A DNA stretch of 64,000 bases, taken from Prasinococcaceae sp. CCMP 1430. Taxonomy: Eukaryota > Plantae > Prasinodermophyta. This document shows, piece by piece, positions 1 through 64,000 of this stretch. How positions within the stretch are numbered: position 1 is the stretch's first letter; each line of letters begins with the position of its first letter. Made by a program: the position numbers and the translations under genes. A model generated the notes under the pieces. It had not been told where the DNA came from. It did no database searches and was given only the letters and a program-made list of their open reading frames with translations. The stretch is from the NCBI GenBank assembly GCA_013416795.1, contig RQSC01000024.1, forward strand, positions 40,838 to 104,837, written 5' to 3'.

Positions 1-2
1 CG

Positions 3-761
3 GACGCTGCCACTTGCGCAGCCGCTCAGGCCTGCGGCGAGTGCGTCGGCACTCTCAAGACCGACGGGACGCCATGCGTGTGGTTCGCCGACTTTGACTT
101 CTGCTCCGCACAGGCGTGCGGTCCCATTGGTTGTGGCGAGACCACTTGCGCCTTGGGTCCGTTGCCTGAGCGGGGCCGCACCGAGTCGGGCTCGTGCATC
201 GTCTGCGAGGACGAGAGCGACGATGCAGAGTGCATCGAGATTAATGTCAGTTGCGTCGCGCAGGAGGGGACAAAGGGCTGTGAGGAGGGAGAGGCGTGGT
301 TCCTCAAGGACGGGGACTGCTGCGAGGACTGTCACTCTGTGCAGCAGAGCCCGGATGCCGAGGACTACGGCTGGAATGACGAGGAGAATCCGTGCATGGT
401 TTGCGAGGGGAGGGGGGCCAGCAAGCAGTGCTACATCATCGATTGCGCTCCCCTCAACTGCCAATACGAGTGGTGCACGCAGTGCCCCGAGGGCACCGAG
501 CCGACACTCGCGAAGGGGGCATGCTGCGAGGAGTGCACGCCAGTGATGACAGCCGAGGTCACGGCGGCGTTCACGGAGGCCAAGAAGAAGACGAAAAAGA
601 AGAGCAAGAAGAAGAACAAAAGGGCATCAAACGCAAAGAAGCTGTCACGCAAGGCCGTCAAGAAGCTCTGCAAGGGCGCCAAGAACAAGAAGCAGTGCAA
701 GAGGGGCGACGCCAAGAAACATTGCAAGTTCAAGCGGAAGAAGCGCTGCCTCCCAAAGTGA
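3..761 (+). CDS. Cys-rich, probably extracellular protein with VWC-like module and Lys-rich C-terminal tail (5' partial)
   Basis: Frame is open from base 3 (DAATCAAAQACGECVG...PCVWF) to TGA at 759-761. CMVC...CYIIDCAPLNC...GACCEEC resembles a von Willebrand factor C pattern; tail KKKTKKKSKKKNK...KKRCLPK. Confidence 0.7.
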   Translation, partial: DAATCAAAQACGECVGTLKTDGTPCVWFADFDFCSAQACGPIGCGETTCALGPLPERGRTESGSCIVCEDESDDAECIEINVSCVAQEGTKGCEEGEAWFLKDGDCCEDCHSVQQSPDAEDYGWNDEENPCMVCEGRGASKQCYIIDCAPLNCQYEWCTQCPEGTEPTLAKGACCEECTPVMTAEVTAAFTEAKKKTKKKSKKKNKRASNAKKLSRKAVKKLCKGAKNKKQCKRGDAKKHCKFKRKKRCLPK

Positions 762-765
762 GTGC

Positions 766-770
766 TGTAA
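766..770 (+). terminator. TGTAA candidate polyadenylation signal
   Basis: 5 nt after the stop of the Cys-rich gene; UGUAA is the known chlorophyte near-upstream element. Confidence 0.45.
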
Positions 771-1203
771 CTCCTGCCTCGGGCTTCTCTCATGTGTACC
801 GAAGTGTTCACGCTGGTCTCGAGCCGCCTTACTGTTTCGGGGCGGTGCTTCCGCGTGATGCCGTTACGGCGGCGCCGCCGCCAGCGAGGCGGCTGCGTTC
901 GTGTTCGCCGGCGCCACAGTGCGCGCAGGCGACGCGGCTGCTGCGTCCTCCGCCGGGCATCGCGCGCGCCGGGGAGCGTCGAGGCCGCCTCGTGCGGTGG
1001 GGATCCGGGCGCGAGTGCGTGCGCGTGCCCAGCGTTTGCGAGGTGAGGGCAGGCGCGCTGACGCCGCGGGAGGGTGGGCGACAGTGCGCGCCAGCGCGCA
1101 CGCGCGAGCGGGCGAGGGGCCCAGCACCTCCACTGCCGCGCGCGTGCCGCTGCGCGCGCGCAACCGCGGCCCCCGTGTTGCGCGCGCGCACCCAGCGGCT
1201 ACC

Positions 1204-2290
1204 AGTGCGTGGCGTCCGGCGTTAGCGCCCTCGCTGTCGCGCCGTTAGCAGTTGTTGTGCGTGCGATGCAAACCTGGCAACCGGCCTTCCCGTGCTGACG
1301 CACCGCTGGCGCTGCGCGCGGCCCCGCTCCGGCCCTTGCGCGCGCAGTGGCGCCTGTCAGCAATGTCTGCATCAAGTACTTCGATATCAAGGGGAAAGCC
1401 GAGTATGTCCGGCTCGCGTTTGCGATCGGGGGCGTCGACTTCACCGACGAGCGCGTGCCCTTCGCAGAGTGGAAGGAGACGAAGCCAAACATGCGCTGGC
1501 ACTACCTGCCCGAGCTGACTCTCACAAACGCCGAGGGCGAACAGGTCACCGTTGGCCAGTCCAACGCCATACTGCGCTTCGCGGGCAAGCTTACTGGCCT
1601 CTATCCCTCAGACGTACGTCGTGCGCGCGCAAGCGCGCCGTGATGCACATCGCACGTCCTGACCCGACGCGCTTCGTGCTCGCCGCGGCGCTGGGCGTGC
1701 TCTCTGTAGGATGTCGAGGCACTCATGGTCGATGAGATCCTCGAGGCGATTGAGGATGCGCGCACGCCCATCCGTGCGAGCCTCCAAGAGAAGGATGTGG
1801 AGAAGAAAGAGGCGATGCGAGCCGAGCTCGCCACCGAGACGATTCCTTACTGGCTGCGGCTCTTCGAGGCACGCGCGGTCGAAAATGGCAGCAACGGCTG
1901 CATCTGCGGCCCTTCGCTCACCATCGTGCGTGCGCGACGCGCGCGTGGCGCGATCGCGTCGCGGGCGCATCGGTGCCCGCCGAAGTCGATCGAGCTGCGT
2001 TGCGGATCGCGCTGCGCGCACCCATGTTGCGAGCGCGGGAGCTGACGCCGGCGCGACTCCCCTCCTTTCCCGGGCCCTTGTCCCCTCTCACGAAGGCTGA
2101 CCTCGCGTTGTACGTCCTGTGCAACTGGTTGTCGTCGGGCATCCTGGATGGTATCCCGACGACCATCCTCGAGCCGTACGAGGGCATTAACAAGATAGTG
2201 GCGGCCGTCGCAGGACACCCGAAGGTGGCAGAGTTCGAGAAGGGAGTCGCCGAGCGCCAGGCCGCCGCCAAAGCCGCCAAGGAAGCCTAA
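1204..2290 (+). CDS. Glutathione S-transferase (sigma-like), join(1204,1348..1613,1710..1925,2096..2290)
   Basis: GST motifs KYFDIKGKAEYVRLAF, QSNAILRFAGKLTGLYP, TIADLALY after splicing. GT-AG introns with CTGAC/CTGACC branch sites. The joined length of 678 nt is in frame. Confidence 0.92.
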
Positions 2291-2580
2291 GGCCCGCCAG
2301 CCGCCTACCGTGGCCGTCCAAGCCGTAAGTGAGTGTGGCGTATCATGCCCTACGCTTTGAAAACTGATTCCCCGGCCGCTCTTGGAAATTCGGCATTGTA
2401 TGCTAGCTAGAGGGATTTGGCGCGGGTGTTGGCGTGCCACAGCGCGCGCACGTGCGCTGTCGTCCCGCACGCGTGCACCCCTCTCCCGCACGGGCACGCA
2501 AGAGCAGGCGATCGCGCGCGCGCGAACGCGGCTATCTTATACCCGTCGGCACTGGCCGCAGGACAGCCGCCCTGCTCGTG

Positions 2581-3252
2581 ATGGGCAAAGGCGGGCGCCG
2601 TGGAGGCGGGGCCGGCATCGCCGCGCGGCTGCTCTCCAAGTTCGTGGGTGTCATTGCGGGGCAATGCGCAGGGGGAGGAGGCAAGGCGACGCAGGGGCCG
2701 GCGAGGACCGCAGCGCCGGCACCGACGCCTGCTGAGGGAGTCTCCACCGAGGCACTCTTCTTTCCTTGCCCAAGTCCACACGAGGGCGCCATCGAGCGCT
2801 TGCATGCCGCGCTCGCCGAGGCGACGAAAAGTCTCGACGTGTGCGTTTTCGCTTTTACCGACGGTCGCCTGTGCGGCGCGCTCAAGGCCGCGCACCGCCG
2901 CGGCGTGCGCGTGCGAGTGCTCGTGGATGATGATCAGCGCTCAGCCAGCGGCAGCAAGGCAGCAGAGCTTGCCGCAGCTGGCGTCGAGGTGCGCGATGAC
3001 TCGAAGAGCTCCTTCAAAATGGGTGGCGGCAGGCACGCGGATACCGCTCACTTGACATCGCACATGCACAACAAATTCGCCGTCGTGGACGGGGGGCGCC
3101 TTTTGCTGACTGGCTCATTCAATTGGACCACGAGCGCCGTCTTGAGCAACTACGAGAACGTGCTTGTGCTCAGGGATAGCAACCCCAGCACCAAGAGCGC
3201 CGGTGCAGCGTACCAGACACAATTCAATCTGTTGTGGGACCGCCTCGCGTAG
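2581..3252 (+). CDS. Single-HKD phospholipase D family nuclease/hydrolase (PLD6/Zucchini/Nuc-like)
   Basis: ATG at 2581; SLDVCVFAFTDGRL, RGVRVRVLVD, HMHNKFAVVDG...LTGSFNWTTSAVLSNYENV motifs. Confidence 0.88.
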   Translation: MGKGGRRGGGAGIAARLLSKFVGVIAGQCAGGGGKATQGPARTAAPAPTPAEGVSTEALFFPCPSPHEGAIERLHAALAEATKSLDVCVFAFTDGRLCGALKAAHRRGVRVRVLVDDDQRSASGSKAAELAAAGVEVRDDSKSSFKMGGGRHADTAHLTSHMHNKFAVVDGGRLLLTGSFNWTTSAVLSNYENVLVLRDSNPSTKSAGAAYQTQFNLLWDRLA

Positions 3253-3415
3253 CGAGCGGAGAAAGTACACTATAGCTAGAGTCATACGATCGAAGCTCTT
3301 CTCTTTCTTAAAAACAACACATCCTCACAAAGCTTGTGATGACACTACTGCTTTCTTCACTCGAGTTCCTGAGCGCGAGGCCGGCGTCCTTGCTCATGGA
3401 GGCCCGCGGTACTAC

Positions 3416-6376
3416 CTAATGAGCCACGGTCGTCCCCGCAACCGCATCGAATGCAGGCCTCGGCCACTCGTCACTCGCGGTAACACTCGCCTGTATCTGC
3501 AACAGCTCGTCGCTTATCGGCCAGCCGCCTTGCACGAAACCCACCAGGACAACCGCGTCCCGAAAGAGCGCGTATGTGACTGGAGTGCTGCCTTGCGCCC
3601 CAGGGCTGTGCACGTGCCTGTCGCAGACGAGGGTCCATATGTCTGCCAGTGTGCGACGGGGGAGCCCGCTGCTCGCCAACAGCGCCAACGCATCTGCCGC
3701 GGCGATGTCGTTGCGCGAGGGATCCGGCTTGGATCGCCCGCCTGCGAGCTTGAACAGCGAAGAGATGAACGACTCGTCGTCTTCGTTGGGATCCCCTGAA
3801 GACGGCACCGGTGCCGTGGACCCTACTTCGGGTGGCGACGCACATATGTTGGCTATGGACGCTTGCGGCCGGTGAGGAGGAGGCGACGGAATCGCAACTG
3901 CCGGCGAGGATGCATCGCCGCCTTTCCCGCGACTCGAGGCTGGGGAAACTGAAGCAGACAGCGAGAACTGGCCCCTGGCGTAAGGCGTCTTCCCCCCTCG
4001 CTGTGATCTGCTTTGTGGCTCATCAACAATAGGCGGCGGGGTATCTACATCGCGGCTCATATCTGCGCCACCGTGCTTCGCTTGGCCTTCCACACCCTCG
4101 GCGGCGAGCTCGAGCCCCTGCAGCTGCATAGAGGTCTCGAGAAGGGTCCCTTCCAAGCTTTCTGCGAGCCTCAATCTTGCAAGGCGACGCTGACTCGCAG
4201 AACGCGTGCGGCGCAGAGACAGGGCGACCATGTCATCGCGGTCGAGGCGGACGCCAGACGCAAGATCCTGGTGTTGCTCTCGTGAAAGTAGGGGGCCATC
4301 CACGCGCTGACCCGCCGCCGTCGGCGTGCGCCGGGGCTGCGGCGTCGTAGTCGCCGTCGAAGACGGCGCAGACTGCTCGCTGATGGACGTGGTGCTGTCG
4401 GCCTCGAACGAAGTTGATGTGGCAGTCATTCGGTCGAAACCAATCTCTGCCTCCTTCAGGGAGCGCCACTTTGGTATTGGCGCAAGGTCTGGCTGCTCAC
4501 CACCTCCAGTATCGCCAGCAGCGCGGCTGCTCTCGTGGGACGTCGGTGGGGGGGTAGGACTGGTAGTCCTGTGCCCTCGCAGATTCACGCTTGTAGGCAA
4601 ACTGAGCTGCCGCACCGCCTGTGCCATTCTAACCCCCTCATCTTTCGCCTGCCGGTGGGTTGCCTCAGCCGTGTCTGGATCGTTAGGCTCGCGAGCATTC
4701 GTGCGAGCAGGTGCCACGGTGGTCTTCGAAGCCGAAGCTGCTGCAGGCGGCGTGCGATATGGGGTGCCTGGTGGTGGGGGGGTGCTCGCTATAGCGCCCT
4801 CGCTCGCGGTTTCGTAAACCTCTCTTCCTGAGTTGACGCCAGAGCGCGTTGACGCCACCGACTGGGGGGTGTTGACAGAAGCAGAAGCAACCGATGCGCT
4901 CTCCTTGCCCTCAGCAGTCCTCATAGGCTTGGCTAGCATGGGCGTCTGCAAATTTTGCATATTGCTTTCGCCTGCATGGTCGAACGCAAAGGACGGGAGG
5001 GATGACATCGACCGACGGACGGCGCCATGGCCGAGCGTAGACTGCTGCGTGGCGGCGGGTGTGGCTGCCGCTGTTGGCACGGTGAGTTCGCGCACTCGAA
5101 CCTCGAGGCTGCGGATCTCGCACCTCGCTGCGGCGAGTTCGGCGCGAAGTATGCCTATGTCGAGTTCGCGCGCCAACGTATCATCGCCAGCCATTGCATT
5201 GCTCACGCCTTTCTGCGCGGGCGCCTGTGCGGTGCCGGCGCCGGAGTCACTCTCGCTCGCGGTGCTGTGCGTCGCTGTGCCCTCTGCAGCCTGTCGCGCT
5301 GCGACGACGGACATGCTTGGTGTCTTCCCTCCTATGGGTGAGTGCATCGTGCCATTGGCCGAGGCCTCGAGCGTGGCTGCCTCGAGGAGCGCGCTCTCGA
5401 GCCAGTTTGAGAGCGCGGCGGCTGCGGCGGGGGCCTCCGTGGAGGCGTGCTCCAAAACTTGCACCCTGCTCCAGTTGGAGGCGAGCCATTTGTCGAGCTG
5501 CCTCGCCGCGGCCGCATGAAACTGCTGCTGCGCGGCAACCAGCGCGAGTGCCGAGGCCGAGAGCAGCTGCGGCGCTGCTGCCATGCGAACCTGCAGCGCC
5601 CCGAGAGGATCCGAGCGCGCGACGCGCGCGCGCATTTCTTGCGCGCGCCTCTTTGCCTCGATGCACTCCCCTTCGAGATCGAGCACGCGTTCGTCCACGT
5701 CAGACACGCCAGTTTCTCGCAGCTCGGCGAGTCTCGTGCGTGCACTCTCGGCGGCTTCGGCGGCCTCGCGAGCCCGCGCAACCGTCTCTACCAGCTCGAG
5801 CACCACATTCGCCTCTTCCTCCAGGGGTATCACGATGCCTTGCTGCGTCATTATGCGCGCCTCGGTGACGCCACTCTTGCTGAAAGCCGAGAGAACAACT
5901 TCGGGGCAGTGCATGCCGACGCCCGCAGCCGATGCGGCCTCAAGCATCCCTTCGTTGGCCTCAGCAGCGGCGACGCATAGCACCTCCTCTGCCTCGCCTA
6001 GGGCTTGCGCCTGCTGGGCCGCACGCAACAACTGGCTAGCATAGGCGAGCCCCAGCCGCTCCGCCTCGTCGTCTTCGGGGACCGCGCCCTGCTGCTGTTG
6101 CGGGCCGGTTGACCTGCCGTGCACACCCAATGTGCCGGTGAAGCTCCGCGTGCGAGAGAGGCGCAGCGCAGGCGGCTCAGCAGGGACGGGCAAGGTAGAT
6201 GCGGTGCTTTTGCTGCCTCCTGGCGCGCTGGCCGCGCCGCTGCGCCGCTCCTCTCCTGCGCCGCCGCCGTCCTTCGCGCCGCCCGTGGCGCTCTCCGATC
6301 CCGCCAACGCCTCCATCATGAGCTCGCCCGCCGCTGCCACCACGTCGCGCCGATTCTCCCGCGCCGCCCGCACCAC
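3416..6376 (-). CDS. Large protein with N-terminal BAR-like helical region, long disordered linker and C-terminal EH domain (5' end unresolved)
   Basis: 986-aa ORF. C-terminus ALALLASSGLPRRTLADIWTLVCD...YALFRDAVVLVGFVQGG matches the EH consensus (SGLP..L..IW.L.D). Helical region ending LVAAQQQFHAAAARQL resembles BAR C-termini. Confidence 0.7.
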   Translation of the reverse strand: MVRAARENRRDVVAAAGELMMEALAGSESATGGAKDGGGAGEERRSGAASAPGGSKSTASTLPVPAEPPALRLSRTRSFTGTLGVHGRSTGPQQQQGAVPEDDEAERLGLAYASQLLRAAQQAQALGEAEEVLCVAAAEANEGMLEAASAAGVGMHCPEVVLSAFSKSGVTEARIMTQQGIVIPLEEEANVVLELVETVARAREAAEAAESARTRLAELRETGVSDVDERVLDLEGECIEAKRRAQEMRARVARSDPLGALQVRMAAAPQLLSASALALVAAQQQFHAAAARQLDKWLASNWSRVQVLEHASTEAPAAAAALSNWLESALLEAATLEASANGTMHSPIGGKTPSMSVVAARQAAEGTATHSTASESDSGAGTAQAPAQKGVSNAMAGDDTLARELDIGILRAELAAARCEIRSLEVRVRELTVPTAAATPAATQQSTLGHGAVRRSMSSLPSFAFDHAGESNMQNLQTPMLAKPMRTAEGKESASVASASVNTPQSVASTRSGVNSGREVYETASEGAIASTPPPPGTPYRTPPAAASASKTTVAPARTNAREPNDPDTAEATHRQAKDEGVRMAQAVRQLSLPTSVNLRGHRTTSPTPPPTSHESSRAAGDTGGGEQPDLAPIPKWRSLKEAEIGFDRMTATSTSFEADSTTSISEQSAPSSTATTTPQPRRTPTAAGQRVDGPLLSREQHQDLASGVRLDRDDMVALSLRRTRSASQRRLARLRLAESLEGTLLETSMQLQGLELAAEGVEGQAKHGGADMSRDVDTPPPIVDEPQSRSQRGGKTPYARGQFSLSASVSPASSRGKGGDASSPAVAIPSPPPHRPQASIANICASPPEVGSTAPVPSSGDPNEDDESFISSLFKLAGGRSKPDPSRNDIAAADALALLASSGLPRRTLADIWTLVCDRHVHSPGAQGSTPVTYALFRDAVVLVGFVQGGWPISDELLQIQASVTASDEWPRPAFDAVAGTTVAH

Positions 6377-6425
6377 CCCAACAGCCCCTCACCTCTCACG
6401 GACGCACCAGATCTCGCCCTTCGGT

Positions 6426-6731
6426 CTATCCCGCCACCTGCCGCGGGCCTCGCGCCCTCTCGCCCGGCCGCGCGGCCTCGCCCGCGGCGTGCGCTCGGAG
6501 CAGCCCGCGCAGGTGCGCCGCCACGCCCTCGACGTCGAAGGAAGGCAGCACCCGCGGATGGTGGCGCGAAAAGCCCAGCCCGTCGTTGTCGCTGTCGCCG
6601 TCGTCGCCGCCTTCGCCGCCGTCGCCGCCGCTGCTGCAGCCGCTATCCTCGCGCGCCGCCTCGCGCGCCTCTCTCGCGCGCTTCTCGGCGAGCTTGCGCA
6701 TCATCTCGGCGAGCTTGCCGAGGCCCGACAT
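6426..6731 (-). CDS. Probable 5' coding segment of the BAR/EH gene (MSGLGKLAEMMRKLAEKR...)
   Basis: ATG-initiated, helical, coding-like ORF directly upstream on the same strand. No clean splice junction to the 6376 ORF could be found. Confidence 0.4.
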   Translation of the reverse strand: MSGLGKLAEMMRKLAEKRAREAREAAREDSGCSSGGDGGEGGDDGDSDNDGLGFSRHHPRVLPSFDVEGVAAHLRGLLRAHAAGEAARPGERARGPRQVAG

Positions 6732-7681
6732 GGCGCCAGCCGGCGGGCTGGCGACCGCGCGAAGCCGCGCGCGGGGGGAGTGAGGCTGGCGGGTCGGCCC
6801 GCGTGCGCGGAACCGCCGGCGCGCCCGCCGCCGCGACGACGGAGGCTGGGCCGAGCGTCGGCCCAGCCTCGTCGGCCCCCGGTGGGACCGGGCGGTGCGG
6901 TGTGAGGGCTGTGAGGGCGCCGTGTGGCGCCCCGCACGCGCAGCGCAATGTCATCGGTTTTCCGCTGGGCGCATCAAAATACGCACGATAAAATCATTTG
7001 CATTCGTTTCAAGGGCAAAATTAGGCACGGCTGCCTAGAGCCAGAGCCGGTAGGTCAAAGGCAAAGCGGGCAGACGTTTGGAAGGAAAAGAAGAGTTGGA
7101 AGCAAAAAAAAAAAAAAAAGCACGCGATCGCTCCGAGGCGAGCGAAGCCCCCACAGGGGAAAAGGCGGGGTAAAAGCAGCCAACCCTAATTCATGCGGCG
7201 CAAGACGCAGGTTTGTTCGCACCCGCGTCGCTGCACCGTGCCAGAAAGGGTTTGCAAAGAGTGCGAAAATAATGTCACAGTTGATGAATTCGTGCGGTTG
7301 TGTTTTTTGTTTTTTGTTGGGTGGGAGTTTGGGTTGCAAAGCGCAGCTGACGGCGGTCGCGCGGTGGGGAGTGCGGGCGAGGACTGGCAGTTCGCCAGAG
7401 GGCGCGCGAGAGGCGGGCCCGGTGCCGGCCTGCGGCGAGCCCCCCGCCCTTCCCCGCGCCCCCGGCGTCCCCGCCCGCGCCTACGGGCGACCGCTGGCGC
7501 GCCCGCGTGGCTGGTGTCACGCGCGCGCGTGGGGTGCTGCGCGCGCGCGGCGTGTGGCGCTGCGGTGCCGCTGGCGCAGACAAACGCAACAAGCGTGCGT
7601 TCGCGCCGCTCGAAGGCGCGTTGAGGGTGGGCAGGGGCCAGAGTGACGCACCGCGCGCCCAGCTAGGAGTCGCTACGCGCC

Positions 7682-8755
7682 ATGTGCCCACACCCGCCAC
7701 CGGCGCGCGCCGAGGTGCGCGTGCGCGGCGGCGCTGCCGTGGTGCGCGGTGCAACGGCATCAGTGCCAGCAGCGGCGAACGCGAGCGCATCTGGCGTGAC
7801 GGGCGCGGCGGCCGCGGGCACCGCGCCGAACGCGCCCGTGGCAGTGCTCGCCCACGGGCTGTGCCTCAATCGCACCGAATGGGCGGCCGTCGAGAAGGGT
7901 CTTACCACGCGCGGCATCGAGTGCTTCTCGTACGAGTACGTCGCCGCGCTCGCTGGCTGGATATTCCCCCCACCCTCCTTCTGCCTGGGCGCCCGCGCGC
8001 GCGCACGCAAGCACCTTTTTTCTCGCTGGCTGACTCGCAAATAATACTGGGAGCGCTCGCCCAGTCATCTAGGGCAGGGCGAGTCCGACACGGCCGCCGC
8101 ACGCACCCTTTCCCTCTCCATTGATGCTCTGGCCGACGACATGGCGTGCGTGTGCGAGCTCGCAGGCGGCGGCGCACCCGTACATTTGGTCGGCCATTCG
8201 ATGGGAGGCTATTGCGCGCTGCGGGTGGCGTCGCGCAGACCGGAGCTCGTTGCGAGTCTCACGCTGGTGGGCTCTCGTGCACAGGCAGATCATCCCTACA
8301 AACTCATCGAAGTCGCGCTCATGTCGCTCGTGGTCTTGCTCTTCGGCGTCATCCGTCCAATCGCGGACAGGCTGATGGAAATGATGTTTGGGCCCGCATG
8401 GGTGCGAAACCATCCGGAAGCCGCGAGAAAATGGCACGAACACTTCGCCGCGCTGCCGCGACGCACGCTGCGCGCGGTGTGGGGCGTCGTCACCAGGCGC
8501 TCCATGAGCGACGCTGAGCTTCGTGAGATCCGTTGCCCAGTGCTGGTCGTTCACGGCGAGATGGATGACTCTGTCCCGATCGACGATGCGCGCGTGACCG
8601 CTGCGCGCTGTCCCGAGCTTCGGCGCGTGGCCATGCTGCCAGCCGTGGGGCACACGCCCGCGATCGAGGCGCCCGCTGAAGTCATTGCTCTGTTGGCGGA
8701 GTTCATTGACGAGAGCATGCGCCTGTCATCCCCTGCTGGAGGCAGCTTGAAGTGA
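7682..8755 (+). CDS. Alpha/beta hydrolase, join(7682..7935,8065..8755)
   Basis: VLAHGLCLN oxyanion region; splicing gives YDHLGQGES; nucleophile elbow GHSMGG; HGEMDDSVP acid; GHTPAIE His. Intron GTACGT...CCAG with CTGAC. Confidence 0.88.
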
Positions 8756-9086
8756 GCGGAGTGGCCGTGGCGAGCCGGCCGTGCGCCATATGAGATGGAC
8801 ACCAAAGAGAGAGAGAGGGCACGGCGCGCAAATGGTGGCGAGCCTGGCGTCGACCGAATTGCTTGCCGCAGCCCTGCCACGATGGTGCAGGGCGTCATGG
8901 CCTGGCTAAGCAAGCGCACGCAAGAGGCGCGCTGCAGGCATGAGCGCACGCTGCGCCGTGTGTTCATGATCATCGGAACATGGAACGATACTTAGTTGGC
9001 CTCGCCTGTCGGCGCGGGGAGAGAGGCGCGCCGCCTGTGCATCGCCCACTTTCGCCTGCCAACGAGCCCCGCCTTCGAGCTCTCTC

Positions 9087-10736
9087 CTAGCCCATCACGT
9101 CGAATAGCATGCCCGTTTTGTGCAGGTTCTCAACGAGCTTTTCCCCGCCAGCCATGGAAGGCGTAAGCACTCCTCCCTTGAACTCAAGTTCGTCGCGGTG
9201 CAGCGCGAGGCAGATTGCCACCTCGACGGCCATGTGGCCGGTTTCCTCGTACGCCTCTCCCGCTGACATGCGCACCTTGAGCCTCTCGCCGTCGGCGGCC
9301 TCGGCAATGAAGTAGTACTTGTTCTGTGCCGTGGCGCGCGTGGCCGCATCCTCACCCTCGCCTTGCTTGAACAACTTGCCGGCCTTCTCGAGCTCCTCCT
9401 CCTGCTTCTTCGAGCTGCTCGACGCGGCGGCCGCCGCTTTGGCGTCCTTCTCGGACCCCACCAGAATATGGTTACGAAAGTTGAAGCCTTTGCCGAACGA
9501 CTTACCGCGAGCGCACTTGCGCAGGTAGTTTGAGCGGCGCACCAAGCGCGTCTCGAAAAAGGAGTACATGAAGGGCGTCACCCATCCCTGAGAGGGCGAT
9601 GGCGCCCAAGTGTAAATGCGGAGCGACCGGGGGGATGGGTGGGGGCGGGGCGTGCGGAGGTCAGCACAAACGAGACGCACGTGCGCTGACGGGGAGGAGC
9701 GCGCTCGCGCGCAAAAGCTCCGCTGGGCACGCACAGTCATGCCCATGTCTGCTTTGGCGATCTTCTGCAGCTCCCTGTCCTGGTCTTCGGGGCGCTTGCC
9801 ATCGCCAATGCGCCCGCCGAGGGAGAAAGGGTCCATCATGAGGTGCCCGTGGTCCCTCATGGCACCGGCCATCGCTTCGCGCGTGGCGACGGTGCCGCCT
9901 GAAGGCGCAAGTTGGCCCGTCGAGGTGACAAAGCCAACGCACTTGTTGCATCTCTTGCCCTTGATCTCCGCGAGCTTGTCCACCGCGTACGTCGCGAGGA
10001 CGTCCGTGGCACCACCCGCAAAGGCCGCATTGGGCACCACCATAACGTTGTTTTTCTCGGCGTACTCGTGGTACTCGAGCAGCTTGTGCGTGAAGGGAAT
10101 CTCGCCGTTGACGTCCACGTAGTCCGTATCAAACAGCAGGCACGCCTCCACGAGGTTCTCGGCGCCGGTGAGCATGAAAGGGCCCGCGATGTTGACCATG
10201 ACGTCGCAGCGCTGCACCAGACGGCGCACGTCCTGCGGGTCCTTGAGGCTAGCGCCGATCACGGGGGGGTCCATGCCCTTCCACTCGTACTCGGCGAACA
10301 CCTTCTTCTTGACTGCCTCCACCTTGTGCGCCGTGCGCCCCGCGAGCGCGAACTTGACCTTGGTGGGGTCGCAGTGCTTGCAGATGTACTCGAGCGTGAG
10401 CTGCCCCGTGTAGCCACTCGCGCCATACACGATGAATGTGAACTCGCGCTCGCCGCGAGGCTTGTTGTCTTCATAGCCCAGGTACTCGCTCATGAAGGCC
10501 TCGCTCGTCGCGTCGTCGAGCACCCAGTCCGAATTCTTTCGCATGAGCTCCTCGGAGCCGTAGAACACCTCGTCTCTGATGGCCTCTCGCATGGCATCCT
10601 TGTCCATGAGCTCTGCGTAAAACTTGGTGGGCATGCCCCAGTTGGTGATCTCCTCGCCAAGGTGGTTGCGCGCCGGCGGCTCTCCCGCCTTGGGCGGCAT
10701 GGCCGGCACAGTGTGCGTCTTGGCCTCGAAGACCAT
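9087..10736 (-). CDS. Saccharopine dehydrogenase-like oxidoreductase (SCCPDH / trans-acting enoyl reductase family), intron 9588..9734
   Basis: IVYGASGYTGQL, FALAGRT, NIAGPF, DYVDVNGE, GGVLTPSMAGG motifs. In-frame 147-nt GTGCGT...CAG intron. Confidence 0.88.
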   Translation of the reverse strand: MVFEAKTHTVPAMPPKAGEPPARNHLGEEITNWGMPTKFYAELMDKDAMREAIRDEVFYGSEELMRKNSDWVLDDATSEAFMSEYLGYEDNKPRGEREFTFIVYGASGYTGQLTLEYICKHCDPTKVKFALAGRTAHKVEAVKKKVFAEYEWKGMDPPVIGASLKDPQDVRRLVQRCDVMVNIAGPFMLTGAENLVEACLLFDTDYVDVNGEIPFTHKLLEYHEYAEKNNVMVVPNAAFAGGATDVLATYAVDKLAEIKGKRCNKCVGFVTSTGQLAPSGGTVATREAMAGAMRDHGHLMMDPFSLGGRIGDGKRPEDQDRELQKIAKADMGMTVRAQRSFCARARSSPSAHVRLVCADLRTPRPHPSPRSLRIYTWAPSPSQGWVTPFMYSFFETRLVRRSNYLRKCARGKSFGKGFNFRNHILVGSEKDAKAAAAASSSSKKQEEELEKAGKLFKQGEGEDAATRATAQNKYYFIAEAADGERLKVRMSAGEAYEETGHMAVEVAICLALHRDELEFKGGVLTPSMAGGEKLVENLHKTGMLFDVMG

Positions 10737-11838
10737 AGCGACTGGCCTGGTCCTGCTGGGCGCCAGCTGTGGTAAAGCAGGAGGGCGAGCACACGGTCAG
10801 CGGCGTCGAACGAGAAAGGCATGGACGGAATCACCCCCACCCCCCGACTTTCGATGCGCGCGTTGGAAAACGAACCAGCGCGCGCGCCACTTCGCCTCCC
10901 GGCGCGCGCGCGGATGGGGTGGAAGGGGGAAGAGCAGAGCCTCGTCATCGCGGTCGCGCCGCGAGGGAGCGCGGCGAGAATGCCTGCACCTGCTTCGCTT
11001 GCGCGTCGCTGCCCCGCCGCTCCCTACGCGCGCGGGAAAGATCGCTGCGCGCCGTCCCCCTCACTTCGGCGCGCGCGCTCGCCCCCAGCGCGATTTCGCC
11101 CCCCCCTTCCTTCCCTGACCCTCCTCGCCTGGCCGCCCATTGCGCGCCCGCGCCCTTCCCCCCCCGACTCACCCTCCCCTCAGGCCTGTTCCCTCCCCGA
11201 ACCTCGCGCGTGGACTGCACGGACGGCGCCTTCGGCGCCTCGTCGGCGGGCCCCAGGGCGCGCGCGGCCGGCGCGCTGTGTGGCGCCCGCGCGACGCGCC
11301 GAGTGCGCGCTCCCTCGCTCCCTCGCGCGCTCGCCGGCCGTTACGCGACGCGGTTACGAACCGGCGACTCTCCGCGCGCCCCGGGGGAACGCGAGCACTG
11401 ACATTTAAAAAAATCTAAAAATGCGTGCGTTCTGAAGTGCGATTTCGGCCGCATTTCCGACAGGGAGCGCAGGCAAATAAAAATGGTTGGGGCGCAGGCG
11501 CACGAGGAGGCGCGCGCGCGCGCCCACCGGCCGCGCGTGCGCGCGGCGTTGGTTGTTGTGTGGGAGAAGGCGCAAGGCGCTGCGGGCGCTGCTCGCGAGC
11601 TGGAGCTGGTGCGTGTGCGTGCCATCGGCGGGTAGAGATAGAGACGCCGCTGCGGGAGGGGCGCTGCGCCCCGCTGGCGGCGGCGGCGGGGCGGGTGTGC
11701 TGGCGCCTTCCCCCCCCCCCCCACTTTCTCACCCCGCAATTTTGCGGGGAAATTCGCGAGAATTTTTTTTGATTTTGCTGGGAGCGGGGGCCAGCGGATC
11801 GCTCGCGGATAAACCATGCACCTGCCAGGTGCTGGGCG

Positions 11839-13101
11839 ATGCGGGGGCGGGGTGGGTGCAGGGGGGTGGGGGTGCGGGGTGGCAGTGGCGACGGGCGGCG
11901 CGCCGACGGGCGGCGTCGCTGTCGCTTGCGGAGGCGATGGCGATGGGGGCGACGGCAGCGGGGGCGATGGACGGCAGCGGCGCTGCTGCCGCTCGCGGCG
12001 GCGCGCGCGCCCGGCGCGGAGGCCGCCACGTGCACATCCGTGGAATGCGACCCCATCACCGTGCTCGTCACGGGATGCAACAGCGGCATCGGCGAGGCGG
12101 CCGCACGGCGCTTCGCCTCGGAGGGGCACACGGTGATCCTCGCCTGCCGTACGCTCGACAAGGCCGCGGCCACCGCCGACGCGATCGCGGCCACGGGCGT
12201 GCCCACCGAACGCCTCATCGCGGCTGAGTGCGATCTTGCGTCGCTTGAGAGCGTGCGCGCGCTCGCTGCTCGCGTGCGCGGCGACGACGCGCTGCGGCCG
12301 CTCGGCGCACTCTGCCTCAACGCGGGCGCGCAGTTCACGGGGGCGCCCGAGCCCCTGCGCACAACCGACGGCTTCGAGCTCACCATCGGCGCCAACCACC
12401 TCGGCCACTTCGCGTTGGTGAACCTTCTCCTGCCCGTCATGGCGCCGCGCGGCAGGATTGTCTTCACCGCGAGCGAGGTGCACGACCCGGAATCGCCGGG
12501 GGGCGCCGTCGGCCCCGGGGCGACTCTCGGCGACCTCAGCGGCCTCAGGGCGGCAGCAGCGAGCGGCGCCGGCGCCTTTACCATGGTCGACGGCGGCGAA
12601 TGGGACGCAGACAAGGCCTACAAGGACAGCAAGCTATGCAACGTCCTCACGTGCCGTGAACTCGCCCGTCGGCTCAAGGAGGCCGGCTCGGACGTGACAG
12701 CGACGGCATTCGGGCCGGGGCTCATCACGGAGACGTCTTTCTTCAGCAACAACCAGTACCAAAGCGCGGGGGCGATGGGCGCTTTCGACCTATTCGCGGA
12801 CAAATTGTTTAAGGTCACAGAGACGCGCGAGGGAGGAGGCAAGCTCATGGAGTACATGGCGCTGTCGCCGGAGCTCGATGGCGTATCAGGCCAGTACTAC
12901 AACAACGCGCTGGCCGGATACAACGCGCACGCGTTCGAGCAGCAGCCCGGCAGCGTGGAGTCGCGCGACGCCGCGGAGGCCGCCGCGCTGTGGGAGCTCT
13001 CCGCCAAGCTCGTCGGCGTGTCGCCCGAGCTCGTGCTTGACGACGGCGGCGGGCCGGACGCTGCTGCCAAGGAGGCGGCGATGGCGATGGTCGTAATGTG
13101 A
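11839..13101 (+). CDS. Protochlorophyllide-reductase-like short-chain dehydrogenase (start uncertain)
   Basis: TGCNSGIG, NAG, DGFELTIGANHLGHF, ATLGDLSGL and AYKDSKLCN all resemble LPOR, but the segment FTASEVHDP...GG and PGLI differ from canonical LPOR. Confidence 0.82.
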   Translation: MRGRGGCRGVGVRGGSGDGRRADGRRRCRLRRRWRWGRRQRGRWTAAALLPLAAARAPGAEAATCTSVECDPITVLVTGCNSGIGEAAARRFASEGHTVILACRTLDKAAATADAIAATGVPTERLIAAECDLASLESVRALAARVRGDDALRPLGALCLNAGAQFTGAPEPLRTTDGFELTIGANHLGHFALVNLLLPVMAPRGRIVFTASEVHDPESPGGAVGPGATLGDLSGLRAAAASGAGAFTMVDGGEWDADKAYKDSKLCNVLTCRELARRLKEAGSDVTATAFGPGLITETSFFSNNQYQSAGAMGAFDLFADKLFKVTETREGGGKLMEYMALSPELDGVSGQYYNNALAGYNAHAFEQQPGSVESRDAAEAAALWELSAKLVGVSPELVLDDGGGPDAAAKEAAMAMVVM

Positions 13102-13189
13102 CATTACATCCTTCCACGTGCCGCAATGCTACGAAATTCCGCCCCGAGTGAATTGCGCACAAGTCTGAGACGCGGAGCCGCGCCAGCCA

Positions 13190-14518
13190 TCAGCCTCGCT
13201 GCTGCTGCTTGAGGATCCCTCGCACCGTGTCCACGACCGAGTTCTGGTTGCGCTTGAGCGCCGCGAGCTCGCTTTGCAACCTAGCCGTATCGCTCCTTGC
13301 CGACGATAGCTCGGATTGCAACCTGGCCACCTGCTTGGCCAGCGAGTCGTGCTCCTTGTTCCGCGCTTGTAGCGCCCGCGCGTGCGCGGCACGCAAGTCC
13401 AACAACTGCCCACCAAGCGCCACCAGCTTCTCGCCGAGGTCTATCCGGCCCGACTCTTGCTGCTTCGAGTGTGCGGCCACCATCTGCAGGTGCACCGGCT
13501 GGCGCTCCTCGAGGTGCTTTTCGAGCGTGCCGAGGGAGACCTCTTCGGTGCACCCGAACGCGGCGAACGGGCACGCGACCGCACGCTTCGGGCACGCTCC
13601 CGCCAGGTGCGCCTGCATGTCCCTGCGGAGCACACTCGCGCCGCAGCCCGCGCTGCACGGGAGCACCTTGAACCCACACGAGGCAGCATGCGTGGCTGCA
13701 CGGCAGCGGCTCATCACAGCGTTGCATTTGGCGTTGGTGCAGGTCACAGGTGCCCATTGGCAGGATGCTCGGTGCGCCGCGAGCTCTCCTTCGCTGGCGA
13801 ACGCCATCGTGCAGTGCGCCGACGCCGGGCCGTCGTACAGACGAACGAGGTCGCGCGCCAGCGCCGTGCGCTGCGCGCTTGGCCAGCCGTCCTGTGCCTG
13901 CTCCAGCCTTGCGGCGAGCGCGGCAGCGTCCTGCTTGGGATGGCCCACGTACGACGAGATCGCGCTCACGAAGCCCCTGTGTTTCGCGACGAACGCCTCC
14001 ATCTCAGTCTTGAGGTTTGCGAGCGTGCGCATCGCAGGCCGCGTCACGGCGCTGCCGTGCTGTGCCGCTGCGCGGTCGGTTGCGGCGAGAGCCGCGCCAC
14101 GCTCGCGCAGTCTCGCCTCGAGCGGGCCGCGCAACGCGAGGGCGTCGTCGGTGCTCCCGTTTGAGCCCGCGTTGAACCCGGACCGCGCCGCCACCGCGGC
14201 CTCAGCGACGGCCATCGTGAGCGCAGCGCACACGTTACTGACCGTCTGCACGTCTACGCACCCACATTGGTAGGCGGCGACGCCAGCACTGCCGTTCCCG
14301 CTGCCCTGCTGCTGCTGCTGCCGCCGCTGCTGCTGCTGCTGCGGCTCCTGCCGGCGCAGGTCGTCGCCGCCGGCCGCGGAGCTCTCGCCTCCCGCGTCCC
14401 CCTCGGCTTCGCGCACGCCCTCCTGCTGCGCCGCCGCCGCCGGACCGTCGGCCACGCCCATGAGCGCGTCCATCTCCGCGACGAGCGCGCACCCTGCCGC
14501 CCTGGCGTCGCCGCCCAT
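13190..14518 (-). CDS. TRAF-type zinc-finger protein with C-terminal coiled coil
   Basis: ATG at 14518. Repeated C-x-C...H...C motifs (CTNAKC...HAASC, CSAGC...HLAGAC, CPFAAFGC...HLEE) followed by heptad-rich tail. Confidence 0.8.
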   Translation of the reverse strand: MGGDARAAGCALVAEMDALMGVADGPAAAAQQEGVREAEGDAGGESSAAGGDDLRRQEPQQQQQRRQQQQQGSGNGSAGVAAYQCGCVDVQTVSNVCAALTMAVAEAAVAARSGFNAGSNGSTDDALALRGPLEARLRERGAALAATDRAAAQHGSAVTRPAMRTLANLKTEMEAFVAKHRGFVSAISSYVGHPKQDAAALAARLEQAQDGWPSAQRTALARDLVRLYDGPASAHCTMAFASEGELAAHRASCQWAPVTCTNAKCNAVMSRCRAATHAASCGFKVLPCSAGCGASVLRRDMQAHLAGACPKRAVACPFAAFGCTEEVSLGTLEKHLEERQPVHLQMVAAHSKQQESGRIDLGEKLVALGGQLLDLRAAHARALQARNKEHDSLAKQVARLQSELSSARSDTARLQSELAALKRNQNSVVDTVRGILKQQQRG

Positions 14519-15109
14519 GGCCGCCGCGGCGGGCGCGCCCCCGGGCGCGCCGCAGTGGCGCCCCCCCCTCACAGGCCCGCTGCACGAACGGTGCACGGGG
14601 GGGTGTTCGTTCGAACACGCTCTCTTTTTTCCCCCCTCTGTGTATATCCGCAGATCACGCGCCATGCGTTTCGATGGTGGGCGGGTACGTACGAGGAAAA
14701 CTGTCGACCAGAACACAACACACGCAACAAAAAAGAAAAGAAAAAAAGAGAAAAAGAAAAAGAAAAAAGAAAAAAGAAAAAAGAAAAAAGAAGAGCTCGG
14801 TGCATCGCGCGCGACTGATGAACAGCATCCGGGTGTTGCAAAAGCAAAATTAAAAAAAAAAACAGCAAAAAAAGAACGAGCTCGTTTTTTGCGTGGCGGG
14901 GCCGCACGCGTTCTGATGGTGCCGGGCTGGGGCCGCGTAGGTGCGCGTCCTCGTACGTCCGCGGCGCGAGGGGCGAGGCCACACGGCGCGCGCTCGGCGG
15001 GGGCGGCGGGGGTGGATGATGTGACCTGGCGGGCGGCGCGGGGGTGAGCGCGCGGTGGCGCTCACGGGGCGAGTGGGTGCGTGTTGTGGGCGGGGGGCGC
15101 TGGCACGCG

Positions 15110-15358
15110 ATGGTGCCGCCGCCGCCGGGCAAGGGTGAGGACCTCCCACGCGCAGATGACGCTGCGGGGCCGTCGGGCTCAGGCTCGGGCTCAGGCGACG
15201 GCGGGGGCGGCGGCAGCGGCGGTGAGCGCGGGCGCGGAGCCGGCGGGGATGCGCAAGCCATGGATGTCTTCGGCGGCGACCTGCAGAGCGTAGGGGCGCT
15301 CATGGTGCTGCTCATCCTCGGGCTGATGAAGGCCGCGGCCTCACGATGTACTTGCTAG
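15110..15358 (+). CDS. Small hypothetical membrane protein (82 aa)
   Basis: ATG at 15110; Gly/Ser/Asp-rich N-part, hydrophobic segment VGALMVLLILGLM, ends RCTC-TAG. No recognised family. Confidence 0.4.
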   Translation: MVPPPPGKGEDLPRADDAAGPSGSGSGSGDGGGGGSGGERGRGAGGDAQAMDVFGGDLQSVGALMVLLILGLMKAAASRCTC

Positions 15359-15848
15359 TGGGCGGCGCTTTCGTCGACGTGAGCTCGCATTCTAAATGCA
15401 AGCGCCGAACGCGAATTCCGGGGCATGTCAAGTCGGCCCCTCCGCCCCATCACAAGCCGCTGAGACCGGCGGCACTCGGTGAGACCGGCGGGCAGCATCG
15501 CCTTGCCGCGAGACGGCCGTGCGAAGCGTCGACGCGCGCGCACGGCGCCCTGCGGGGAAGTCAGGCACTATACGCCGCGTCCTCGTGACGGGCGCGCGTG
15601 CACATGTACATACAGTAAACAAAAGTTTTGGATCACCCATGCCCCGCAATCGCGACGCCCTCGGACCCCATCCCCCCACCCACAAGTGCGCGCGCGCTGC
15701 ACACCAGCTGCAACGCACTCGAAGCGCGCGGCGCTGTCAACGGCCGCCCGCATCGCTGAGGGATGGTGAAAGAAAGCGCGTGTCACGCTCAGCGCACGGG
15801 AACGTCTTCCCGTATTACGAGTGGGCGGGCAGCACAGCATCCTGGCCA

Positions 15849-16810
15849 TCACCGCAGCGGTTTGTCGTCTTCCTCGAGCTCGTCTTGCACCTCAACCACG
15901 GTGGCCTTGATGAAGCCTTTGCGTGCGCCAATGTCCAGTGCGTCACCGAACTTGTCCGCCAAGTGCCGCTTCACGAGCTTCATGGTGAGCTGCGTCAGGT
16001 CGGCGCCCTCCATGAAGGACGCAATGGCCTTGCGCAACTCCTTGTTGCTCGGTCCCTCAACGACGTCCTCCTCCTCCTCCTCATCGTCGTCCTCATCGTT
16101 GTCAGCGGCAGCTGCCTGTTTCTTGGGCGCAGCCTACGGGCGTGCAGCGCAATCGCGCGGACGTCAGCACCCGAGCGCACGATGGCGCGGAGAGCGCGCA
16201 AATGCATGCTGTGCATGAGGGAGGGGTGGACGGGGCAATGGGTCGTGGGGTATGGGGACAGAGAGCGCGCGCGGTGTACCTTTGCAGCCTTGGCCTTCTT
16301 CTTCTCCTTTGCCTTGGCCGTCCGCTCCGCCTTGCGCTTCTTCTTGGCCACCTCCTTGCTCTTCTTCTCCCTGAGCGACGAGGCGCCCTCGCGCTGGCGA
16401 GGCGCCTCCAGGAAGTCGAGGATGGCCTTTATCTTGGCGTCCTTGGTGCCCGAGCGCGGCGCGTGCAGGTCAAGCAGCTCGCCGAGGTCGCCGAGCGCGT
16501 CGTTGAACCAGTCCTTGAGCTTGGCCTCGTCCTTGGCGCGCTCGGCACCCTTTTTGTCCGCCGCGTACGTGAAGCCTGAAAACTTGCGAATGTCGGCCTT
16601 GAGAGTGAGCTCCTTGGGCGCCGTGCGGAAGAGCAGCCGATGCAGCGACTTCAGCATCTTGTCCTTGCGGGTGCGCGCCTCAAGACGGAAGGCGATGTTG
16701 TCGATGTCGCCAAGCGCGCTGCCGGCGCCCTGCTCGATGACGAACTTCTTCTTCTCGGGACTTGCGATGGTCAGGCGCTCGACCTGCTTGCGCTCGCGTT
16801 TCGGGCGGCT
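15849..16810 (-). CDS. DEK-domain chromatin protein; exons 16810..16280 and 16133..15849, 5' exon uncertain (possibly from ATG 17190)
   Basis: RPKRERKQVER, GSALGDIDNI, LKSLHRLLF, IRKFSGF and C-terminal DEK_C-like ELRKAIASFMEGADLTQLTMKLVKRHL. Intron GTACAC...TAG keeps frame. Confidence 0.85.
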
Positions 16811-17308
16811 CTGCTCGCCATACGCAGAGGGTGGGTGGGCGTGGGTGGGTGTGGGGCGCGGAGCGGTCAGCGGGCAGTCGCCAGCACGCACTATCAGCAC
16901 GAGTGCCGCAACGGAACGCGGCATCGCAGCACGCGCTCCAGGATGAGAGTGGATGTGTGGAAGGGAATGGTGGAGGGGCGCGGCAGGGGATGAAGGGAGT
17001 GCGGGCGAGCCGTGCACCCCGCTCCTCCACCGCCGCCGCGCGCCCGCCCGCTCGCGCCCGCGCGCCGGCGCACCTCGGGAGCCAGGCGCGTGACTTCTCG
17101 CACCTCCTCTAGCTCCGCGCCGCGAGCGGCGTGTGCCGGCCCGCCGTTCGAAAACGCGCGCGCGACGGCGCAGCGCAGGTCAGCTCGCATTGGGGCAGGT
17201 CAAATCGCATCCGGATGTTCCTGCGGGAGGATCCGATTTTGCTGGACCGCTTCCGTTTTTTTTTTTCAGCGTCCCGACGAACTGATGCGAGTTGATGACA
17301 CATTTTTG

Positions 17309-17313
17309 TTACA
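17309..17313 (-). terminator. TGTAA candidate polyadenylation signal (REI1)
   Basis: TTACA on the plus strand, 35 nt beyond the REI1 stop. Confidence 0.5.
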
Positions 17314-17347
17314 AAATGCGGAGCGCGACACTCGCCGCATGCGCCGC

Positions 17348-18574
17348 TCAATACGGGACGTTCCGCAAGAGGTTCTTGTTCCCGTTCATCTTGCCCTTGG
17401 CCGCCATGGGCTTGACCATGTACTCGTTGTGCTTGTTGCGGTGCTCGCGCACGCGCTTCTCCTGCTTGGCCTGCAGCGCGGGCACGATCGAGGCGCCCAG
17501 GTTGGTGGCCAGCAGCGCCCGGTAGCGGCTGTGCCACTCGTTGATGCGCACCACGTCGCGCGTGTCCTCGGGCCTGTGTCGCTGGCGGTAGAGGTGCGCC
17601 ATGCTGCGCGAGCCCAGCACCTTGCCACTGCGTCCCAGCACGAGCTCGCCGGTCACTTCGTGAAGGCTCACGGCGGGCCTCGCGCCCGCCGTGGTGGCGA
17701 GCGAGCGCTCGGCGACGTCCTCGCCTCCGTCGGCACCCTCCTCCATTTCCGCGCGCGAGTAGTCGTAGTACTCCTCGTACTCCTCCTCGTTGTCGTCGAA
17801 GAGCATGCCACACTTGCACGAGTCCACCATGTGCTGCTGCGTGGCATGCTTGGTGCGGAAAGTCTTCACGTCGCCCTCCTCCATCCCGCTCTTGTACAGC
17901 GGCAGGTGCGCCACCGCCACCTTCCAGCCAAGGTACTTCATCAGCCCCTCGGGATCTACCAGGTAGTCTGCATCGGGGATGTAGAAGCCGAAGTGCTTGA
18001 GCATGTACTCGAGGTTGGCCTCGAGAGACTCGGACAGGTGATTGTCGAAGAGCGACATGCGCACGTCCCACTCCTCGTCCATGGCGTCCTCGTCCTCGTC
18101 CGAGGCGGTCTCCCAGCCGCTGCCGTCGTCGTCATCCTCCTCCTCGTCTGCATCTGCCATGGGTACGTCGCTTGCACCGCCACCCACGCCGCTCGCCCCC
18201 GCCGCCGCATCCTCCTTCGGACGCTTCGCAATGAGCGTCGGCGCGGGGGCCGCCGTCGCGCCCGACTTCTTGAGCAGCTGGGCGAACTTCTTGGTGCGCT
18301 TGTGCTCCTCCCACTTGGCCTCGGAGGCGAACTTCTTGCGCGTGAGCGGGCACTGCCAGATAGTGCCGTGCTCGTGGCCATCCGCCGCGCCCTTGCCTCC
18401 GCCACCCGCCGCAGCCGCGCGCGCGCGCCGCACGTCGAACCACTCGCGCGTGACCGCGGGCAGGCCGGCGACCTTGCGCTTGAGGTTGTAGCGGTGGAAG
18501 TCGGACTTGTAGTGCGCGCGCAGCTCGGCCTCCGTCTCGAACGACACGTTCGACGTCGAGCAGTGGAACGACAT
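17348..18574 (-). CDS. REI1: Cytoplasmic 60S maturation zinc-finger protein REI1/ZNF622
   Basis: HYKSDFHRYNLKRKVAGLP, ANLEYMLKHFGFYIPDADYLVDPEGLMKYLG, QQHMVDSCKC, GSRSMAHLYRQ motifs. Confidence 0.92.
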   Translation of the reverse strand: MSFHCSTSNVSFETEAELRAHYKSDFHRYNLKRKVAGLPAVTREWFDVRRARAAAAGGGGKGAADGHEHGTIWQCPLTRKKFASEAKWEEHKRTKKFAQLLKKSGATAAPAPTLIAKRPKEDAAAGASGVGGGASDVPMADADEEEDDDDGSGWETASDEDEDAMDEEWDVRMSLFDNHLSESLEANLEYMLKHFGFYIPDADYLVDPEGLMKYLGWKVAVAHLPLYKSGMEEGDVKTFRTKHATQQHMVDSCKCGMLFDDNEEEYEEYYDYSRAEMEEGADGGEDVAERSLATTAGARPAVSLHEVTGELVLGRSGKVLGSRSMAHLYRQRHRPEDTRDVVRINEWHSRYRALLATNLGASIVPALQAKQEKRVREHRNKHNEYMVKPMAAKGKMNGNKNLLRNVPY

Positions 18575-19153
18575 GGCGCCCCTCACCCGCTGCCAGCTCG
18601 CCGCCCACGCCCGCCGCGCACGCAGGCGAAAAGAAGCGCACGCGCCGCGCGCGCGCCAGCCGCCGCGAACGCCGGCCGGCGCCGCGAACGCCGCGCTACT
18701 GTGACCGCCCGGCCACCCCCCACGCCTGCCTCAAACCCACCCGCTCCTCCGAGGAGAAGCCGCTGGCCTTCCCTTCCGCCAACCCGACCCACACCCAGCC
18801 AACGTGCGCCGGGCAGAGGGGAGCCGCCGCGCGCGCTGTGGCGGCTGTGGCGGCAGCCGCCGCCGCACCGCGCAAACCGCCCCCCACGCCAAAAAAAAAA
18901 ATGTGTGTTTTAGAATGCGCCCGAGTCGCGTTCCCCGTGATGAGACTTTCGGCGCGGCGCCGGCGCCGCCCGCCCATGCCGTTTTCACTAGCGGCGCGGA
19001 GTTTGGGCGCGAATTTTAACGGTGCCTGCTGTTGCGCCGTTGCGGTGGGGCGACGGGGGCCCCGACGCGGCGGCGCCAGCGGCGCCACAGCGCCGGCGGC
19101 GCAACCCCTTCCGCGCGGCTGGGCCTGATCGGGCGGTGACCTCATCCCGCGAG

Positions 19154-20337
19154 ATGTTCCGGCTGGCCGAAGCGGCCGCGCGCCGCTGCGCGCGCGCCGT
19201 CGCGACGGCGGCAGCGCCGGCGCAGGTGCCGGCGGTGGTAGGATTCGTGGGGCTGGGTGCGATGGGGTCGCACATGGCGCGCAACCTCGCTGAGCGTGGT
19301 GTGCCGCTCGTTGTGTGCGATGTCGATCCGGCGGCCGCAGATAGGCTCGTGGCCGCCGCGCCAAAGGGTGCGCGTGTCGACGAGGCAGACACGCCCAAGG
19401 ACGTCGCCGATGCCGTCGGGCGGGATGGTACGCGCGCGCTCAAGTGCGTGCGAACGCTCGCGTCCGCACGCCCTCCTGCTTACACTCGCCTACTATGCAC
19501 GTGCTCTCCCTCCCCTCCTCTTCTCTCGCCCTCCCGACGTGAACTCTCGCATCCACAACCCACGCCCGTCCGCTCGTGCACGAGTGCGCAGGCGCTCTCA
19601 TGACGATGGTCCCAAACATCTCCGACGTCTCCGAGGTGTACACGGGCGCTGCTGGCGTGCTGGCATCAGCTTCGGTGCCCCGCATGCTCGTCGATTCGTC
19701 GACGATCGGGCCGGCTGCCGCCGCTGCCGTGGGCGAAGCCGTCGCGACGCGTGCGGCCGAGCTGGGCGCACCAGACACAGCCTTCGTGGATGCGCCTGTG
19801 TCGGGTGCCGTCCCGGGCGCCACCAACGCCACGCTCACCTTCATGGTGGGCGGTGACCGAGATGATGTCGCACGCGCCGGGCCGCTGCTCGAGCTGATGG
19901 GCACGAAGATCGTCCACTGCGGTGGGCTGGGCGCCGGGCAGGCGGCAAAGTTGGCCAACAACGTGGCCCTGGCCATGCAGATGGCCTCAATCGCCGAGGC
20001 TCTCACGCTGGGTGTCAGGCTAGGCGTCGATCCGGCGACGCTCACGGAAATTTTTGACAACTCCACCAGTGGCTGTTGGTCGAGTCGCGTGAACAACCCA
20101 TGGCCGGGCGTCGTGGAAGGCTCGGCCGCCAGCCGTGGCTACCAGGGAGGATTCGCGGCGCGTCTCTGTGCCAAGGATCTTGGACTCGCGGTTGTGGCTG
20201 GCAAGGGCGTGGGAGCGACGCTTCCGATGACGGCCCGCATCGAGGAGCTCTACAATGGCATTGCCAAGGACGAAGAGCTCGCCGGTAAGGATTTCGCGGT
20301 GTATCTCAAGGCCATCCAGGCGATGGCGAACAACTGA
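19154..20337 (+). CDS. HIBADH: 3-hydroxyisobutyrate dehydrogenase, join(19154..19427,19592..20337)
   Basis: GFVGLGAMGSHMARNL, DAPVSGAVPGATNATLTFMVGG, GQAAKLANN, YQGGFAARLCAKDLGLA. Mitochondrial-like N-terminus; the intron keeps frame. Confidence 0.92.
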
Positions 20338-20763
20338 GGCGTCAAGCGCTCGTATGCGCTCGCGCGTCCGAGCTCATGCGAGGGGCACCTGCGTACAGTA
20401 GGAACAACGCAAACGGCGTGTGTACTGCGTATCTGTAAGCGGTGATGGCGGCGGCGGTGGAAGCGGCGCACTGCGCAGCAACGCGAGGAAGTGCGCGGCA
20501 GCAGCGCACGCTCGCGTGCCCGCTCGCCGCGAGGCGGGCGGCGGCGCGCACGCTGCATCGTCGCCGGATGCGGGCATGGCATTGACGGCGGCGCGGGCGC
20601 GAGCGCGACGGCGGAGCTCCATCGCGAGCTTGGAGGGAGAAAGAGGTGGGCAGGGAGGGCGGGTCGGCAGTGAGCCTCCAGCTCGACTCGCATGCGCGTG
20701 CGCGCCGGCGCCGGCGTGCGCTGTCTGGCGAGCACCGCCGGCGAGCCAAAAAAAGGAACTGCG

Positions 20764-21383
20764 TTACTGCGTGCCCTCCTCACGCTCGCCGCCGCCGTCC
20801 GCGGCAGCCCGCGCGCTCGGCGTGACGTTGTCCACGAGCCAGCTGATGTACTTATCGCTCCCGCCCACGAAGGGTATGGCCACCACTTCCGGCACGTCGT
20901 AGGGGTGCTGCTCGCGCGGGCAAGGTGAGCGTGAGGGGCAGCAGCGCCGAGCGCCGAGCGGCGCAGCGCGAGGGAGTGAGCGTGGGAGAGAGAGTGGAGG
21001 GAGCGTTGACGTTGACCACGGACAGGGGACCACGCCGGAGCCAGCGCCGGCGGCTTCGAGGCTAGCATCGGTATTGCCGCCGCTGTGCCAACCAAGCCGG
21101 CGCCGTGCCGCGCGCACCGCACCTCGGCGTTGACCTTTTCCGTGAGCGCTGCCAGCCTGCTGCGCGTGGTCTTGGCGATGAGCAGCAGCTCCTCGTCGAC
21201 CTCCACCTTGCCTTCCCAGTGGTAGACGCTCTCGACACCCGGGACGATGTTCACGCACGCTGCTAGGCGCGCCTCGACGAGCGAGGCCGCGAGCGACTTG
21301 GCAGCAGCGCGGTTGGGCGCCGTCACGTACACGCAGCAACACTCTGCAGCGGGGGGCGGCGCGCCGGCGTCATCGCCCGACAT
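20764..21383 (-). CDS. CUTA: CutA divalent-cation tolerance protein, complement(join(20764..20907,21123..21383))
   Basis: VYVTAP, LVEARLAACVNIVPGVESVYHWEGKV and, after splicing, HPYDVPEVVA. Joined length 405 nt is in frame. Confidence 0.92.
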
Positions 21384-21659
21384 CGCGCTGCAGGCGAAGG
21401 CCCGCGCGTGGCGTGCTCATGCACACGTCGCGCGCGGCGGTGTGTGGAATTCGGAAAAGCGCCGCTGCCGAGGGACAGGGCGACGGTGAGCGGCAGCAAG
21501 GCGAGCGCGGGGCGAAACGAGCGTGCGAGCGGCAGAGCGCGCCGCGCCGCGAGCATGCGCTGCCCGCCGCCGCCTGATGCGCTCGCTGTGGCGCACGAAA
21601 TCGGTTATCGTTACGTGGCTCCGCCGTTGGCGCAGGTGTCACACTGCGCGCCTGGCGCG

Positions 21660-21740
21660 GTGCATGCCTGTGCACGCACGCACGCGCGCACGTGCGCGCG
21701 CGCGCGCGCGTGCGCGAGCGCGTGCGTGCGTGTGCGTGTA
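21660..21740. repeat. Alternating purine-pyrimidine tract, (CG)n/(TG)n/(CA)n
   Basis: tgcacgcacgcacgcgcgcacgtgcgcgcgcgcgcgcgcgtgcgcgagcgcgtgcgtgcgtgtgcgtgt in the divergent CutA / F-box-like spacer. Confidence 0.8.
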
Positions 21741-21801
21741 AGGGGGGCGGGAGCTCCGCGGCGCGGCGCGGCGCTGCTGACGCGTGACACAGCTCGCTGT
21801 C

Positions 21802-23010
21802 ATGAAGCGCGTGCTGCGCTTTCTGTGCGGCGTCGGCGCAGGCGGCACCTCAGCGACTAGCGGTGACGCGCGTGGCGATGACGAGGGCAGCGGCGGCAGT
21901 GAGGTTGGCGACCGCGCTCCCGTGCAGTCGCCCGAGCACACGCCGTCGGCGCTGCTCGCCCTGCCGGACCTGCCGCTGGCGCGTGTGCTGCACGCGCTCG
22001 CAGAGGGAGGCGCACACGGCGGCGACGCGGCTCTCGGCGCCCGTTCGCTGTGCGCGGCGGCCGCCACCTGCCGCAGGCTGTGCACGCTCGCCGCCGGCGC
22101 GGGCGGAACGCAGTTGTCGCCGTACGAGACCGCGGCGATGGGATTTCTGCTCTCCACAGGCCGTAATGGCAAGGGCAGCGCCTTCGATGGTGGTGACGAT
22201 GCCGGCCACACCGCGAGCGACAGCGAGAGCGAGAGCGAGAGCGATGGGGAAGGCGGTAGTGCGGAGGCTTCGCAACGCGTGCACGCCTTGCTGTGTGCAT
22301 GCCCGCGCAGCGTGCAGCAAGCGAGAAGATCGCGGCGCGCGATGGCCGCGGCGCTGGCGGTGCTCGACGCGGACGGCTTCCGGTCGACGCCGTGGACTGG
22401 AGTGCTCCGGGAGCTCGCCAGCTTCGCCACGCCGCGCGCGCAGGCGCCGGGGATGATGATGTGGGACTTTCGGGGGGGCAACGTCGAGCCGGGCCGCTCG
22501 CGGCGATGCGCCGCAATGCAGCACAAACCGGCGCTCAATGAAGGCGCCTCCTCTCATGTGTACTCCACGGCTGCGAGGTACCGCGCGATGATGCTCGTCA
22601 TGCCGGGCGTCTCGCACATGGCGCTCGTGTGCAAGATCTCGGGGGGCTTCCCCTCCGCGGGGCTCATTCTCTCGCTGCGGCATCTGAGCAGCTTTGCGCA
22701 AGGTCCCCCTGGCGATGGCCGCTCGCACGTCACCATCAGCGTGTCGGGGGGTGTGAGCAGCGCTGTCGTGTACGGCCCGGCGCGCGCGCCTGCGTCTCAC
22801 AACTGGCTTGAGGAGAGCGTGCACATCAGTGCCGACACCCTTGAGGCCGCAGGCTTCGTCCGGGGCGAGCGGGGCCCGCGTAAGCTGCGCGTGACCATCT
22901 CGCTCGCGCCCGAGGCCTCCACACACTACTGGATTCAAGGCGCGTGTCTGCACCACCCCGGCTACACGTTTGCAGGCGTGGAGGCGTGCCTCGAAGGGCG
23001 CGACGTCTAG
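21802..23010 (+). CDS. Hypothetical protein with F-box-like motif
   Basis: ATG at 21802; LLALPDLPLARVLHAL...ARSLCAAAATCRRL fits the F-box pattern. The rest is unrecognised. Confidence 0.6.
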   Translation: MKRVLRFLCGVGAGGTSATSGDARGDDEGSGGSEVGDRAPVQSPEHTPSALLALPDLPLARVLHALAEGGAHGGDAALGARSLCAAAATCRRLCTLAAGAGGTQLSPYETAAMGFLLSTGRNGKGSAFDGGDDAGHTASDSESESESDGEGGSAEASQRVHALLCACPRSVQQARRSRRAMAAALAVLDADGFRSTPWTGVLRELASFATPRAQAPGMMMWDFRGGNVEPGRSRRCAAMQHKPALNEGASSHVYSTAARYRAMMLVMPGVSHMALVCKISGGFPSAGLILSLRHLSSFAQGPPGDGRSHVTISVSGGVSSAVVYGPARAPASHNWLEESVHISADTLEAAGFVRGERGPRKLRVTISLAPEASTHYWIQGACLHHPGYTFAGVEACLEGRDV

Positions 23011-23210
23011 CGAGCATTGGGCCGCTCGGCGCGTGCTCACGAGCGCGCAAGCCTTCGTTGCTTAGCAGCGAGCTCGCTCATCAAAGCATCTTGTTACCAT
23101 CTTTTGTACAAAGGCGCGCCAGACGCATGCGGGCGCGTCATATATGGTGTGGTATGGGTGGCCACGCCGTCGATCGCATGCGCTGTCCACCAGGGCCTGC
23201 CTGCCGCCTC

Positions 23211-25859
23211 TCAAACCCCCGCCGGAAAGCTCACTTGCGCCTGGTGGGCCGCCGGTGCGCCGTTGAGGCTGTACCCAATCTTGAGCTTCATCACCAGAGG
23301 CTTTTGCCCGTGCATCGTGTTGGTGACAGTGAGCACCTGCGTAGTGGGCGCGCCCGACCCGCTCGCGGGCACGAATTGCGCGCTCGCGGGCTCCAGCTTG
23401 AGCTGCATGAACTTGGGCACCGCCGCCTGCAGGGAGAAATTCATCATCGGCACCGCGTTGCTGTTGGTGTATGTAGCCGCCACCCGCGTCACACCTGGGT
23501 TTGAGGGATCGGGCTTGCTGCACGAAAACGCCACGGTGAGCCCCCCTTCAGCGAACGCCGTGAAGGGCGCCGCCGACGGCGCAGCCGCCGCGGGCGCTGT
23601 CGCGGGCATGGCTGGCATGCCCCCGCCGAGCCCTCCGAGCATATCCGTACCCGCCCCGCCCATGGCCGGGGCCGGCGCTGGCGCCATCCCACCCATCAGC
23701 GCAGCGAGCGGATCTGCCGGTGCCGAGGGCGCGGCGGGCGCGGCGGGCGCCGGCGCCACCCCGCCCATGAGCGCAGCGAGAGGATCCACGGGCGCCGACG
23801 GCGCCGCCACCCCGGACGCGGGCTGATCCATCGACACCCCCCCGAGCAGATCGGCCAGCGCGTCGCCGCCTGCGCCCTGCGCAACAGCAGCTGCCCCAGC
23901 ATCGCCCGCTCCCATGTCGAGGAGGTCACCCAACAAGTCGCCTCCACCAGCCGCCGCACCACCAGGCGCTGTCTGTCCGGCGACGGCCCCCGCCACAGCG
24001 CCCGCCCCCGAAGCAGCGGCATCCTGCAGTCCCCCATCGCGCTTTGCCGCCCACGCGGCCGCATCGAGCGGCGGCATGCGCTCCAACAACTGCGGCACGA
24101 TGCCTTGGTGCTGGAAGATCTTGGCGTACTCGCACGCGCGGCTTTGCACCTCGAGATCAACGTAGCGCTTGAACTCGGCGATAAGCGCCTCGCAGCGCGA
24201 GGCCTGGCCCGGCATGCGTCCACTCAGCTTGATGAGGGCAGTGAGCGCATACACGCGCGTCTCCGCCAGCAGCACGGGGTCGCGCAGCACAGCCTCGAGA
24301 GAATCGACGACATCGCCGTCCGTGACGGTGATGGGCTCCTCGTCCTCGAGCTCGCCCTCACGCGTCAGGAGGAGCTCACCAAACTCGCCGACGATCCACA
24401 TCGCGACCTGCAGCAGGTTGTCGTTCTTGGCCGCCTTCTTCTCCTCGTCAGATGCCGCACCGCCGGGCAGGACCTTGGCCATCGTGCTATAGAACGTGCG
24501 CGCGGCGTAGCCTTGCAGCTCAGGCGCGTTAGTGACCAGCACGATCACGCTCCGGCAGGTGCTCTCCGAGACGTGCTCGCCGGCCTGCTCGAGCAGATGC
24601 CTGGCCGTGTCGAGGTGCCAGCGCTTTTCCGGAGCGAACCTCTCGACGAGGGTGCCAATCTTGTTCGCGAGATCCGGGCGGAACTCCGAGTCGCTCACCA
24701 CGAGGTAGTCGATGAGCTCCTTGGCGAGCACGGTGATGTTGTTCTCGTTCACGAGCGCGTATACAAGCTCTAGCGCGCGGCGGCGGATGGAGACATCGGA
24801 GTCCTTCACGCATCCCACGATCATGGAGCGGTGGCGCTGGACGGCCTGCGTGTCGACGGACACGACCTTGGCGAGCGTGTTGAGCGCGACATAGCGGATG
24901 TTGTTGTCCGTCTTCTGCAAGAACTTGCCAAGCACGTTGATGGCCAGCACGCGCAGGCCGCTGATGCTCTCCACGCCCATGATGGTCTGCACACACTCGT
25001 AGAGCACCGCGTTGCCTGCATTTTTGCTCGTGTTCGTGTTGGTGGCGACCTGCGCGAGAATGTCGCTCATGAGGTCGCTCGCGTCCGCGTCGCCGTGTCC
25101 CAGGATGCGCAGCAGGCGCAAGACCTTCACCTGCAGGAAAGGGTCGTTGAGGCCGCCAACGTCGTGTTCTGCGCTGAAGGAGCTGCCGACGAGGTTCTTT
25201 AGCACGCGCACGAGCACGGCCACCTTCGAGCGGAAGAAATCTGCGGTCTCGGGGAAGCTCTCGCACATCTCGGTGACGAGAGTCACAGCACTGATCAGCA
25301 CGCCGTGGTGCCTGTCCTCGAGCAGCTTCGCCGCCGGCGCGAGGAAGTCCTCCACGAGCTCGGGCACCTTCTTGAGCACGCGCACCGAAGCGAGCGCGGC
25401 CTTTTTGCGGATGAAGGAGTTCTTCGAGCCCAGCAGCTTCTCGACCTCAGGAGCCAGGTCGCGCGCCATCTCTGCCGAGCTGATGTTGCCAAGCGCGGTC
25501 AGCGACAGCCCGACGATGAATTGGTTGCTCGACAGCAGATCGTTCTTCATCGAGTTGGTGACCAGCATCAGTACCTCCTGCCTCTCGTCGAGGAGCACCA
25601 TGAGCGCGAGGTAGCCGATGCGCTTGTCGGGATAATTGCCGCTCGCGATGAGCTTCACACACTCCATCTGGCCGAAGTGCGTTGGGTACCCCAGCATGTG
25701 GATGAACATAAGCTTGGCGACATTGCGGTGCCGCACCGAGTCCTGGTCGGGCGAGTCAGTCTCCTTGAAGGCTGCACGAAGCGCGGCACACTCCTTCGCG
25801 ATGGTCTCGCGCTCCTGTGCCGCGGTCTTGCACGCGCGCACCGCGCGGATGAGGTCGCT
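23211..25859 (-). CDS. AP1G: AP-1 complex gamma adaptin (short first exon upstream, possibly near 26225)
   Basis: DLIRAVRACKTAAQERE, HRNVAKLMFIHMLGYPTHFGQMECVKL, NDPFLQVKVLRLLRILG, DNNIRYVALNTL; ear domain FSLQAAVPKFMQLKLEPAS. Acceptor TAG at 25860. Confidence 0.95.
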   Translation of the reverse strand, partial: SDLIRAVRACKTAAQERETIAKECAALRAAFKETDSPDQDSVRHRNVAKLMFIHMLGYPTHFGQMECVKLIASGNYPDKRIGYLALMVLLDERQEVLMLVTNSMKNDLLSSNQFIVGLSLTALGNISSAEMARDLAPEVEKLLGSKNSFIRKKAALASVRVLKKVPELVEDFLAPAAKLLEDRHHGVLISAVTLVTEMCESFPETADFFRSKVAVLVRVLKNLVGSSFSAEHDVGGLNDPFLQVKVLRLLRILGHGDADASDLMSDILAQVATNTNTSKNAGNAVLYECVQTIMGVESISGLRVLAINVLGKFLQKTDNNIRYVALNTLAKVVSVDTQAVQRHRSMIVGCVKDSDVSIRRRALELVYALVNENNITVLAKELIDYLVVSDSEFRPDLANKIGTLVERFAPEKRWHLDTARHLLEQAGEHVSESTCRSVIVLVTNAPELQGYAARTFYSTMAKVLPGGAASDEEKKAAKNDNLLQVAMWIVGEFGELLLTREGELEDEEPITVTDGDVVDSLEAVLRDPVLLAETRVYALTALIKLSGRMPGQASRCEALIAEFKRYVDLEVQSRACEYAKIFQHQGIVPQLLERMPPLDAAAWAAKRDGGLQDAAASGAGAVAGAVAGQTAPGGAAAGGGDLLGDLLDMGAGDAGAAAVAQGAGGDALADLLGGVSMDQPASGVAAPSAPVDPLAALMGGVAPAPAAPAAPSAPADPLAALMGGMAPAPAPAMGGAGTDMLGGLGGGMPAMPATAPAAAAPSAAPFTAFAEGGLTVAFSCSKPDPSNPGVTRVAATYTNSNAVPMMNFSLQAAVPKFMQLKLEPASAQFVPASGSGAPTTQVLTVTNTMHGQKPLVMKLKIGYSLNGAPAAHQAQVSFPAGV

Positions 25860-26831
25860 ACCGCGTGTCGTGAAGCACCATCAACGGTGGGCGCGGCGTG
25901 GGGTGTTGCGGATTGCGACGGGTGCGGGGACGCAAGTGCGCACCGCCACGCAGCGGGTCAGCCGCAATCTTCACTGAGCACGAGCGTGAATGGCGCGGAT
26001 CGCGCGCGCAGCGCGCATTGTGCGGGTGCGCGTCGCGCGCACTCCGCCCACATGCGCGCGCAAAAGCGCGCGAGAAAACGCGTGTACGCGCAAGTCGACC
26101 GCCCCGCCGCCGCGGTGCGCGCGCACTCGCGGGCAGGCGCCGAGCTCTCCACCTCGTCCCCGCCACAACGCGCAGCCACCCTGGTCGCACCGCCGCGTCG
26201 GTCTCCCCGAAGGCGGCCGCGCCATCGCCCTGCCCAGCCGCCCTGCCCTGGCCCGCCCCCCCAAAGGCAGACAACACGCCGCCGCGCTACTGCGCGCCCG
26301 CGCCCGACCCGCCCCCCTCCCCAGGCACAGCAGCCCGCGCCCCACGCGCGCGCGCTGTGGCGCAGACCTGATGAGGGCTGATCGGGCCCTGCTGCGCCCC
26401 TGCCCTGCGCACACCCGACGCGTCGGTCGACCCCGGTCTACGAGGGAAGCCGTTGGGAGTACCCCTTATGTCGTATGGAAATCGACGCCCAGACACGATT
26501 AGTCCCAGGCCCGACCGGGATCGATCGGCCTGGCCTCGGATCGCGATCGGCTGTTGGCGCCATTTCTTTTTTGTTTTTTGTTTTTTCGCGTGGCCCGCGC
26601 GGGCGGGGCGCGCGCGGCACAGGGCGCGCGCGCGTGCGCGCACAGGGGTTGCGCCGCCGCCGTCGCGGCCGCGCAGCGGTCGGCGCGCGCCTCGGCGCTC
26701 GCAACGAAGGGCGGGCGTACGAGGGGGACAAGCAAGGGAGGAGTGGAGGGGCTGGGCGCGCCCGCGGGCCGTAGGCTCGGGCGGCCGCGCGGCAGAGCAG
26801 GCGCCCAGGCGCTCGTGGTCCGCTGGCGGCC

Positions 26832-27464
26832 ATGCAGAATCAATCGCAGCTCACGCGGCAGACCATCACGCTCAAGGGCAGCACGAAAATTGTGACCGAG
26901 TTCTTCGGCTATGCGGTGAACTCTGTGCTCTACCAACGTGGGATCTACGGCCCCGAAACGTTCACGCCGGTGAAGAAGTACGGCCTGCAGCTGATGGTTA
27001 CGACCGACCCAGGCCTCACCAAGTACCTCAGCTCGGTTCTCAAGCAGATTTCTGAGTGGCTCATCGAGGGTCGCCTGCAGAAGCTCGTGTTGGTGATCTG
27101 CAAGCTGGACGGCGGCGAGACCATCGAGCGCTGGGCGTTCGACGTGCAGACCGATCAGGAGTGCGTGAACGAGGGCAAGACGCACGAAAAGTCTGAGGAG
27201 GAAATCCAACGCGAGATCCAGGCCGTGGTGCGCCAGATCACCGCGTCAATCACCTTCCTTCCGCTGCTCAACGACGTGTGCACCTTCGACCTGCTGTGCT
27301 ACACCGACAAGGACTCCGACGTGCCGCTTCAATGGGAGGAAAGCGAGGCAAAGTACATCGCCAACCAGGCCGAGGTCAAGCTGCGCTCATTTTCCACCAG
27401 CGTGCATACTGTGGAGCCGATGGTGGCCTACAAGGCCGAGGAGGATGAATTCAGCCTCCTGTAA
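26832..27464 (+). CDS. MAD2: Spindle checkpoint HORMA protein MAD2
   Basis: TITLKGSTKIVTEFFGYAVNSVLYQRGIY, KKYGLQLMVT, ERWAFDV, EIQAVVRQITASITFLP, VKLRSFSTSVH. Confidence 0.96.
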   Translation: MQNQSQLTRQTITLKGSTKIVTEFFGYAVNSVLYQRGIYGPETFTPVKKYGLQLMVTTDPGLTKYLSSVLKQISEWLIEGRLQKLVLVICKLDGGETIERWAFDVQTDQECVNEGKTHEKSEEEIQREIQAVVRQITASITFLPLLNDVCTFDLLCYTDKDSDVPLQWEESEAKYIANQAEVKLRSFSTSVHTVEPMVAYKAEEDEFSLL

Positions 27465-27797
27465 GGCCGACGGGACGCGCGCGGTAAACCCCACCAGTTT
27501 GCGTGCATTTCGCACACCTCGAGCGCAGCCGCGGCCCAGGTGCGGTGCCGCCCGGACCAGCGCCTCCCAGTAGCGTGGTTGCACTCACGGTCGTTACATA
27601 TGGGGTGGTCATGCCGCCCACCGCGCTTGTTAAGGCACGCGCTCGCGTCCGTGCACGTGCTTTTCGCTTCCCGGCACGTGCGCGCACGAATCCGCATCCA
27701 CCGCGTGCCGATCTGTCCAACTACTACAGTGACACACCGCGCACAAGCCCCCCCGTCGCTGCACTGCACATTGCAAGGCCTAAGGCGACGCGGGGGC

Positions 27798-29483
27798 TCA
27801 GTCGCGCAGCTTGGGGATGGCAAAGGCGCTCTTGAAGAGGCCAAGCGCGCTGGGCTTGCGCGGCCCGTTCGCCCCCTTCTTCCCCACCTTGCCCCCCTTG
27901 GGGCCGCCCACGCGCTGCACGGCGACCGTCGGCACGTTAGAGGCGACCTTCATGAGCGGCTTGCGCGCCGGCGGGGCCTTCGGCCCTCCACGAGCATTCC
28001 TCGCTCCCGCCGCGCGGCGTTCGCGGTCCATGTCCGCCAGCGCCGGCGCCAGTTGCCGCGCGAGCGGCGGCGTCTTTGCGTCCGCCTTGGCGGCGGCGGC
28101 CGCCTCCGCATCTTCTCTCTGCTTCTTCGCCTTGGCTGCCTCTGCCGCCGCCGCCTCCTCCGCAGTCTTGTCCTCGTCACGCTTGCCCTTGCCCACCTTC
28201 TTGATCACCGTGGTCATCGTGCGCGCCTTCTTAGTCGAGCGCATCTGCCGGCTCATAGCACGACCGAGCCCCGCGCAGCCTGAGGACGGTGCCGATGAGG
28301 GCGCATCGGACACAGGTGTCACCGCCGGCGACATCTCCGCAGCTCCCGGTGCTGCGCCCGCCTCAGCCGCGCCCACCTCAGGGCTCGCGCTGCCCTCGTC
28401 GCTGCCCGCGCGCTTCTTTCCCTTCGCCTTGACGGCGACCTTGGCCTTGCTCTTTCCCTTGGCGGCCTTCTTGCTGTTGTCGAGCTCAATGAGCGCCGCC
28501 GCGGCCGCCGAGACCGCCGCTCCTGCGGAGGCGTTGTCGGCAGCGGCCTGCGCCTCGGCGAGCTGCTTCCTCAGCCTGGCGACCTCCGCGGCGTGCTCCT
28601 TCCTCGCCTTGGCGCTGTCCTTGCGCGCCGCCTGCTGCGCGGCCTTCAGCTCAGCCTTGGCGTCGGCAAGTTCGACTTCGAGTACCTCTGCGCGCTTCCT
28701 GTGAGGTGTGGCGCGCTCCCTGCGGCGCTCAGCCTCCAGCTGGGCGGCCTGGGCCTCGTTCTCCGCCTCGAGCGTGTCCAGCGCCCCCTCGGCCTCCTCG
28801 CGCAGGCGCTTGAGCGCCCCCTCGCGCCTCGCAACGCGCGCGTCGGCGCTCTGCGCGAGGGTGAGCGCGCAGCCTGCGCGCACTCGAACTGCTGCCGCGC
28901 GACGCTCCGTGAGCGCAGCGAATGCACGCCTGTCGTCGGCAGCCTCAGCCGCGGCCGCAAGGCGAAGGCGCAGCATGAAGACGGTCTGCGCGTTGGCGGG
29001 ACGTGAGCAGGGGCCGGGCAGTCAGCGCGCGCGTGCCAACGGCGCGCGTCGGCGCTACGAGTTGTGCCGCCGCAAGGGCGCGTAGGACAAACACAAGGGC
29101 TGGGGAGCGCTTGAGGCACCCAGGCCCGCGCGCCCGCGCTGCCTCACCTTTTTGAGCTCGATTGCGTGCATCGCCTCGGCGGCCTGCGCGAGCTTCGCGA
29201 CGAACGCCTCCCCGCGCAGGGCGGCGGCCTCCTCCGCACGGCGCTCGTCCGCCTGGCGCGCATCCCTCTCCCTCCGTTCTCCCTCGAGCGCCGACAGCTG
29301 CGCGGCTACGCCGGCTGCGGCCTCGTCGACCGCCGAGTGCGCGCGCACGCACTCAAGCTCGTCCAGCGCCTTGGCGAGGGCCGCCTGCAGCGCCGCGCTC
29401 TCGCCGTCGGCGGCGGCGGCGGCGGCGGCAGAGTGCCGCTTTGCGCGCGCGCGCCGCGCCGCGCCGCGCGCGCTCTCACCCAC
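27798..29483 (-). CDS. Coiled-coil protein with basic disordered tail; intron 28986..29147; start uncertain
   Basis: Two Ala/Glu-rich helical ORFs joined in frame by a GTGAG...CAG intron (ELKK|TVFMLRL). Ends LFKSAFAIPKLRD. No in-frame ATG upstream of 29483. Confidence 0.7.
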
Positions 29484-30032
29484 GGGAGATCAATTTACAC
29501 GTCACTATGCATTGCCGCCCGCCCCGCGCGCGCGCCCCCCGCGCGCCGCGTGCAACAGCTCTTTTTTTTGTGCGGGGCGATTCGCCGCGGCGCCCAGGGG
29601 GAACAAGTGAGCGCTTTCCCCGGTCAACTCCTCGAAACCGGTTCAGGTCATCCCATTCGGACACGACGTTCCCGAACGTGTTCGGGAAAGGCACACCGAT
29701 ATCAAATCCGAACCCTGATGTCCAGTAGCATGCCACCCTACATGTACGTAGTCCTAAGTGCGTCAAAATGCACGCAAGACATGTCTTCAAAACATGTGTT
29801 CGAAGCCACGCGTGATTGCCATTGTGTCTGTTGGGGCCACGCGCGCCGCTCTCGGTGCGCCACTCTCGGCGCGCGGCGCGGCGCTCCGCCCGGCTGGGGG
29901 GACGGGCGGGCGGCCCGGCGAGGAGCTTCCCGGGGCGGGCCCGGCGCGGGAGGGCCGCCGCGAGCACCGCGCCGGACCCGGTCTGAGGACGTGTGTGCGC
30001 GCACGCGTATCTGAGGCTGCGCAAGGGGCGTC

Positions 30033-32729
30033 ATGAATGCCTCAGGAAACGACGGCAGCAAGAGCGATGCAAGAGAGCTGCCGCCCGCCGGCGAGCGCGT
30101 CGGCGTCGTCGTACGCGTGCGGCCGCTTCTCGGCGCCGAGGCGCACCGCGAGCCGGCCGTGCGCGTCGATCCAGAGGACACGCGGAGCGTGCAGGTGCTC
30201 ACGACGGTGGCGGATTCATCGGCAGCGGAGACACCGACGAGCGGGAACATGTACGGCACCATCAGTGCCAAGGCCGGAGCACGCGCCTTTCGCTTCGACG
30301 CGTGCCTCGGCGGCCAGGCTTCGCAGGACGAGATGTACGCGGCGTGCGAGATGAGCGCGCTTGTCCGCGCCGCGCTGGATGGATATCAGGTGACGGTCTT
30401 CGCTTTCGGACAGACAGGCGCAGCCAAGACCTACACCATTTCCGGGCCCGTGGAGCGCAAAGGCCGGCTGCACAGCGACGACTCGATCGGGCTCGTCGCG
30501 CGCGCACTGCGCGAGACGTACAGCGAGATGCGTCGCGAGGAGGGGAAGGGAAGGGTGCGCTTCTCGCCGCGCGCGACCTTCTCAGAGATCTACAACGAGG
30601 AGTGCACAGACCTGCTGGCGCGCGAAAGAAGGAAGGGCCAGCGCCTGGCGATGCGCCACCATCCGCACCATGGTTTCTACCTGGAGGGCCTGACGGAGGT
30701 CGAGTGCCACGACGAGCGCGAGGCGATCAACGTCCACGAGACTGGGCTCGCGAAGCGGCGGACGGGCAGCCATTTGCTGAACGCGACGTCCACGCGCTCG
30801 CACTGCCTCCTCACGCTGCACCTCGACGCTGCACCGACTGAGGGCAACGCTCGCGACGTGCAGGACGTCGATGAAGAGGCCGCGTCTAAGGAGGGGCTCA
30901 AGCGCTTCGGTAGGATATGCTTCGTCGATCTGGCGGGCAGCGAGCGCCTCAAGGAGACCCGCAGCACCGCTGCGAGGGAGACGGGCCACATCAACAAGAG
31001 CCTTTTCGCGCTCGGAAAATGCCTGGCTGCCCTCAGCAGCCGCACCAACAGTGGCTCGGGCGGGTCAAACTTCGTGCCATTTCGCGAATCCAAGCTCACG
31101 CAGCTGCTGATTGACTCGCTGCGGGGGCGCGGGCGAGCGCTCATGATTGCGTGCTGCTCGCCCTCGCAAGCGCACGTCGACGAGACGTACAATACGCTGC
31201 ACTTCGCGTCGCTCGCGCTTCACATCAAGTCGAAGCCTGTCGTCATCCTCGATCCCAGCGACAAGCTCCTTCTGGAGCTGCGCTCGACGATCAATACGCT
31301 GCGCTCTGAGAATAGGCAGCTGCACACCCAGCTCGAGGACCTGCGCCTGCGCGGGCCGCCTCCGGGGAGGCCACAGAGTACGGACGGAGGAGCGGCCCTG
31401 CATGCTGAGCTCAAAAAGAAGGAGACAAACACCACGCTGCGAGGGGGGCCTTCGCGTCCGGCGTGGAGGCCGTCAGCCCCCGCGACTTCGGCCGCTGACT
31501 CGCGCTTGACGGGAGTGTCGCCGATGCGCCGCGAGCCGCCAGCAACGCGCAGAGTGAAGCAGCTGGCTCCCGATCGCGCGTCTGTGACCAACGCTGGACC
31601 GCAACGCAAGACGAAGAAGGAAAAAAGCATCAGGGGAACCAAGCCGAAGCGCCCGGCTAGCGCGGGCAATGGCAGCGTGTCTCGTGCGGCGGCGGCACCT
31701 TCGCCGTACGCGCAAGGGCCGCGGGAGATGCGGCACACGCCGGTTGCGGCGCGCACAGCGTGGGGGGTGGAGGACACGCACGGGCTGGATGGGAGACTGG
31801 CTCGAATTTCTCGTGAGAATGGCCTGGATCGCAACACGCGGACATCGGCGGCGCCCACGGGCACCTCTACCCACCAGCCTGAGCTCAAGCAGAGCCCCCG
31901 GCGAGGCGCCGGCGCGGGCCCGGGCGCGGGCTCTGGCCAAGCAGGACAGTCATTTCCTACGCTCGATGCGTTGGAGGAGCAGTTTCAGCGGAGGCTGGCC
32001 GAGGCGCGCGCCGTGCGCACCGGGCAGGCTACCGGCGTCACTGCATCGCCATCCCCGGAGAACGCCGAGCCCACCAGCGTGCAGACGCAGCCGTCGCCCG
32101 CGCCCAAGCCACCTGAGCTTGAGCCGGTGCTTAGGCCAGAGCAGCGCGCGCTCGAATGGGCCGCGCGAAATCCGTGGTTCGGAGCCGAGGTCGACATGAC
32201 GGCTTTGGCGTACGAGACCCACGACAGGCTGGTAGCAGCTGGCGTGGACACCTCGTCGGAGGAGTACTACCGGGCCATCGAGAGAGACGTGGAGGGAAAG
32301 TTCCCTGACCGCTTCCACACGCTGCCAAAGGCACGGCGCCAAAACGTTGCTGCGCACTCAAAGGCCGAGGACGACTTCCGGGAGCTGTCGCGCACGCTTC
32401 GCTCGGGCCCAGCCGGCGGGATGGCGGCCATGGCGCGCGCGAGGACGAGCGTGCCGAACTCGCCGGGAGGCGGCGAGCCTTCGATTCAGTTGTCGCTCGA
32501 AATGCTGAGCGAATACCCGTCGGCCGCCCAGCTGGCGCACCAGGCAGTGATGGGCAAGTCCACGCCCGAAGATCACAGCGCCGCCGTCGTTGCGGCCAAG
32601 GCGTCGCACAGCGAGTACGTGGCCAAGCGCGAGGGGATCGTTCGAGAGCTGCGGAAGGCCAAGGAGGACGCCGAAGTCGAGCGTGCCAAGATAATGGCTG
32701 ACATCCGCCAAACGCTGCGAAACCTCTGA
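30033..32729 (+). CDS. Kinesin-family protein (N-terminal motor domain, KIF12-like features)
   Basis: VVVRVRP, FRFDACL, FSEIYNE, HLLNATSTRSH, FVDLAGSER, HINKSLFALG, VPFRESKLTQLL. The P-loop reads GQTGAAKT. Confidence 0.92.
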   Translation: MNASGNDGSKSDARELPPAGERVGVVVRVRPLLGAEAHREPAVRVDPEDTRSVQVLTTVADSSAAETPTSGNMYGTISAKAGARAFRFDACLGGQASQDEMYAACEMSALVRAALDGYQVTVFAFGQTGAAKTYTISGPVERKGRLHSDDSIGLVARALRETYSEMRREEGKGRVRFSPRATFSEIYNEECTDLLARERRKGQRLAMRHHPHHGFYLEGLTEVECHDEREAINVHETGLAKRRTGSHLLNATSTRSHCLLTLHLDAAPTEGNARDVQDVDEEAASKEGLKRFGRICFVDLAGSERLKETRSTAARETGHINKSLFALGKCLAALSSRTNSGSGGSNFVPFRESKLTQLLIDSLRGRGRALMIACCSPSQAHVDETYNTLHFASLALHIKSKPVVILDPSDKLLLELRSTINTLRSENRQLHTQLEDLRLRGPPPGRPQSTDGGAALHAELKKKETNTTLRGGPSRPAWRPSAPATSAADSRLTGVSPMRREPPATRRVKQLAPDRASVTNAGPQRKTKKEKSIRGTKPKRPASAGNGSVSRAAAAPSPYAQGPREMRHTPVAARTAWGVEDTHGLDGRLARISRENGLDRNTRTSAAPTGTSTHQPELKQSPRRGAGAGPGAGSGQAGQSFPTLDALEEQFQRRLAEARAVRTGQATGVTASPSPENAEPTSVQTQPSPAPKPPELEPVLRPEQRALEWAARNPWFGAEVDMTALAYETHDRLVAAGVDTSSEEYYRAIERDVEGKFPDRFHTLPKARRQNVAAHSKAEDDFRELSRTLRSGPAGGMAAMARARTSVPNSPGGGEPSIQLSLEMLSEYPSAAQLAHQAVMGKSTPEDHSAAVVAAKASHSEYVAKREGIVRELRKAKEDAEVERAKIMADIRQTLRNL

Positions 32730-32768
32730 CCGCCCTGCCGGTGCTCCGCTCTTCTCGGCAACACCACC

Positions 32769-32773
32769 TGTAA
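32769..32773 (+). terminator. TGTAA candidate polyadenylation signal (kinesin)
   Basis: 40 nt after the kinesin stop. Confidence 0.5.
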
Positions 32774-32829
32774 AACATGCTAATAATCTCCGAAGCGGCG
32801 CCACGCGTGCGCGCCACACAGCCTTTGAG

Positions 32830-34503
32830 CTACTTCTTGTGTTTTTTATAGCGCATGTACGCATCGCGGCCCGTATACTCCTGTCCGTTTTCTACCCAGG
32901 TGCGTTGCCCGTCTGTGGTTATCCACCCAACGTGCTCGCTGCCCCGTGAGCCCCAGCCGCCGCTGCCGGCCAACTGCTCCTGCTCGGACGACTTTTGCTT
33001 GCCTTTGCTGTCAACCTTGTTGGCAAATTGGTTGAAGTAGTCCATAACTCGCCGCTTCTCCAGCTGATTCCGCGGCTTCGGAAGGTCCTCCACGGGAACG
33101 AAGTTGGTGAGGCGGGCGCGCCAAATCTTCTCCTGCTCTGACATCTCGTCGGGGGCGGTAGGGAAGCTGGCGCCGCCCGAGGCGAACAAGCCCATGGATC
33201 GGCCCGCCTGGTGCGACCGTTGCGCAGCATTGTTGATGCGAAAGTCGTCGTCGTCTCCTGAAGACAGCTCCTCGATGTCGTCGCGCTGGTGGGGAGCCGC
33301 GGCGTCTGGGGCGTCCATCCATGCAAAACCATCTTCCTCGTCGTGCTCCAAGCCGTCATCCACACCGGCGGCGCCTTCGCCAGTGTCGCGACCACCGTAG
33401 TCCCTGCCGTCCTCCTCCTCGCTCGCGTATTCGCTCCCGCTGTTGTCATCACTGGAAATGATGACGGTGTCGTGCCACTGCCCCCAACGCTCCGCAGACA
33501 CCGCTTTCGCTCGCGTGCGATCCTTGGCTTGCGCGAACGGCCCGGCGAGCTGCATCTGCGTGGGCGGGGGCTTCGCTGGCTCTGCGCGTCGCAGCGGCGG
33601 GGCGGTCGTGCCAGAGATGGCGCGACTATCGTGCGATCTCAGCGCAAGCTTGGGATCCAGGAGAGCGGCATCGTCGGAGTCCATGTCGGAGTCCAAGGCC
33701 ACGTGCTTATCTCGCTCGTCGTTGTCTCTTTCAATTTTGCGCGCGCCGGACCGACGTTTTGTCGCGATATTGGCCCGGACCTCTTGGCGCAGCTGCGCCA
33801 TCACATTCTTGGCGAGGAACTGGCTACCACCACGGTGATTCTCGTCCTCACCGCCGCCTTCGTCGCCCTGCTGCCGTCCATGACCGCCGGAGTCATCCTC
33901 GCTGTCACTGTCCAAGCAAAAGACGCTGGACCGTCGGCGGCGGCCCGACGTGCCGGGGGCGCTGCCGCCGTTGCCATTGGCGCCCTGCTGCAGCACCTCT
34001 GCGGCTGATGAGAAGCCGCCACCGAACGCACGCGGCGCTTGGTCGTGACCAGCAGGCGCGCCATCTGCCCCCGCGCGCGCGCCAGACCCTTGAGCCATCA
34101 TGCCGCTGTCGGGATGAGAGACTGTCTGTGACCTACCCCCCGGCACATTTCGTCGTCGACGTCTTCGTCGCCGCGCACTGCCGCCGAAGTCCTCGTCCTC
34201 GCTGCTGGGTTCGCTGTCCAATACTCTGTCTACGTCGCCCGCAGGCCCCTCGCCCTGCTGAGGCGGAGCTCGCGCCGCGGAGGCTCCATGCGACGGAGGG
34301 CGGCGAGCCGGGGACGACGGCTCCGGCGGCGAAGGCGGTTCCTCTGCTGGCGCGAGCTCGGCGCCCACCAATTCCGCTGGCAGACGCGTCTCCGCGCGCG
34401 GCGTCCGGTGAGGCGGCGAGGGCGTGCACCCAAGCAGGTCGAAGTCGCCCTGCTCGTCGTCTTCGCCGAGTAAATCGAAGTCGCCCTGTGATCCCGAGTC
34501 CAT
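32830..34503 (-). CDS. Hypothetical protein, acidic and disordered, with compact C-terminal domain (may extend further 5')
   Basis: First ATG at 34503; frame open to 34926. C-terminal WRARLTNFVPV...MDYFNQF...WITTDGQRTW...YTGRDAYMRYKK looks like a folded conserved module. Confidence 0.7.
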   Translation of the reverse strand: MDSGSQGDFDLLGEDDEQGDFDLLGCTPSPPHRTPRAETRLPAELVGAELAPAEEPPSPPEPSSPARRPPSHGASAARAPPQQGEGPAGDVDRVLDSEPSSEDEDFGGSARRRRRRRRNVPGGRSQTVSHPDSGMMAQGSGARAGADGAPAGHDQAPRAFGGGFSSAAEVLQQGANGNGGSAPGTSGRRRRSSVFCLDSDSEDDSGGHGRQQGDEGGGEDENHRGGSQFLAKNVMAQLRQEVRANIATKRRSGARKIERDNDERDKHVALDSDMDSDDAALLDPKLALRSHDSRAISGTTAPPLRRAEPAKPPPTQMQLAGPFAQAKDRTRAKAVSAERWGQWHDTVIISSDDNSGSEYASEEEDGRDYGGRDTGEGAAGVDDGLEHDEEDGFAWMDAPDAAAPHQRDDIEELSSGDDDDFRINNAAQRSHQAGRSMGLFASGGASFPTAPDEMSEQEKIWRARLTNFVPVEDLPKPRNQLEKRRVMDYFNQFANKVDSKGKQKSSEQEQLAGSGGWGSRGSEHVGWITTDGQRTWVENGQEYTGRDAYMRYKKHKK

Positions 34504-34544
34504 GAAGTCCTTGCTCACCCCCACGCGACCCCAGACGCCCTGTT

Positions 34545-35436
34545 GTGCGCTCTCGGGGCCGTGGCCTCCCACCAGCTGGTGCGCTGGTTGCGGCTGTTGC
34601 GGCTGCAGCTGCTCATGTGTTTCTTGCGGCGCTTGTTGCGGCTGCTGCCCATGGCGATGCCGCGGCGGCTCCTGCCGCTGAGGAGCCGACGGCGCATTCG
34701 TTGGCTCGCTGCTGGTCTGGCTGCCCAGCAGCGCGGCGGCGGCGGCGGCGGCGTTCTCGGCTCGCCGGGCGGACAGGCTCAGCCTCGACCTGCGCCGCCG
34801 CGCTCCGCACGCAGGTGACGCCGGCGACCGCTCCTTCTCGGATTGGCACGCTGCGGTGGGAGGGGTTGGGCGGGCAGGACGAGGTGCAGCGCTTCTCCAC
34901 CGCCGCAGTGCTTCGCGCGACGCCAATGCCCACTGGCAAGGGGGATGGAGGCGCGTACGAGGCCACTGTGGGCGGGGGGATCGGTATGGGCGCAGATAGC
35001 AGGCGGTTCTCCCCGTGGGAGGTCTCGCTCACACTATACCAATGTGGCGGCGAGCGCGGCCGTGATACGCCACTCGCGCGCTGCGTCCTCGACGCGACGG
35101 CATACATCGGCGCCGAGGCCGAGCACGTCACGTTGGCAATGGTCGAGTGCGGCGGGAAGCGCGGAGGCGGCGCCCGTGACGCGGCCGCACGATACTCGCT
35201 CAGTGCGACGGTGCAGACGACGCTCGCACGCGCCGAGAGCGAGTCAAGCGCCTCCGAAGAAGAGCAGCTCGTGCTGGCGCCGGCGTCGTCGACCGATCCT
35301 ACCCCAGCGATGGCAGAGCCCGCGCCCGAGCTGGCGCCCCGCGCGCACAACGGCGGCGGACGCACGTGGTGGGGCATGAGGAGGAAGCGAGCTGCGCACG
35401 CGCGCTCGATGTCAGCTGGCTCAAGCGTATCCATCC
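34545..35436 (+). CDS. NT-C2 (EEIG1/EHBP1 N-terminal)-like domain ORF, interrupted by single N at 35437
   Basis: W...RRRR...GRT, TLRWEG...RFSTAAVL, FSPWEVSLTLY, LARCVLDATAY fit the NT-C2 strand pattern. The start codon is not identifiable. Confidence 0.5.
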
Positions 35437-35437
35437 N
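35437..35437. other. Single-N assembly gap
   Basis: One N; the coding frame shifts across it. Confidence 0.95.
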
Positions 35438-36771
35438 CGCTCGCGCAATGGCGAGGCCACGCCGCCGCCGCCGCCGGCGCCCCCGCTCCGCGGTCGTCCC
35501 TGGCGCGCTGGGCGGCCTTTCTGAGCATCCCGGCGGGGGCCGCTGCCGTCGGCCTCGGAACCAACTACGTGGGCGTGCAGATGCTGTTCGCACCGCTCGA
35601 GTTCGCGGGCGTCGAGCTGTGGCGCGAGCGAGGCTCGCCGTACGGGGCATTTGGCTGGCAGGGCGTCGTGCCCGCGCGCGCGGAGCGCATGGCGGAGCGG
35701 CTGACGCGCGTGGTGTCCGAGCAGCTCCTGTCCCTCGAGGAGGCCTTCGCAAACATCGAGAGCGCCGCGCTCGCAGCGCTGCTCGCGCCGACGGTCGAGG
35801 ACGCCATCCGTAGGCACGCAGAAAATGGCGACGCGTGGGCACGGTTGCTGCGCGGGCCACTGCTCAGAAAGGCGCTCCGGGACGTCGTCGACGCACTGAA
35901 GGACGACATCAGCACGGTCCTTGACCTCGACGAGGTCGTGCGCAGCGCGTTCGTGCGCGACGTGCGCGTGCTCGTTGAGCTCTTTCAGAAGGTAGGGTCG
36001 GCGGAGCTGTCATTCCTGGTCAACTCTGGCGCATTTTTTGGCTTCGCGTTGGGAGTGGCGCAGGGGGCGTGCTGGCGCGCGTACCCGCACGCGTGGACTC
36101 TGCCGGTGGCGGGCGCGGTCGTAGGCTACGTGACCAACTTGGTCGCCATCACGCTGCTGTTCGACCCGGCAGAGCCCATCGACTGCTGCGGCCTCTTCGA
36201 GGTGCAGGCCATGTTCTCCAAGCGGCAGCCCGAGGTGTCGATGGCGTTCTCAGACTTCCTCAGCGAGCGCGTGCTGACGTCGCCGCGACTCATCGCGGAG
36301 CTCAGTTCTGGCAACTTCAGGCGGGAGTTCGAGGCGTTGCTGCGCAGGACGGTGCCGGCGCTCGTGCCTGACTCGGTCGTCAATGCGGCCGCCATGGGGC
36401 TGCAGGAGCTCGCCACGGAGTCGCGCCAGCACGCCACGCACGCGTACCTGGCGGAGCAGCTCGCATTGCGCGACACGCTGTGTGTGCGGCTCATGGCGCT
36501 GCCTCCCAAGGCCTTCGAGGAATTGCTCCACCCCGTCTTCCAGGAAGACGAGATTATCCTCATCGTGGTGGGCGGCGTGCTTGGTGCGCTCGTGGGCCTC
36601 GCCCAGATGCGATTCGGGGTCGGCTCAGCATCCGCGCCTGTCATCGCGAGGGCAGCCGCAAGCCTTGCCACCAGGGGCGCGAAGGGCACAAGGGGCAACC
36701 CCATGCTGGCCGCGGCAGCCAAGCCGGTGGCAGCTGGCGCCCGCAGCACGAGCGGGGGTCACACGAGATAG
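35438..36771 (+). CDS. DUF445-family membrane protein
   Basis: Frame open from the N: WAAFLSIPAGAAAVGLGTNYVGVQMLFAP, GWQGVVPARA, GYVTNLVAITLLFDP, FQEDEIILIVVGGVLGALVG. Confidence 0.85.
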
Positions 36772-36942
36772 ACCCAAGTGGCCCGGTCCAATTATTATGC
36801 GTGTGGCGCGGCGGCCCGGTTCGACACTCTCTCTCTCCGCGTGGGCGCCTCTGTTGTAACATACGTGCATGCATCCCGGCCGCGGGCGGCTCCCGCCCAC
36901 CCCGCGCCGCCGCCGCCGGCGCGCCGCTCCTCGCCGCCTCGG

Positions 36943-37013
36943 NNNNNNNNNNNNNNNNNNNNNNNNNNNNNNNNNNNNNNNNNNNNNNNNNNNNNNNNNN
37001 NNNNNNNNNNNNN
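36943..37013. other. Assembly gap (71 N)
   Basis: N run flanked by extreme GC. Confidence 0.99.
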
Positions 37014-37083
37014 GGCGCGGGCCGACGCGCAGGAGGGGGTCGGGGCCGCGGCGCGTGGCCGGGGGAGGGGCGCGGGGCGCGGG

Positions 37084-39012
37084 ATGGACGCCGCCGTGGC
37101 CGGGGCTGCAGAGCGCAGGCGGAACGCCGTATCCACGGCGCTCGATGAGGTGCCCACCAACGGCAATTTCGGCGTGCCCCTCGCTGGGAGCGCCGCAGCG
37201 AAGGGCGCGCCTGCCGCGGCGGCGAAAGGGGCGAGCGGGAACAGGGCGCAGCCGCCTCCGCGGCCGACGGCGGGAGACGGGGGGCGAGCCTTACCAGGCG
37301 CGCAATCCCAGCCCGCGCCGCAGCGAGCAGCGCCAGCGACTGCGCCCCTGGCGCAGTCGCAGCCTGCCCCGGCGCGCCAGGCGTCGCAGGCGGAGCTCGC
37401 TGGAGGGTGGGGGCCAGACATGGCGTTCAATGGGGCGGGCACCTCGGGCGCCGCAGGTGCGCAGCGTGGCGCTGCTGCGCAGCCTGCACCCGACACCGCC
37501 GAGGAGCTCGCTGAACTGGATCGCGAGTGGGCAGAGGTTCGCGTGATCACCGCGTCACAGCAGGAGGCCCTGGACGCGCCGACGACGGGTGACACGTTCG
37601 AGGAGTCCCCGGCCTACGAGTCGCTCCTGCACCTGCCACCTACAGAAACGCAGCGGCAACAAGAAGGCGCTCAGACCGAGCCACCGGAGCAGCAGCAGCA
37701 CAACCGCCACCAGTTGGAGCAAGCTCCTCCCGAGAGCGAGAGGGCGGTCGCGGTGCAGGGGGTGCCGCCGGCGGCTGAAGCTCCCTTGCAGACGCAACCG
37801 GAGGAGGCCAGGCAGCCGGCGCTATTCGAGGCAGAGGACTCGGACGACAACAGCGACTTCAGTGATGCCGTAGAGGAGTTGGCGCGACCGCGGTCCATGT
37901 CGCGCAGCCCAGACTTGCGCGGGCCCGGGCTCGCCCTGCCTGAGGAGACGCCGGTCCGAGAGAGGCAGCGACAGTTCACGCCTGCCTCGCGCGGCTCAGA
38001 TGAGCCGGAAAGGTGGCGGGCGGTGCCATCCCAGGCGAGGGCGAGCGAGGACGGCCGTAGCGACATGTTCCTGACGCAGCGCCCGGCTACGCAGGCGCCC
38101 GCGGGTTCGCAAGCCGACCCGATGGCCCAAGCGACGCAGCAGCCCACGCCCATGCTAATGACACAGGCGCCGCAGGTTCCGCCGGCGACCGATCCTCAGC
38201 AGCCAGCGCAGGAGCCAACGCAAGCCACGCCCGTGCTTGCGACGCAGGCACCTCGCCGCAGCTCGGGCGCGCCGGCCCCAACGAATGAGGCGGCCCTCCC
38301 CGGTGCCGCGGAGAAGGAAGAAGAAGGGGGTGCGCCGCGCCGCGGCTTCGTGGTCGACACGCCGGCGAGCGAGGCGCCGCCGATAAAAGTGACCCTTCCG
38401 GCATCGATCCCGGAGACACAGCAGGATGCCTTCGGCGACGGCGGCGGTGGTGGTGAAGACCAGGGAACCGCGCAGCAGCAGCAGGAGGAGGAGGAGCAGA
38501 GAGAGCAGCAGCAGCAGCCGCAGCAGCAGGATCAGAGCACGGAGAGTGGCGAGCAGGACGCCGAGCTTCGGGAGCGTGTGCACCGGTCCGTCCCCCCCAA
38601 GAAGCGCATCCGCTCGGGCGCCGGTGCGGTGCCCACGCCAACCGGAGCGCAGCCTGCATCAGAAGTGCCATCCGCAGCGGCGCGGGCGCCGGAACGCGGC
38701 GGCGGCGCGGGGCCATCAGATCCGCCGGCCAAGCAGCGAAAGGTGGCAGTGCCGACCACTGCGGTGCCACCATCGGCTACCGCGAAGGGCAAGGCGCAGG
38801 TGCGCGACAAGGAGGCGATGCCCGCCGTGGTCTCGGGGCGGAAGGCGGCGCCGAAGAACAAGAAGAAGGCTTCCGGGAAGTCGCGTGTGCCGGCAAAGGC
38901 CCCCTCTGCGCATGAGCTGCGCATGAAGAGAGCGGCAGACAGGGCGCTCGAGCTCGCGCTGCGCAGGATCCAGGAGCAGGCTGGGATCCCGGCAACGCAG
39001 GAGACCCAGTGA
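37084..39012 (+). CDS. Disordered SQ/TQ-rich hypothetical protein
   Basis: ATG at 37084 just after the gap; low complexity; 11 TQ and 6 SQ dipeptides counted; basic NLS-like KKRIR and KKKASGK. Confidence 0.75.
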   Translation: MDAAVAGAAERRRNAVSTALDEVPTNGNFGVPLAGSAAAKGAPAAAAKGASGNRAQPPPRPTAGDGGRALPGAQSQPAPQRAAPATAPLAQSQPAPARQASQAELAGGWGPDMAFNGAGTSGAAGAQRGAAAQPAPDTAEELAELDREWAEVRVITASQQEALDAPTTGDTFEESPAYESLLHLPPTETQRQQEGAQTEPPEQQQHNRHQLEQAPPESERAVAVQGVPPAAEAPLQTQPEEARQPALFEAEDSDDNSDFSDAVEELARPRSMSRSPDLRGPGLALPEETPVRERQRQFTPASRGSDEPERWRAVPSQARASEDGRSDMFLTQRPATQAPAGSQADPMAQATQQPTPMLMTQAPQVPPATDPQQPAQEPTQATPVLATQAPRRSSGAPAPTNEAALPGAAEKEEEGGAPRRGFVVDTPASEAPPIKVTLPASIPETQQDAFGDGGGGGEDQGTAQQQQEEEEQREQQQQPQQQDQSTESGEQDAELRERVHRSVPPKKRIRSGAGAVPTPTGAQPASEVPSAAARAPERGGGAGPSDPPAKQRKVAVPTTAVPPSATAKGKAQVRDKEAMPAVVSGRKAAPKNKKKASGKSRVPAKAPSAHELRMKRAADRALELALRRIQEQAGIPATQETQ

Positions 39013-39257
39013 GCGTCGAGCGCGCGCGCTACCCTAGCTGCGGCTACATGTTCCAGACCAAAGAGAACGCATTGGCACTCCTTCGCGCACTGTCCAGCGC
39101 GCCTTGACGCGCGCAGAATAGGTGGCGTGTCTGTCCCGCGACTCCTTGCATCGCTCTTGTCGGGCGCAGCAGGAGTGGCGGCGGCGAGCGCAGGCCGTCC
39201 GCGCGAAACACAAAGCCGCGACGAAGTGTGCCATGGCCACCATACACTCCTGTCGCG

Positions 39258-40469
39258 ATGCAGTGCCACACCGCGCGCGCCGTGCGCGCGCTTTTGCCCG
39301 CCGCTGTCCCCATGGCGACCGCGTCGCCAGGCATCGCCGCTCGCCGCGCCTCGACCAGGCCACGCGGTGCGCGCCATGTGCGCGCCGCCGGCGCGCCGCG
39401 CACACGCGTGCGCCCCTGCGCTGCCACTGCCTCACTGCCCGAGGACGAGCTGCATGCGCTGCGAGCGGCCGCCGAGGAAGCTGCAGAGGCCGGGGCGCGT
39501 GTCATCAGGGACGCGCTCGGCGACGGCACCGCAGCCGGTGCGCCGCGTGGTGTCGCGATGCGCGAGGTGCGTGTTCGCAGGAGCACGCGTTGGCCCGCGC
39601 GCCGGTGGTGCCGCAGGCGTCGGCGCAACCGCTGCTTGCTGACGCACGCTTGCGCACTCTACCGCGCCTTGCAGAAGAGCTCTGCCGCCGACATTGTGAC
39701 GGAGGTAGATGGGCGTGCTGAGGAGGCGGTCATCGCCGCGCTGCGCAGCGCGCTCGGTGATTCTTCGGTGGCAATCCTCGGCGAGGAGGGCGGCGTGACG
39801 GGCGACACCGCTGGCTCCGAGCTGCTGTGGTGCGTGGACCCCCTGGACGGCACGACAAACTTTGCGGCGGGCTACCCGTCGTTCGCGGTGAGCGTGGGAT
39901 GCCTCTTCAGAGGAGCGCCCGTTGCCGCGGCGATCGTGGAGTTCACGGGTGGCCCGTTCTGCTGGGCCACGCGTACCTTCAGCGCGGCAAAGGGCATGGG
40001 CGCCACATGCCAAGGCGCGCCGATCGAGTGCTCGCCCAACGACGCGATCGAGAAAAGCCTGCTGGTCACGGGTTTCGGCTACGACCACGGGGCGGCCTGG
40101 GCGGCCAACATGGAGTCTTTCAAGCACTTCACCGACTGCACGCGCGGCGTGCGCAGGCTGGGTGCTGCGGCTGTGGACCTTTGCCATGTCGCCCTGGGCA
40201 TAGTCGACGCCTACTGGGAGTACAATTTGTCGCCGTGGGACGTCGCCGCTGGCGTGCTGATCGCCCAGGAAGCCGGCGCGCTCGTGACGACGCTGGATGG
40301 CAAGCCGTACAGCGTGTTCGACCGGAGCATGATCGCTGTGACGCCGGGGTTGCAGGGGGCGATCCTCGACTCCTATCTCGCCCCGAGGACTCGGCGGCTC
40401 GTCGAAGAGGAGGGTGTCGACCTCGGGAGGTGGAAGATGCCGGAAGGTGTCATTCTCGACCTGCCTTAG
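39258..40469 (+). CDS. IMPL1: Inositol monophosphatase, plastid IMPL1-like; intron 39567..39674
   Basis: DIVTEVD...E, ILGEEGG, WCVDPLDGTTNFAAGYPSFAVSVG, GVRRLGAAAVDLCHVALG, WDVAAG. Transit-peptide-like N-terminus. Confidence 0.92.
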   Translation: MQCHTARAVRALLPAAVPMATASPGIAARRASTRPRGARHVRAAGAPRTRVRPCAATASLPEDELHALRAAAEEAAEAGARVIRDALGDGTAAGAPRGVAMREVRVRRSTRWPARRWCRRRRRNRCLLTHACALYRALQKSSAADIVTEVDGRAEEAVIAALRSALGDSSVAILGEEGGVTGDTAGSELLWCVDPLDGTTNFAAGYPSFAVSVGCLFRGAPVAAAIVEFTGGPFCWATRTFSAAKGMGATCQGAPIECSPNDAIEKSLLVTGFGYDHGAAWAANMESFKHFTDCTRGVRRLGAAAVDLCHVALGIVDAYWEYNLSPWDVAAGVLIAQEAGALVTTLDGKPYSVFDRSMIAVTPGLQGAILDSYLAPRTRRLVEEEGVDLGRWKMPEGVILDLP

Positions 40470-40623
40470 GGCCTAGCTAGAGAGCTCTCTAGCTCTAGCT
40501 AGAGCGCTTTCTACTAGAGCTAGCTGCATGGCTGGACGCAGTCGCAGGCCAGCTTGGGCTGCTGCGTGACTTTGACAAAACCACAAAAAATTATTACTCG
40601 GTGCGGACGCCATCGCCTTCACG

Positions 40624-43086
40624 CTACAGCGCCGTGACGACCGCGCCCCTGACGACCGCGGGCAAAGGGACCGAACCTGACCGCACCCCTTCGATGAAGA
40701 GCGCGTGCAGCTGGTCGGTGAACTCGCCCCAGTTGGCGAGAGGGCCCGTGCCGGTGAGCACAACCTGCACCCACATGCCCATCATCGCCACCATCGCCAG
40801 CCGCGCGTGCTTGATCTCGCTGGTGCGCAGCTCGTGCAAGCGCTCGTCCGACGTGACGGTGAGCCCCAGCGGGTCGAAGAGGCCACCCGGGTAGATGCGC
40901 GTCTCGTAACTTCCGCTGGCGGACGCGCGCAGCATCTCGGCGAACCCTTGCATGAACAGCTGCAAGCCGATGAACGCCTGCATGGACATGGTGTTGTCGC
41001 CCTGCAGCATGGCCAGGTGGTGGATGTTCATGAACACGGCACCCTCCCTGAGCTCCGTGGCGGGCGCCTGCGACCACGACTCCACGTAGCCGAGCGCCTC
41101 GGGCGCCATGCAGCCCACCGCCGCCAGCATCGCCCAGCGCCCGTGGAGGACCTCGACCTCGCGCAGGTACTCGAGGCGCGAGCCGCAGTACGACTTCTCG
41201 TCGTACCCCGGCGGCAGCCACGTGCCCAGGCCGCTGCCGTCCGCGGCGCGCCTGTCCTCGCGCGTGAAGCCCACCGGGTCGAAGCCCACGTCGCCCGGCA
41301 GGCTCCCGTCGAGCTCCACGGGAGCGTTGAGCATCGGCAACCACCCCGCGCGGCGGTCGGAGGCCATGCCGCCGCGCCCAGCGGTGAGGCCCGCCGCGCG
41401 CAGCAGCGGCCACATGTACTGCTCGGCCACGCGCACGCCCGCGCCCTCGTGGCCCAGGTGCGCGATCAGCCTGAAGCGAATGTCGTTGCTCGCGACGGCG
41501 AACACTCGCAGCGCGAACATCAGCAGCTCGGGGCCCGACAGCCGGTGGCTGAGGAAGCTCTGCCACCACACGTTGGGCAGCCGGAAGAACGTGCGGAAGA
41601 AGGCGAGGAGCGTGGGCTGGTCGAAGGTGAGCATCATCCGCATCCCGAACTCGTAGAAGCCCTGCTGCCGCCGCCGGTCGTCGTCCCACAGCTGGTCCCA
41701 CGCGAGGCGCGCCGCCTCCTCGGCGGGCACCTGCGAGTCGGAGGCGAGCCCGTCGGCAATGGCGCGCGCCACGTGGGGGGCGCGCGTGAGCATGTTGGCG
41801 ATGTGGTAGCCGCTCACGGGGTGCACCATGCCGGCGGCCGCGCCGAAGGCCACCGAGCGCTGCGGCGCCACGGGCACCGTGCCGCCCAGCGGGATCCAGC
41901 TGGCCTCCTCCTCCAGCACCGCCTCCACGTGCGCGTCCTCGTCGAGGCCCATGCGCTGCAGCCGGCGCGTCAGGCGCGCCTTGAGCTCGTCGAAGGGCAC
42001 CGCGTGGTCGGTGGGCGCCACGAGGCACGTCTCCTGCAGGAAGACCGTGTCTTCGTCGACGGGGAAGGCGTAGAGGATGCTCGGCCAGTGCGAGTGCGAC
42101 GCGCAGTCCTCGCCGTGCGCGCCCGCCAGCGCCTCCTCGCGCTCGGTGTCCTGATGGCGGAAGTCCATGAAGAGGGCCGTGTCCATGGGCCACGGGTGGT
42201 TCTTCCAGGTGACCTCGTAGCCGTAGGCGGTCTGCATGGTGGGGCGCGGGCCGTCCTCGTAGGCGAGGAGCTCGCGGTTGTGGCCGAGCGCCAGCACGGG
42301 CACCTTGGCACGCAGCGGCGTCTCGCGGCCGCGCACGCGCAGCTCGCTGTGCTGGCGCTCGTGCTCGATGCCATCGACGAGGGCGTCGAGGTACTGCACG
42401 CCGCCGGCGCGCGCGGCGGCCAGCAGCTTGGCGCGCAGCTCGCGGCGGCCCAAGCGCACGTAGCGGCGGCCCAGGTCGAGCTGCTCGCTCTCGGAAAGCC
42501 ACACCTCCATCTTGTCGTAGCGCTGGACCACGGCGTCGCTGAGGTCCAGCGGGATCTCGGCGAGTTCGTCCTCGAAGATGCCGTAGTTGTTCACGAAGCA
42601 CGACTCGGGGCCCAGGAGCAGCACGCTCAGGCCGGTGCCGGCGAGCTCGGCGGCCATGGCGATGCCGGCCGGGCCGGTGCCGACCACCACGGCGTCGTAG
42701 TCATCGCGTCCGTCGGCCGGCTCTAGTTGGCTCGACAGCGGCGGCTGCTCCGTGTCCTCCTTGCCCTCCTGGAACGACACCCACTTGCGCGAGCTCGAAT
42801 CGAGCTCGCGCTCGAGGCGCTCCTCCGTGCGCTCGGCCCACACGGCGCACCGCGCGGGCGCGCGGGCCGAGCGCGCGCGCGCTGCNNNNNNNNNNNNNNN
42901 NNNNNNNNNNNNNNNNNNNNNNNNNNNNNNNNNNNNNNNNNNNNNNNNNNNNNCGCGCCGCCGCGCGGATCGCGCGCGCGGCCCGGCCGCGCCGCGCGGG
43001 TTCCGTTCCATTTGGGGTTCACCCCAGATTCGCGCGCATCCGCGCGGCGCCGACAACGTCTCTTTGGCCTCAACAACGGATTCCAT
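40624..43086 (-). CDS. LCYE: Lycopene epsilon-cyclase fused in frame to a C-terminal light-harvesting complex (LHC) domain; N-terminus crosses an N-gap
   Basis: Cyclase motifs VVVGTGPAG, LLGPESCFVNNYG, MQTAYGYEV, FLQETCLV, WIPLGGTVP, GMVHPVSGY. With no stop, LHC motifs follow: LPGDVGFDPVG, REVEVLHGRWAML, YPGGLFDPLG, EIKHARLAM, TGTGPLAN. Confidence 0.93.
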   Translation of the reverse strand: MESVVEAKETLSAPRGCARIWGEPQMERNPRGAAGPRARSARRRXXXXXXXXXXXXXXXXXXXXXXXAARARSARAPARCAVWAERTEERLERELDSSSRKWVSFQEGKEDTEQPPLSSQLEPADGRDDYDAVVVGTGPAGIAMAAELAGTGLSVLLLGPESCFVNNYGIFEDELAEIPLDLSDAVVQRYDKMEVWLSESEQLDLGRRYVRLGRRELRAKLLAAARAGGVQYLDALVDGIEHERQHSELRVRGRETPLRAKVPVLALGHNRELLAYEDGPRPTMQTAYGYEVTWKNHPWPMDTALFMDFRHQDTEREEALAGAHGEDCASHSHWPSILYAFPVDEDTVFLQETCLVAPTDHAVPFDELKARLTRRLQRMGLDEDAHVEAVLEEEASWIPLGGTVPVAPQRSVAFGAAAGMVHPVSGYHIANMLTRAPHVARAIADGLASDSQVPAEEAARLAWDQLWDDDRRRQQGFYEFGMRMMLTFDQPTLLAFFRTFFRLPNVWWQSFLSHRLSGPELLMFALRVFAVASNDIRFRLIAHLGHEGAGVRVAEQYMWPLLRAAGLTAGRGGMASDRRAGWLPMLNAPVELDGSLPGDVGFDPVGFTREDRRAADGSGLGTWLPPGYDEKSYCGSRLEYLREVEVLHGRWAMLAAVGCMAPEALGYVESWSQAPATELREGAVFMNIHHLAMLQGDNTMSMQAFIGLQLFMQGFAEMLRASASGSYETRIYPGGLFDPLGLTVTSDERLHELRTSEIKHARLAMVAMMGMWVQVVLTGTGPLANWGEFTDQLHALFIEGVRSGSVPLPAVVRGAVVTAL
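42886..42953. other. Assembly gap (68 N)
   Basis: N run inside the 5' part of LCYE-LHC. Confidence 0.99.
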
Positions 43087-43380
43087 TTGATTGGGTTCGA
43101 TTGGGTTTTGATGTGGATTCCGCTCTTATCCGCTGCGGAGGGCCGGATTGCGCCCGCACCCAAAGATCTCCCAGGTGCAGGCCCATGCGCCACATCGGAG
43201 CGCACGAAAGGGTCTGCTAAAAATGGATATGGATGTGTAAATAAATATGGAAAGGGGCGGATGTGCGCGGGGAGGGTTTGGGTTTATCGGTCCAAACCTC
43301 AAACGGGACGCGGGCTCGGTTTTGGCGCCGCGCGCGGGCGCGTGTCCCGCGCGCGCCCGCGGCGCCGCCGCCCCGGCAGC

Positions 43381-43433
43381 CCCTGTAAACCCCTTTAACC
43401 CCTTTTGACCCCTTTCACCCCAACCCAAACCCT
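43381..43433. repeat. Degenerate telomere-like (A)ACCCC(T)n tandem tract
   Basis: ccctgtaaacccctttaaccccttttgacccctttcaccccaacccaaaccct. Confidence 0.55.
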
Positions 43434-43712
43434 CGGCCGCGACTCCGGAGTCCTCCGGAGTCCTCCGGGGGCTGCCAGCCAGTCTCTCTCTGTCTGTTGG
43501 TGGGTGGGTGGAAGGGTGGGTGGGTGGGCGTCTGACTGACTCTGAGTGTGTGTGTGATTGTGACTCTGTCTGGCTGGTGTGTGTGCCAAGTGCGCTCCCC
43601 AGCCAGCCTCTGCTCCTGCTCCAGCTCGCGTGCCGGGCCGGGCCAGCAGCGCCGGCGCGCTGCCTGGCCGCGGCCGCGACTCCGGAGTCCTCCGGACTGC
43701 CAGTCTCTCTGT
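43434..43712. repeat. Two copies of a ~50-bp element with palindromic core GACTCCGGAGTC (starting at about 43434 and 43671)
   Basis: cggccgcgactccggagtcctccgga occurs twice, each copy followed by ctgccag...tctctct. Confidence 0.85.
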
Positions 43713-43775
43713 CTCCGTCTCTGTCTCTGTCTCTGTCTCTGTCTCCGTCTCCGTCTCTGTCTCCGTCTCTGTCTG
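43703..43775. repeat. Hexamer microsatellite (TCTCTG/TCTCCG)n, about 12 units
   Basis: tctctctgtctccgtctctgtctctgtctctgtctctgtctccgtctccgtctctgtctccgtctctgtct. Confidence 0.9.
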
Positions 43776-44255
43776 TGTGGCCCGTCGCGGCGGCGGCTCT
43801 CGGCCTCTCGATCCGATCCCGCGCGGGCGCCGCGCCGCTGTGCGCTCCGCCGCCCGCGCGCGCGCGCGCGCGCGCGCGCGCCCCGGATTCGATCCAAAAT
43901 TGCGGGCCCGCGCCCGAAGCGCGCGCGCCATCCCCATCCGCCCTCCAACCAGGCAGGCCGCCCTTCCAGACGCAGGCCATCGTTTTACGATGGGTCGAAA
44001 TTGGGCACACCGCGCGTATTGAATGTACCTTTCGTGTATGTTTTACGGATATGCGTCCAAAATCGACGCGAACTCCTCTCCGCGCGGTGCGCGCAAAAAT
44101 CGCGCGTCCGTGCGGCGGGCGCCGGGGACGAAACCTCAACCTCCGCGCGCGCTCCGCGCGCGCGGGCGCACGTCGCAGAAGGTGTAAATCAGACCCTATT
44201 GAGGGTGTGACCGTAAAGGCGCGCCCGCGGCGGCGCGGCGGCGCGCCACGCGGCG

Positions 44256-44256
44256 N
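44256..44256. other. Single-N assembly gap
   Basis: One N at the 5' end of the LCYB reading frame. Confidence 0.95.
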
Positions 44257-44258
44257 GC

Positions 44259-46019
44259 CGCTGCAGCGCCACGCGGCTGCTGTCCGCTGGGCCTGCGGCA
44301 AAGGAGAGAGAGGGAGGCGATCGCGGCGCGTCAGCAGTTGACGCGCGAGAGGAGCGACGGACGAGAGAGGGGGCGGCGGCGGCGGCGGCGAACGGCGAGA
44401 CGGTGCTCGTGGCGGACGGAGCCGTCGCGCCCGCGGCGATGCCCGCTGGCGCCGCGGCGGCGGTGAGTGTCGGCGAGCGCACGCGCACGGGGGATGGCGC
44501 CGGGGCCAGCGCGAGGGAGAGCGCGCTGGGCGCGCTGCCGGCGTGGGACCCGTCGCTGGGCACGCTGGACCTGGTGGTGGTGGGCATGGGCCCCGCGGGC
44601 CTGAGCGCGGCCGAGGAGGCCTCGCGCCGGGGGATGCGCGTCGTGGTCGTGGAGCCGCGGCCCAACGCAGCGTGGCCCAACAACTACGGCGTGTGGATCG
44701 ACGAGTTCGAGGCGATGGGCCTCGAGGACTGCATCGACACGGAGTGGCAGCGCGCCAAGGTGCAGTTCACCGAGAAGGAGGAGGCGTCGGTGCTCGACCG
44801 CAAGTACGGGCGCGTGAACCGCCGCCGCCTCAAGGATCGCCTGCTCAAGGGCTGCGTGGCGAACGGCGTCGTCTTCCACGCGGCGCGCGCGGTCGGCGTG
44901 ACGCACGCCGAGCGGTGGCGCTCCGCGGTGAAGTGCTCGGACGGCGCCGAGGTGCTCGGGGCGGCGGTGCTCGACGGGACGGGGCACGCGCGCTCGCTGG
45001 TGGAGTTCGAGGGCGAGTTCGACCCGGGGTACCAGGGCGCGTACGGCATCATGATTGAGGTCGAGAGCCACCCCTTCGAGCTGGACACCATGTTCTTCAT
45101 GGACTGGCGCGACGACCACCTGGCCGGCGACGTGAGCATGCGCGAGCGCAACGCCGCGCTGCCCACGTTCCTGTACACCATGCCGTTCTCGCCCACGCGC
45201 ATCTTCGTGGAGGAGACCAGCCTGGTGGCGCGGCCGGCGGTGCCCTTCCCCGAGCTCAAGGCGCGCCTCGAGAAGCGGCTGGCGGGCCTGGGCGTGGTGG
45301 TGAAGGAGGTGCTCGAGGAGGAGTACTGCCTCATCCCCATGGGCGGCGTGCTGCCGAGGATGCCGCAGCGCGTGCTCGGTTTGGGCGGCACGGGCGGCAT
45401 GGTGCACCCGGCCACGGGCTTCATGATCGCGCGCACCCTGGGCGCGGCGCCGCTGCTGATCGACGCGCTCGAGACGGAGCTCACCGCCGCGCGGCGCCAG
45501 GCGGCCTCGGCGCTCCCCACCGGCACGCCGCGGGAGGACGTGCTGGCGATGGTGGACATGGACGAGGTCAGCGCGCGCGTGTGGTCCCAGACGTGGCCTG
45601 ACTGGCGTTTGCAGCAGAGGGAATTTTTCAACACAGGCATGGACATCCTGCTCAGGCTGGGGCTGGACGCCACGCGGTCGTTCTTCGCGGCGTTCTTCAA
45701 GACCAGCACGTATAACTGGCAGGGGTTCCTCTCGTATCGGCTCACGCTGGTCGAGCTCTTTTCGTTCGGGCTGGAATTCTTCGCGGTGGGCGACTGGCGC
45801 ATGCGCAAGTTCACCACGGTCAACGCGCTGCCCGGGGTGTTCACGCTCTTTCAGAAGATCGCGACGGGTGGCTTTTCGCGGCAGGTGGGCATCACGGAGG
45901 GGGAGGAGGGCGTGCGCTGGCGCGGGAGCGCCAAGGGCGACTTCGACGAGGAGATGAAGAAGGCGCTCGAGACGCGCGAGGAGCAGCTGCCCAAGGACGC
46001 GGTGCCGCCCGTGCGGTGA
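44259..46019 (+). CDS. LCYB: Lycopene beta-cyclase (5' end likely lies in the N gap)
   Basis: LPAWDPS, DLVVVGMGPAG, WPNNYGVWIDEFEAM, YGRVNRRRLK, DPGYQGAYGI, FMDWRDDHL, PTFLYTMPFS, FVEETSLVARP, GMVHPATGF. Frame is open back to the N (RCSATRLL..., transit-peptide-like). Confidence 0.95.
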   Translation, partial: RCSATRLLSAGPAAKEREGGDRGASAVDAREERRTREGAAAAAANGETVLVADGAVAPAAMPAGAAAAVSVGERTRTGDGAGASARESALGALPAWDPSLGTLDLVVVGMGPAGLSAAEEASRRGMRVVVVEPRPNAAWPNNYGVWIDEFEAMGLEDCIDTEWQRAKVQFTEKEEASVLDRKYGRVNRRRLKDRLLKGCVANGVVFHAARAVGVTHAERWRSAVKCSDGAEVLGAAVLDGTGHARSLVEFEGEFDPGYQGAYGIMIEVESHPFELDTMFFMDWRDDHLAGDVSMRERNAALPTFLYTMPFSPTRIFVEETSLVARPAVPFPELKARLEKRLAGLGVVVKEVLEEEYCLIPMGGVLPRMPQRVLGLGGTGGMVHPATGFMIARTLGAAPLLIDALETELTAARRQAASALPTGTPREDVLAMVDMDEVSARVWSQTWPDWRLQQREFFNTGMDILLRLGLDATRSFFAAFFKTSTYNWQGFLSYRLTLVELFSFGLEFFAVGDWRMRKFTTVNALPGVFTLFQKIATGGFSRQVGITEGEEGVRWRGSAKGDFDEEMKKALETREEQLPKDAVPPVR

Positions 46020-46177
46020 GGCGAGACACGCCAGAGGCGCTAGTGCGCCCCGCGTGAGCCGCCCGAGGCTGCACGCGCGAGTAATGAGACAGTCGAACCC
46101 ACCGCATGCTCAGTGCGCGCGCGCGCCGGTCCTCGCGCGCCGAGCTCGTGGTAGGTGGCCCTTCGTCCTTTACGCTC

Positions 46178-49100
46178 TCACGTGCACAGCCGGATGGTCC
46201 GCAGCATGCGCTCGGCCGCCTCCTTGGAGGTAAACGTGGCCTGATAGACTGCTCCGCTGTGCTCCTCGAGCGCAATGCTGTTGGGCGCGAGCAGTGCGTC
46301 GGTGGACACCGAAGCCAGGTGACCGTGCTCCGCCTCCCAGAGCGGCTGGGCGGGCTTGCCCTGGTGCTGCGCGCACGCGAGCGTCCGCCGCGTTGTCACG
46401 AAAAGCAGCATGTGTGCACCAGTGGCACCGGCCACCCCCGCGGCGCTCTTGGCCGCGTCGAGGTAAAATCGACCCTCGGGGCAGCGCGTCTCCACACACG
46501 CCGCATGGTCCACGTAGCGCTCGCCTCGCGCGACGTAGTCGCCCTTGGAGACGGCGGCGAGCGCCGCCTGGGCGCCTGCCGCCGCCGGTGAGAAGGGTGA
46601 TAGCAGGCATGCGCCCCCGGCGCCGGCGGTGCGAGGCAGGCGCGTCCTAAAGGGAGAGAGCGGAGCAGCCGAGCAGCGGAGTGGCGCAACGGGAACGAGC
46701 GGTCAGCAATTTTTTTGGCGACCAAACGGCCAGAGCCGCATGCCGCGCGCTCGCGCCAGCGTGCGTGCGCCGCGACGACGACAACAAGCACATACCGTCG
46801 CCTCATCGCCTGGGCCTCATCCCTTGTTGTCGTGAGTGCTTGCTCAAGCGCCCCGTAGCCGACCAGGCTGGTGGCCGCCACGCGCGCGCCTCTGTACATT
46901 GCGGAGCGCGTGTAGTGCCTCGAGACGGCCGCTGCCACGCGCGCGGGCGTCGCAAACACGTTTCTCGCAACGAAGCCCGGCAGCCGCATTGATCCTCGCA
47001 TCGTTGGCATGAGCTGCAGCACACTCAGCGCGCTCTGCCACTCCTTCGCAGCCTCCGCCACGGCAGAGGATGCCTCGGAAACGCCCCCGCGAGCGGACGG
47101 TGCAGGGATGGCCGCCGCCGCCGCGACTTCCGCTTCGGACGTGACCACCAGCCGCTCCAGGTTGAGGCCTCCGACCTTGAGCAGCTCTATGAGCACGAAG
47201 CCGAGCTCCGAGCCGCGACCCGACGTGGCAGCAGAGACAGCCACGTACTGCTGCGCGAAGGCGCGATCCAGTTGTGCCCACCAGTCCCTGTCCGCAGTGG
47301 CGGGCCTCTGCACGGTCATGGCCTCGCGCACATCTGGGCGGACCCTGTTCAGCACGGAGACGACGCCGCCCTGGCCGGCCTCGCCTGTGTACGCATCGAA
47401 GGTGTCCTGCGCGTCGGCGAAGAGCGCGGCGAAGTATACAGTGAGCTGAGGCACGATTTCCCCCACGTCGAGAGCAATCGACACGGGCGCGCCGATGCCC
47501 AGGCTGATCTCCTCAAAGTTGTCGCGCACGGGGCGCTCGCCGGGAAGCACGCCCTCCAGCTGCCCGCGGAAGAAGGCAGCGGGCATGCCGCCGCTGCCGC
47601 TCGCAGTCGCGATGACTGGCCTCTTGGTGAGCAGGAGCTGGTTGTCCAGCTGAAGCTTAGCAACTTCGATCGACATCCCTGGTGCCTCGGGTGACGCAGT
47701 CGCGGTCGCGCGCACACCCGTTAGGCGCATGTACGCAATCTCCCTCGCGTCTCGGTCGATGAGGCTCAGACCGACGCCCTGGCAGAAGCACGAGAGACTC
47801 GTGGAGCGGGCCGCGGCCGAGGAGGGATCAACAAGCGCGCGGCTATCGAGCTGGGCCTCGCTACGCCGGGCGCGGCCCGAGAGCGAGGCGGAGTCTCGTT
47901 GGCCTTCGCCGTCGCCAGCGCGCGTGTCGCCTGGCTCCTCCCACTCGAGGTCGTACGTCGTAGTTGCGAACGTGACGGTGCGCCCGCCGCCACCGTGGGG
48001 AGAGACCTTGCAGTGATATCGCTGGGCGGAGTACCTGTTGACGAGCTCGAGCGAGTTCCTGTCATCCTTGCTTCTCTGCGCGCAGCTGCGGAGCAGCTGT
48101 GCACAGCCAGCGGCTTTGGGCACCGACACGTACATCCTCGCACGCCCATGCCCGCCTCGCATGCTCACGCGCACCTCGCCCACGCCTCCCTCTCTCCTCG
48201 CATACGAGCGAACGCTGGCGACGTCCTCGAGCGGGATGGCGTCGCGCGGACCTTGTCCGCCCGAGTCAAAGAGGCCCATGTGTGGTGTGATGAAGAGGGT
48301 GCCCCTGACGCTGTCTTTGCCCGGCCTGATCCATGTCGCCTTGTATGCCTCGATCAAGCGCTCTTCGTGGGGCACATCGAAGCGCGCGAGTGCCACGTCC
48401 GGGTGCGGAGTGCGCGTACGTCGCGGCAGCACATACAGCGGCTCCGTGCGCCGACCCGTGGTGCGAAGGTCGACTCGGTGCACGCGCCCGAAGAGGCCGT
48501 CTCCGAGTGTCCCTGCGATCTGCTGTGTCGAGGCCGGGACGCTGCTCCCGCCCGCAACGGCCATGGCCCCGGCGTCCATGTCGGGGAGCACCTCCGCTGC
48601 TACCTTTGGTATTCGTGAGCGCGAGAGCCCGAGAGGATGCGACCGCGTAAGCGACAGCAGCGCGTGTGCGGATGGGCTGCGCTGGCGCGCAGGCGCAGGC
48701 GCCAAGGCGGGACGCCGAGCGCGCGATGCTAGCACGCACCTCAATGATGGCTCCGGCCTTGTCAGACTCGAGGCAGTACGCTACGCTGTGGTCCGCAGGC
48801 ACGACTTGCCAAGGCACGGGCAGGTCCGCCTGGCGCACCACTAGTCGCCTGCCATGCCAAAGTCTGTTCTGCACGGCGTACGGGAGAGTGGGCGTCTCCG
48901 TGAAGACCACTGCGAGTGTACCTGTCGGTAGCGCACGCACCCCCGCGCGCAGCACGGCCACGGGGCAAACTGCTGGAAAAGAGGGGCTGCCTTCAGCTGG
49001 ACGCGGCCGCATTTTGAGCAACAAATATGTGTCCGGTCGCATCGCACTGATTGCCGTTGGTGACCAATCCGACTCGAACAGCGAGCTGCGCGGGTCGGCG

Positions 49101-52100
49101 GATGCGACTCGCACCTCGAGCTGGCGCTCGGCGGGCGCCACGGTGGCGTCCCACTGCAGCGAGCGAGCGCTGTGGGGCGCCAGTTGAACTGGCTTGACGT
49201 TGCCCATCCCGCGCGGTCGGACTTCGAGCGTCACCCCTCCTACCGCGTTGCGTACGACCGTCCCACTCGCCACTGTCACCAGCAGCGCCCCGCCTGGCCC
49301 GGGCGAAAGAGAGAGTGCGAAAGTGTGTGCTATCATCCGCCACGGGTGCCTGGCCGCGGAGGGCTTCTCGAGTGTGTTGAATACGCGCGATGGGCCCTCC
49401 TCTCCTCCGATTCCGCCGGCGTCGTTGCTGGCCGCGCTTGTTGCATCGGCGTCGGCGAGGTCTCGAGGGTACAGTGGCTGCCATGCTGACCACTCGTGCA
49501 TGCCTCCGTCGCCTCGTACCGCGAGCGCGGCAAAGCGCATCGCGCGCGCATCCGACGATGTGCCGCCCACCGCCGAAGCGGAGAAGGCCAAGGATACAGG
49601 TGCGCTGCCGCCGGGAGGGAGGGGCGCTTGCATGCCTGCCACAGGTGTGGGACGCCCCGCGCCCACCAGGATGTCTTCTTCCGTGGTGTAGGGAGCCAGG
49701 GCGACCCAGAGGGACACGCCGGTCGCATTGCGAATCCACGCGGATGCTGCAAGCGACACACCGTTTTCACCCTGCAGCACCCCCCCGCTGTCGCCTGGCG
49801 CAACTGTGGGCCCGCTGAGCAGCCGCAGGGTGAGGTTCTTGGGCGCGAGGGCAGGTGCCTCCATCCCTAGTCCCTGGGTGACACCTGTCGCGAGCTTGCC
49901 AATGGCCGTGCCAGCCTTGCCAACCATCCCACTCACGATTTCCCTGCTGCCGCTTGCCAATGCGTCTCTGGTGCGGCCGCGCGAGTCGGTGCGCGCTCCC
50001 TGCGCGCGCGCGTCTGCATGCGCTGCGCGCGTCTCGAACACGGTGATATGGGCGGCCGGACGCCTCGTCCCTCGCCGCAGCCTCAGGAGCGATGGGCGAA
50101 CGATTACCGCCTGTGAAGGCTCGAATCCTGCCAGGGTGACTGACAGGTACGTGTCCGATTGCGCCGGTGTGGAGTGGCTGTGGTGCACCTCCCCAGCGCC
50201 CAATCGCCGCCTCTCCAGAACCACCCTGGCCCCCATGCCGCACCGGACCTCGATGTCCACAGCGCACGGGAGGAGGTTCTCGAGGCGCAGAGGCGCACAC
50301 AGTATCACTGTGGCGGGAGCACCGAGTGTGCGCGAGAGCGCGACGCCGTCACTTGGCGTTACGCCCCCGAAAGGAGGCCCGAGAGTGGCGCTGTCAGCCA
50401 CGATCGACTCGACATGCACCACGTCAGGATGGCTCTGCGCTGACTCTTCTTCGCGCTCGCTGCTTCCGCTCAAAGATGGGGCGGACGGCACTGCGCGATC
50501 CGCTCTTTCAGCAGCGTGCTCCTCTTGCGCGATGCGCCTACAATTGTGCATGTGGCGACTGGGTGGCATGGACTCGTTGCTCACGTATCGACGGAAATCC
50601 TGCAGTCGAAGGAACTCCTGGCCTGCAGCTGCAAAATTCGTCCTCAGCCACAAGAGCAACTTGATGAGCTCCTTTGCCAGAGACCTGTCCATGACGAAGC
50701 GAAGACCCGGATGGTCCCTGGTAGCGCCGTCCATGCCAAGCACGAGGACGTGCACCTTGGGTTCGGGCGTGAGCACGGTGCGCGCGGCCTTCGCGGGGAT
50801 TTTGAGAGGCGCTTTCACAAACGTTTTCGCGCGTTCGCTTGCGAGTCTTGAGCTGTGAGTGTACCCGACGAAGTCGCTCAGGGTGGAGAAGTCTTCGGGC
50901 GCATCCTCGAGCTGGGTGTCACTCACATCCCGCAGATCGACCCTGGTGACCGCGCTGTGGGCGCTCAAACGGACGCGGCGGGAATGCGTGTCGACACATG
51001 ACGTCAGATGTCTGCATCATCGCGGTGAACGCTATCAGAAGTCAAAATCAAAACGCGCAGCGCACCTTGCAGCAGAGGATGACGGCAGCGCCGGTGTGAA
51101 TGCGTCGCTGGGAGCGAAGTAGAAAGCTTTGTTGGTCACCACATAGTAGCCCGCAGTGTGGGGACACATTTGTGCGACCTGCGGGCTGCGCTTGCCCGTG
51201 CCTCTGTGTATGGTCTCGCTGACCCTCCGACGCAGCCTCGTGGACAGGCCGGCGGGCGTGGCGGCCAGGCCGCCTGACGCAGGATGCGAGCTTGCACGCC
51301 TAATTGGGGGTTCAAGCGCACTTGATTGTTTGACGCCGCTTGGGCCTGGCATGGCGTGCTGCTTGGCGTGCAGCAACTTGAGTCGATGGTGCTCCAACAG
51401 TCCCTTGTGCTGATGACTCGGTGCTGCCGCCACGCCGATGGCCAGCACGCGTTCGTCGTCCGCGAGATTACAGACGCGCCTTGCGTCCTCCAGGGTCACA
51501 TCTACACCGACGGCCTCCGCGCATAGCGTCTCTTCTCGAGCAGTGTCGAGCCCGATCTCCGCGCTGGACAAGCCCGAGTCGTTCAGTGCGTAGGCATGGC
51601 CGGGTGCGAGATGAATGCGCATACCCTCTATCAGATGAGGCGGTACGGCCGTCGCTTCGCCCGGCCGGAGAACGCCCAGATCAACGAGGCTGCGCGTCTC
51701 GTCAGGCGGCGAAGTCCGGGAGTCTGCTGCAGACAATGCTGTCCACACGTCCTCCTCCTCGTCGGAGGCGCGCTGTCTGCAGGCTTCCAAGGCAGCCAGG
51801 GCGTCGTCGCGCACCGATCCCGATCTGAAATTTCGCAGCCTGAGGACCGCCTGGTCGAAGCACTCGATGACGAGCGCCTTCGGCCCGAGGAAAGACCCTC
51901 CTCTGCTGGAAACCTCTGACACAGACTGTGCAGGGATCACCCTCGGCTTAAAGCCCGGCAGGTACGATGAGAAGCACACGAAGGTGCGCGTGATGTGCAG
52001 CAGGCCCTGCGCGAGGCTCAGGCGGCCCAGATCCTCCCCGCAGCTGAACCAATCTACAAGTGCTTCGTCCTTTGGTAAGCCGTGCCCGTGATATGCAGAG

Positions 52101-55100
52101 AGTGATGCCTTGTCCGCCTTGTTAGCCCCCTTGTTGCCAGCCAGCGTCCGTTGACTCTGCAGCCGCTCGCTCGGCTGCCGAATGTCGTGGCTGCTTTCAC
52201 GCGCGCTACTCTCTGCCGTCGTTGCCCCGAGGTTCGTGGAAGTGCGCCGAAGCAGGACAGCTCTCCGCGCGTCGGAAGCGCTCGCTTTCGTGCCTTCCTC
52301 GACGCGCTCCACGAAAATGCGGCAAGGGTAAGCACATGTGTTGACGACACAAAGCCTGGAGAGCACTGACACGACCAAGTGATCGCTTCTCACGCGCGCA
52401 GACACCGTGAGCTCGCCTGTGCCCCGGCGCCCCGTGGCCGGCAGCAGTCTGACCATGGTACTGCCTGTCACCTTGCACAGGATCCGTTTGCACTCCTTGA
52501 AGCCGACCGCCTCGATGTCTAGGGCTCTGGTGCTCGCGGCATTCAGGGTGTCATTCCGCGAATACGACGCGCCAAAACCTGCCTTGAGGAGGGCTGCGTG
52601 GGGTACATTGCCAGACTCGAGAGGTTGAATCAACACAGCGGATCCAGCGGCCGCGCCCGACGCTTTCACGCGAATGGGAACGCCGGCGTAATTCTGCACG
52701 ACTGTGGTGCAAAACAGCGAGGCTGCGAGCGCACGCGTTTTGGCCCGCTCCTCTTGTTCCGTGGCGGGAAGCGAGGAGGCCTCGCGCCGCGCCCTGTACT
52801 CCGTCGTCCAACTATTCAGCGCGCGCGTGATCGCGCTGAGCGCTGGCTGGTACAAATTCACGTCGAGCACCCCCGCGGACACCGAGAGGCTTGTTGACAG
52901 GGTTTCGCCAGCAAGATCGCGCGCAGAATCGGCGCGCCCTGGAGGTTCTTCCCCCGGGACTGACGGCACGCTTGTCCACTCGCCGCCATCTGGTACACCG
53001 GCTAGGTGTCTCCTAGACTGCACTCCAGCTTGCTCAGCCGAGCCAGAGTACGTCCGTTGCCCAGATAGCGTGAGGGTCACCGGTTCCAGAATAGGCTCCC
53101 AGAGCGCTTGCGCGCTATTGAGCATCCAAATTGACAGCACGCCGGTAGTTGCGCCAACGGTACTCACCGTACCTACCCTCGTCCCTCGGACCAGGGGCTC
53201 AGCGCTGGGCGCGCCCTTCTGCCCGACGACCTCCGTCTCATAGGCCAGACCCAGCAGAGGCACGGCCCGTCCACGCGAGTCGTCCACGACAACAATCTTG
53301 ATTCCTGGTGTGTTCACCGCAACCTCTGTGCGGCTCGCCAGGTCAATAGCACGTTTGGGAAGCGCGCGCTCCTCGATGACGTCGGCGTCATCGCTGCCAA
53401 TGAGCACTTCTCGTTTTGCTTTTGACTCTTGAATACTTTGGATGATCTGTGCCTCGGTTGCCTTTGTGGCTGCTTCGGCCGCCTCAATGCTAGCGAGCAT
53501 TCCAGCGAAACTGATGGACACGTACAGGGGCTGCAGTTCAACCTTGCAGGTGACCCGTCTCGTTGCCTCGTCGATCGAAACACGAACGCCGGCGCCTGTC
53601 GGCTGGAGGATGGTGATATCGTTGATGGCGTCATGCTCCGATGGACGAACGAAAACCTCAAAGTCGACTGCTTCAAAGTTGACCGAGCTGATGCCTCCTC
53701 CAGTGTTGTAGTTCAAGGCCAGCGCCGCCCTTGAGCAAAGTGCGGCGCCCGTTGCCACATCCTCGACAAAAAGCGTCAGGCCTGATACTGTGACGCTGAT
53801 GTTCGTTGTGAACGACAGACTCGGCGTGCGCACACGCGTCGGCGGCTTGCTCCATTGGCTGAGAGCGAGCACGACCATGGGATCCAGCCGGAACAGCACA
53901 GGTGCGACAATCATCTGCATCCTGGAGCGTTCGGAGTCCGACTCGTACAGCAAGAACATCGCCCTATCGCCTTGAGAGTCATTGGGACCAGCTGCAAACG
54001 CACTGGGGCACTCGATCATCGGCACACGCGCACCGCTGACGTCGCGAGCGTCGACGCGCCGACCGCTGGCTCGGCCAAGTCCGACGAGGACGGTATGCTC
54101 GATGTCGCTATGTCCAACGTGCACGTCGAGACCGACGCCTGCAAGATCGCAAAGGGCTACGTCCTTGTGCCGCAGGATCGCGGACAGCCTGCCAATGCGG
54201 ACATTCACGTGGTAGTCCAGCTCCCCCGACACGGAATCTGCTTCAGCGGAGGCCCCCGTGCTGGCTTTTCTGGTGGAAGGGCGCTGCACCACTGCAGCAG
54301 GAGAGTGCGCGGACGGCTCGTCCTCAACGGTACCGGCCCCAGACTCGCCTCCCTCGAGCAGGTCAGCCCAGACCGACGACGGTTCGGTAAAATTGAGCTG
54401 CGACACTATCAACACGGTGTCAAAGCACTCGTCATTGGCCTCCAGGCTGAGTCGCTCGCTCACAACCTCCACCTCAATCGCTGCCGGCGCCATATTGACG
54501 CCGACGGGTGTCGCGGCTGCCCTGCGCGAGGCCATCGCACTGTAATTGACTCCCACGCACCCGGCAATGTCGACATCGTCCAGCATTGGAATGCCGCTTC
54601 GAGGATGCCACCACTGCTCGTCCGCGTCCAGCACGTCCAGCGCGCTCAGGCGCAGGCCTGCGATGTCAATGCTGATTTGTATGCCACCGCGCTCATCTGG
54701 CTCGCTCACCACTACAACGTGAGACGCGCGACCTGTGAGCGCCCGTCCTGACTCAGTGTTCTGAGGCAACGCGATGAGGGGATCGTTGACGCGCACCGAC
54801 ACGCGGGATTTGAACTCGTCCTGGGCTGCCACCGTTTTGGCAGCCTCGGCGGCCGCCTCCGCTACAGCGTCCACAGTTGGTTTCAGGAAGGTCCAGAAGG
54901 CCGGGTCCAAGAAGAATGCGGTAACATCGAGGATGAAGCGGTTGAGATACACAACGCGAACGCCGTGAATGACCATTTCGACCAAGCAGTCCATGTTTGT
55001 GTTGGATCTCGCCTTGGCGCGCTCATCGCCGAGCAGGGTCATTTCGAAAGTCGCTAGGACGCCATCGTCTGCCTCGCCGATCGGCGACAAAAGGGTGCGC

Positions 55101-58100
55101 CACACTTCGGCGCGTCGGTCACCGTCGATCACCACGAGATTGTTGGCGCGCACCCAGAGCTTCGTGTCGCCCTCCCGCTTCTCAGCACTCGCACTCACGC
55201 CGCTGAGATCAAAGACGCCCATCGCGGGCCCGGTGCCGGCGCGAAGCGCCAGAATGACCGCACCACATTCAAAATGGACTCTCCACGACGCAAGGGCAGT
55301 CGGCATGCTTGCGCTGCGGTCATCGCCAGCTTCAACGTAGACTCGAGTGTCGCCTCCACCGCCATCGCCGGGGCGTGGTCGCTTAGCCCCATCATCTATG
55401 GCAACAGTGCTCGCCTCAGAGAAGTTGGCCTCCATCGAAGGAACGCGCGAGCTCGCGATGGCACTTGCCCCGCCCGTGGATTCCATGGCTGCCTCCGTGG
55501 CGTGTGTGACGGCTCGCGCCACGGCGCCAATCGTCGCCATGCATGCGTGCACCTCGACGCACTCCATCAGCACCTCGACCTTCGCGTCCGCTCCTATTTC
55601 CGCACGCGCGCGCGCGTCATTTCCCAGCGCAAATGACACTGACACCAACGCGGACTCGTCCGTGCGTAGCTTGGATTCAATCAGCGCTCTGCTGCATTCA
55701 TTTGCCGGCTGCTTGCCTGCCGCAATACACCGTGTCACATCCTCCGTAGTCCAGCTGGCAGCCAGCAGGTCAGCCAAGCGTACGCTTGCAATCGAAGCTC
55801 CCACGCGCGTCTCTGCGTTGCTGTGGACCACCTCGAGGTCGCCTGCCCCGACCAGTAGCGCCACATACGGGGTGCTCACGTCCGCGTGCGCGCCCGACAA
55901 CAGCACCCCCAGCCCCTCCATTCGAAGTGACAGCAGAAACGCAGGTCTGCGCCGCACAATTTCGCCCTCATAGTCGTCTTCTTCTTGGTGGGCATCCGTG
56001 GTCGAGCCCACGCTGGCCGCACGGCATTCGGCATCGTAAAAGTCGCTCGAGGACTCGGTAGAGTCACCGGCAGGCACGAGGAGTCCGAGCGCGGTCTCAG
56101 CAAGCTCAACATCCGTAGCGGAGAGCTCTGCAGCGCGCGCGAATTCCGAGGGGCCGCTGTACCGGGTGCGACCACCGGTGGCCTTGGCGCCGGTTGCCAC
56201 CTGCACTGCCGACGTGTTGCCTGTCCAGGCCGCATCCTGTTCGACTGCGCTCCCGAACGAGAGCGAGGCAACGGCCCCATCTACTGTCTTTATAGCCTTG
56301 ATCAAGTTGCCCTCGCCCAAGCTCAGCTTGAGCTCGCCGAGCGTGCCGCTCACTCGATACCGCGCGGCAGAGATAGCGGCGTCTTGAAGCACGTGCTTCT
56401 CGAGGGTGAGCGTGAGGTTCGATGGGCGCAGTATGTGGTGCTGCACCGTCTCAAACATGCGAGCAATGTCTGCTGAAGTGATGCGTCCTGCGTCCTCTAC
56501 CACGTCAGCCGACGTGCACATGGCCAGCTGGGCTGACTGCACGCTGAGGGTGACACTGTCATACACCTCGATGTCACCACTGTCGAGCGGGGACGTCTCC
56601 TCGGTCACCATGGACGAGACCGCGGAGATCGTTCCGAGCTCCATTGCGACGAAGGGTGTCGTCGCGTCGGTGGCGTCGCGCGGCACGACGAGCAGAGGCG
56701 AGGCCAGTCTCAGGCTGAGCTGAATCTGCATGCGGCTATTCAGCGCATCAACCAGCTGCGCTGCGGTGCGCCGCTCGATGCTCGCAGCTCGCTGCGCAGC
56801 TGCACGACCTGCCGACGCGAGCACGCTGCTCTCCGCTTCGCTGAGGGGGGGGCTGAACGCTTGCGCCAACGTGGAGATCATGGCGCCTGACCATATGAAT
56901 GCGACAGCCGGCACGAAAGCGTCGATGGCAACGTCCGGCTTGCTCTCGCGCGTGTCGGTGGTCACGGCAAGCACAAACTCCTGCTCGACGTGATCCTCCG
57001 TCTCGATGTGGCTACAAACTCGTGGAAACGCCGAATGAGGGGTGATGCAGTCGACGACGCCAAAAATGCCAGAACGCAGCGTAAACAAAGTGCGGGGGCC
57101 TTGTAGCTCAAGGCACGAAGTCACGTCAGCAATGTGCACGTCCATGATTGCGTTGCCCTGGGCACCAGCCTTGTGGAGGACCAACATTTGCGCACCGCCA
57201 ATGGTCGCACGGAATCTTAAGGTCGTGCCCGTGGCCGCATCCCCGCTGGGCGGCTCATCTGAGTCTGAGGCACTCAGCTCGAGCGCATCGACAACGTCGA
57301 GAAGCTCCTCACGCACTTGCTGCGCTTCCGTCTTCTTGTCGGCCACGGCTCCTTGAGCAGGCTGGCCTGTGAGCCAACCGAACCACGTCCGCCGCTGAGG
57401 CTGCTGCCCACCTGCTGCGGCGTCTTGCTGTGCACCCTCGCCCTCTTCTGTCGGAGCCGCAGCGAGCGAACGAGTCCCCGCGGAGTCGTCCGCCCCTGGT
57501 TGCGCCTGTCGCTCGCGAACTGCTTTGATCGCCCGGCTGCGATACAGAATTATGTCCGAAACGCTCAGTTCGCTCTCGAGCTCCACGAGTATGGCCGAAT
57601 CATCGAGCTCCAGCTCGCCATCGAGCACGCGCAGGTACTCTTCGATGTACCTGAGACGAGTTTCGCGCCGTTTCATGAGCGCCTCGAAGGACCATCGACG
57701 AGTCTCCTGCTGAACGCGGCGACGCGCACACGCGCAAGCAAACTTCCATCGGGCGCGTGAACTTGCCACGTGCCACGTGTTCGTGTCAGGAAGGTTGGAG
57801 CCCATCCGGCGAACCTTGGCTGCAGCGGCGGGACCGAGAAGCGCCTCGCGCAGGTCGTCGTACTGCGCAGCGCTCGCACGCTGAGACGCTGTGGCCACGA
57901 GGCGAAGCGCCGCATGGTGCTGATCTGCGCCCAGCCTCAGTGTCAACGCGGGCAGCTCGCACTTGAGGTCGGCGTTAGGCATGCTCCCCGCAGCAGCCGC
58001 GCGCGAGAGCGCGCCCAACGGTGGCATCGACGCGCGCATCTCCGCGCTCAGGTCACGCACGAGCGCGCCTTGCTCGCACTCGCTCGCCCAGTCGCCCATG

Positions 58101-58858
58101 ATTGCCTCCCACTGCTCGTCCGACAGCTGGTCCCACCGCAGCGCCGCAGGAGCGCGCGGAAGCAAGAACACGGACAGGTTGTCCAGAGCTACCAGCTTGT
58201 AGATGGGCGCCTTGAGGTCGCGGTCAAATATCATCTCACTGAAGGTGCCGTCAACGGTATGGAAGCGCATGCCATCCATGGCCGCGCCAAGACGCACGCC
58301 AAGGGTTTCGTCCGTGTATGCGACGTGCACCTTGCCAATCGAAACGACGAGGTTGCGTAGGATGAGAGGCCCGAGCCTGCTGAAGAGCCCGCCCTTCTTG
58401 CTGCCACCATCCTCGTCGTGGTCCGAATGCGCCCTCCCCTCGCCGTCGCCGTCGGGCGAGGACGCGCGCGCGTGCTCCTGGAGCCACGCCCTGTGGCGCT
58501 CCCGCAGCGTGTCGAAGTGAGCCTCCACCGCAGCGCGCTTCGCCGCGAGCAGCGCGTGCGGGTCGTAGTCCCTGCCCTCGCTGGGGCGCATGAGCACGTA
58601 CAGCGAGTCAATCACGACCTCGACGGGCTGCCGGCCGAGCGCGCGCCAGGGCACCTTGAGGCGCAGCTCGCCCAGCGTGCCATGCACAACAGCGACACCA
58701 GGCAGCGCTCCCTCAGGCACGGCGCCCTTCTTGAGCCTCAGCCCCTTCAAGCGCACGTCTCCGCGCCAGACACCCAGCTCGACGGCCTTCCTGTCGAGGC
58801 CATCGACGAACGGCAGCGAGCGGCTCAAAAAGTTCGCGAGCGCCTGCTCCAGCACCAT
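46178..58858 (-). CDS. VPS13: VPS13 lipid-transfer protein, complement(join(46178..46646,46796..48603,48740..51011,51066..58858)), ~4113 aa
   Basis: Chorein-N start MVLEQALANFL...VELGVWRGDVRLKGLRLK; EPILEP; VAB-like LENLLPC and LPYAVQNR; QLDNQL; C-terminal RTRLPR...GAQAAL...RYVDH. Three GT-AG introns join four ORFs; total 12342 nt is divisible by 3. Confidence 0.9.
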
Positions 58859-58905
58859 CCCGACGGCGCCGCGCGCCGCGCGCCGGCGGCCCGCTGGCGC
58901 GCGGC

Positions 58906-58950
58906 NNNNNNNNNNNNNNNNNNNNNNNNNNNNNNNNNNNNNNNNNNNNN
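58906..58950. other. Assembly gap (45 N)
   Basis: N run just upstream of the VPS13 start. Confidence 0.99.
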
Positions 58951-59084
58951 GCGGCTCGCGCGGCGCGGCGCGGCGCGGGGCGGCGGGACGCGGGCGAGAC
59001 AGCCGGCATGGGCATGTTCGACCGCGCAAAGATCATGAAGCAGGCGTCGGACGCCGCGTCCAAGGTGCGCGCGGCGCGGCTGCG

Positions 59085-60270
59085 CATGGGTCGCTCGTGT
59101 GGCCGCCCGCATGGCACGACGCGGGCGGGGCTGTCGGGATGGCGGGCGGGGCCCAGTGCATCGCCGGGTGCTCTGGTGACCCCGAGCTTCCGGTACGTGG
59201 GTGCTCTTGCATGTACTTCAACAACGACACGCACATTGAGACCGACACGCTCCCCCTCTCGGCGCGCACGTACTTCGGGACCGTGTTTGGCTCGGTGGAT
59301 GTGTTCGGCCACAACCCCTGGCGCAGCCCGGGCAGCGCGCCGCTCGCGTCACCTTGCGGCGTCGGGGGTGGCAACCCGAGAGGCTGCGGCGGCGCCACCG
59401 TCTGCCCCGGCGGCGGGTACGCGTACGGCACCGACGCGCGTTTGATGGACTTCCCGAACGCAGTCACGTCGAAATGGGTGGCCGGCACCGTAGTGGAGGC
59501 CGCGTGGGGCATCGTCGCGAACCACGGCGGTGGCTACAGCTATCGCCTCTGCAAGGTGCCAGAGGATCAAGGGCACGCTGGCCTCACCGAGGAGTGCTTT
59601 GCGGCCAACGTGCTCGAGTTCGCGGAAGACAAGTCGTACATCCAGTGGGGGCGCGACCCCGCGTCGCGCAAGGCGATCGACGCCTCGCGTATCAGCACGG
59701 GCACATACCCGGAGGGCTCGACGTGGGCTAAGAATCCCGTCCCTGCGTGCGTTGGACTCGGCGGTGGCTATGACGCGACGGAGCCACTTTGCGAAGAAGA
59801 CGGGGGTCACACTCAGTTCGATCCGCCGCTTCCAGGCGTGCTCGGCTTCGGCCAGCACATCGACGAGGACGCGCCCGGTGGCTTCGCGCGCGACTTCGAG
59901 TGGTCACTGGTGGACAAATTGCGCGTGCCCGAGGGCCTCCCCCCCGGCCAGTACGCGCTCAGTTGGCGGTGGAACTGCGATCAGACCCCCCAAGGTATGC
60001 ACTCGTGCCCTGTCTTTCGCGCGCATTTGCACGCGATCGCGCGTGCGCGCGCCACGCCTGGACGCGGCGGGGTGCTGACGCGTTTGCCCGCCGACCTTGC
60101 GACTAGTGTGGGCCCAATGCGCCAACATCGAGGTCGTGCAAAGCGAGGAGATCGTGGTGTCACACGATGGCCCGGGCGCGCTCCTGACCGCTGCCGAGCG
60201 GGGCGAGGTGGCCCGCCAGGCGAAGCTGTCGCAACCGCGTGCTTCGTTGAGCGGCACGGCTGAGGCCTGA
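59085..60270 (+). CDS. Lytic polysaccharide monooxygenase-like protein, join(59085..59994,60107..60270) from putative His1; signal-peptide exon missing
   Basis: AAA|HGSLVWPP, NPWRSPG, CG, ANHGGGYSYRLC and, after splicing, YALSWRWNCDQTPQVWAQCANIEV. Intron GTATGC...CTAG with CTGAC branch. Confidence 0.78.
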
Positions 60271-60363
60271 GCTCGCACCCAACACGAACGCAGGCCGCGA
60301 AGGGACGAGAAGAGCGCACTCATTAGCACGAGCAGACAGCACGTGAGAGCTCTAAGCACCTTT

Positions 60364-60368
60364 TTACA
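60364..60368 (-). terminator. TGTAA candidate polyadenylation signal (cyclophilin)
   Basis: TTACA on the plus strand, about 45 nt beyond the cyclophilin stop. Confidence 0.5.
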
Positions 60369-60410
60369 TCAGACGCGGTTCCATCGCCCTGCGAAATGCA
60401 GCCTCTCCAC

Positions 60411-61300
60411 TCAAGCACTCGCGTCGAGAACGCCGCAGGAGGCAATGCGCACGGCCGCGTTCGGCCTGTCACCTGCGCTCGTGGGCGTGTCCTCGACCTT
60501 GCGCACCACGTCCATTCCCTCAACGACCCTGCCAAAAACGACGTGCTTGCCGTCCAGCCACGGGGTGGGCCCAACGGTGATGAAAAACTGCGACCCGTTG
60601 GTGTCGGGCCCCGCATTGGCCATCGACAGAGCGCCTGCCTCCCCGTGAGGCACTGCGAAGCTCTCATCAGCGAAGCGCCCGCCGTAGATCGACTTCCCAC
60701 CCGTGCCATTGCCGCGCTCGAAGTCGCCGCCCTGGAGGACGAAGCCCTTGATCACTCTATGGCGTCCGCGCTCGGCGTTCGTTAGCATCGCCAGCGCTGG
60801 CGGCGCACGCGACCCTCGCGCGCGTTCGCCCCGTCATTCGCTGGGCAGCGGCGTGCGACGCAGCGCGGCGCGGCGGCGAGCGTCGCACCTGTGCAGGATG
60901 CTTCCCGAGTACCCGAAGCCCTGCTCACCCGTCGCGAGCTGCTTGAAGTTTTCAACCGTGAGGGGCACGTCTTCGCCGTACAGCCCCACGACGACGCGCC
61001 CAAGCGCTCCGACGCCATCCTGCTCGAGGTCGATGTACACCTTGTCCGTCACGGCCAAGCTCACCGGCGAGCCCGGCGGAGGCGGCGCAGCGCGCGGCTC
61101 GCCTGCCGCGCCGATGTTCGGGTTGAACGCGTCGAAGAGCCCCGCGTGCGCGGGCGGCGCGTCCGCTGCGATCGACAGCAGCGGCGCCGCCGCGGCGATC
61201 GCCGCCGCGGAGCCGCCGGCGCCGCGCCGCGAGCCGTCGCCATCGACGGCGCCATCGCCACGCCTCTCACCCCGCCCCGCGTTGCAAGCCCACGCCTCAC
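60411..61300 (-). CDS. Cyclophilin-type PPIase, probably plastid/thylakoid (CYP20-like); intron 60757..60888; start uncertain
   Basis: [39 protein letters not shown]; spliced HR|[12 protein letters not shown]; [18 protein letters not shown]; [12 protein letters not shown]. Ala-rich hydrophobic leader ending PAHA. Confidence 0.92.
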
Positions 61301-61514
61301 CCGCGTGCGCGCTGTGGCAGGGCGTGCGAGCCCAGCCCGACGAGTCGAGGTCGAGCCCCTCTAACTGGATAAGGCCACGTGCGACGTCATCTGTCCGACC
61401 CCCAGGCCGGACTCGTACGTACAGTACCATGAGACAGATGATGTGTCTCAGCCCCGAACCGCGGGGTACGAATTCGCACGCGAACGATCGTTCCATTTCT
61501 TTTTTTTTTGCTGA

Positions 61515-61535
61515 TTTAGGGTAATTGTTAGGGTT
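61515..61535. promoter_or_regulatory. Two telo-box-like motifs (TTTAGGGT, TTAGGGTT) in a divergent promoter
   Basis: gatttagggtaattgttagggttaa next to a poly-T tract, between the cyclophilin and the hypothetical gene. Confidence 0.4.
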
Positions 61536-61717
61536 AATGGTGATATGGATTTCTCATGAAAATGCGCGCGCGGTAGCCGCACTGGCGCGCGGGCGGGCCA
61601 CAGCGCGCGCGCGCGCGCGCGACGCCCGGAGCGAGCGAAGCTTCCGACGCCTACTCGGCGCTGGCGACGGCCGCCGGCGCGCTGCCGGGATCGGCCAAGG
61701 GCGCCTTCGCCGCGCGC

Positions 61718-62689
61718 GTGCTCACCACGCTGCAGCAGCGCGCGCGCGGCGCGGAGTACCGCCCGCAGCCACGCACGGCCGAGGCGGACGCCATGCAACG
61801 GCTGGATGTGCAGCGCGGCATGTGGGGGACGACCGCGGCGGTCGCGACATTCACTGCTGTGAGCGTTGCCGTCGGACGCGTCGCGGGCTCCACCGCCGCG
61901 CTCGCCGCCGCGTCAATCGCGTCGCAGCGCGCCTCGGCCCTCGCCGAGGGCGCGCTCGCGCCGTGGGCGCTTGGGAACCTGTTGGCGCTCACCGACAGCT
62001 ACTCGCCCCTCGCCACCGAGGCTGCCGTCATCGTGCGCGAGCTAGCACCCAAGGGCGCCGAGGGCGACGACAGCGCGGCGCATGGCTTCGGACGCGCTGC
62101 AGACGCCGTGCTCTTTGAGCGCACCGGCGCGGCGGTCGCGCCGCGCGTCGCCGAGGCCGCCAAAGACAAAAAGGCCGCGCGCCCGTCCATCGCCAAGATG
62201 CTCGCCATCGAGCGCGAGCGCGAGGAGGAGGACGAGCGTCGCGCCGCCTCGGCTCAGGCCGCGCGCGCGGGCAAGCCGAGCCGCCAGGACGACATGACGC
62301 TCGCACTGCGAGGCGGCCGCGCGGTCGCCGCCGCGCGCCGGGCCGCTGAGGCCAGCGCGGCTGCCAATGCGGGAGCAGGGGAGGACGGCGACGCCTTCGG
62401 GTACGACCGCCAGCAGCAACTTCAGCTACAGGGAGCGACAGCGACTGAGGGTGGGGGTGGGAACACGTTCTTCGACAGCGTGCTGGGACCGGGCTTCTGG
62501 GGCGAGAGGGGGGTGGAGGGTGGCGGCGGCGGCAGCGAGGCCGATGGCGACGCGGACATGACGCGGCGCACGCGGCACGCGCGAGAGCGCGCCGAGCGGC
62601 GCGCGCGCATCGCGGCCATCCGCGCGAGGCGCGAGGCTGAGGGCTTCCACCCCGACCACACAGCGCCTCACGTCCGCTTCATTGGGTGA
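61718..62689 (+). CDS. Hypothetical protein (start uncertain)
   Basis: 323-aa Ala/Glu-rich ORF with coding-like codon usage, open upstream to 61577. No recognised family. Confidence 0.55.
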   Translation: MLTTLQQRARGAEYRPQPRTAEADAMQRLDVQRGMWGTTAAVATFTAVSVAVGRVAGSTAALAAASIASQRASALAEGALAPWALGNLLALTDSYSPLATEAAVIVRELAPKGAEGDDSAAHGFGRAADAVLFERTGAAVAPRVAEAAKDKKAARPSIAKMLAIEREREEEDERRAASAQAARAGKPSRQDDMTLALRGGRAVAAARRAAEASAAANAGAGEDGDAFGYDRQQQLQLQGATATEGGGGNTFFDSVLGPGFWGERGVEGGGGGSEADGDADMTRRTRHARERAERRARIAAIRARREAEGFHPDHTAPHVRFIG

Positions 62690-62919
62690 CCCGACGGCCT
62701 CCCTCGCTTGTGTGCACTACTTGTACAGTACCAATTTCGTACCTGTTGTTCCTATCCGAGCTTGATGCGCCTGCTTGCTGGCGGAGGTGCGCTGCGCGCG
62801 CTTACCCAGGGGTCGGCTCCGCGGCGTGCAGGGGGGGCGTGCGTGCGTGTCGGCGCCCACATGGGCGGCAAAAATTACGGGGGGGGGGGAAGGCGCGCGC
62901 GCGCAGCGTCGGGGCGCGC

Positions 62920-64000
62920 TCATGCGAGCACGTGGGCGCTCTCGCGCGCGAGCTGCACGAAGTAGCCGACGTTCTCCTCGGGCGTGCCCTGCACCACGCC
63001 GTGGCCCACACCCAGGATGTGCCGCCGCCCGCCGCCGGCCTTCAGGCACGCGTCCACCTCGGCCTTGATCTTCTCCTGCGGCCCAAACAGCACCATCGGG
63101 TCCACGTTGCCCTGCAGCGTGCGGTCCGGTCCCGCGGCGGCCCTCGCCTCCGCCATCGACGTGTTCCAGTCGAGCCCCACAACGTCGGCCTCGGACTGCA
63201 TGAGCAGCGGCAGCTTGCCCACGCCGCCGTTGGCGTGGAAGATGATGGGCACGCCCGGGCAGCGCTCACGGAGGCCGGCCACCACGCGCTCCGCGTACGG
63301 CTGCGAGAACTCCTCGAACTGCGCCGGCGAGAGGTGGTGCGCCCACGAGTCGAAGAGCTGCACGATCTGCGCGCCGCTCTTGACCTGGTACTCGCAGTAG
63401 GTGATGAGCGCCTCGGTCAGGTGGTCCAGGAAGGCGTGCAGCACCTCGGGGTTGTGCATCATGATCTGCTTGGTCTGGAGCAGGTGCCTGTCGGCCTTGG
63501 CCTCCATGGCGTACGCCGCGAGCGTCCAGGGCGTGCCGACGAAGCCCAGCAGCGCGGGCACGTCCTCGGCGTCGCCCTTGTAGCCGCCGGCGACCTCGGT
63601 GCGCAGCGTGGACAGGATCTCGCCCACGAAGGACAGCGACGACGAGGGGTCGTCCATGGGCTTGAGCGCGCGCACGTCCTCCATGCTGCGCACGGGCGTG
63701 CTGATGAGGGGGCCCTTGCCCTTGATGACGTCGAACTCGATGCCGAGCGCGGGCAGCGGCGTGAGGATGTCCGAGAACATGATGACGCCGTCCGTGCCGA
63801 ACGCGCGCCACGGCTGCAGCGAGAGCTCGACGGCGATGTCGGGCGTCTCGGAGCGCATGCGGAAGGGGTACTTGGTGGAGTACTCGCGGAACTCCGCCAT
63901 GTACCGCCCCGCCTGCCGCATGAGCCACACGGGCGTGCGCTCGGCCTCCTCGCCGCGCGCGACGCGCAGCAGCAGCGGGTCGGCCGCCGCGGCGGCCGCC
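62920..64000 (-). CDS. UROD: Uroporphyrinogen decarboxylase (5' partial)
   Basis: RTPVWLMRQAGRYM, FRMRSETPDIAVELSLQPW, IMFSDILTPL, LGFVGTPWTLAAY, QLFDSWA, LQGNVDP, ILGVGHG. Confidence 0.97.
   Translation of the reverse strand, partial: AAAAAADPLLLRVARGEEAERTPVWLMRQAGRYMAEFREYSTKYPFRMRSETPDIAVELSLQPWRAFGTDGVIMFSDILTPLPALGIEFDVIKGKGPLISTPVRSMEDVRALKPMDDPSSSLSFVGEILSTLRTEVAGGYKGDAEDVPALLGFVGTPWTLAAYAMEAKADRHLLQTKQIMMHNPEVLHAFLDHLTEALITYCEYQVKSGAQIVQLFDSWAHHLSPAQFEEFSQPYAERVVAGLRERCPGVPIIFHANGGVGKLPLLMQSEADVVGLDWNTSMAEARAAAGPDRTLQGNVDPMVLFGPQEKIKAEVDACLKAGGGRRHILGVGHGVVQGTPEENVGYFVQLARESAHVLA

Follow-up and report, generated by a model that had tools for sequence, protein, structure and literature searches.

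Two genes of the carotenoid branch point, encoding a lycopene epsilon-cyclase with a C-terminal LHC domain (LCYE-LHC) and a lycopene beta-cyclase (LCYB), face away from each other in the window, i.e., the whole 64-kb stretch of DNA that was analysed, and the early-branching green alga Prasinoderma coloniale most likely carries a true head-to-head pair of both. The same arrangement is undescribed in the searchable literature. The explanation that best covers all observations, and which on balance appears somewhat more likely than not, is that the pair is real, that its LHC domain was captured independently, and that the linkage between the beta- and epsilon-cyclases (B/E) was retained with one of the genes inverted.

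Gene Identities and Locus Layout

Inspection of the 64-kb window with Pfam reveals a minus-strand ORF that encodes a Lycopene_cycl domain together with a complete LHC domain, and a plus-strand ORF with one lycopene cyclase domain (Table 1). Across the 64 kb, the tblastn matches are confined to two segments for the cyclases and one for the LHC, and the identity between the cyclase domain of LCYE-LHC and LCYB is about 34%. In the assembly, the genes are divergent, LCYE-LHC being on the minus and LCYB on the plus strand, exactly as the original prediction had described them. Because the B and E cyclases lie on opposite strands and not in one reading frame, they do not constitute a triple fusion. 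The genes are neighbours, and their distance, proposed as 1.2-1.4 kb, comes to 1.25-1.55 kb, set by the choice of the LCYE-LHC start.

Table 1. Positions of the features of the LCYE-LHC/LCYB locus in the window
Feature	Positions	Strand	Remarks
LCYE-LHC coding sequence, resolved part	40624..42885	-	continuous ORF; stop codon 40624-40626; 5' end enters the N-run
LHC domain, C-terminal, three-helix, CP29-like	40765..41322	-	PF00504 Chloroa_b-bind 5e-39, profile positions 2-160/162
Epsilon-cyclase domain, fusion-type LCYE subclade	41476..42696	-	Pfam Lycopene_cycl 3e-82; FAD-binding motif DAVVVGTGPAG
Unread N-run, 68 nt (length estimated)	42886..42953		inside the 5' end of LCYE-LHC; flanks 87% and 81% GC, (CG)n runs
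Spacer between LCYE-LHC and LCYB	42954..44438		no other gene detected
AT-rich island, candidate core promoter	43070..43280		GC 0.42-0.45; adjoins the LCYE-LHC 5' end; fine-scale composition profile
First exon of the public gene model, 9 codons (MGLHLGDLW)	43160..43186	-	bridges the N-run; P0020 then joins at RTEERLE
29-nt direct repeat, copy 1	43431..43459		holds the 12-nt palindrome GACTCCGGAGTC
29-nt direct repeat, copy 2	43668..43696		with the palindrome; 97% identical to copy 1
AT-rich island, candidate core promoter	43970..44090		GC 0.47-0.53; ~350-450 nt upstream of the LCYB ATG; fine-scale composition profile
LCYB coding sequence	44439..46019	+	first ATG 44439; ORF opens with GTG 44403; single domain, no LHC
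LCYB cyclase domain	44568..45806	+	Pfam Lycopene_cycl 3e-110

The cyclase part of LCYE-LHC possesses the N-terminal FAD-binding Rossmann motif and passes TIGR01790 with 294 bits (cut-off 209). In the 69-row tree it falls inside the LCYE clade (100/99), whose 24 rows include the named LCYE of Elaeis, Riccia and Chloropicon. Within this clade, the fusion-type E subclade comprises 16 rows (100/99), the window protein and its relative being sister to all others. The ETCL, EEEASWIPLGG and FLSHRL motifs are common to the window E domain and the fused E domains, ETCL standing where LCYB has ETSL. Judged from sequence, these features establish the predicted product of the minus-strand gene as a lycopene epsilon-cyclase whose subfamily also includes the E domain of the LCYB-LCYE(-LHC) fusions of Mamiellales and Cymbomonas. 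At the 5' end the reading frame enters the N-run; a long ORF, up to 43086, is in frame only if the N-run is exactly 68 nt. The gene matches the EukProt protein PRCOL_00002058-RA (P0020), a match by which the genome is assigned to P. coloniale; the nine-codon first exon of this public model is probably a prediction artefact.

For the second gene, the best named matches are all lycopene beta-cyclases (50-57% identity), and the tree places it in the LCYB clade (100/99). It contains the ETSLVARP motif, and its C-terminal motifs are of the canonical type; the motifs of fused B domains are absent. By the same kind of evidence, the plus-strand gene is established as a predicted free-standing lycopene beta-cyclase. 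Pfam domains and tree clades thus bear out the gene identities originally proposed for both members of the pair.

LHC Tail of the Epsilon-Cyclase

The LHC domain is matched by 643 PDB LHC chains, and the helix motifs EVLHGRWAM and SEIKHARLAM, corresponding to the Glu-x-x-His/Asn-x-Arg type of helix 1 and helix 3, can be read from its translation. At the cyclase-LHC junction, 41 of 50 residues are identical to those of the 74%-identical relative, and the nucleotide differences are distributed over codon positions 1/2/3 as 7/2/14. This third-position bias is the signature by which the junction is judged to be kept in frame under purifying selection. By its continuous reading frame, the predicted protein unites the epsilon-cyclase and a complete CP29-like LHC domain in one translational fusion.

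Comparison with structurally characterized antenna proteins distinguishes this tail from that of the fusions. CP29 is the best single-domain PDB match of the window LHC (118-115 bits) and also of the relative's LHC domain (113 bits), whereas the LHC domains of the fusions match CP26/LHCII best, with 124 bits (CP26) for Mamiellales and 99 bits for Cymbomonas; CP29 is absent from the best 60 matches of both. The window LHC aligns to the fused LHCs with 58-69 bits and 28% identity, compared to 125 bits for the fused ones against each other. Orthology with the fused CP26/LHCII-like domain consequently appears unlikely, on a comparison of scores rather than a tree. The window and fused LHC domains each match ordinary LHCs better than one another, which suggests separate captures. 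Taking score comparisons and domain architecture together, capture of the LHC tail was probably an event separate from that of the CP26/LHCII-like tail in the triple fusions. The E subfamily also has members without an LHC domain (L102, Amorphochlora and the B-E protein P0185), and on the tree two LHC gains need fewer steps than one gain followed by two losses.

These findings modify the view of the locus as a split counterpart of the Mamiellales triple fusion, either its precursor or its fission product. The correspondence is retained for the E domain, which is of the fusion type (100/99), but is lost for the LHC domain, where the differing affinities and the low mutual scores argue against a simple precursor or fission relation. 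The B-E-LHC fusion itself, attributed to Mamiellales, does occur there but is not confined to this group, as Cymbomonas tetramitiformis has one.

Origin of the Linkage

Every other LHC-bearing cyclase that was found immediately follows an LCYB domain on the same strand, and B/E adjacency therefore recurs in lineages with this E subfamily. Most simply, the adjacency would represent a kept linkage of ancient B/E paralogues in which one gene was inverted in Prasinoderma coloniale, while the same linkage would have become a head-to-tail fusion in other prasinophytes.

A real but secondary and neutral adjacency, arising from a rearrangement in the Prasinoderma lineage with neither homology to the B-E linkage of the fusions nor shared regulation, appears rather unlikely, although several observations are in line with it. 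In the 69-row tree, the window LCYB sits among canonical LCYBs (99/92) and not with the fused B domains or the Prasinococcus cyclase, and unconstrained trees leave it outside the fused-B subclade; if this position is true, the adjacency and the fusion are not homologous. The missing fused-B motifs, the different types of LHC domain, and a spacer with two separate AT-rich islands and no sequence conserved with the relative point in the same direction. The head-to-head layout occurs in none of 80 metagenomic LCYB loci; a second cyclase is absent from the fetched flanks (≤8 kb) of the ~35 solitary LCYB loci examined. On the other hand, the probability that two named genes are neighbours among 7,139, the gene number of the Prasinoderma coloniale genome (PMC7455551), is only ~3e-4, a value computed after the fact, and the E domain belongs firmly to the fusion subfamily. 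Moreover, trees joining LCYB to the fused-B clade are not rejected by the AU test, with p = 0.081 when LCYB is constrained to this clade in the 69-row data set and p = 0.547 when it is placed as its sister in the B-only data set, where the constrained tree is 2 lnL units better.

The retained-linkage reading may be extended further back, and this extension is offered tentatively, as possible rather than probable. The B/E neighbourhood could go back to the tandem duplication by which LCYE arose at the base of the green plants, having been kept with one inversion in Prasinodermophyta and welded into a single protein in Mamiellophyceae and Pyramimonadophyceae, with at least two independent LHC captures (CP29-like here, CP26/LHCII-like in the fusions). 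If this is true, the repeated capture of LHC domains would imply that selection strongly favoured a physical link between epsilon-ring synthesis and the antenna.

The Intergenic Spacer

The spacer shows no match to Rfam, and its five ORFs show none to Pfam. It harbours microsatellites, including (TCTCTG)12 at 43706-43778 and (CG)n runs. Its two AT-rich islands are ~750 nt apart, and we infer a promoter role for both; the spacer resembles a pair of distinct promoters more than a single core promoter common to both genes. The palindrome GACTCCGGAGTC held by the 29-nt repeat occurs twice in 64 kb, both times in the spacer, against 0.01 occurrences expected by chance. In the 74-78% identical relative it occurs upstream of neither LCYE-LHC nor LCYB, and no sequence of the spacer is conserved there.

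The divergent layout would permit co-regulation of LCYE-LHC and LCYB without demonstrating it. The idea of a co-regulated unit, in which a shared bidirectional promoter sets the alpha/beta-carotene ratio, draws on this orientation with no gene in between, on the single substrate shared by the LCYB and LCYE products, and on the duplicated palindromic element found only in mid-spacer. It is nevertheless improbable: 1.25-1.55 kb is not short where the genome has approximately one gene per 3.5 kb, the AT-rich islands are well separated, and the relative lacks the palindrome ahead of both genes. Furthermore, tuning of the alpha/beta ratio would need independent control of LCYE and LCYB, not their strict co-expression.

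Continuity across the N-run

The sole physical link between LCYE-LHC and LCYB crosses the N-run, which no independent contig crosses. A Tara contig (L001), 98.9% identical over 37252-42766, ends ~120 nt before it. In the closest relative, the contigs with 661 nt upstream of the E-LHC start and 1203 nt upstream of the LCYB start, as called, do not overlap, which says little either way because the two calls lack their N-terminal ends. All N-runs of the window, two others included, sit in sequence of 81-91% GC, and the published assembly consists of PacBio/NextDenovo contigs with short-read polishing and no scaffolding step described (PMC7455551). This combination of extreme composition and long-read contig assembly favours local read dropout over a scaffold join, and continuity across the N-run is likely. 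An assembly artefact, in which the sides of the N-run were misjoined or misoriented and the genes are in fact not neighbours or in tandem, is unlikely: the run is placed exactly between both genes, uncrossed, and spanned in the public gene model by an implausible nine-codon exon, but it is short, has (CG)n-rich surroundings of 81-87% GC as do the two other runs, belongs to polished long-read contigs, and coincides with a break in the short-read metagenome contig, as expected for extreme GC.

Function and Significance

The lycopene cyclase step splits carotenoid synthesis into an alpha branch, leading to lutein and prasinoxanthin-type antenna pigments, and a beta branch. LCYB alone converts lycopene to beta-carotene, while LCYB and LCYE together give alpha-carotene, the precursor of lutein-type antenna xanthophylls. 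In LCYE-LHC, the enzyme would be inserted into the thylakoid membrane by its LHC tail, a probable pigment-binding domain, and epsilon-ring output would thereby be tied to antenna assembly. For the Ostreococcus fusion, truncation experiments suggested a comparable role of the LHC domain.

To our knowledge, the Ostreococcus triple fusion is the only natural case so far of both cyclases physically coupled to an LHC module. The locus described here comes from a member of the third green phylum, in which the same epsilon-cyclase subfamily is unfused yet adjoins LCYB and carries a different kind of LHC tail. It offers a natural comparison for the role of this tail, points to more than one origin of enzyme-LHC coupling, and makes the origin of the fusion testable by comparing synteny and LHC phylogenies among early green lineages. 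Used with or without the tail, LCYE-LHC also represents a ready-made tool for tuning alpha/beta-carotene ratios.

Comparison with Known Systems

Land plants and core chlorophytes have separate, unlinked LCYB and LCYE genes. The window shares with them two single-function cyclases in separate genes and the canonical-type C-terminal motifs of LCYB, but here the genes are immediate neighbours, and LCYE, equipped with an LHC tail, falls into the other LCYE subclade.

CP29 (Lhcb4) is a minor monomeric antenna protein of photosystem II. The window LHC is colinear with it over ~220 residues, including the N-terminal WLP...GDxGFDP motif, the long insert before helix 1, and the Glu/His/Arg motifs of helices 1 and 3. 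Unlike CP29, which is a free antenna subunit, it forms the C-terminal part of an enzyme and lacks a separate transit peptide.

Plastid ferrochelatase II is a pigment-pathway enzyme with a C-terminal LHC (CAB) motif. The genome paper of P. coloniale lists Ferrochelatase among the clades of the LHC superfamily (PMC7455551). The similarity to LCYE-LHC lies in the C-terminal LHC-family membrane segment on an enzyme of pigment synthesis; ferrochelatase, however, has a single helix in place of the full three-helix domain and acts in another pathway.

The closest system is the LCYB-LCYE-LHC fusion of Mamiellales, known from Ostreococcus lucimarinus as OluLCY (Blatt et al. 2015, Plant J 82:582, as cited and described in PMC5408262). 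Both systems have an epsilon-cyclase of the same subfamily (sister, 100/99, with common motifs), a C-terminal three-helix LHC domain on this enzyme, and both cyclases at one locus. In contrast to the fusion, the locus in the window consists of two genes on opposite strands with a free-standing LCYB, and its CP29-like LHC domain has a long insert ahead of helix 1, whereas the fused one is CP26/LHCII-like.

Gene Pair and Domain Content

The window was predicted to hold an LCYE-LHC gene on the minus strand and a divergently oriented LCYB gene on the plus strand, and this arrangement is confirmed by the open reading frames, the Pfam domains, tblastn and the phylogenetic tree. The pair is a genuine feature of the window, whose GC content is about 70%. 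In the minus-strand ORF, a Lycopene_cycl domain (Pfam 3e-82; TIGR01790 294 bits) precedes a complete Chloroa_b-bind domain (5e-39, profile positions 2-160 of 162). The product of this ORF is near-identical, across the common stretch, to the Prasinoderma coloniale protein PRCOL_00002058-RA (EukProt EP00793; P0020), which identifies the window as nuclear DNA of P. coloniale. With cyclase and LHC queries, tblastn detects nothing in the 64 kb beyond the two cyclase segments and a single LHC segment. The two cyclases share about 34% identity and are therefore old paralogues rather than a recent duplicate. None of the flanking genes has a link to carotenoids: they comprise an inositol monophosphatase, a weak VPS13-like match and a GRAM-domain match that is weak and below threshold. 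The locus is a gene pair without a wider cluster.

Coordinates of the gene pair, the spacer elements and the unread positions
Feature	Position	Strand	Remarks
LCYE-LHC frame	stop at 40624, open as far as the N-run at 42886	minus	ORF reading
LCYB ORF	44403-46019, first ATG 44439	plus	sole domain Lycopene_cycl (Pfam 3e-110)
N-run at LCYE-LHC	42886-42953
Bridging exon of the public gene model	43160-43186		9 codons; skips the N-run
AT-rich island	43070-43280		near LCYE-LHC; composition profile
29-nt direct repeat with 12-nt perfect palindrome GACTCCGGAGTC	43431-43459 and 43668-43696		midway between the AT-rich islands
AT-rich island	43970-44090		near LCYB; composition profile
Other N-runs	36943-37013, 58906-58950		flanks 84-91% GC, low complexity
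Single Ns	35437, 44256

Phylogeny of the Two Cyclases

A maximum-likelihood phylogeny of the cyclases (69 domains) was calculated under LG+C20 with cyanobacterial CrtL as outgroup, two-domain proteins being divided into single domains by means of an HMM built for this analysis. The minus-strand domain falls inside the LCYE clade (100/99), alongside the named LCYEs of Elaeis, Riccia and Chloropicon, and the plus-strand domain inside the LCYB clade (100/99). The latter carries the ETSLVARP motif typical of LCYB, the corresponding LCYE motif being ETCL. Within LCYE, the E domain of the window and its 74%-identical relative from marine metagenomes are sister (100/99) to a fusion-type subclade, which contains the second domains of B-E(-LHC) fusions on Mamiellales-type contigs, the Cymbomonas tetramitiformis protein KAK3288595.1 (P0184, 1296 aa), a 1359-aa Tara protein, a B-E protein without LHC (an MMETSP transcript grouping with Amorphochlora) and a stand-alone form without LHC (P0012/P0060). 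The motifs DxDTVF, EEEASWIPLGG and FLSHRL, common to the window domain and this subclade, support the grouping, and the E domain of the window is of the fusion type. The Gln of FLQETCL was considered as a possible catalytic defect and rejected, as it also occurs in several fused E domains, in Chloropicon LCYE and in a Closterium protein of the E clade.

The position of LCYB is less sharply defined. The fused B domains form a strong clade with a 547-aa cyclase of Prasinococcus capsulatus (P0194/P0351; L104), supported at 100/99 to 100/100. In free trees, the LCYB of the window lies outside this clade, among canonical LCYBs, with support of 99/92 in the 69-domain data set and of just 92/73 in the B-only data set, and the fused-B motifs RTFMCFGMETLM and GGFLSWR are absent from it. 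Forcing it into the fused-B clade is not rejected by the AU test on the 69-domain data set (p = 0.081), and with the B-only data the constrained tree exceeds the free-search tree by 2 lnL units (AU p = 0.547). Prasinococcus capsulatus is another prasinodermophyte; its stand-alone cyclase groups with fused B, a position that the Prasinoderma LCYB does not firmly share. These placements may reflect a rate artefact or the existence of two old lineages of LCYB.

Gene Start and Continuity of the Locus

The N-run sits within the 5' end of LCYE-LHC and not between complete genes; consequently, the resolved frame stops short of the N-terminus and transit peptide, and the spacer measures 1.25-1.55 kb, varying with the candidate start. 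To the left of the run the frame is still coding and homologous to the upstream ORF of the relative (...APARCAVWAERTEERLERE in the window versus ...AKAGATAWKERTETRLERE in the relative). To the right, an ORF extends to ATG 43086, its frame being maintained only by a run length of exactly 68 nt; since this length is an estimate, ATG 43086 is no more than a candidate start. The bridging exon of the public gene model appears to be a patch introduced by gene prediction.

The N-runs of the window, three in number and 45-71 nt long, are all surrounded by (CG)n-containing DNA with a GC content of 81-91%, and their common location in such low-complexity sequence suggests systematic dropout of the assembly at extreme GC. 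A misjoin at the run within LCYE-LHC would be consistent with the failure to find an independent contig that crosses it, but is unlikely in view of this shared context. Furthermore, NextDenovo was used to assemble the P. coloniale genome from PacBio reads and Arrow and NextPolish to polish it, with no scaffolding step described (PMC7455551), and the short-read Tara contig L001, 98.9% identical to window positions 37252-42766, likewise stops short, ending about 120 nt before the run. The first 31 nt of this contig (L001:1-31), right beside the N-run, mismatch the window and provide an ATG not found in it, either because strains vary here or because the end of the contig is chimeric.

The fusion of cyclase and LHC is continuous at the sequence level. 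The reading frame is unbroken over the junction, and the 50-codon linker is identical to that of the relative (L002) at 41 of 50 residues. Nucleotide differences from L002 at codon positions 1/2/3 amount to 7/2/14 in the linker, 77/61/155 in the cyclase and 49/37/83 in the LHC part, a third-position bias throughout; ahead of the LHC part there is too little space for a separate transit peptide. A UniRef entry of the same cluster (P0019, 247 aa) consists of the LHC part alone, its first residue being the Met inside the linker, and most likely results from truncation of the gene call; some annotations may therefore count this part as a free LHC protein.

Spacer between the Two Genes

None of the five spacer ORFs has a Pfam match, no Rfam match is found, and the spacer is rich in microsatellites. 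The layout, with one AT-rich island near each gene, fits two separate promoters rather than the proposed bidirectional one; a regulatory element common to both genes is no more than conceivable. The palindrome of the 29-nt repeat occurs nowhere else in the 64-kb window (chance expectation 0.01 matches) and is not found in the upstream sequences of the relative. The 29-nt element, with a CT/GT microsatellite after each of its copies, could be a cis-element or a mere local duplication.

Arrangement in Other Organisms

In the retrieved set, every other LHC-bearing cyclase (L011-L018) has an LCYB domain immediately upstream of it in the same orientation. An interpretation of these loci as tandem but separate B and E genes was rejected: the first ORF of L011 extends into the E domain as far as its FAD motif, ahead of a frame break, and L011-L018 are therefore triple fusions split by gene callers at an intron or frameshift. 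L011 and L012 share a conserved PIH1 neighbour downstream. Blatt et al. 2015 is the source for the triple fusion. It is not confined to Mamiellales, as the Cymbomonas protein comprises LCYB, LCYE and a C-terminal LHC domain, which places the fusion in Pyramimonadophyceae as well.

Among the 80 LCYB loci retrieved from JGI metagenomes with an LCYB protein query, about 45 are single-strand B-E-LHC fusions and about 35 solitary LCYBs; none is head-to-head. The same query yields no Prasinoderma-like contig, the best match being 53% identical. The LCYE-LHC and LCYB contigs of the relative (L002-L010, L019-L021; 74-78% identity) do not overlap; they are short and both gene calls are N-terminally truncated, so the missing overlap is uninformative on synteny. 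In its LCYE-LHC (L002:1-400, L020:1-700), the cyclase frame has neither a stop nor an ATG over about 85 codons ahead of the called start, and the sole nearby ATG is in a different frame, which points to a small intron or frameshift in the transit-peptide region. No second cyclase is within reach of the Prasinococcus-type LCYB (L104), a stand-alone E-subfamily LCYE (L102) or the Amorphochlora cyclase (L103). The Mesostigma viride proteins Mv16334 (P0135) and Mv16339 (P0202), separated by five gene models according to their identifiers, were rejected as a linked B/E pair; both are LCYBs and sisters at 100/100, which on the tree makes them a local LCYB duplication.

LHC Domain and Comparison with the Triple Fusion

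The LHC domain of the window finds its best solved single-domain match in CP29 (118, 117, 116 and 115 bits), in a colinear alignment that includes the long insert following the GFDPxGF motif ahead of helix 1, and that of the relative likewise matches CP29 best (113 bits). The fused LHC of Mamiellales is closest to CP26 (124-113 bits) and that of Cymbomonas to LHCII/CP26 (99-97 bits), CP29 being absent from the best 60 matches of either. In phmmer comparisons, the window domain scores just 58-69 bits against the fused LHCs, versus 125-128 bits among the latter, and their BLASTP alignment, 28% identical, has a gap of 25 residues where the CP29-type insert lies. Orthology of the two LHC domains is thus improbable. 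The E subclade also has LHC-less members, namely L102 (which ends immediately before an opposite-strand gene), Amorphochlora and the B-E protein P0185 (82-residue tail), and parsimony on the tree requires fewer steps for two LHC gains than for one gain and two losses. Scores and domain architecture, rather than a tree of the LHC domains, make it fairly probable that the two were captured separately. The E domain of P0185 (MMETSP transcript, 1214 aa) groups with the E-type cyclase of Amorphochlora amoebiformis (P0014; L103) at 100/100, which suggests that chlorarachniophyte-type plastid hosts inherited fusion-type cyclases minus the LHC part.

The original prediction of a split counterpart of the triple fusion is accordingly upheld for the E domain and at odds with the LHC, which by its scores is probably of another type; the LCYB stands outside the fused-B clade in the free trees, and the AU test does not reject a place inside it. 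The literature searched holds no account of an LCYE with an LHC domain, of Prasinoderma cyclases or of the LCYE-LHC/LCYB pair; the P. coloniale genome paper (PMC7455551) mentions neither carotenoids nor cyclases, and its examined supplements contain no LCYE-LHC gene. The pair is apparently undescribed so far. Its main interest lies in the presence, in the third green phylum, of a fusion-type epsilon-cyclase that bears a different type of LHC and adjoins LCYB unfused, the head-to-head order itself ranking below these two features. The pair is a novel variant of the already known coupling of cyclases and an LHC module. The LHC of the triple fusion is CP26/LHCII-like, whereas that of LCYE-LHC in the window is CP29-like.

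Follow-up and report, generated by a model that had tools for sequence, protein, structure and literature searches.

A single nuclear gene (PRCOL_00002058) of Prasinoderma coloniale, a deep-branching green alga, almost certainly encodes, to judge from its sequence and that of its relatives, one polypeptide in which a lycopene epsilon-cyclase (LCYE), the enzyme opening the alpha-carotene branch of pigment synthesis, is joined through a short, conserved tether to a three-helix light-harvesting (LHC) domain. The gene is located on the reverse strand of the window, the whole stretch of 64,000 nucleotides that we analysed, and lies head-to-head with a separate lycopene beta-cyclase (LCYB) gene. As the first-pass annotation of this DNA had read it, the open reading frame proceeds from the cyclase domain into the LHC domain with no stop codon and no need for an intron. 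The linker between the two Pfam domains comprises 51 residues. The gene, its parts and its neighbourhood are as follows.

40624..43086, minus strand: whole open reading frame of the LCYE-LHC fusion gene (stop codon 40624-40626)
42886..42953, no strand: assembly gap of 68 N in the presumed transit-peptide/5' coding region
41476..42696, minus strand: lycopene epsilon-cyclase domain, residues 64-470 of 753 (Pfam PF05834 Lycopene_cycl, E 3.3e-82)
41323..41475, minus strand: natural LCYE C-terminus (AEQYMWPLL at 41401-41427) and short tether to the LHC N-terminal arm
40765..41322, minus strand: LHC (chlorophyll a/b-binding) domain, residues 522-707 (Pfam PF00504 Chloroa_b-bind, E 5.3e-39)
41179..41262, minus strand: 28-residue insertion between the GDxGFDPxG motif and helix B, at the position of a CP29-specific insertion
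41095..41178, minus strand: helix B (first transmembrane), with Glu, His and Arg of EVLHGR (Chl a602 and a603 ligand positions and ion-pair Arg)
40921..40983, minus strand: helix C (second transmembrane), with Gln, Glu and Arg of Q..FMQGFAEMLR
40753..40848, minus strand: helix A (third transmembrane), with Glu, His and Arg of EIKHARLAM and Gln of WVQVV
40627..40743, minus strand: amphipathic helix D and C-terminal tail (two helices predicted by AF2; kept in a relative of 73% identity)
43087..44402, no strand: intergenic stretch (about 1.3 kb) shared by the two genes, putatively a bidirectional promoter, with (TCTCTG)12 and a CG-rich microsatellite
44403..46019, plus strand: head-to-head neighbour, unfused LCYB, 538-aa open reading frame (Pfam PF05834, E 2.7e-110)

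Integrity of the fusion gene

The translation used in our analysis (40627-42885; 753 aa) starts downstream of the assembly gap. Because these 68 N fall into the 5' coding region, the start codon and the transit peptide of the fusion gene are uncertain. The public gene model (P0023; 744 aa) lets an intron span the gap, and the upstream sequences of relatives did not serve to fill it: one of them (L002) offers 390 bp of upstream DNA with no in-frame ATG, and another (L003) begins inside the gene.

An N gap within a gene raises the question of whether neighbouring LCYE and LHC genes were misread as one through an error of assembly or annotation. The gap is, however, positioned more than 1.4 kb upstream of the LCYE/LHC junction, and the identical junction is present on an independently assembled Tara Oceans metagenome scaffold. 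This scaffold is 98.9% identical over 5.5 kb, contains the same uninterrupted reading frame with three synonymous and three non-synonymous codon differences, and also matches the position of the inositol monophosphatase gene found downstream of the fusion gene. A stop between the two domains, which had been named beforehand as evidence against a fusion, is absent from it. The same architecture is kept at 73% identity in more than 10 further contigs from an uncultured relative (a cluster of 16 sequences, most of them full length), and in Prasinococcus capsulatus it is carried on one MMETSP transcript of 2884 nt. In view of these independent occurrences, we consider an artefact extremely improbable.

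Comparison with the 73%-identical relative yielded dN/dS values of 0.33 for the cyclase, 0.22 for the linker, 0.37 for the LHC domain and 0.32 for the tail. The LHC module is hence under purifying selection comparable to that acting on the cyclase, and the segment 41323..41475 is the most conserved one of the protein, with 82% identity to this relative.

The cyclase and the antenna module

The cyclase half carries the FAD motif VVVGTGPAG (42664-42690, minus strand; DAVVVGTGPAG when read with the preceding residues) and the cyclase motifs FLQETC (42025-42042, minus strand) and EEASWIPLGG (41881-41910, minus strand). The domain was modelled by AF2 with pLDDT values of 85-98, and its best Foldseek matches are geranylgeranyl-reductase-type flavoproteins. 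Its assignment to the epsilon type in the first-pass annotation found support in a separate cyclase tree, in which the window protein falls into the LCYE clade (100/99) together with the unfused enzymes of Tagetes (Q8L8H4), Elaeis and Chloropicon roscoffensis (WZN65391). These have conserved motifs, are devoid of an LHC extension and constitute a subclade (100/97) that is sister to the fusion-type LCYEs, all of which, including that of the window, belong to a single subclade (100/100). In agreement with this placement, comparison with double and triple fusions gave the window cyclase 330-393 bits for their second (C-terminal) cyclase domain and 160-250 bits for the first. By phylogeny, it is a lycopene epsilon-cyclase of the CrtL-e type.

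In the FLEET-type motif, which reads FLQET in the window, the first Glu is changed to Gln and the second Glu is invariant. We rejected the notion that this marks an inactive enzyme, because the Gln recurs elsewhere: Closterium and Chloropicon (P0183) have it in their LCYEs, and two proteins with a double cyclase (P0173 and P0008) have it in the LCYE domain.

The neighbouring LCYB groups with sequences from Pedinophyceae and Chlorokybus and with the N-terminal (LCYB) domains of triple fusions. Since LCYB has a gene of its own on the other strand, the LCYE-LHC protein is a two-part fusion, as the first-pass annotation had proposed, and a relative of the Mamiellales triple fusion.

The position that had initially been given for the LHC domain (about 41345-40700) is correct to within a few codons of the Pfam domain, whose match covers profile positions 2-160 of 162. 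The motifs quoted at that time are also present, EVLHGRWAM at 41128-41154 and EIKHARLAM at 40792-40818, as is the insertion reported after FDPVG, which follows GDVGFDPVG (41269-41295). Counted within 40627-41370, the module has E73, H76, R78, E145, R148, E185 and R190, none of which varies among 88 LHC sequences, as well as H188 and Q202. An AF2 model of the module (pLDDT 79, pTM 0.72) displays three long helices and helix D; in a Foldseek search with this model, all top matches were LHC chains (probability 1.00) and the top 14 were CP29 chains. Judged by sequence, the module is a full three-helix LHC domain with the core chlorophyll ligands and ion pairs all kept.

Could the LHC part nevertheless be a mere membrane anchor or a decaying relic that has lost the ability to bind pigments? 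A Phe of the window aligns with one canonical ligand, the His that binds Chl a614 in CP29 (the 73%-identical relative has a His one position earlier), and the branch of the module is long in LHC trees. Both observations would suit such a fate, but they are opposed by the retention of all seven invariant ligand and ion-pair residues along with His188 and Gln202, by a dN/dS value close to that of the cyclase, and by the confident prediction of an LHC fold; we therefore regard loss of pigment binding as quite unlikely.

The best free-standing sequence match of the module is CP29 (Lhcb4; spinach 3PL9 and 3JCU chain R), with about 40% identity and an E value of 1e-33. The two have in common GPLxNW after helix A, the His of EIKHARLAM at the Chl a612 site, where LHCII, CP26 and Lhca1 possess an Asn, and an insertion at the CP29 site that is confined in our alignment to CP29 and the Prasinoderma pair. 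Unlike CP29, the window protein has a shorter insert that is unrelated in sequence and not alignable to that of CP29, lacks an aligned a614 His, and has its module covalently joined to an enzyme.

Known fusions and the origin of the module

The first-pass annotation had pointed out that Mamiellales possess an LCYB-LCYE-LHC triple fusion and that trimming of its C-terminus changes the product ratio. This matches what later papers cite from the work of Blatt et al. (2015, Plant J 82:582), namely an LCYB/LCYE/LHC triple fusion in Mamiellales (PMC8535525, PMC5408262, PMC9686992) and an altered product ratio upon C-terminal truncation of the Ostreococcus protein (summarised in PMC9686992 and PMC8535525). 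We found the triple architecture in P0171 (1359 aa), in L001 and in the Cymbomonas protein P0170. Like the window protein, the triple fusions, among them OluLCY of Ostreococcus lucimarinus, have an LCYE followed by a C-terminal LHC domain, and their LCYE halves belong to the same 100/100 clade. In contrast to them, the window polypeptide is without an LCYB domain, the counterpart of their N-terminal part being the separate reading frame; furthermore, its linker comprises about 20 residues, compared with about 100 or more in theirs. The two-part layout recurs within the phylum Prasinodermophyta in Prasinococcus capsulatus (P0011 and P0039; 838-839 aa), whose LCYB is likewise unfused and found on a separate transcript (P0182). 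The Prasinococcus fusion is 44% identical overall, has a long linker, and its LHC domain groups with the modules of the triple fusions and CP26. No description of the Prasinoderma LCYE-LHC protein was found in the literature searched; the study by Blatt et al. (2015), known to us via citing papers, may mention two-part fusions of other prasinophytes.

To place the module, we used a maximum-likelihood (ML) tree of 80 LHC rows that include CP26, Lhca1, Lhca3 and an FCP outgroup; it supersedes an earlier, outgroup-free tree of CP29 matches only, which had left the module unplaced. Two sequences (P0052 and P0347) that appeared to be close free-standing relatives of the fusion modules were rejected as polyprotein or chimeric fragments and were excluded. 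The ML tree unites the five remaining fusion modules (100/99) within a larger CP26-containing clade (97/95); the Prasinoderma pair lies outside of it, and is also placed outside the CP29 clade (split 98/99).

This topology raises the possibility that the Prasinoderma fusion is not simply ancestral to the Mamiellales form, and that a CP29/Lhca1-like gene supplied its LHC domain, by separate acquisition or by exchange, the modules of the others being derived from CP26. Similarity scores point in the same direction. With HMMs built from three sequences each, the Prasinoderma module scores 141-142 bits for CP29, 146 for Lhca1 and 95 for CP26, the other fusion modules score 95-133 bits for CP26 and 69-92 for CP29, and a five-sequence HMM of these other modules gives the Prasinoderma module 100 bits. 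The best single-domain PDB match is CP29 for the window and CP26 for P0171 and Prasinococcus. Consistent with this are the difference in linker length and two indels: the N-terminal arm of the others carries an insertion of the CP26 type, and Prasinoderma alone carries the one at the CP29 site. However, AU tests rejected neither a single clade of all seven fusion modules (delta lnL 3.4, p 0.40) nor a grouping of Prasinoderma with CP29 (delta lnL 17, p 0.19), so that the contrast between a CP29/Lhca1-like module in the window and CP26-derived ones in the triple fusions is compatible with one origin. Great length and a compositional bias (GC3 96%) mark the Prasinoderma branch, the His at the a612 position is common to most fusion modules and CP29, and one fusion event is the simplest explanation for the 100/100 clade into which the cyclase halves of all fusions fall. 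We therefore put forward only tentatively, as the less probable course of events, that LCYE acquired an antenna module repeatedly or had its module exchanged, with a CP29/Lhca1-like module in Prasinoderma and CP26-derived ones in Prasinococcus, Pyramimonadales (Cymbomonas) and the Mamiellales-like fusions.

Proposed function and significance

In solved LHC structures, the N-terminus is on the stromal side. One would accordingly expect the module to be inserted into the thylakoid membrane and the cyclase to be held on the stromal face, where antenna proteins take up their pigments. Occupancy of the module by chlorophyll or xanthophyll might then adjust how active or stable the cyclase is, or where it is located, and the flow of lycopene into the epsilon-ring (alpha) branch toward prasinoxanthin-type xanthophylls would be coupled to the demand of the antenna. 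As a whole, we favour this explanation of a membrane-tethered LCYE adjusted by the pigment occupancy of its module, with moderate confidence. Its parts differ in strength: membrane anchoring and pigment binding by the module are likely, and a regulatory coupling of alpha-branch flux to pigment binding is plausible, a suggestion made solely by analogy with what truncation of the Ostreococcus protein did in E. coli. The full-length AF2 model contains no confident contact between cyclase and LHC domain (linker pLDDT <50, pTM 0.65) and does not give the arrangement of the domains.

Pigment-pathway enzymes tied to LHC-type motifs are familiar from ferrochelatase 2, with its C-terminal CAB helix, and from LIL3, which anchors geranylgeranyl reductase. 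There, a chlorophyll-binding motif keeps an enzyme of tetrapyrrole or isoprenoid synthesis at the membrane and may also regulate it. Whereas these cases involve a single LHC helix or a separate protein, the window enzyme is fused to a complete three-helix antenna module.

Alternatively, the chain might be a precursor whose cleavage inside the plastid releases LCYE and a CP29-like minor antenna protein as two free products, as in the LHC polyproteins of Euglena, and the gene would then only enforce co-expression. The module is indeed full length, CP29-like and complete in its ligands; it begins exactly where a mature free LHC protein starts (RRAGWLPMLNAPVELDGSLPGD), only about 15 residues past the natural LCYE C-terminus, the tether is predicted to be flexible or disordered (pLDDT <50 in the full-length model), and LHC polyproteins exist (PDB 9vfj chains). 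The strong conservation of the tether segment (see above) would be unexpected for a mere spacer, though compatible with a conserved cleavage site, and the Ostreococcus homologue is summarised as functioning as an intact fusion in E. coli with its C-terminus influencing catalysis (Blatt et al., 2015, via PMC9686992). On balance, we judge cleavage into two free proteins to be unlikely and retain the membrane-tethered cyclase as our working explanation.

The xanthophylls at the end of this route deserve comment. Prasinoxanthin-type pigments derive from the alpha branch. Prasinococcales contain prasinoxanthin, uriolide and micromonol (PMC4860620), and prasinoxanthin has been assigned to Prasinoderma, Prasinococcus and Ostreococcus (PMC4860620, PMC5656628). 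The first-pass annotation had spoken of alpha-carotene/lutein flux; in Prasinoderma, the alpha branch ends in prasinoxanthin-type xanthophylls and not mainly in lutein (PMC4860620).

LCYE-LHC fusions occur in Prasinodermophyta, Pyramimonadales and Mamiellales-like marine picoeukaryotes, and are absent from Chloropicon and from streptophytes. As far as these sequences reveal, such a spread shows the link between LCYE and the antenna to be old and widespread among 'prasinophyte' lineages. The Prasinoderma fusion is a two-part counterpart of the already known Mamiellales LCYB-LCYE-LHC fusion. In the Mamiellales protein, whatever the LHC domain does is mixed up with the interplay between the two cyclase domains; Prasinoderma isolates the LCYE-LHC pair, with LCYB encoded next door, so that one can measure directly how the antenna module affects one enzyme. 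It is thereby a less complex system in which to examine why pigment synthesis and antenna proteins are coupled. Engineering of the alpha/beta-carotene ratio has been suggested as a use for the tunable Mamiellales fusion (PMC8535525), and the two-part version could be an additional, simpler part for this purpose. If the LHC modules truly differ in origin, the fusions would represent a case of convergent domain capture, and such repeated recruitment of distinct LHC paralogues would indicate that strong selection has recurrently favoured the physical coupling of epsilon-ring carotenoid synthesis to antenna assembly in prasinoxanthin-type green algae.

The LCYE-LHC gene and its genomic neighborhood

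The translation of the LCYE-LHC open reading frame, found in a window with a G+C content of about 70%, is 100% identical to the public protein model P0023 (EukProt EP00793, PRCOL_00002058-RA) and thus belongs to Prasinoderma coloniale. PRCOL_00002058 is already present in the public annotation; no discussion of the P. coloniale LCYE-LHC protein was found in the literature searched. The features of the region are as follows:

39228-40469, plus strand, inositol monophosphatase-family gene converging on the 3' end of LCYE-LHC
40624-43086, minus strand, LCYE-LHC reading frame, open throughout
42886-42953, assembly gap of 68 N interrupting the 5' part of the LCYE-LHC coding sequence
43087-44402, intergenic region between LCYE-LHC and LCYB, about 1.3 kb, with microsatellites
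43706-43778, (TCTCTG)12 in this spacer
43820-43881, CG microsatellite in this spacer
44256, single N upstream of LCYB
44403-46019, plus strand, unfused LCYB (538 aa; PF05834, E 2.7e-110), head-to-head with LCYE-LHC

In the 753-residue translation 3' of the gap, a lycopene cyclase domain (residues 64-470; PF05834, E 3.3e-82) is followed by a chlorophyll a/b-binding domain (residues 522-707; PF00504, E 5.3e-39, 159 of 162 profile positions covered). The frame thus runs from the cyclase into the LHC domain without a stop, as the first-pass annotation had read it, and the motifs quoted there were found at the positions assigned to them. The public gene model spans the 68-N gap by an intron. Since the frame 5' of the cyclase is open but without an ATG in L002, a full-length sequence from a 73%-identical uncultured relative, a short 5' exon of LCYE-LHC is likely.

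LCYE-LHC is a real fusion that is maintained by selection. Judged from sequence comparisons, an artefact in which two genes were wrongly merged into one is very unlikely, because the fusion recurs in three further sources. The Tara Oceans scaffold L003 matches window positions 37252-42769 with 98.9% identity (three synonymous and three non-synonymous codon differences in the fusion gene), and no stop separates the two domains in either sequence. The lineage with 73% protein identity is represented by 16 clustered sequences, drawn from ENA and Logan assemblies and mostly full length with both domains. Prasinococcus capsulatus, a member of the same phylum, carries an 838-aa LCYE-LHC reading frame on a single 2884-nt MMETSP transcript, with LCYB on a separate one (P0182). 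The stop codons of LCYE-LHC and the inositol monophosphatase-family gene are about 150 bp apart; L003 keeps this convergent arrangement (the latter gene at 2334-3545), and a P. coloniale-like population is therefore present in open-ocean metagenomes.

The spacer between LCYE-LHC and LCYB is a putative bidirectional promoter that could possibly serve both branch-point cyclases. Because the two genes are oppositely oriented, simple read-through could not yield the collinear Mamiellales fusion.

Properties of the cyclase and LHC halves

In a maximum-likelihood tree of cyclases (LG+C20, 57 rows; supports are ultrafast bootstrap/SH-aLRT), the fused cyclase falls with the Tagetes, Elaeis, Closterium and Chloropicon LCYEs (100/99), which bears out its earlier assignment as LCYE. 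The neighbor at 44403-46019 clusters with sequences from Pedinophyceae and Chlorokybus, as well as with the LCYB domains at the N-terminus of fusions. Every fusion-linked LCYE lies in one 100/100 subclade, comprising the Prasinoderma pair (the window protein and its 73% relative), Prasinococcus, the C-terminal cyclase of Cymbomonas KAK3288595.1 and Mamiellales-like metagenomic proteins, together with Amorphochlora P0174 and P0012, which both apparently lack an LHC domain. Against double and triple fusions, the window cyclase scores 330-393 bits with the second cyclase domain vs. 160-250 bits with the first. The FAD motif, NNYG, FMDFR, EEASWIPLGG and FGAAAGMVHP are intact. The FLEET motif reads FLQET (42025-42042) in both Prasinoderma-type sequences, a Glu-to-Gln change shared with the Closterium and Chloropicon (P0183) LCYEs and the LCYE domains of the double-cyclase proteins P0173 and P0008. 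The cyclase domain is modeled by AF2 with a pLDDT of 85-98, and among solved structures geranylgeranyl reductases come closest to its fold, in keeping with lycopene cyclases being flavoproteins.

A complete MMETSP transcript product (P0172, 1214 aa) is an LCYB-LCYE double cyclase that carries no LHC domain. The chlorarachniophyte Amorphochlora amoebiformis has an unfused LCYE (P0174, 555 aa), to which the LCYE half of P0172 is sister (100/100). This pattern suggests loss or splitting of domains among the fusion-type LCYEs.

Among 5.8 billion proteins searched, the closest free-standing relatives of the LHC module are CP29/Lhcb4 proteins (about 40% identity), and its best single-domain PDB match is spinach CP29 (3JCU_R/3PL9; E 1e-33), aligned nearly end-to-end. 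The LHC domain had been described as complete with its ligand motifs, and its core ligand residues are indeed kept: in an 88-sequence alignment no variation is seen at the Glu, His and Arg of helix B or at the Glu and Arg of helices C and A, and the WVQVV Gln and EIKHARLAM His are also present. The latter His is of the CP29 type, whereas CP26 and Lhca1 have Asn there; the Chl a614-ligating His of CP29, however, aligns with Phe. The insertion noted earlier is present as 28 residues at the CP29 insertion site but is not alignable to the insert of CP29. AF2 modeling on the 88-sequence alignment (pLDDT 79, pTM 0.72) gave helix D and three long helices, and the top 14 Foldseek matches were CP29 chains from six species. 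Nei-Gojobori dN/dS values against the 73% relative are 0.33 (cyclase), 0.22 (linker), 0.37 (LHC module) and 0.32 (tail), with dS probably compressed at a GC3 of 96%. With ligands kept, an LHC fold predicted and dN/dS low, the module is kept by selection and looks competent for pigment binding.

Distribution of the fusion and origin of its LHC module

In the literature searched, the only fusion of this type described is the LCYB/LCYE/LHC protein of Mamiellales (Blatt et al., 2015; PMC8535525, PMC5408262, PMC9686992). Three sources showed this triple architecture: the marine protein P0171 (1359 aa), the 1.38-Mb marine metagenome contig L001 and Cymbomonas tetramitiformis (P0170, KAK3288595.1, 1296 aa; LCYB 78-499, LCYE 598-1058, LHC 1127-1293). 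The literature searched assigns the architecture to Mamiellales and makes no mention of this fusion in Cymbomonas (Pyramimonadales). On L001 it appears as two reading frames in different frames (LCYB 5392-7575, LCYE+LHC 7872-10127), in agreement with a short intron that has been reported for Ostreococcus (PMC5408262); the fusion is therefore under-represented in public protein sets where genes were called in prokaryote style.

Unexpectedly, the LHC modules appear from their sequences to differ between fusion lineages. The best PDB match of the P0171 and Prasinococcus modules is CP26. In a module tree (80 rows, careful setting), the five fusion modules from outside Prasinoderma group together (100/99), nested in a larger clade (97/95) with CP26 (including the CP26 row P0342), and the Prasinoderma pair is placed apart from them, its long branch showing a weak attachment to Lhca1. 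With HMMs built from three sequences per subfamily and five for the other fusion modules, the Prasinoderma module scores 141-146 bits with CP29 and Lhca1, 95 with CP26 and 100 with the other fusion modules, and the latter score higher with CP26 (95-133) than with CP29 (69-92). Two indels follow the same split, as does the linker, of about 20 residues in Prasinoderma vs. at least 100 in other fusions.

These concordant differences speak for LHC modules captured independently in different lineages, a possible but rather doubtful course of events: the AU test rejects neither a tree that unites every fusion module in one clade (delta lnL 3.4, p 0.40) nor one that joins Prasinoderma to CP29 (delta lnL 17, p 0.19), and the single clade formed by the fusion LCYEs favors one fusion event. 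We therefore lean slightly towards a single ancient fusion whose module later diverged or was replaced.

Pigment context and possible role

Since the N-terminus of LHC proteins faces the stroma in solved structures, a thylakoid-inserted module would hold the cyclase on the stromal face. By analogy with truncation results in Ostreococcus, its pigment occupancy may modulate LCYE and thereby flux into the epsilon-ring branch; the full-length AF2 model gave no confident docking between the two domains. Prasinoxanthin, uriolide and micromonol derive from this branch. They are the main pigments of Prasinococcales (PMC4860620; PMC5656628); Chloropicon, whose unfused LCYE falls in the other LCYE subclade of the 57-row tree, is without prasinoxanthin (PMC5656628). 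The fusion-bearing lineages found largely coincide with prasinoxanthin-type pigment suites, a correspondence that is suggestive only. The interest of LCYE-LHC would grow if independent capture or a regulatory role were demonstrated.
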